From the IMG/VR virus record IMGVR_UViG_3300029705_000098: 20,000 bases of DNA. The stretch is one strand, 5' to 3'. Each line of letters opens with the position of its first letter. Position 1 is the stretch's first letter. Positions 1 through 20,000 of the stretch are shown piece after piece. This DNA is from an uncultured virus (IMG/VR IMGVR_UViG_3300029705_000098) (lineage: Duplodnaviria; Heunggongvirae; Uroviricota; Caudoviricetes). Under the pieces are notes generated by a model. It worked only from the letters and a program-made list of their open reading frames with translations. It was not told the origin of the DNA and ran no database searches. A program made the position numbers and the translations under genes.

Positions 1-203
1 ATGTAGCGTCTAAACCCGTTGTGCTTTAAGTAAGCACTCCAAATAGCATTTGAAGATGGCATATCTTTTAATTTATATCCTTGCGTAGTTACACCTAAGT
101 AAGATGTGTCCCAATCTTGATTAAGAGCCAACGAGATTGCTCGTACAACACAGTCACCTACAAGATTTGCTTTGGGATTAGGATTATAGTATTGCCAACC
201 CAC
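1..203 (-). CDS. Conserved hypothetical phage protein (YYNPNP...GDCVVRA type), running off the left edge
   Basis: Not in the ORF track. Translated by hand from GTG at 203, with RBS GAGAAGGT ~8 nt upstream: MGWQYYNPNPKANLVGDCVVRAISLALNQDWDTSYLGVTTQGYKLKDMPSSNAIWSAYLKHNGFRRY..., open to the edge. I recall this motif from post-lysis genes of gut Firmicutes phages. Confidence 0.8.
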   Translation of the reverse strand, partial: MGWQYYNPNPKANLVGDCVVRAISLALNQDWDTSYLGVTTQGYKLKDMPSSNAIWSAYLKHNGFRRY

Positions 204-207
204 AGAC

Positions 208-306
208 TTATACCTTCTCGCTCTGTATTAAAATAAGGAAAGCAATTACTTCGTTACATTTGTAACGTTCCATTATTTCTAATAGTTCGTTGCTTATGTC
301 TCTCAT
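208..306 (-). CDS. Small hypothetical protein, 32 aa
   Basis: MRDISNELLEIMERYKCNEVIAFLILIQSEKV*; RBS-like AGGGGAAGGT at 311-320; fills the gap up to the next gene. Confidence 0.55.
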   Translation of the reverse strand: MRDISNELLEIMERYKCNEVIAFLILIQSEKV

Positions 307-339
307 AATTACCTTCCCCTTTGACATAAGCATACAAGT

Positions 340-370
340 AAAAGAGCAACCGTATTTGCACGATTGCTCT
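340..370 (-). terminator. Putative intrinsic terminator or attenuator hairpin after the HTH gene
   Basis: Minus strand AGAGCAATCGT-GCAAAT-ACGGTTGCTCT (11-bp stem with one U-G pair) followed by TTTACTT. Confidence 0.6.
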
Positions 371-394
371 CTAAAAATTTTATGAAAATTGTAC

Positions 395-595
395 TTAAAT
401 TACCCTAAGTATCTTGTTCTTTACTGACTTTGCTAATTTAGAAACCTTGCTTTCTGATATGTTCATCTTTATCGAGATTTGAAAGTTGCTATAATGCTTT
501 GCCCGAAGATTGAAATATTCGAGTTCATCTGGGGTAAAGTTGCACTCTTTTCTAAATCTTTCAAGTTCCCGCTCTACGAAGTCATATAATTTCAT
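395..595 (-). CDS. LuxR/GerE-like (sigma region-4-like) stand-alone HTH protein
   Basis: FTPDELEYFNLRAKHYSNFQISIKMNISESKV fits the LT.RE..V..L...G.S..EIA..L.IS..TV pattern; ATGA overlap with the endolysin stop. Confidence 0.8.
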   Translation of the reverse strand: MKLYDFVERELERFRKECNFTPDELEYFNLRAKHYSNFQISIKMNISESKVSKLAKSVKNKILRVI

Positions 596-1347
596 ACCGC
601 GCTAAGATATGACATAGATACCCACATACCACTTCCTATTTTTGCCCAGTTACCGTTTGTTTCAAAAACAGATACTAACGCTCCATTGTAGAGTTCACCT
701 ACTTTATTTGCGTCATTCTGGGCAACAACGGGAGTGCTCCTTATGGCCAAGAACGTATGAATGTTCACAACTCTATACGTTTTTACTATATCAGGTTCGG
801 GCTCAGGAGTTGGTTGAGGCTTAGGTTCAGCCTCATACTTGATAAGAGGTAATTTACCCCACTCGTCCCATTCACTCGCTTTTGATTTTACCGTGCCGTA
901 TGCGTGTCCTTTGGCTTCTACAACAGTTCCGCTATTGTCGACGATAAACCCAACATGGTGTCTTATACCGTTTTTTACTTTGAAGACACCAAGTCCAATT
1001 TTTTCACTGGGGAGAGTATTAATCTTTCCTTTTTCGGTGCACTTATTGTATAAAGTATTTGAGCCCCAATCTTCACTAGCCTTGTAGGTTGGAGTCTTAT
1101 CTTCCATACTCTTTGCCCATAAGAACCACTTGAAAAGTCCTGCACAATCTGTTACAGGCTTTCCGAAGTCATCAACGAAACTAGCTTCAGTCCAACTCTT
1201 AGGCGGATAATACTGAGTATAGTCAGCCTTTTTCTGATTGTACAGACTACGGCTTGCCTTTTGCCCAAAACAGCCCATCCAGTAAGCAGTCCCAACTACC
1301 TCAAGACAGAATTTCGCAAGATTAGTATTGGTACGCTCAATAGCCAT
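592..1347 (-). CDS. Endolysin: NlpC/P60-like cysteine hydrolase, Pro/Glu linker, SH3b cell-wall-binding domain
   Basis: GTAYWMG...DCAGL (catalytic Cys), HHVGF (His), VVEAKGHAYG; EPKPQPTPEPEP linker; LAIRSTP...VGELYNGALVSVFETNGNWAKIG...WVSMSYL SH3b motif; follows the holin. Confidence 0.92.
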   Translation of the reverse strand: MAIERTNTNLAKFCLEVVGTAYWMGCFGQKASRSLYNQKKADYTQYYPPKSWTEASFVDDFGKPVTDCAGLFKWFLWAKSMEDKTPTYKASEDWGSNTLYNKCTEKGKINTLPSEKIGLGVFKVKNGIRHHVGFIVDNSGTVVEAKGHAYGTVKSKASEWDEWGKLPLIKYEAEPKPQPTPEPEPDIVKTYRVVNIHTFLAIRSTPVVAQNDANKVGELYNGALVSVFETNGNWAKIGSGMWVSMSYLSAV

Positions 1348-1350
1348 AAG

Positions 1351-1635
1351 TTACTCCTCGCTGAACAGTGTTTTAAGTTTCTTAACAACCTGATTTACAC
1401 CTGTTGCGGCAAGTCCAGAAAATCCGCCGATTACACTTGCAGTAAGCCAATCAGACGCAGGGATAATATTTGGAATTGTATAGAACGATACAAGTCCAAG
1501 AATAACACCTACGATTGCACAAATGCCAGGAATAAAGTCATTAAGTTTCTCATTCTTGAATAACTTAACGATGTAACCCACAAGATAACAGAAACCTACA
1601 ATTACGGGTACTGTTACGATTTCACCAATATTCAT
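1351..1635 (-). CDS. Holin (A118/Hol118-like, about 3 TM segments)
   Basis: Three hydrophobic stretches, GLAATGVNQ motif, basic C-terminal region, directly upstream of the endolysin; RBS AAGGAGGAG. Confidence 0.9.
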   Translation of the reverse strand: MNIGEIVTVPVIVGFCYLVGYIVKLFKNEKLNDFIPGICAIVGVILGLVSFYTIPNIIPASDWLTASVIGGFSGLAATGVNQVVKKLKTLFSEE

Positions 1636-1739
1636 TGTTTGTCTCCTCCTTTATCATTTCGTATAAATATTGCCATAAATGCAAATATTCCACAAAGTAG
1701 TATAACTAAAACCAGCGTCCAAAACTCGTAATCTATCAT
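1632..1739 (-). CDS. Single-TM microprotein, 35 aa
   Basis: MIDYEFWTLVLVILLCGIFAFMAIFIRNDKGGDKQ*; ATGA overlaps at both ends (upstream stop 1736-1738, holin start 1633-1635). Below the ORF-track size limit. Confidence 0.75.
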   Translation of the reverse strand: MIDYEFWTLVLVILLCGIFAFMAIFIRNDKGGDKQ

Positions 1740-1984
1740 ATATTAAGTAATTTTTGAACTTGCTTTTCAATATCTTCAAGTTTTTCCCGAAAAGATAATA
1801 CATCTTTTTCCAGAAGTATAACCTTCTCTTTAAGTTTATCTTGATTGCTGATATACTTATCAAGTTTAATCTCTAATTGCTCTATACGATAATTAGAGAG
1901 TTTGCTTGAAATCATAATACCGCTTATTGAACCCGTAACTGTTCCTATAAGGGCTATGATTGCAACAAGAACCTCGCTGTCCAT
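1736..1984 (-). CDS. Holin-associated membrane protein (N-terminal TM plus coiled coil; 'hemolysin XhlA-like' phage family)
   Basis: Hydrophobic VLVAIIALIGTVTGSISGIMIS, then the SKLSNYRIEQLE motif and a heptad coiled coil; RBS AAGGAGG. Confidence 0.85.
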   Translation of the reverse strand: MDSEVLVAIIALIGTVTGSISGIMISSKLSNYRIEQLEIKLDKYISNQDKLKEKVILLEKDVLSFREKLEDIEKQVQKLLNI

Positions 1985-2014
1985 TGTGATTGCCCTCCTT
2001 ACCCATTTTTCTTT

Positions 2015-2045
2015 ATTATAACATTTTATACCACCAAGTGTGCAA
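2015..2045 (-). promoter_or_regulatory. Putative sigma-A promoter for the lysis cassette
   Basis: Perfect extended -10 TGTTATAAT (2023-2015); TTGCAC 19 nt upstream of the hexamer (suboptimal spacing); lies in the intergenic gap before the lysis genes. Confidence 0.65.
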
Positions 2046-2055
2046 ATTAAATGGC

Positions 2056-2080
2056 GTTTGTCTGAAAATTATCTTTCAGA
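2056..2080. promoter_or_regulatory. Inverted repeat / CodY-box-like site
   Basis: TCTGAAA-N6-TTTCAGA at 2061-2080; minus-strand AATTTTCAGACAAAC matches the CodY consensus AATTTTCWGAAAATT at 12/15. Confidence 0.35.
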
Positions 2081-3206
2081 TTACATACCTATACTCACCA
2101 CTCCAGTATAATTTTGAACCACTTGGTATAGTAGTAACAGAAATAAGGGTGTGATATGTTTTGCCGTAAGTTTGAACAGAGCCATACCCGTCTGTGCCCA
2201 CATTATGCGCGTAGGAACCCAAACCCGCGGGATGTAAAATCATATGTAACTCCGCACCATCATCATATTGTAAGATAATGTCAGGTTGCTTGTTGACCAT
2301 TAAATACGCGGATTCCAAATCTGCCTTAACAATTACTAATTCATCATTAGGAATAACAATATTAACAACATTCTGATTTACATACTGCATACCATAATAT
2401 TTGCTAAATCTAATATCGTCAAGCAACTCAATATATACTTCCACGTTCATAGTGTCAGTAAGGCTATAAACTCTCGTTTCCAAAATTGCAGGTGTTGCAC
2501 CCTCAAAAGTATTACCTGTGATTGTTTGAGCAAAATACAGCTTATTCTTTGCTACAAACCTTACAGTGCCCCAATAAATTCCATCAGAAGTTATCTCTTG
2601 GTTATTTACTAGTATTTTTAAATCCAACTCTTCTGCGGTAGGACAATCAACGCCCCCGACATTAACACTGTGGTTACCTCCTGTCCACAAGCCTCCACTC
2701 CAACCCGTTTTGTCAATCGAAAACGGTCCAATAATGTCGGTTGAGGCGGTCATATAATGTTTCTGCTCTACAAAACCAATATCATCTACCAAAAAACCAA
2801 GTCCAACATTAACTAATTGGAATAAATTATTAGGTCCGCGTCTATGAAACTCTCTAGCCAAGAATAATCCCTCGCCAAGATAAGCAAAGTGTGTATACTG
2901 ATTATTACTTACCAGTAGACAATTTTCTTTTCTGATTACAGCATCCTCATATCGGCAGGCATATGAAGTAACACCCGTAGAAGTTTTTTCATTGATATAC
3001 AGATATCCGTCATATTCGACATCAAAGAAACAAATATGATTTGTATAATCAGCAGGATATTCGGAGCCACCACAAGTGATAACTTGTTTTATTGGGGTTG
3101 ATTGTCCCCCGACAATAAGCGACTGCCCGATAACGACAATGCAACCGCCAACAGTTGTAACAAAGCCGATTAACTGATTAACTGTGAATGAAATTGTGTT
3201 GTCCAT
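2076..3206 (-). CDS. Apparent chimeric protein: holin-like hydrophobic N-terminus fused to a beta-rich tail-fibre/RBP-like C-terminal region
   Basis: 379-aa ORF in the track (GTG 3215); ATG 3206 is better placed after GAGGCGGTGA. N-terminus MDNTISFTVNQLIGFVTTVGGCIVVIGQ; the rest is beta-strand-like and lower in GC. Confidence 0.7.
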   Translation of the reverse strand: MDNTISFTVNQLIGFVTTVGGCIVVIGQSLIVGGQSTPIKQVITCGGSEYPADYTNHICFFDVEYDGYLYINEKTSTGVTSYACRYEDAVIRKENCLLVSNNQYTHFAYLGEGLFLAREFHRRGPNNLFQLVNVGLGFLVDDIGFVEQKHYMTASTDIIGPFSIDKTGWSGGLWTGGNHSVNVGGVDCPTAEELDLKILVNNQEITSDGIYWGTVRFVAKNKLYFAQTITGNTFEGATPAILETRVYSLTDTMNVEVYIELLDDIRFSKYYGMQYVNQNVVNIVIPNDELVIVKADLESAYLMVNKQPDIILQYDDGAELHMILHPAGLGSYAHNVGTDGYGSVQTYGKTYHTLISVTTIPSGSKLYWSGEYRYVI

Positions 3207-3207
3207 A

Positions 3208-5460
3208 TCACTCACCGCCTCGCTTCTTGCTTATCGGTTCATCGCCGATAGTCTTGATTTCTTCTTTCGGCTCGTCAATTTCTTTCGTCTTTTCGGTATC
3301 TTCGCTTTCCTCTGTCGGTTCTTCTTCGCTACCGCTATTGCTACTGCCCAAGAACACACCGCCAAGTGATTTAGCACCGCCACCGCCAGAATGATTACTT
3401 ACATACTGCTCAACACTCACCTTGTATTCCACTGCACAATCACCTGTATCTGCGTAGATATTGTTTGTGCCGTTGAGTGTGATGATAGGCTCTCCGTCAG
3501 GTAAAGCAATGACGTAAGATGTTCCGAGAGGATAAACAACCTGTGCTCCTGTTGTCGGTGTTGCACCTTGCGAATAGGCATCCATAGAACTTATCCACGG
3601 CTCGTTTATTGCCTCTCCGTTGTAAGACGCAATATAATTGTGTGTTACCTCAAACTGCCTATGTCCTGCCTTGTCCTGCGTGAAATGACCACCATAGTAA
3701 GTGCCACCGAGGTTGATTACTTCGGTATTGCCGTTGTATGGTTTAAAAAAAGCAGCTACATCTATCTCAAACTCTAAATTATAACGAGCCATTATCTTGT
3801 TATATGTTTCTTCTGTTTGTGGATAGAAAATCAAGCCTGTTAAGATAATGCTTGCGTCACCAATAGCGGTGTTCTTTTTGTTTGTTTGAGGTGCACCGTT
3901 CTGTACAACCCAGCGATACTCTCTTGTTGTTATTTGTTCTGTTCCGTCCCACTTGCTATCTACAAAGCCAAAACTAATGCCCGACAAATCAACCGATACG
4001 TCTTTGTCAATCAGAGATACGTTTATAACCGCATTGGGAACGCACGACCTCAAAACATAGTACGAACTTCTCACCGCTACCCAATCGCTAAATGGCTTTA
4101 CGTCCACAAGATTGTCTCCGCACTTCGCAAGGCTAATCTTACTCCAACCGCTTATCGGCAAAGGCGAGGCAGGTGTAGGTGTTCCGCTTTTCTGCACCGC
4201 ATTTACATCAACCTCTAATGACTTGATAGGCAGAGCCAAGTCTGTCTCAAAGTTCGCAACACCACCGCTTGCCGTATCATCAGGCAGGATATTATAGACA
4301 ATATCATCAACTTGTGCTTTGGTGTAGGTAGTGCTCTTATCGGCTTTATCGTCAAGAAGATCATCAACTTCGCTATTGGTATAAATGCCGTCAAGTCTCG
4401 CTCTGACCTTATTGCCGTTAGCGTCAAACTCGAACTTTACGTTTGTCGTGTCCTCAAAATCAACCGCACCGCTTGAAATGCCGTTGCCAAGAACTTCTGT
4501 TCCGTTGACCTTGATGTTACGCCAAGTGTCGTTATCTTCATCACCAGACGGAATATAAACCCATTCAGAGCCGTTGGAAATGAATGCATCACCGACCTTT
4601 GCGGTCTGTCCTGCGTATGTTCCGTCAGTAATAACCTTGTACGTCCAACCCTCATTATAATCACTTGCAACAGGCAGAACTTCAATCGTACCGCCTGTGC
4701 CTAATGTTCCCTTAAAGACCATAGGTGCAGGAAGATTGTCAATACGTCTGTCAAGGCGTGAGATTTCGCTTGTAAGGCTCTTGTTTCTGTTAAAGGTTAA
4801 ATCACCTGCAAGGGTTTCATTACCACTCCAGTCGAGTATACGAGCGTTAGAGCGTTCTCTTATACCCGTGCCGTTGCCGATAATCTCAATATAGTTGCCT
4901 CTTCCCGATGAAGACACCGTGCTATCGTCAGGCGTGTTGAACTCACCAAAGACGTGCTGACTTCTGTGGTTTGCAACTGTACTCCTACCCCCAGCAAACG
5001 AAGCATAACCGCTTGCTGTATTTCCGTCACCAACAGCCACCGACCGATTACCAACATCGCCCGGTTTTCGGTTAAGACTTAACGACCCTGTTCCTGTCGG
5101 GTTAGCCTTGTCCAGTTTATTTGCAAGAGCACTTGTTACATCAGTAGAGTCAGCCTTGCCGTCAACAACACCTGAAAGAGTATCAATAGCAGATTTCACG
5201 CTCTGTACATCATCAGCAAGTTTGATATTAAGCCACTTCTCACTATCAAACTCTTCGGGTTCGTCAATAGCGGTAATGCACCTATAAAGCAGACTTTCTT
5301 GGATTACATACTCGCCTACCGCATAAGTTCTCTCACTAGAGTATTTATTCGCAATAACCTTAACAGCCGTATCGCCGTCAATAACATAAACAGAACCAAA
5401 GTCCACATCAAGGTTCTCATTAGAACTTTCAAATGTAACATCTAATTCAACGTCAGCCAT
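3208..5460 (-). CDS. Mosaic tail fibre / receptor-binding protein
   Basis: CBM5/12-like YSSERTYAVGEYV...LYRC...W; YadA-head-like SVAVGDGNTASGYASFAGG; KADKSTTYTKAQVD fibre repeat; GTPTPASPLPISG motif; acidic C-terminal tail. Confidence 0.85.
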   Translation of the reverse strand: MADVELDVTFESSNENLDVDFGSVYVIDGDTAVKVIANKYSSERTYAVGEYVIQESLLYRCITAIDEPEEFDSEKWLNIKLADDVQSVKSAIDTLSGVVDGKADSTDVTSALANKLDKANPTGTGSLSLNRKPGDVGNRSVAVGDGNTASGYASFAGGRSTVANHRSQHVFGEFNTPDDSTVSSSGRGNYIEIIGNGTGIRERSNARILDWSGNETLAGDLTFNRNKSLTSEISRLDRRIDNLPAPMVFKGTLGTGGTIEVLPVASDYNEGWTYKVITDGTYAGQTAKVGDAFISNGSEWVYIPSGDEDNDTWRNIKVNGTEVLGNGISSGAVDFEDTTNVKFEFDANGNKVRARLDGIYTNSEVDDLLDDKADKSTTYTKAQVDDIVYNILPDDTASGGVANFETDLALPIKSLEVDVNAVQKSGTPTPASPLPISGWSKISLAKCGDNLVDVKPFSDWVAVRSSYYVLRSCVPNAVINVSLIDKDVSVDLSGISFGFVDSKWDGTEQITTREYRWVVQNGAPQTNKKNTAIGDASIILTGLIFYPQTEETYNKIMARYNLEFEIDVAAFFKPYNGNTEVINLGGTYYGGHFTQDKAGHRQFEVTHNYIASYNGEAINEPWISSMDAYSQGATPTTGAQVVYPLGTSYVIALPDGEPIITLNGTNNIYADTGDCAVEYKVSVEQYVSNHSGGGGAKSLGGVFLGSSNSGSEEEPTEESEDTEKTKEIDEPKEEIKTIGDEPISKKRGGE

Positions 5461-5791
5461 CTTGAGCCTCCTCTACTTGAATAACTCCGCCCTTGTAAAT
5501 TTCTAAAATATCTTCATCATTGCCCTCATTAGCAAGCGCAGTCCCATCGTCAAGTAAAATACGTAACTGAATGATAGCATCTCCCGCTTTAAGATTGAGC
5601 GTATCGTCTTGCGTAAGGGTTACAAGTATCTTTTTATTCTCATAATCAAATACGCAATCAGAGATAGTCTTGTCTACTTTAGGCTTTTTCTGTTGAGAGA
5701 TATAAAACCATACCTGAACTACATCGTGTAAATCAATATCATTTTTGATATTAGCACAGATTGTTGGAGTTGTTCCACGAATAATGCTCAT
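5453..5791 (-). CDS. BppU-like baseplate upper / fibre-attachment protein
   Basis: IIRGTTPT...VTLTQDDTLNL..G...IQLR pattern; immediately precedes the fibre gene. Confidence 0.75.
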   Translation of the reverse strand: MSIIRGTTPTICANIKNDIDLHDVVQVWFYISQQKKPKVDKTISDCVFDYENKKILVTLTQDDTLNLKAGDAIIQLRILLDDGTALANEGNDEDILEIYKGGVIQVEEAQDG

Positions 5792-5803
5792 ATTATTTCT
5801 CCT

Positions 5804-7375
5804 TTACTCGTATACCTCTTGAAGCGTGTATTCTACGGTCATCGCCTGCGAACCACTCTTCTGAATAGGGGTAGGCAAGTTGAACAGCGTAGTGTTTAAC
5901 ATCTTGTTTGCAAGGATAAATCTTTCAGTATACAGCGGATTGCTGTTACCGCCTACTCCGATTGCAAAGAACGAAGGCTTATATGTGTTACCAAAAGCCA
6001 TTGAGTAAGAGTTACTTGAGGCACCTGTAAGACTTGCGTTCTTACAACTATATCCTGTTGTTCCATTTACAACTATTCCGCTAACATTTCCCATTTCATT
6101 CCACTGGTTACCACAAGAAACTAATAATTCACCACCATAAGCAGGCTGTGTGTAGTAACCCTGTGCGGTGTTAAACGTCACTGTTGTCTGGTCAGATTGA
6201 TTTGTAAAGTTAATCTTTTTATATCCATTAACAGATAAACCAGCTTCAGGTGCAGTAGGAAAATAGAAGTAGTTTCCTGACTTAATGATTGCGTTAGTAT
6301 TTATTCTACGTCTCCAGCTATATCCCTCATTAAGGTTAACAACTCCTAAGCAGGCGATATTCGCTGTGTCGCTTATAACAGTACCGTGTGCAGTTTCAAC
6401 TTCGTTTTCACAATCAATAACGATATAGTTGATATGGTCCTTAGAATATGCTTGCGCTGTGCTAGTCATATTAGAGAACAGATATAACAACTTATTCTCA
6501 TAGTCAAAGTAGTAGCAAGGGTTTGTATAGAATGTGATATTGCTGGAAGTAATTTTGAATTTCCTAACAAAGTCGTTATTAACATTCCATCTCTCAAACA
6601 GGCCCGCTTTTCCAAAAGGAAATCTCTTAATGTAAATCATAATTTCATTTGTAGAAAAGATGTTGACAGTATCAGTATACTGTCCGTCACTTCCAATCTT
6701 AAATACAAAACCATGATAATCGTCATACTGGCCAAAGAGTGTTTCATCAGAAATCAAGCACTTTGCAGGCGTAGCAACCTGAGTAAAAGAACTCGCGTTG
6801 ATTATATCGAACGGCACAAAGTTTTGAAATGCGTATGTGTTAGAACCAAGTCCTGCGTCTCCTGTATCTGTATGTGTAAGAGACAGTGCAGAGATAGTTC
6901 CATTGCCGTGAGTAGTTCCCCACTCATACACGTACTTAACTTCATTTTCAGAAAATGCGTATGCCGCTGTTGTAGGATTTCCTCTGCGTAAGTCATCGTC
7001 ATGGCTGGAGTCTATTGTTGTTTGTCCAGCATGAGCAACAAGATGATTTACGTTATCTGCTTGAGGATAGTAATTGTCAGGGTCAAGCACTTGCTCACCA
7101 CCAACTTCAACAGTCGGGTGAGGATTCTGATAGAGAAGAACTCCGCCAAACCACTTCTTCCAAACACCGCTGTCGCCAAAAATCTTACTATAATCAACGG
7201 CTCCGCAGTAGTTATTTGCAAGAATGTCGCGCACCGCATTAGTGACGATGTTATCGCCCTCTATTACCTCATTCTTGCCGTTCTTACAGTTATGAAGTGT
7301 AATCTTAATATGTCCCTTGAACCTAGGCATCTTTACTTGTGAAAACCCTTCAATTTTTCTTGTGTCTTTTATCAT
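5804..7375 (-). CDS. Baseplate / receptor-binding structural protein
   Basis: KGHIKITLHN...DNIVTNA, GNGTISALSLT and terminal LPTPIQKSGSQAMTVEYTL motifs frame a beta-rich, possibly propeller-like insert; located in the tail-tip cluster. Confidence 0.7.
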   Translation of the reverse strand: MIKDTRKIEGFSQVKMPRFKGHIKITLHNCKNGKNEVIEGDNIVTNAVRDILANNYCGAVDYSKIFGDSGVWKKWFGGVLLYQNPHPTVEVGGEQVLDPDNYYPQADNVNHLVAHAGQTTIDSSHDDDLRRGNPTTAAYAFSENEVKYVYEWGTTHGNGTISALSLTHTDTGDAGLGSNTYAFQNFVPFDIINASSFTQVATPAKCLISDETLFGQYDDYHGFVFKIGSDGQYTDTVNIFSTNEIMIYIKRFPFGKAGLFERWNVNNDFVRKFKITSSNITFYTNPCYYFDYENKLLYLFSNMTSTAQAYSKDHINYIVIDCENEVETAHGTVISDTANIACLGVVNLNEGYSWRRRINTNAIIKSGNYFYFPTAPEAGLSVNGYKKINFTNQSDQTTVTFNTAQGYYTQPAYGGELLVSCGNQWNEMGNVSGIVVNGTTGYSCKNASLTGASSNSYSMAFGNTYKPSFFAIGVGGNSNPLYTERFILANKMLNTTLFNLPTPIQKSGSQAMTVEYTLQEVYE

Positions 7376-7388
7376 ACTTTACCTCCAC

Positions 7389-8063
7389 TTAACTTGCTAA
7401 CCAGCCGCGCAACTTTGAGCCATTGTCGATTGTGTCGTAAATATATGTTTCGTCAATCTCATCATACAAGCACCACTGATTATCGTTATATGCGGGTACG
7501 AATCTATGAACAAGCACATCGCTTTCATAAATTTCAAACCAAAATAAGCGCATATACACTGAATTTTGCGATGGACTCCACCCGTCAACCGCTTCTGATA
7601 AGTTTTCTATAAAAATACCCATAGGACCGTTTGCGTCTGCGATTGTTCCTGTTGTGGTCAAAGAGCGAGTGGTTGTTACATCACTCTCCCTATACCATGA
7701 GATTGCATTTCCAACTGCCTCGAAAATACAGGGTACATTTGTCCAATTTGATGATGTTGAACTTTCACCTGCAAGAATTGTATCGCCTTGGTTCCATGCG
7801 TTCTTTGTCATATAGGCAAGCTGTGTGCTGTCACCTATTGAGAAACCCATAGCGTTAGTTCTCCAGTTGCCTTGCTCATACCCAAAAATCGCACGCCACC
7901 CACCGCTTATAGCGTCTATTGCGGCTTTCATTTTTATTTTTGTAGTTGTCTTGTGTTTATATCCTGTGTTGAAACCAACTTTCCCAACATTATAGATATA
8001 ACTTTCATAAGACGGAGTTGGTGTCGGACTACTGCCGCCCTTTTTAACTTCATACCAAGCCAT
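7389..8063 (-). CDS. Tail-associated ConA/LamG-like lectin-domain protein
   Basis: FNTGY...IFG...MRLFWFEIYESDVLVHRFVPA...LYDEI pattern as in phage fibre lectin-like domains; short Ser/Pro/Thr linker near the N-terminus. Confidence 0.65.
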   Translation of the reverse strand: MAWYEVKKGGSSPTPTPSYESYIYNVGKVGFNTGYKHKTTTKIKMKAAIDAISGGWRAIFGYEQGNWRTNAMGFSIGDSTQLAYMTKNAWNQGDTILAGESSTSSNWTNVPCIFEAVGNAISWYRESDVTTTRSLTTTGTIADANGPMGIFIENLSEAVDGWSPSQNSVYMRLFWFEIYESDVLVHRFVPAYNDNQWCLYDEIDETYIYDTIDNGSKLRGWLAS

Positions 8064-8527
8064 TAACTTATCCTCACTTTCACGCTAATGTCACTTTGCT
8101 GGGCAGGAAAGGTAATAACTATCTGTCCCGTTGTTGTAACTATATCTGTAGGCGCAATTAAATCTGAAAATGCCCCGACGTTTTCAAACACCTGTATGGT
8201 GCTGTTTGTAGTAATAGCAGGGTTCTGTATCGTCAATGACGTACTACCCGCTAAAAGAGTGGCAACTAAGTCTGTCCAAGTAGAGCCAGAGATAGCAGAA
8301 ACAATTTCGTTAATTGCTCCTTCAACTGTTTTATTGTTTGTCTGCAAGTTAGCAAACGTCATACTTTCAACTGCGTGCGCACCAAGTTGGTTAGGAGTAG
8401 TTGTTAAAGAGGTATACCCTGTATCTCCTTGTTGTGTATAACTAGCAATCGCAATCAGGTCATTAGCGCCGTTTAATTGTACGGGGTGGTCCGTCTTTAA
8501 ATCTGAAAATTTAATTAAATCTGGCAT
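8063..8527 (-). CDS. Short tail-fibre-like structural protein
   Basis: IKFSDL start, LQTNNKTVEGAINEI fibre motif, small C-terminal beta domain. Confidence 0.65.
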   Translation of the reverse strand: MPDLIKFSDLKTDHPVQLNGANDLIAIASYTQQGDTGYTSLTTTPNQLGAHAVESMTFANLQTNNKTVEGAINEIVSAISGSTWTDLVATLLAGSTSLTIQNPAITTNSTIQVFENVGAFSDLIAPTDIVTTTGQIVITFPAQQSDISVKVRIS

Positions 8528-8538
8528 TTAGTCTCTCC

Positions 8539-10515
8539 TTACTCTGTTGTAAATCGGTCGCTATTTTCTGCTCCGATATAGTTTCCATCTTCTGTTGCAA
8601 AATCAAATCCTCCTCGTAAGAAAATTTGTGGTTGCAACGTGCCAGTTCCTTCTGCTAACGGTATGCCTTCAACACTATCAATATTATACAGTAAAAGTGT
8701 ATCAGCAACACTAATAAATGGAACACTAATAAGCGTAATTGTGCAATCATCAGACATATCAAGTATTCCCATATCTGCAATAGTGCCGATGAAGGCAGAA
8801 TCCTCAATTCTAATGAGACCACTGAACCCTGTAATGTCTGTAAGTTCTTGACCTATGAGACTTGCTTGTAATGTTCTTGCAGGTATAATAACTGTTCCGT
8901 TACGAATCGTCATATATACCTCAAACTCATATCGCATATTTGGCTCAAGCGCAACAACGGGATATGCGACAGTAATAATGTGCTTACCATTCTCTAGTTT
9001 TTCAGTAGCAACATACGGCTCTTCATTACTAGGAAGTCTGACTGAATTGAGCGTATAGAATATGTCTACTTCACATCGTCCATCTCTCAAATAAGTGTAA
9101 GTGTTCTCTGCTATACCCGTTAGTGATACAGGGTTTCCGTTAATGTCTGTGATAGTTGTCTCTTGCTCATTGTAGTATGCTTTTACAGGTACGCTAACGT
9201 CCTCAGTTGTAGTGTCAACAACATCTGGAACATCAACGTCAACAAGAATAGTAGCAACAAACAATGCGTCTGTTTTTGAGCTAGGATTGAATATACACTC
9301 ACCTATCTTGCTTGTCTGCAAATCTCCTATATTCGTCTGTCTAGGATTAGTGAATGATATGAACTGTAACTTGCTTCTCTCAATAGCCTGTGTGAGTATT
9401 CGGTTGCTCTCACTAGCAAGAACAGAACCGCCCTCTAAATACGGATTAAGCCCTTCACTATCAATCGTCATTCCCTGATGGAATCGCCACTCAATACTTG
9501 TAATGAGCGTATAGATAGTTCCGTTTCTTGTTATAAGTTCAAGTCTGTCACCACAATCGAATGACGGGTCACTCGGCATGTCCATATCGACAGGAGTATA
9601 TTCGTCAATCGACTGTAAATGATTAAACAGATTATCCGTTTTTGTCTGCTGTGCTTCCTCTGAACCATAGTCCCACGCAGGTGCATCTTCAATAATCATT
9701 ACAAGTCCCTGGTCGAGCACACTTGTGGTGTGCTTTGTGTACGTTCCAGCCAAACTTGAAATAGATATACCAACATACTTGCACTTATAGTCTGCGGGCA
9801 CTAAAGTAAACCAATCGCTCATAGTAAGTGACGCGTCTGCGGTGCTAGAAAATCCCTTTATTGCTAACTGACCATCTCTGCTCGCATATGCAAAACAGCC
9901 AAGTAACTGACATATCATCTTAACCACATCTCTATATGTGTGTATGCCTCTTTCTTCGCTTGCGTCTGCTTGATAAGTATAGTTAGGAAAATTCGTAAGA
10001 TAAAGTTCATCGAAATCAAGTTCCATTCCCGTATTTGCAGATACGGCTTGAAATAACTCCCACGGAAGTCCTGTTAAGAATGTTCCACCCAACTGCTTAT
10101 CAAGGAGCGACATATTATCATAGCAAGTCAGTGTAACTCTATCTGTTGGTCTTTCTGCGTCCGCTACTGTATAGATGCCAAGCGGCACCTCTTCAAAGAT
10201 AGGCACAGATGTTTCTCCAGAAGTATCTATGCCAGTTTGAATTTTGTATGTTAATTCAATGCTTGCGCCGTAAAAAGCGTATCTCTCCAAATCTGTGAGA
10301 ATGGATATTTTAAGTACGCTGGTGAACACACCACCAAACATTAACTCGTCATCGTCTATACACTGTTTACTGATAGACAAGGAATTAGACGGCAGATTAG
10401 AACCATCAATGGCCATTGTCGTGCCGTCTGCAAATGTTAGTGTGCCGTAAACAGTATTGTAGGGTCTGCTTGCGGCACGTATTGCTGTCTTGTACGCCTG
10501 ACTAGTGTTATACAT
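8539..10515 (-). CDS. Baseplate hub / Tal-like tail-tip protein
   Basis: MYNTSQAYKTAI...VPLGIYTV...TLTCYDNMSLLD...YRDVVKMICQLLGCFA...DPSFDCGD motifs; follows the tape measure gene with a TAATG overlap. Confidence 0.8.
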   Translation of the reverse strand: MYNTSQAYKTAIRAASRPYNTVYGTLTFADGTTMAIDGSNLPSNSLSISKQCIDDDELMFGGVFTSVLKISILTDLERYAFYGASIELTYKIQTGIDTSGETSVPIFEEVPLGIYTVADAERPTDRVTLTCYDNMSLLDKQLGGTFLTGLPWELFQAVSANTGMELDFDELYLTNFPNYTYQADASEERGIHTYRDVVKMICQLLGCFAYASRDGQLAIKGFSSTADASLTMSDWFTLVPADYKCKYVGISISSLAGTYTKHTTSVLDQGLVMIIEDAPAWDYGSEEAQQTKTDNLFNHLQSIDEYTPVDMDMPSDPSFDCGDRLELITRNGTIYTLITSIEWRFHQGMTIDSEGLNPYLEGGSVLASESNRILTQAIERSKLQFISFTNPRQTNIGDLQTSKIGECIFNPSSKTDALFVATILVDVDVPDVVDTTTEDVSVPVKAYYNEQETTITDINGNPVSLTGIAENTYTYLRDGRCEVDIFYTLNSVRLPSNEEPYVATEKLENGKHIITVAYPVVALEPNMRYEFEVYMTIRNGTVIIPARTLQASLIGQELTDITGFSGLIRIEDSAFIGTIADMGILDMSDDCTITLISVPFISVADTLLLYNIDSVEGIPLAEGTGTLQPQIFLRGGFDFATEDGNYIGAENSDRFTTE

Positions 10516-13500
10516 TAGAAACTTGTACCTCTAATCATTCTTTGTTGATTGACATATCTTGCGTTTGCTTTGCCAATCTCTTTGTCTCCGATAGTCAAGT
10601 TCTTGCTCTCGACTACCTGTATTAACTGCTGTAATAATTGTATCATTTCTGCGTTACCACTGGTAGCCAATACTTCTGCAACCGCTTGCTTAATTGTATC
10701 GAGCGGAGCTTCAATATTAGTGCCGTGCGACTGGTCACCCAGAACTGCCATAAACTCTCTGTTAGGAGGAATAACTGCGCCCTGAGCAAGATGCGGAACT
10801 CTTGCAAGAGTTACGTGTTTCAAATTAAACCCAACAGATTTTCCACCCCAGTCTGGAACCCAGTTAGGAATATCTATCTTGATTTTATTAAGAGCGTCTG
10901 CAATCCCGTTTACCATTTTTTCAAGCCCACCAATTAGGACATTTATAATTGATATTATAGAGTTTACGGGAGTTTCAATATAACCCTTCAGTCTGTTCCA
11001 AATCAATCTAATGTCCTCTGCAAGTGTGTTAAAGGTGTTAGTTGCCGCAACACGAATTGCCACCCACGTATCTGCTAAAAACTGTTTAAAGGCAGATACC
11101 TTTTTAGAGAACCAATTAAACTTTTCGTCAGTGATGCCAAGCAACGATGCAATAACACCTACACCAAGCCAAAAAGCACTCTTAATTGTTTCCCATCCAT
11201 CAACTATTCCTTGAACAAGCTCCGAAAAACTTATATTTTCAATTCCCTGATGAACATTATCGAGCCACCCAGATATATCTGTACCATAAATATCATCAAG
11301 TACACTTGCAACAACCTCTAACGGGTGATAATTAAGGTCAGCGAGAGTGTTCTTAATATCGTCAAACACCGCGGGCCAATCACCACTTAATATGTCTGCA
11401 ATAAGTTGTAAAGCATCTCCAACAAGAGTTAATGTAAAAGCGAGTTCGTGTAATAGTATGTCAAACCCAATTTCAACAAGGGTAACAATATGTTTCTCCA
11501 ATACATCAAGAACACCCGTTTCATCAAGAAACTCCCAAAAATCTTTAAGCGCATTTTTAAAGTTATCCCAGGCAAGTTTAAGGTCTTCTAATGCGGATAC
11601 CATCTTTTCATAACCCGGCAACTTTGACAGGTCAATGTCTTTGATAGCCTGCTTAACTCTCTTTAACCAGCCTTCAACATCAGTTCCAAATATCTTATCA
11701 AACACGCCTGCAAGTGCAATTAGAGGGTCAAAGGTAAGGTCCGCAAGCAAACTCTTAAAGTCCTGAAGCCCTGTCTTTAAGTCTCCGTTTAATATATCTG
11801 CCAACAGATTAAATAAGTTTGTTACGATGCTTAATGCACTTGTAAAAGCAGTATCGGCTAAATATAAGACAATCTCTTCAAGCGTTTTGACAATAGGAGA
11901 ATCCTTAAAATTATCAAACGCTGTTTTAAGTCTGTCGAAAGCCTCAATAACTCCGCTATCCTTAATTTTTTCTTTAATCTTATCAATAATATCAAAGATG
12001 CCCTTGAACTCCGATGGGTCAACATCTACGAGTTTAAACATATCGTTAGGGTCGGGAGTATACTTGTCTCCAAGTCCACCTCCTCCACCGCTACCAGTTC
12101 CGTTCGGGTCTTTGTCAACTCCAAGAACGTCCAAATCGTCAAATGCGGCAAGCCTGTCTGTCAACTTCTTTGCCTTATCTGCGGCACTTCCTGCACTACC
12201 ACCTACGTTGTCGAGGCTATCGGCATAGTCTGCGGCCTTAACTTTAACTGCCTGAAATACTTGCTTTTGCCCAAGCAGTACACCTAAAAAACGAGCAAAG
12301 GCGTTTCCTACTTGTGCAATCTTATCAATAAGTGCCTCAAGCCAGGGAGTTACAAACTGTAAGATAGGTGAGAACGCAGTTGCCCAAGCGTTTTTCAGAT
12401 ATAAGAGAGAAGAAAGCAATCTAGTAATACTCGCATTAACGTGGTTATTACCATCGTTAAATTGAGCCATATTCTTGATACCTTCTCCTATGTACTTACG
12501 TAATCTACGAACAAGAAAGAATAAACTCCTAAAGCCAAACACATACTTTGTAATACCTGTAATTAAATGCTTAAGATTGGTACGCATAGTTTTAGCCATA
12601 CTCTCAAAGGAGTTTCTAGCCCTGACAGCGTCCTTATGCCAATCGCTGAATCCTCTTTTAATTACTGATACCATAGGAGGTATTGATTTTAGTTGTTTTC
12701 CTGTTTCTGCGACTTTAGTATGCTCATTAGAAACATCTCTAAGATTTTGCTTATATCCTCGTATCTGAGAATTGATAAGTTCAATCATACGCAAAATATT
12801 TCCATAGGTACTATCTGCGCCTGCGGGCATACCCAAAGTCTCTATTGTCTTTTTTGCTTCCTTTAACTGATTATATCTTCGTATCAACTCTGCGATGTTA
12901 TCAGTTGCAGGGTCTGACTGCATCCTATCCCAGAGTGTATTTGTATCTTCCGTAATAGAGCGAATGATAGTGTCTAACGCTGTTAATTGGCCCTCACACT
13001 CCTGGGAACTTTCCGCAAGTGCGTTAAGCGGGTTTTTATCTTCTCCAGAAATATCTTTAACGCTCTGTGAAAAAGATTGAGCGGAGTCTTTTGCTCCGTC
13101 AAGACTCTCTTTTACAGTAGCAAGGTTATCTGCTTCCTCTTTTGTAGACTGTGCGAGTTCTTGATTTGCATTTACTGAAAGTTCTACGTCACTTAAGGTT
13201 TGAGATATAATATCTTTTTGTTGAGCATAATTAGATAAGACTTCTTGTGAAGAAGCCTGTGCTCTCTCATAATCGGCCTGTAACTTTGCCTCTTCTTCCT
13301 CAATAAGAGCAATATAGTCCCTATTCTCTTTGATTAACCTATTTTGTTCTGCTTGAGCGGATAAGTTTCTCTGTGCCCCAGCACTCTCGGGATTTCTTTC
13401 GTATTTTTCGTTCCAAGTGCGCTGTAATTTAGATAAACCTCGCTCCTCATCTGCAATCTTAGTAAGTGTTGCTTGCTTTTCAGCACTGAGTTCCTTAAGA

Positions 13501-13721
13501 TTATCTGCTATTGCGGATACATTTGTAGAGGCTGCGGATAATTCATCAGAAAGTCCTTTTGCATTTTTCTCTGCCGCTTCAAGCCTGGATTCAAGGGAAG
13601 TAAATCCTTTACCTTCAATTTTCTTGGAGGCATCTTTAAGTAATTTTTCAAGTTCTTTAATGTCATTTTGGGCCTGTGTAAGATTAAACCCCAAAGACAG
13701 TTCGGCATCAGTATTTGGCAT
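10515..13721 (-). CDS. Tail tape measure protein
   Basis: 1068 aa, helical/coiled coil; LAAFDDLDVL...GSGGGGG, W-containing repeats, C-terminal IPNWVP...VPHLAQGAVIPPNREFMAVLGDQ..GTNIEAPL. Confidence 0.95.
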   Translation of the reverse strand: MPNTDAELSLGFNLTQAQNDIKELEKLLKDASKKIEGKGFTSLESRLEAAEKNAKGLSDELSAASTNVSAIADNLKELSAEKQATLTKIADEERGLSKLQRTWNEKYERNPESAGAQRNLSAQAEQNRLIKENRDYIALIEEEEAKLQADYERAQASSQEVLSNYAQQKDIISQTLSDVELSVNANQELAQSTKEEADNLATVKESLDGAKDSAQSFSQSVKDISGEDKNPLNALAESSQECEGQLTALDTIIRSITEDTNTLWDRMQSDPATDNIAELIRRYNQLKEAKKTIETLGMPAGADSTYGNILRMIELINSQIRGYKQNLRDVSNEHTKVAETGKQLKSIPPMVSVIKRGFSDWHKDAVRARNSFESMAKTMRTNLKHLITGITKYVFGFRSLFFLVRRLRKYIGEGIKNMAQFNDGNNHVNASITRLLSSLLYLKNAWATAFSPILQFVTPWLEALIDKIAQVGNAFARFLGVLLGQKQVFQAVKVKAADYADSLDNVGGSAGSAADKAKKLTDRLAAFDDLDVLGVDKDPNGTGSGGGGGLGDKYTPDPNDMFKLVDVDPSEFKGIFDIIDKIKEKIKDSGVIEAFDRLKTAFDNFKDSPIVKTLEEIVLYLADTAFTSALSIVTNLFNLLADILNGDLKTGLQDFKSLLADLTFDPLIALAGVFDKIFGTDVEGWLKRVKQAIKDIDLSKLPGYEKMVSALEDLKLAWDNFKNALKDFWEFLDETGVLDVLEKHIVTLVEIGFDILLHELAFTLTLVGDALQLIADILSGDWPAVFDDIKNTLADLNYHPLEVVASVLDDIYGTDISGWLDNVHQGIENISFSELVQGIVDGWETIKSAFWLGVGVIASLLGITDEKFNWFSKKVSAFKQFLADTWVAIRVAATNTFNTLAEDIRLIWNRLKGYIETPVNSIISIINVLIGGLEKMVNGIADALNKIKIDIPNWVPDWGGKSVGFNLKHVTLARVPHLAQGAVIPPNREFMAVLGDQSHGTNIEAPLDTIKQAVAEVLATSGNAEMIQLLQQLIQVVESKNLTIGDKEIGKANARYVNQQRMIRGTSF
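11229..11945 (-). repeat. Diverged internal tandem duplication in the tape measure gene
   Basis: Copy 1 (~11631-11945): AFDNFK...LLADILNGD...LADL...PL...IFGTDVEGWL. Copy 2 (~11229-11597): AWDNFK...LIADILSGD...LADL...PL...IYGTDISGWL. Confidence 0.8.
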
Positions 13722-13726
13722 AGCAC

Positions 13727-14311
13727 TTACTCCTTGTTCCAGAGTTGGTTAAGTAACTCATCGTCCTCTTTCTGCTGTAAAGTACGTCTATCCCACATAA
13801 AGTATTGCGGATTATCGCGTCTAAATTCCTTCTCGTACTTTTCGAGCGGTTTACCCCTTGCGATTTTACTTCTTATCCCCACTACTGTTGCTAATGCTCC
13901 ATCGCCGATAGCATTAAAATAACCCATAAAGGTCCACCAGTGAATGTAATTCTCCGCTCTGATTTCTCTCCCTGCTACTTTATTTATTGCTGAACTGATT
14001 AGCTGTGCATCATCTTCCCAATCTATTGTCTTATAATTCATTTCTGCGGCCGAGTGTGTTTGACCGCAGTTAAAAAACAAAAACGCCTTATCAATTAGTT
14101 CCTGCATAGTTTCTTCGTCGAGGCCCAATATGTGTTCAACCGTACTAAAATCCTCATAAAAGATTAGTAAGAATGTAACTATGCGTTCAATTTTTGATAG
14201 CGTAACATCATTAAGAACACTAAAACAATCTAACACCATACGATAATCTCCTTTATCTTGTATGGTGTAGACTGTATCTTTTATATCTATTGTTGTCGGT
14301 AATTCATACAT
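13727..14311 (-). CDS. A118 Gp15-like tail assembly chaperone
   Basis: YELPT...DYRMVL...IDWEDDAQLI.SAIN...YIHWWTFMGYF...VVGIRSK...EKYEKEF motifs; directly precedes the tape measure gene. Confidence 0.88.
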   Translation of the reverse strand: MYELPTTIDIKDTVYTIQDKGDYRMVLDCFSVLNDVTLSKIERIVTFLLIFYEDFSTVEHILGLDEETMQELIDKAFLFFNCGQTHSAAEMNYKTIDWEDDAQLISSAINKVAGREIRAENYIHWWTFMGYFNAIGDGALATVVGIRSKIARGKPLEKYEKEFRRDNPQYFMWDRRTLQQKEDDELLNQLWNKE

Positions 14312-14817
14312 TACTTCTTAGTGTTCTTCTTGTACTTGCTTGCTCGCCTTTCTGCTCTGTTCTTTAACTTGTCAAATTCTGCTCCAAGCCCATTCGTATA
14401 AAGTGAAGTGAGCGTATCAAGAATACGCATAAAACGTATCTGACCATCAACAGGGTCATACATATTTCCTGAAGGAGCACATACCTCTGACGCGTTAGTA
14501 TCAAAGATAAAGTCAATGGTCTCTCTCATATCTTTGTCAATAGCAGAAAGCCTATCCGCCATCTCTCCAACAAGTTCCATTCCCTTAATATCTTCAGGGA
14601 TACTCTCAATTTCCTTTCTTGCAGTTGCAAACAACTCATTTAACTTAGGATATCCGGTCTTTAAACGAGAAGTGATATTAAGGTCAGAAACATTAAGTTC
14701 CAAGATACGTCTATTGTCGCCCTCAATTCTAAACTTCTTCTTCTCAACAAAACCAAGGCTTACATCAGTAATCTCGGGCTCTTGAATGTTGTTTTGCTTA
14801 ATCGTATCGTCTATCAT
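14311..14817 (-). CDS. Tail assembly chaperone
   Basis: Between major tail and Gp15-like genes; IDKDMRETIDFIF...SEVC motif, basic ASKY C-terminus; RBS ACAGGAGG. Confidence 0.75.
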   Translation of the reverse strand: MIDDTIKQNNIQEPEITDVSLGFVEKKKFRIEGDNRRILELNVSDLNITSRLKTGYPKLNELFATARKEIESIPEDIKGMELVGEMADRLSAIDKDMRETIDFIFDTNASEVCAPSGNMYDPVDGQIRFMRILDTLTSLYTNGLGAEFDKLKNRAERRASKYKKNTKK

Positions 14818-14833
14818 ATATACCTCCTGTAAT

Positions 14834-14888
14834 ATTGAGTATGCTCCTGTGCGCCTAAAGTTAAACGCACAGGAGTTTATAACTCAAT
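14834..14888 (-). promoter_or_regulatory. Long intergenic stem-loop after the major tail gene (no U-tract)
   Basis: Inner arms CTCCTGTGCG/CGCACAGGAG (14844-14875), extendable by G-U pairs on the minus strand; outer arms ATTGAGT/ACTCAAT. Confidence 0.75.
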
Positions 14889-15565
14889 TATACACCAACA
14901 TCGGGTGTAAATGTGAAACCGTCTCCTAACTTATCAACGATACCGTTTGTAATATCGTTAGAGAGATAGACAGAGATAGGCATATTTACGTTGCTATCAC
15001 CACCGATAGAGTTGTATGTGATTGTACAATCTGTCTGACGCTCTGCCTCATATCCGTTCTCTGCATCACCTACAAAGGCTGTGATAACGTAAATCGTAAA
15101 GAAGCCAAGTTCTGTAAGCGCATTCCTCTTACGAATGTCGTTCAACTTCTCACCGAGCAAAGAACTACCGAGAATGAGATAAGGGTCGAAATCCTGCTGA
15201 GGCTGTGTCTTATTAACATCGGAGTAGTTAATGCCGAGAATATCCGTTGACGTTGAAATGTCAGGGTTGTACTCGATAGATGAATCCTCTGTTCTACGAC
15301 CAAGTACCTCACGGTTTACCCTAGTGTAGTAAGTGCTTTCTGCCCAAGCAGGTGCAGTATCACCAGTAACAGGAGCATAAGTGTAAGGCTCTGCTGACCC
15401 TGTGCGTGTGTAATACTCCGTATACTTTGTATCCCAATCTCCAGGTTCCTTGTCCTGAACTACGTAATACTTACCGCTATCGTTGTCTCTCCACTCTGCG
15501 ACAGTCTGGAGCAACTTTCTTTCTGCTCTCTGATGAGGAGCAAGATTAAACTTGTTAATAGCCAT
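14888..15565 (-). CDS. Major tail (tube) protein
   Basis: LG..TEDSSIEYNPD.....DILG motif of Firmicutes siphophage tail tube proteins; located after the neck genes; strong RBS GAAAGGAG. Confidence 0.9.
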   Translation of the reverse strand: MAINKFNLAPHQRAERKLLQTVAEWRDNDSGKYYVVQDKEPGDWDTKYTEYYTRTGSAEPYTYAPVTGDTAPAWAESTYYTRVNREVLGRRTEDSSIEYNPDISTSTDILGINYSDVNKTQPQQDFDPYLILGSSLLGEKLNDIRKRNALTELGFFTIYVITAFVGDAENGYEAERQTDCTITYNSIGGDSNVNMPISVYLSNDITNGIVDKLGDGFTFTPDVGV

Positions 15566-15583
15566 AAATTTCTTTCTCCTTTC

Positions 15584-16060
15584 TTATGACCAAATAACTT
15601 CTGAATTGTCTATATAGTCAATCCTAATCTCCATACTGTACAGAGCGAGAGCAGGACTAACTTCTGTGTTAATTCCGTCAATAGACGGATTTTCCGAAGT
15701 AGTGCGCATTTCATCAATTTCACACTCTTCTCCAAAATCAGGGTAAATACGATTTTTACCCTGAATATTTACCCAATCCATAAAAGATTGAATATCCGCT
15801 AAATCGTCGATGTTTTCTCCAACAACGCTATCCTTCGCAATGGCCATATCAGTTATTGTTTTGGTAATAACGATTGAGAATATGTATCTTTTCGCAACGC
15901 TTCCGTCGATGAAAGTTCTGTTAGAAGATTTATCGTTAGATGAGGTAACAATCTGAACGTCATTATTCTTTGCATTAATGAAGTTGACAAAGATAGCACT
16001 TTCAGAAATGCCTGGGTACTGTAATATAAAATTAAGCACGGCTTTACTCTTATCAACCAT
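15584..16060 (-). CDS. Tail terminator / tail completion protein
   Basis: FIDGS...Y.F...FMDWVNIQ.KNRIYPDF...ALYSMEIRIDY; start reassigned to ATG 16060 (RBS CAGGAG) from the track's 16081. Confidence 0.75.
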   Translation of the reverse strand: MVDKSKAVLNFILQYPGISESAIFVNFINAKNNDVQIVTSSNDKSSNRTFIDGSVAKRYIFSIVITKTITDMAIAKDSVVGENIDDLADIQSFMDWVNIQGKNRIYPDFGEECEIDEMRTTSENPSIDGINTEVSPALALYSMEIRIDYIDNSEVIWS

Positions 16061-16640
16061 TTTTAATCTCCTGTTTAACAAACTCTTTCATTTCGTCTAG
16101 CATTTTTCGTCTTAAAGGCGTCCACACTGTCGGAGTATCTCTAACATATTCAAGCCACCTTGCTTGAGCGTTGGGATTTTTTGTATATCCCGTTATGTGT
16201 ATTACCCTGCCATCTCTAAGTTCAATGGTCTTACGTGCCGGGTGTCCTAAAACTCTGTTAGTTTCCTGCTTTGGGTGGATAGGAGATATCCAGCCTATGT
16301 GTACACCAGCGCCTCCGTTCTGTGTAGGCCCTTGCGAAAAAACAGCGCGGTTTGGTCCAAATACTTTTCCATAGTATTGATACAATACGTAAGGAAGTTT
16401 ACTTGTATTACGATAGGTTACCTTGAACCACGCAGGCTTTTTTGAAGGAGTGTAGGTTCTTAATACATATCCCTTTCGCTTTAAATCTCCGCTACTTTCA
16501 GGAACGTACTTATTAACCTCTGCCATAAACATATCTGCAAGTAAATTAATGCTGTCTTTTTGAGTGGCTTTATCCAACGCTTTAATGAGTTTATTAACAC
16601 CCTTAGATGCGTCTACCTTTATCTCAAGTTTTGAACCCAT
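16053..16640 (-). CDS. Neck protein ('minor capsid protein', A118 gp10-like)
   Basis: YVPESSGDL...PYVLYQYYG...NPNAQARWLE motifs; gene position. Confidence 0.8.
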   Translation of the reverse strand: MGSKLEIKVDASKGVNKLIKALDKATQKDSINLLADMFMAEVNKYVPESSGDLKRKGYVLRTYTPSKKPAWFKVTYRNTSKLPYVLYQYYGKVFGPNRAVFSQGPTQNGGAGVHIGWISPIHPKQETNRVLGHPARKTIELRDGRVIHITGYTKNPNAQARWLEYVRDTPTVWTPLRRKMLDEMKEFVKQEIKNG

Positions 16641-16641
16641 A

Positions 16642-17106
16642 TCATTTACCTACTACTCGATAGTGTTTTAAGTTCACTCCCTCGCGTACGTTATCAACAT
16701 AATTAGCAATTTCAAGGCACTCATCATACTGCTTGTATTTTGAGATTAAGTCTGTGTGACGCTGTCCTGGAGTATAATCATCTATCGTGTCTGAAACCTC
16801 TCCTAAAACAATTATATCCTCATCTGCAAGTGTGAATTTGCCTGATTTATTCTCAAGTGCTTGCCATTCGCGTCTACTCACATACTTTTTACTCTGTGGT
16901 ATACGGCAGATTATTGTCTTATTTTCGGTTAAAACACCAATAGTGGACACTCCGTATCGTCCCATACTAAACATAATGTTTTCCGCTTTCCAGAAACAAT
17001 TATGTACAACCGTTCTGTACCAACTAGTTCTTTGTGTAGTTGGGTCAACATACTTATTATAGATTGTTACGGTTTTATCCCACCACGGGAACGGAACATC
17101 ACTCAC
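16642..17106 (-). CDS. Head closure / stopper protein
   Basis: TVTIYNK...WYRTV...C.W...FTL..EDIIVLG...HYRVVG; gene position. Confidence 0.75.
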   Translation of the reverse strand: MSDVPFPWWDKTVTIYNKYVDPTTQRTSWYRTVVHNCFWKAENIMFSMGRYGVSTIGVLTENKTIICRIPQSKKYVSRREWQALENKSGKFTLADEDIIVLGEVSDTIDDYTPGQRHTDLISKYKQYDECLEIANYVDNVREGVNLKHYRVVGK

Positions 17107-17536
17107 CTGGATATAACCCTCTGTACAATAACTTACGACCTACGCTATTCATTACTCCTGTAAGATAACGTGTAATGCTTTCCTCAATCTCTTTCTTTGC
17201 GTGAGTAAAAAGCAACTCACCGCTTAATACCGCATACGTAGTTGATACTCCATCGTTGGACATCTGTGATACTTGTGCCGAAACATTAATGCCTCCTGCA
17301 CTCGTATTAGTTGGTGTAAGAAGATTGTTTTTAGCGGCTACAAGACCTATGAGTTGATATACACAAATCTTAACACGCTCCATAACATCTTCAGTACGCC
17401 ACTCTTCTTTCCAAAGACGATTAAACGTATAATAATCAATATACCCTTGAGCATCAAGCAATAAAGTATTAAAGAGGGTTTCATCAAGCGTACCACCCAT
17501 CTCGCTGTACTCATCATAAGTTAAGTAGTAAACCAT
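17099..17536 (-). CDS. Head-tail connector (adaptor) protein
   Basis: YLTYDEY...A...IDYYTFNRL...VKICV...SNDGVSTTY...YLTG...LLYRG; follows the major capsid gene. Confidence 0.88.
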   Translation of the reverse strand: MVYYLTYDEYSEMGGTLDETLFNTLLLDAQGYIDYYTFNRLWKEEWRTEDVMERVKICVYQLIGLVAAKNNLLTPTNTSAGGINVSAQVSQMSNDGVSTTYAVLSGELLFTHAKKEIEESITRYLTGVMNSVGRKLLYRGLYPGE

Positions 17537-17573
17537 CTAAAACCCCCTTTGTAATACTTCTTATATGCTTAAA

Positions 17574-18914
17574 TCAGCCGAGAGAGATAATCCTTGCAAT
17601 CGGGATAGCCTTAAGGCTGATGTAATCCTTTGTTCCCTGTTCGTTACTATTAACGAGTTCCCAGTTGACACCGAGCTCCAACTCAGCGTTTGTAGGAGAG
17701 AGTTTCGCCATAGATGCCTTTGTGAACGAAATGCCGTAAGGAGCAAAGCACTTTCTCTGACGAGAATAGAGTGTATCCTGACCACCGTTTGTCTTAGGGT
17801 CTCTGCTCATCTCGTAAGGAACCTTTGCACCGCAGTTGGTATACTCGATAGCACCATCGCCGAATACGTATGTGATGTACTTTGTTACACCAACAGGAGC
17901 AGTTGTAGTATCAGGTGTGATTGTACCAGCAACAGATGTTGTGGAAGTCACAGGCTCACCATGGCCATACTGACCAGACTTCTCTGTAAGTGTGAGGACT
18001 GCACCATCACGAGATACAGAATAGTGAGCGTTAGAACCAAGAGCGGATGCAAGGCCAGTAGCAACTGCTGTAGGTGTTTCAGTAGTAGAAACTGTGAACT
18101 CTGCACCATCTACAACAAACTTCTCACCAGTAGCAACCGTTCCACCGATTGTAACTGTGTAAACACCAGCGGCAGAGTATGTGTCGATTGTAGGCATACT
18201 ATCGTCAACCATTACAAGTCTACCGTTGAGAGTACCAATGGAAAGGTCTCTCTGAAGACCATTAGCGTCGTTATACTTGAGATAAACGAGCAACTTAAGG
18301 TTCTCAAGGTTTGTAGCAACGAAAGAGTGCATAATTGCCATTGAGAACTTGCCCTTGTGGTCACCACACGCTCTCTGAATTGCAGTATTGAGCGTTGTGC
18401 CGTCCATATAACCTAAAACGTTCTCTGTGTTTGTTGCGGCAGAAACATCATAAGTATGGCTCTGAACGAACTTAGCACCCTCACTGTCAGACATATTAAA
18501 TACACCTGTGAGAATGTGTACGAGTGTATCCTGGTCAATCTCGTCCCAATACTGTGAAATCTGTTGAGCGACGTTCTCCATAAAGTCAACACCACCAGTA
18601 ATGTCATAAGAGAAGTCCTTTTCTGTCCACGCCTTTGCACGACCTACAACAACTCTCGAATGAGAGAAGGTCTTTGTGCCTGTAGATGTAATGTCTGTTT
18701 CACCGTCGTAGTTGTCAGGTGTACCGTTGATAAGGCCCTTGAGAGGGGTTGTGATGTAGTTACCACCGACCTGGTCTGCCATCGCACCAGCAATATCCTG
18801 TCTCTGAACGATTGCTCTGGATTTGAGAAGTTCATTCAGCTTAGTATTGGGAAGCCTGTCCATATACTGCTGGAAAACTTCACTGTTAAAAAGTTTTGCG
18901 TCAAAAAGTCCCAT
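17574..18914 (-). CDS. Major capsid protein with internal ~100-aa insertion
   Basis: FDAKLFNSEVF..Y, GRAKAWTEKDFS, MHS.VATNLENL.LL, NGRLVMVDDSMP, VPYEMSRDPKTNGGQDTLYSR, SPTNAELE...NW motifs. Confidence 0.95.
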   Translation of the reverse strand: MGLFDAKLFNSEVFQQYMDRLPNTKLNELLKSRAIVQRQDIAGAMADQVGGNYITTPLKGLINGTPDNYDGETDITSTGTKTFSHSRVVVGRAKAWTEKDFSYDITGGVDFMENVAQQISQYWDEIDQDTLVHILTGVFNMSDSEGAKFVQSHTYDVSAATNTENVLGYMDGTTLNTAIQRACGDHKGKFSMAIMHSFVATNLENLKLLVYLKYNDANGLQRDLSIGTLNGRLVMVDDSMPTIDTYSAAGVYTVTIGGTVATGEKFVVDGAEFTVSTTETPTAVATGLASALGSNAHYSVSRDGAVLTLTEKSGQYGHGEPVTSTTSVAGTITPDTTTAPVGVTKYITYVFGDGAIEYTNCGAKVPYEMSRDPKTNGGQDTLYSRQRKCFAPYGISFTKASMAKLSPTNAELELGVNWELVNSNEQGTKDYISLKAIPIARIISLG

Positions 18915-18936
18915 AAATAATCTCCTTTAATTTTGT

Positions 18937-19593
18937 TTAACGGGCTTGGTCATTAGCCGCTTTCATCAACTCTGTAAGAGTAGGTTTCTTTTGTGGAGTA
19001 GCGCCCGGTGTACTACTTACAAACTGCGGCTTTGTCTCTGTGGGTGTGTTTGCTGTGGGTTCTGTTTTAGTAACAAATGCGTCTGCATTTACTTCTGCGT
19101 ATGCTTTAGCAAAATCATCTGCTCCTATGATAGTTCCCGCTTTCATCTTTAACTTCTCGTCCAAGAGAGACCTTACAAAATCACGCTTTGCGGCCTGGCT
19201 GGAAAACTCCTTGCCGTTAGCATATTCCTTTACTGCAAACTCGTACTCTTGCTCTGCCAACTGTTGCTTGTACGCTTCCATATCGGCATTATACTTTGTC
19301 TGCAACGTATCAAAGTTTGTTTGAAGTTCTGCCAACTTTGATGTGTCTGTGCCTGCCTCCCTTAACTTTGCCTGCAAGTCTACAAGGTCCTTATCACGCT
19401 GTGCGATAGTTCCGTTAAGTTGCTCGATGGAAGTGTCTTTAGACCCAATATCATCGTCATACTTTGACTTACTAACGTACTTGCCTTCAGAAAGGTCTGT
19501 AAACTTTGCTCCGCCGTCTTTAGCGATTGCCTCAAACTGCTCAAAAGTTAAAGTGCCGTTCTCTGCTTTGTCAAAAATCTCTTTGATGTTCAC
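18937..19593 (-). CDS. Capsid scaffolding protein (GP20-like)
   Basis: GTG start with RBS AGGAGGA; YVSKSKYDD, then long coiled coil and Pro/Thr-rich C-terminus; immediately upstream of the major capsid gene. Confidence 0.9.
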   Translation of the reverse strand: MNIKEIFDKAENGTLTFEQFEAIAKDGGAKFTDLSEGKYVSKSKYDDDIGSKDTSIEQLNGTIAQRDKDLVDLQAKLREAGTDTSKLAELQTNFDTLQTKYNADMEAYKQQLAEQEYEFAVKEYANGKEFSSQAAKRDFVRSLLDEKLKMKAGTIIGADDFAKAYAEVNADAFVTKTEPTANTPTETKPQFVSSTPGATPQKKPTLTELMKAANDQAR

Positions 19594-19622
19594 GAAAAAT
19601 TCCTCCTAAAACAATCTTTTAT

Positions 19623-19717
19623 ATCCGCTTTATTTATAATTTCGCAGTCGCGGTCTGCGTTGATTGTACCCTTGTTTTAAGGTCTAGGGCGAGACTATAT
19701 AATAAGGTGTTAGACCT
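19623..19717 (-). ncRNA. Structured 5' leader of the scaffold/capsid operon with two candidate H-type pseudoknots
   Basis: PK1: GTCT/AGAC stem (19682-19695), loop GCCCT pairs with AGGGT (19668-19672). PK2: CGCAG/CTGCG stem (19643-19659), loop CCGC pairs with GCGG (19625-19628). Both have A-rich linkers. Confidence 0.6.
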
Positions 19718-19737
19718 GTATTATCGTTGGAGTTCTA

Positions 19738-19766
19738 AAATTGAAAATGATAATCATTTTCAATTT
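19738..19766. promoter_or_regulatory. Perfect 14-1-14 palindrome containing a Fur box
   Basis: AAATTGAAAATGAT-A-ATCATTTTCAATTT; the core GAAAATGATAATCATTTTC (19743-19761) matches GATAATGATAATCATTATC at 17/19. Confidence 0.8.
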
Positions 19767-19775
19767 CATACCTCA

Positions 19776-19804
19776 ATATTATAATATATATTGGTAAATG
19801 TCAA
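19776..19804 (-). promoter_or_regulatory. Sigma-A promoter for the scaffold-capsid-tail operon
   Basis: TTGACA (19804-19799), then 17 nt, then TAATAT (19781-19776); an overlapping TATAAT lies at 15-nt spacing. Confidence 0.8.
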
Positions 19805-19806
19805 CA

Positions 19807-20000
19807 TTACTTATAATCTTTCACGCGTATTCTTTCAAGTTTTGCTGGGACACCACATTTTTGACTGAATTGTTTATAACGTGTTGTTAATTTTCCTACG
19901 CTGTTTCTGGCCTGCATCATCATATTTTTATCGTTCAGTGCTTTTCCATATAAGTATTTTTCCTTAGCCTTTCTGATTTCACGTTCATACCTGCGTTGAA
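19807..20000 (-). CDS. Phage minor capsid protein (Phage_min_cap2-like), 3' end only
   Basis: Translated by hand: QRRYEREIRKAKEKYLYGKALNDKNMMMQARNSVGKLTTRYKQFSQKCGVPAKLERIRVKDYK*; QR..ER.IR..K...Y..F motif; located before the scaffold gene. Confidence 0.85.
   Translation of the reverse strand, partial: QRRYEREIRKAKEKYLYGKALNDKNMMMQARNSVGKLTTRYKQFSQKCGVPAKLERIRVKDYK

Follow-up and report, generated by a model that had tools for sequence, protein, structure and literature searches.

The window, the whole 20,000-nt stretch of phage DNA analysed here, carries a perfect 29-bp palindrome between a predicted host-type promoter and the first gene of a scaffold/capsid/tail operon. Judged by its sequence, the palindrome is on balance probably a look-alike of a host Fur-family metalloregulator operator, most likely that of Zur, placed at the sigma-A promoter of this operon. 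The phage may in this way tie capsid production to a metal sensor of its host, with zinc more likely than iron. The locus is laid out as follows.

19807 to 20000, minus strand: 3' end of a minor head protein gene (phrog_581, E 3.3e-07), stop codon at 19809-19807, 5' end off the window
19799 to 19804, minus strand: -35 hexamer TTGACA, with TTGAC[AGT] in the same place in nine relatives
19776 to 19781, minus strand: -10 hexamer TAATAT after a 17-nt spacer
19778 to 19783, minus strand: alternative -10 TATAAT with a 15-nt spacer
19736 to 19768, minus strand: predicted 15-bp 5'-terminal RNA stem-loop (the palindrome plus a U-A and a G.U pair, 3-nt loop), from fold prediction
19738 to 19766, no strand: perfect 29-bp palindrome AAATTGAAAATGAT-W-ATCATTTTCAATTT (14-1-14), a Fur-family operator look-alike by sequence and by comparison with host operators, best match Zur
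19742 to 19762, no strand: 21-bp core of the palindrome, identical in contig L323
19729 to 19732, minus strand: CUCC box, paired with GGAG of the Shine-Dalgarno in the predicted MFE and centroid folds, weakly here and over a longer stretch in relatives
19699 to 19725, minus strand: P0 hairpin GAUAAUA-C-AGGU...ACCU-UAUUAU, directly 5' of GP20-a, varying in relatives with its pairs kept
19599 to 19699, minus strand: GP20-a cis-regulatory RNA motif (Rfam RF02991; E 1.1e-09, 57.5 bits where the gathering threshold is 47.2)
19602 to 19607, minus strand: Shine-Dalgarno AGGAGG, 8 nt 5' of a GTG start
18937 to 19593, minus strand: head scaffolding protein gene of the GP20 family (phrog_194, E 3.5e-18), first gene 3' of the promoter
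17574 to 18914, minus strand: major head protein gene (phrog_247, E 3e-83), next after the scaffold gene and in the same direction

All genes of the window are on the minus strand, and the predicted sigma-A-type promoter points into the scaffold gene. The original prediction had placed TTGACA-N17-TAATAT here, and this proved correct (19804-19776, minus strand). Of 78 distinct relatives, at least 49 have the promoter in this position, with spacers that vary; the hexamers are conserved whereas the spacer sequence is not, and the -35 is in place in L016, L157, L159, L158, L161, L032, L018, L014 and L162. To call the promoter a consensus one is generous, as the -10 agrees with the consensus at 4/6 positions. 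Promoter-like sites are found in the window in the number expected by chance (53 observed, 52.2 expected), and hence the promoter call rests on conservation in relatives and not on the hexamer score. Contigs from three public metatranscriptome runs, which come from relatives 85-97% alike, cover only parts of 18950-19667; none reaches the palindrome, and they therefore give neither a transcription start nor proof of expression.

The palindrome starts 9 nt past the -10 and its 21-bp core 13 nt past it, so that the palindrome spans about +3 to +31 relative to the predicted start, and an imperfect extension runs out to 19730-19774. The classical Fur box of E. coli and B. subtilis comprises 19 bp with two overlapping 7-1-7 repeats. 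We scored the palindrome against a 19-bp Fur consensus and the 7-1-7 form, both written as short motifs. Rescoring upheld both the perfect palindrome past the -10 (19766-19738) and the match counts previously given for it: the core agrees with the Fur consensus at 17/19 positions and consists of two overlapping 7-1-7 elements that score 13/14 and 12/14. Random 29-bp palindromes of the same composition reach at least 17/19 at a rate of 1.6e-4, a single-site statistic that is weakened by the choice of this site from a very large scan for Fur likeness. The runner-up score in 47,330 nt of phage is 14/19. Furthermore, a loose gapped palindrome scan of IMG/VR gave 80 unrelated viral palindromes that share the outer arms and include no relatives of the window, and not one of them reaches 15/19.

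The phage encodes a DNA polymerase, a primase, helicases, a clamp loader and a 7-deazaguanine cluster, and no integrase or CI-type repressor was found in the 47 kb seen; it is probably a virulent siphovirus. Because it has a replication module of its own and lacks an integrase in that 47 kb, the suggestion that the locus belongs to GTA-like particles or a prophage is unsupported. DNA of the window is present in public metagenome runs from the gut and faeces of ruminants and other animals. A DNA search of a phage collection returned only short matches within capsid genes, at 3-8% coverage, to phages of Clostridium, Clostridioides and Fusobacterium.

Small winged-helix proteins are also encoded by the phage, and a palindrome that stands beside the promoter in several lineages with co-varying arms could serve as the operator of a phage-encoded late-gene regulator. 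We regard this as very unlikely. The palindrome is single-copy in the window and the other 27 kb of phage seen, with about a third of the genome outside that, and L161 likewise has one copy of its variant in a complete genome of 73 kb. No further site within three mismatches of the 21-mer occurs in the window, where 0 are expected. A phage operator repeated elsewhere, which the original prediction had weighed against its own proposal, thus receives no backing from the search for copies, and a phage regulator would leave the specific likeness to host zur operators unexplained.

That likeness was found in the probable host order, taken to be that of one MAG carrying a 67%-identical relative of the phage; this relative is without the palindrome. 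Allowing up to two mismatches, 86 of 401 genomes from this order contain the 19-mer core, against about 20 for a reversed-pattern control (hand count of the table). The whole 29-mer, with up to three mismatches, occurs in 12 of the 401 and its reversed pattern in 0. The 29-mer pattern was built from the phage and one host site, and the argument is the concentration of its matches at zur promoters rather than their number. Ten of the 12 mark the promoter of a Fur-family gene that has ZnuA after it: nine are directly 5' of the Fur-family gene, with ZnuA next in eight of these, and the tenth (L272, the same as L285) likewise has a Fur-family gene and ZnuA. The window element differs from these sites, in ten genomes, at no more than three of 28 positions, and the site in G220 is itself a perfect 29-bp palindrome with the same base as the phage at 25/29 positions (hand count). 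All nine Fur-family proteins beside the host look-alike sites have two CxxC motifs, and all eight ZnuA neighbours have a His/acidic central loop. From this gene context we infer that the host sites are Zur boxes. Our data thus support the placing of the palindrome, by sequence, in the family of Fur-family operators of the probable host order. A search for DNA shared between the phage and five box-carrying genomes found none, a result that carries no weight.

A site-blind sample of 61 genomes gave 30 ZnuA loci, whose promoters show 7-1-7 palindromes of the form TGnnAAT-N-ATTnnCA with nn specific to the host. The best match of the window core in this sample is 18/21, compared with 14/21 in coding controls, and that of the L159 core is 19/21. 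The L158 variant, TGAGAAT-T-GTTCTCA, agrees at 14/15 positions with a perfect host box, TGAGAAT-T-ATTCTCA, a score of at least 14/15 being reached against the sample by 6 of 400 random palindromes. The centre of the L161 stem matches host boxes at 11/15, which equals the null median.

The element had been described as a Fur box, with iron as the metal. The first part stands as far as Fur-family likeness is concerned, given the host-order sites, but the best matches are Zur operators, and the data on gene neighbours do not favour iron. We consider it unlikely that the palindrome is an iron-responsive Fur operator from which the structural genes are released under iron limitation, even though it has the 17/19 match and the two 7-1-7 repeats of the classical box and perfect classical boxes do occur in the host order, one of them in G157 at the 5' end of a gene of the Fur family. 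As the boxes of Fur, Zur and PerR overlap, one regulator may recognise the site of another. None of 33 scanned host sites (21 + 12, a small sample) lies beside a recognisable iron-uptake Pfam family; their neighbours are Fur-family genes, ZnuA, desulfoferrodoxin, rubredoxin or unrelated genes, and it is at Fur-family plus ZnuA operons that the extended palindrome has its close matches. Zur regulons are small compared with those of Fur, and genomes with the window-type box mostly have one core-pattern match each, which fits a small Zur regulon better. In G003, the one named host relative, which has one Fur-family gene, 7-1-7 sites number 49 where the control has 26; we inspected 11 of them, 10 of which are inside ORFs, and G003 therefore provides no usable regulon. 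There is a precedent in print for Fur, a C. difficile prophage operon with a predicted Fur site at its promoter and altered expression in a fur mutant (PMC6311696).

The expectation that the block would be conserved holds for some relatives and fails for others. A Fur-like block scoring 15-17/19 is present in the window, L016, L157, L159 and L032, but is absent from the nearest sister lineages L018, L014 and L162, though these keep the promoter and the leader, and from the leaders of the other relatives. The bases on either side of the central base are invariant in all five close relatives, though they would be unpairable in the 3-nt RNA loop. The window and L158 differ in length by 6 bp, which is the offset of the overlapping 7-1-7 repeats. 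L161 retains a 9-bp stem with compensatory changes in the outer arms and a centre that is not box-like. L158 and L161 were left out of the hairpin pair counts, as MAFFT placed their gaps at the ends, and both were treated by hand.

The same core also appears outside this clade. In L323, an IMG/VR contig, TTGACA-N15-TATAAT is followed after 6 nt by the identical 21-bp core, 5' of the contig's own scaffold gene (PF06810, phrog_194), and BLASTP finds no significant similarity between its scaffold protein and that of the window (E 0.29).

The element is predicted to be transcribed in full, because it starts 9 nt past the -10 and does not overlap it. The resulting stem-loop would begin 0-3 nt past the predicted transcription start, and in the 180-nt leader the stem is part of both the MFE and the centroid folds (z -3.18). 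Stems at this place are common in the family: 37 of 48 related leaders with a promoter-like site have a stem of at least 6 bp starting within 12 nt of the -10, compared with 39.5% of shuffles (1895/4800) and 28.9% of coding segments (123/426). These stems share their place, but their sequences are unrelated to one another. Folding favours the sense over the antisense strand in 43/48 leaders, and with composition controlled (z -1.93 sense versus -1.32 antisense) the sense value is lower in 35/48 leaders (p 0.0014) and 25/35 clusters (p 0.009). Within the window clade, pairing is kept in 73/75 cells in the sense and 67/75 in the antisense direction, which leans the same way but is not discriminating there.

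Since the stems are family-wide and sense-specific, a role in RNA only is a serious rival. The palindrome would then be the DNA image of a 5'-terminal mRNA stem-loop, which could guard against 5'-end-dependent decay or help the leader with its CU-rich box, P0 and GP20-a to fold, and its likeness to a metalloregulator site would be incidental. A 5' stem is to be expected anyway in this leader family, so the presence of the palindrome needs no operator, and L161 keeps the outer arms by compensatory change while losing the box. Emory in 1992 reportedly described mRNA stabilisation by a 5'-terminal stem-loop, and Hambraeus in 2002 is said to have dealt with the aprE leader of B. subtilis; both are cited in a review (PMC3997798). 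Stabilising stem-loops of this kind are documented, by the titles cited there, for ompA and papA of E. coli and for the aprE leader. Like them, the window stem is predicted to be stable and to lie only a few bases in from the 5' end, here a predicted one, of a presumably highly expressed mRNA; unlike them, its sequence is constrained far beyond the needs of pairing.

We hold an RNA-only role to be a real possibility, though not the likely one. The original prediction had named an RNA hairpin as the alternative that would undo it; a 5' hairpin can indeed form, and this tells in part against the prediction. A role in RNA only would leave unexplained a sequence family that is nearly confined to host zur-znuA promoters, an L158 variant that matches the box of another host, the identical 21-mer in the unrelated scaffold leader of L323, and a Fur score so rare among random palindromes; moreover, the sister lineages manage without the stem.

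One-sided G.U changes are found in the palindrome arms of L016, L032 and L159. We dropped them as proof of an RNA element, because the same variants occur naturally in host half-sites (GTTTTCA, TGAGAAT) and do not discriminate.

The stem has 15 bp and is followed by UUUUAG, and the leaders of the distant relatives L164, L182 and L229 have GC-rich, U-tailed hairpins, which would suit a weak intrinsic terminator or attenuator, whether for ending the packaging/minor-head transcript that arrives from upstream or for damping the one that starts here. Such a function appears most improbable: the palindrome is not among the 11 terminator-like sites of the window, G-C pairs make up 2 of its 15 stem pairs (3 with the G.U pair), the U run is within the stem, and relatives show no consistent U tract 3' of it.

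GP20-a and other candidate structured RNAs have been reported upstream of GP20 scaffold genes (PMC10690425). The window leader has the GP20-a motif in common with these, and the motif scores above gathering in 7/11 relatives' loci. The palindrome is not part of it, being outside the model, whose 5' end comes 39 nt further downstream; GP20-a occurs without the palindrome in L005-type relatives, and the palindrome without GP20-a in the L323 leader. The original prediction did not mention this leader RNA. Anti-Shine-Dalgarno pairing is significant for the family (mean z -1.02); the window has z -0.06, and the pairing is therefore left out of the main claim.

A host Zur-type operator is thus the reading that we favour. 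As the operator-like sequence is also transcribed into the leader stem, the element is probably dual-use, a DNA operator overlying an RNA stem. In the mechanism that we infer, for which binding by Zur, its repressing effect, the kind of metal, the start of transcription and the host are all presumed, metal-loaded Zur dimers on the two overlapping 7-1-7 repeats would block RNA polymerase at or just past the start, and the internal late promoter would be throttled while free active repressor is present. It would be released when zinc drops, or once phage replication has yielded more genomes than there are repressor molecules, and the transcribed palindrome would form the 5'-terminal stem-loop typical of the leaders of this scaffold-gene family. 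Gating of virion assembly as a whole, as once proposed, is unsupported because the minor-head gene, at the least, is upstream of the promoter, where the window ends short of any terminase or portal gene. It is not obvious what a virulent phage would gain by repressing its own capsid promoter through a regulator that is normally active.

A stronger version seems doubtful to us, namely that gut Clostridia phages have at least twice independently, in the window clade and in L323, set a host Zur operator between a host-type promoter and a scaffold gene as a capsid switch. Such a switch would answer zinc starvation or act as a replication-coupled timer. As a timer, hundreds of new phage genomes would titrate the few Zur dimers and release the late promoter, and the same titration would de-repress host zinc import, to the benefit of the phage's zinc-dependent enzymes.

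Host metalloregulators are known to act on phage-borne genes, as Fur does on stx1 and DtxR on the diphtheria toxin gene. These two cases, the C. difficile prophage and the window have in common a host metal-sensor operator on phage DNA, a predicted one in the last two. The former concern cargo genes or a lysogen's prophage operon, whereas the window has a scaffold/capsid/tail operon, a virulent-looking phage and a putative Zur site. Compared with the classical Fur box, the extended element has its closest natural relatives at zinc and not iron loci. The autoregulated Zur operators at zur-znuA(BC) in Firmicutes resemble it as AT-rich 7-1-7 palindromes beside a sigma-A promoter; it differs from them in being on a phage, 5' of structural genes and past the -10, with Zur binding predicted. 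As read from the sequence, the -10 overlaps the operator in three host loci, which is the classic repressor geometry, whereas in the phage the element lies 5-13 nt past the -10. A literature search, with most subscription journals outside its reach, found no Zur or Fur operator at a phage scaffold or capsid promoter. What the search turned up on Fur boxes in phages was mostly about Stx phages, and on Zur boxes in phages it turned up nothing comparable.

The timing of late genes in tailed phages is usually credited to factors that the phage itself encodes. If a phage of virulent type really had the operator of a host metalloregulator at its scaffold/capsid promoter, this would represent a different late-gene logic. 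The output of virions would then depend on the zinc status of the host, which is relevant in the gut where zinc is contested, or alternatively on the number of phage genome copies, by titration of the repressor. The locus also advises caution in the reading of motifs: what scored 17/19 as a 'Fur box' has its closest counterparts among zinc operators, and an RNA stem is encoded in those very bases. The type of operator may furthermore be a clue to the host, as only about 3% of the searched host-order genomes carry the window-type operator.

The window is a tailed-phage module for virion structure and lysis with all genes on the minus strand, and 213 non-coding bases separate the stop codon of the minor head gene from the GTG of the scaffold gene.

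Features of the window (coordinates, strand, description)
stop codon 19809-19807, minus: minor head protein gene, its 5' end off the window
TTGACA 19804-19799 and TAATAT 19781-19776, minus: predicted promoter TTGACA-N17-TAATAT, from reading the sequence
19766-19738, minus: perfect palindrome AAATTGAAAATGAT-T-ATCATTTTCAATTT, 9 nt after TAATAT, from reading the sequence
after the palindrome and before P0, minus: CUCC box
between the CUCC box and GP20-a, minus: small hairpin P0
19699-19599, minus: GP20-a, Rfam cis-regulatory RNA motif (57.5 bits, gathering score 47.2)
listed after GP20-a, 8 nt before the scaffold start codon, minus: AGGAGG
18937-19593, minus: scaffold gene, GTG start at 19593
17574-18914, minus: major head gene
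listed between major head and tape measure, minus: adaptor and tail-completion genes
10515-13721, minus: tape measure gene
listed between tape measure and holin, minus: distal tail genes
1351-1635, minus: holin gene

The observation behind the original prediction, a palindrome with the likeness of a Fur box placed after a promoter-like site, stands, correct in both position and score (17/19 against the Fur consensus; 13/14 and 12/14 against the 7-1-7 inverted-repeat form). The promoter hexamers by themselves are not significant, with 53 promoter-like sites in the window against 52.2 expected. The palindrome has no second copy in the window or in a further 27 kb of the same phage (record G001, 100% identical over window 1-10615), and the runner-up Fur score in these 47,330 nt is 14. 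None of 80 unrelated viral palindromes sharing the outer arms reaches a score of 15, and random palindromes of the same composition reach 17 or more at a frequency of 1.6e-4; as the site was picked from a very large scan for Fur likeness, these chance figures were not relied on alone. Elsewhere, the brief interval that separates two tail-region genes (14817/14888) contains an inverted repeat of 15 nt at 14844-14875, its arms 87% complementary and spaced by 2 nt.

The scaffold protein, and then an eight-protein scaffold alignment, served to collect relatives: 13 viral, 2 genomic and 10 metagenomic loci, the best 80 of 138 further viral loci, and one locus found through DNA (L032), giving 85 loci with 78 distinct upstream regions. 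A promoter-like site of at least 10/12 precedes the scaffold gene in 49 of the 78, and in the close clade the hexamers are retained while the spacers diverge, as is usual for a functional promoter. In 7 of the 11 loci tested, GP20-a exceeded its gathering threshold. Conservation of the palindrome block is mixed: it is present in the window, L016, L157, L159 and L032 (Fur scores 17, 16, 17, 16 and 15, respectively) and in a shorter form, AAATTGAGAA-TTG-TTCTCAATTT, in L158 and L002; in L161 and L003 the arms differ and the centre is non-palindromic. The nearest sister lineages, L018, L014 and L162, lack the block (about 30 nt missing) and keep the promoter, P0 and GP20-a, and other lineages (L005 type) lack the promoter altogether. 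In L016, a metagenomic relative with 88% identity, the scaffold gene (L016:539-1192) has an in-frame stop after codon 105, which may be an assembly error or mark a pseudogene.

Host operators were sought in 401 genomes of the order to which the sole named host relative belongs. This is a Candidatus Fimenecus MAG with a relative of 67% identity, and it alone gives us the presumed host order. The 19-mer core (up to 2 mismatches) occurs in 86 of the 401 genomes against about 20 for the reversed control, and the extended 29-mer (up to 3 mismatches) in 12 against none. The ORF caller put 11 of the 21 core sites examined inside ORFs and 10 between genes. Fur-family genes account for four of the sites: ZnuA comes next at two and desulfoferrodoxin at a third, and the fourth is at the 5' end of the gene itself, a site that the caller had scored as inside. 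Nine of the 12 29-mer sites lie directly upstream of a Fur-family gene, with ZnuA next in eight of these nine, and a tenth, L272, coincides with L285, again a Fur-family gene and ZnuA. The site in genome G220 is a perfect 14-1-14 palindrome differing from that of the phage at 4 of 29 positions, and at three host loci a TTGACA-N17-TATAAT/TAAAAT promoter, as read in the sequence, overlaps the first bases of the element. At these look-alike loci a His/acidic loop is present in 8/8 ZnuA proteins and two CxxC motifs in 9/9 regulators; a His-rich loop marks the zinc-specific members. The Fur-box interpretation appears right in kind, as a likeness to Fur-family operators, but probably wrong in metal, the closest host sites being those at Fur-family and ZnuA genes; a site for iron-responsive Fur itself, with which the consensus match would agree, is improbable. 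Classical-type boxes in the host genomes also precede a Fur-family gene with desulfoferrodoxin and a rubredoxin gene (L261 in G303, L250 in G263); these are probably PerR-type sites, and they indicate the extent of overlap among the three Fur-family box types in this order.

Because the 29-mer and core sites had been found by phage likeness, ZnuA loci were also sampled independently of DNA sites (38 of 61 genomes have ZnuA; 30 loci kept), with Fur-family neighbours identified by an HMM built from six Pfam-confirmed proteins. A Fur-family gene lies directly upstream of ZnuA in 12 of the 30, and these promoters carry 7-1-7 palindromes TGnnAAT-N-ATTnnCA with host-specific nn (half-site pairs TGAGAAT/ATTCTCA, TGAAAAT/GTTTTCA, TGAAAAC/GTTTTCA, TGCGAAT/ATTCGCA, TGCAAAT/ATTTGCA and TGATAAT/ATTATCA). 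The best match of the window core in the 30 ZnuA promoter regions is 18/21, against 14/21 in coding controls from the same loci, and that of the L159 core is 19/21. The L158 15-mer matches a perfect host box at 14/15, a level reached by 6 of 400 random palindromes, and the L161 centre attains only 11/15 in ZnuA promoters, the null median.

An exact IMG/VR scan with the host-type degenerate 21-mer returned 18 loci, two of them from the window clade. In another phage, L323, TTGACA-N15-TATAAT is followed after 6 nt by the identical core TGAAAATGATTATCATTTTCA, and some 105 nt beyond the core comes a scaffold gene (PF06810, phrog_194) whose protein has no significant pairwise similarity to that of the window (E 0.29); GP20-a is absent from the L323 leader at E 0.01 or better. 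Across such a distance an RNA stem gives no reason for 21 identical bases, whereas reading by a conserved host protein would give one. A rough estimate puts at a few per cent the probability of finding one of the 16 other matches in a scaffold leader. On balance we lean, by a little, towards the palindrome being a functional Fur-family operator of Zur type that would also form a 5' stem once transcribed.

The palindrome could instead be an RNA stem whose operator likeness is incidental. Stems were surveyed in 48 leaders with the promoter 120-260 nt upstream of the start, namely the relatives at 10/12 or better plus L157 and L159 (9/12), minus those outside this length range. A stem of at least 6 bp begins within 12 nt of the -10 in 37 of 48, against 39.5% of shuffles and 28.9% of coding segments, with a mean energy of -10.0 against -6.1 kcal/mol in the comparison; the sequences of these 5' stems are unrelated among leaders. 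Strand specificity persists after composition control (z -1.93 sense, -1.32 antisense, p 0.0014; 25/35 sequence clusters). The window stem reaches 15 bp on the sense strand and appears in both the MFE and centroid leader folds (z -3.18), and paired cells in five close relatives number 73/75 sense against 67/75 antisense. These data establish a stem-loop beside the promoter as a real, general feature of these leaders, and the palindrome would serve as one. One-sided changes that read as RNA wobble pairs (GTTTTCA in L016 and L032, TGAGAAT in L159) are also natural host half-site variants, so they no longer discriminate between the models. Given the identical bases in L323, with its unrelated scaffold and no GP20-a, a stem without operator function is a possible but rather doubtful reading.

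The rest of the phage bears on what a Zur-type operator would do. G001 carries a replication module (L029/L030, G001:1-27400) with family-A DNA polymerase (PolA), primase, DnaB-type and SNF2 helicases and a clamp loader, together with FolE/QueD/QueE/QueC, a 7-deazaguanine pathway implying modification of the DNA with 7-deazaguanine; zinc or Fe-S centres are needed by several of these enzymes. All genes seen run in one direction, and in the 47 kb seen (the record is rated 52% complete) an integrase, a CI-type repressor and a Fur-like gene are all absent. The suggestion of a prophage or GTA-like particles is therefore not borne out. That the palindrome is an operator for a phage-encoded regulator is very unlikely. 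With such virulent-type gene content, one has to explain why an active host repressor would hold down the capsid promoter. Repression by a host Zur-type regulator might be released on zinc limitation; alternatively, a scarce repressor might be titrated as phage genomes multiply. Iron limitation had been proposed to license virion assembly as a whole, which is not supported, since at least the minor-head gene lies upstream of the promoter (the window ends within that gene); the element would rather tune scaffold, capsid and tail dosage.

Phage-borne genes under host metalloregulators are familiar from stx1, under Fur control, and the diphtheria toxin gene, under DtxR control. Our search of the literature, of incomplete coverage, found no published report of a phage scaffold or capsid promoter that carries a Fur-family operator. 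PMC6311696 describes a C. difficile prophage operon with a predicted Fur site, PMC3997798 cites work on 5' stem-loop stabilisers of mRNA, and PMC10690425 describes GP20-a with six further candidate RNAs upstream of GP20 genes.

In the window clade P0 (GAUAAUA-C-AGGU...ACCU-UAUUAU) is an extra hairpin 5' of GP20-a (both together at 19599-19725, minus strand; alignment A5), and its inner stem changes in sequence among relatives with pairs kept (AGGU/ACCU, AGGC/GCCU, GGC/GCC, GGU/ACC), which suggests a functional leader RNA longer than the Rfam model. In many relatives the 5' stem is followed by a CU-rich box able to pair with the Shine-Dalgarno region (e.g. UUUUCUCCUUGG with AAGGAGA). Its pairing in the L156-L235 leaders (first 75 nt after the -10) has a mean z of -1.02, with 14/48 below -2 (Wilcoxon p 1.5e-07), but in the window it is weak (z -0.06); such pairing may be a hint that translation is controlled through sequestration of the Shine-Dalgarno sequence. 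The leaders of L164 (the same as L004), L182 and L229 have a G+C-rich, U-tailed, terminator-like hairpin between promoter and GP20-a, and there the leader may work partly by attenuation. That the window palindrome, a stem just after the -10, is itself a terminator or attenuator seems to us the least probable reading.

Four other IMG/VR loci from the scan, L312, L315, L320 and L322, in mostly unannotated gene context, have the host-type element paired or beside partial copies; in L315, for instance, two copies are 9 nt apart. The viral contig L320 also carries a type-P5 twister ribozyme (RF02684; 186-242, minus strand; 66.2 bits, gathering score 37.6), and a few hundred bases away lie two Zur-type 21-mers, themselves 79 nt apart.
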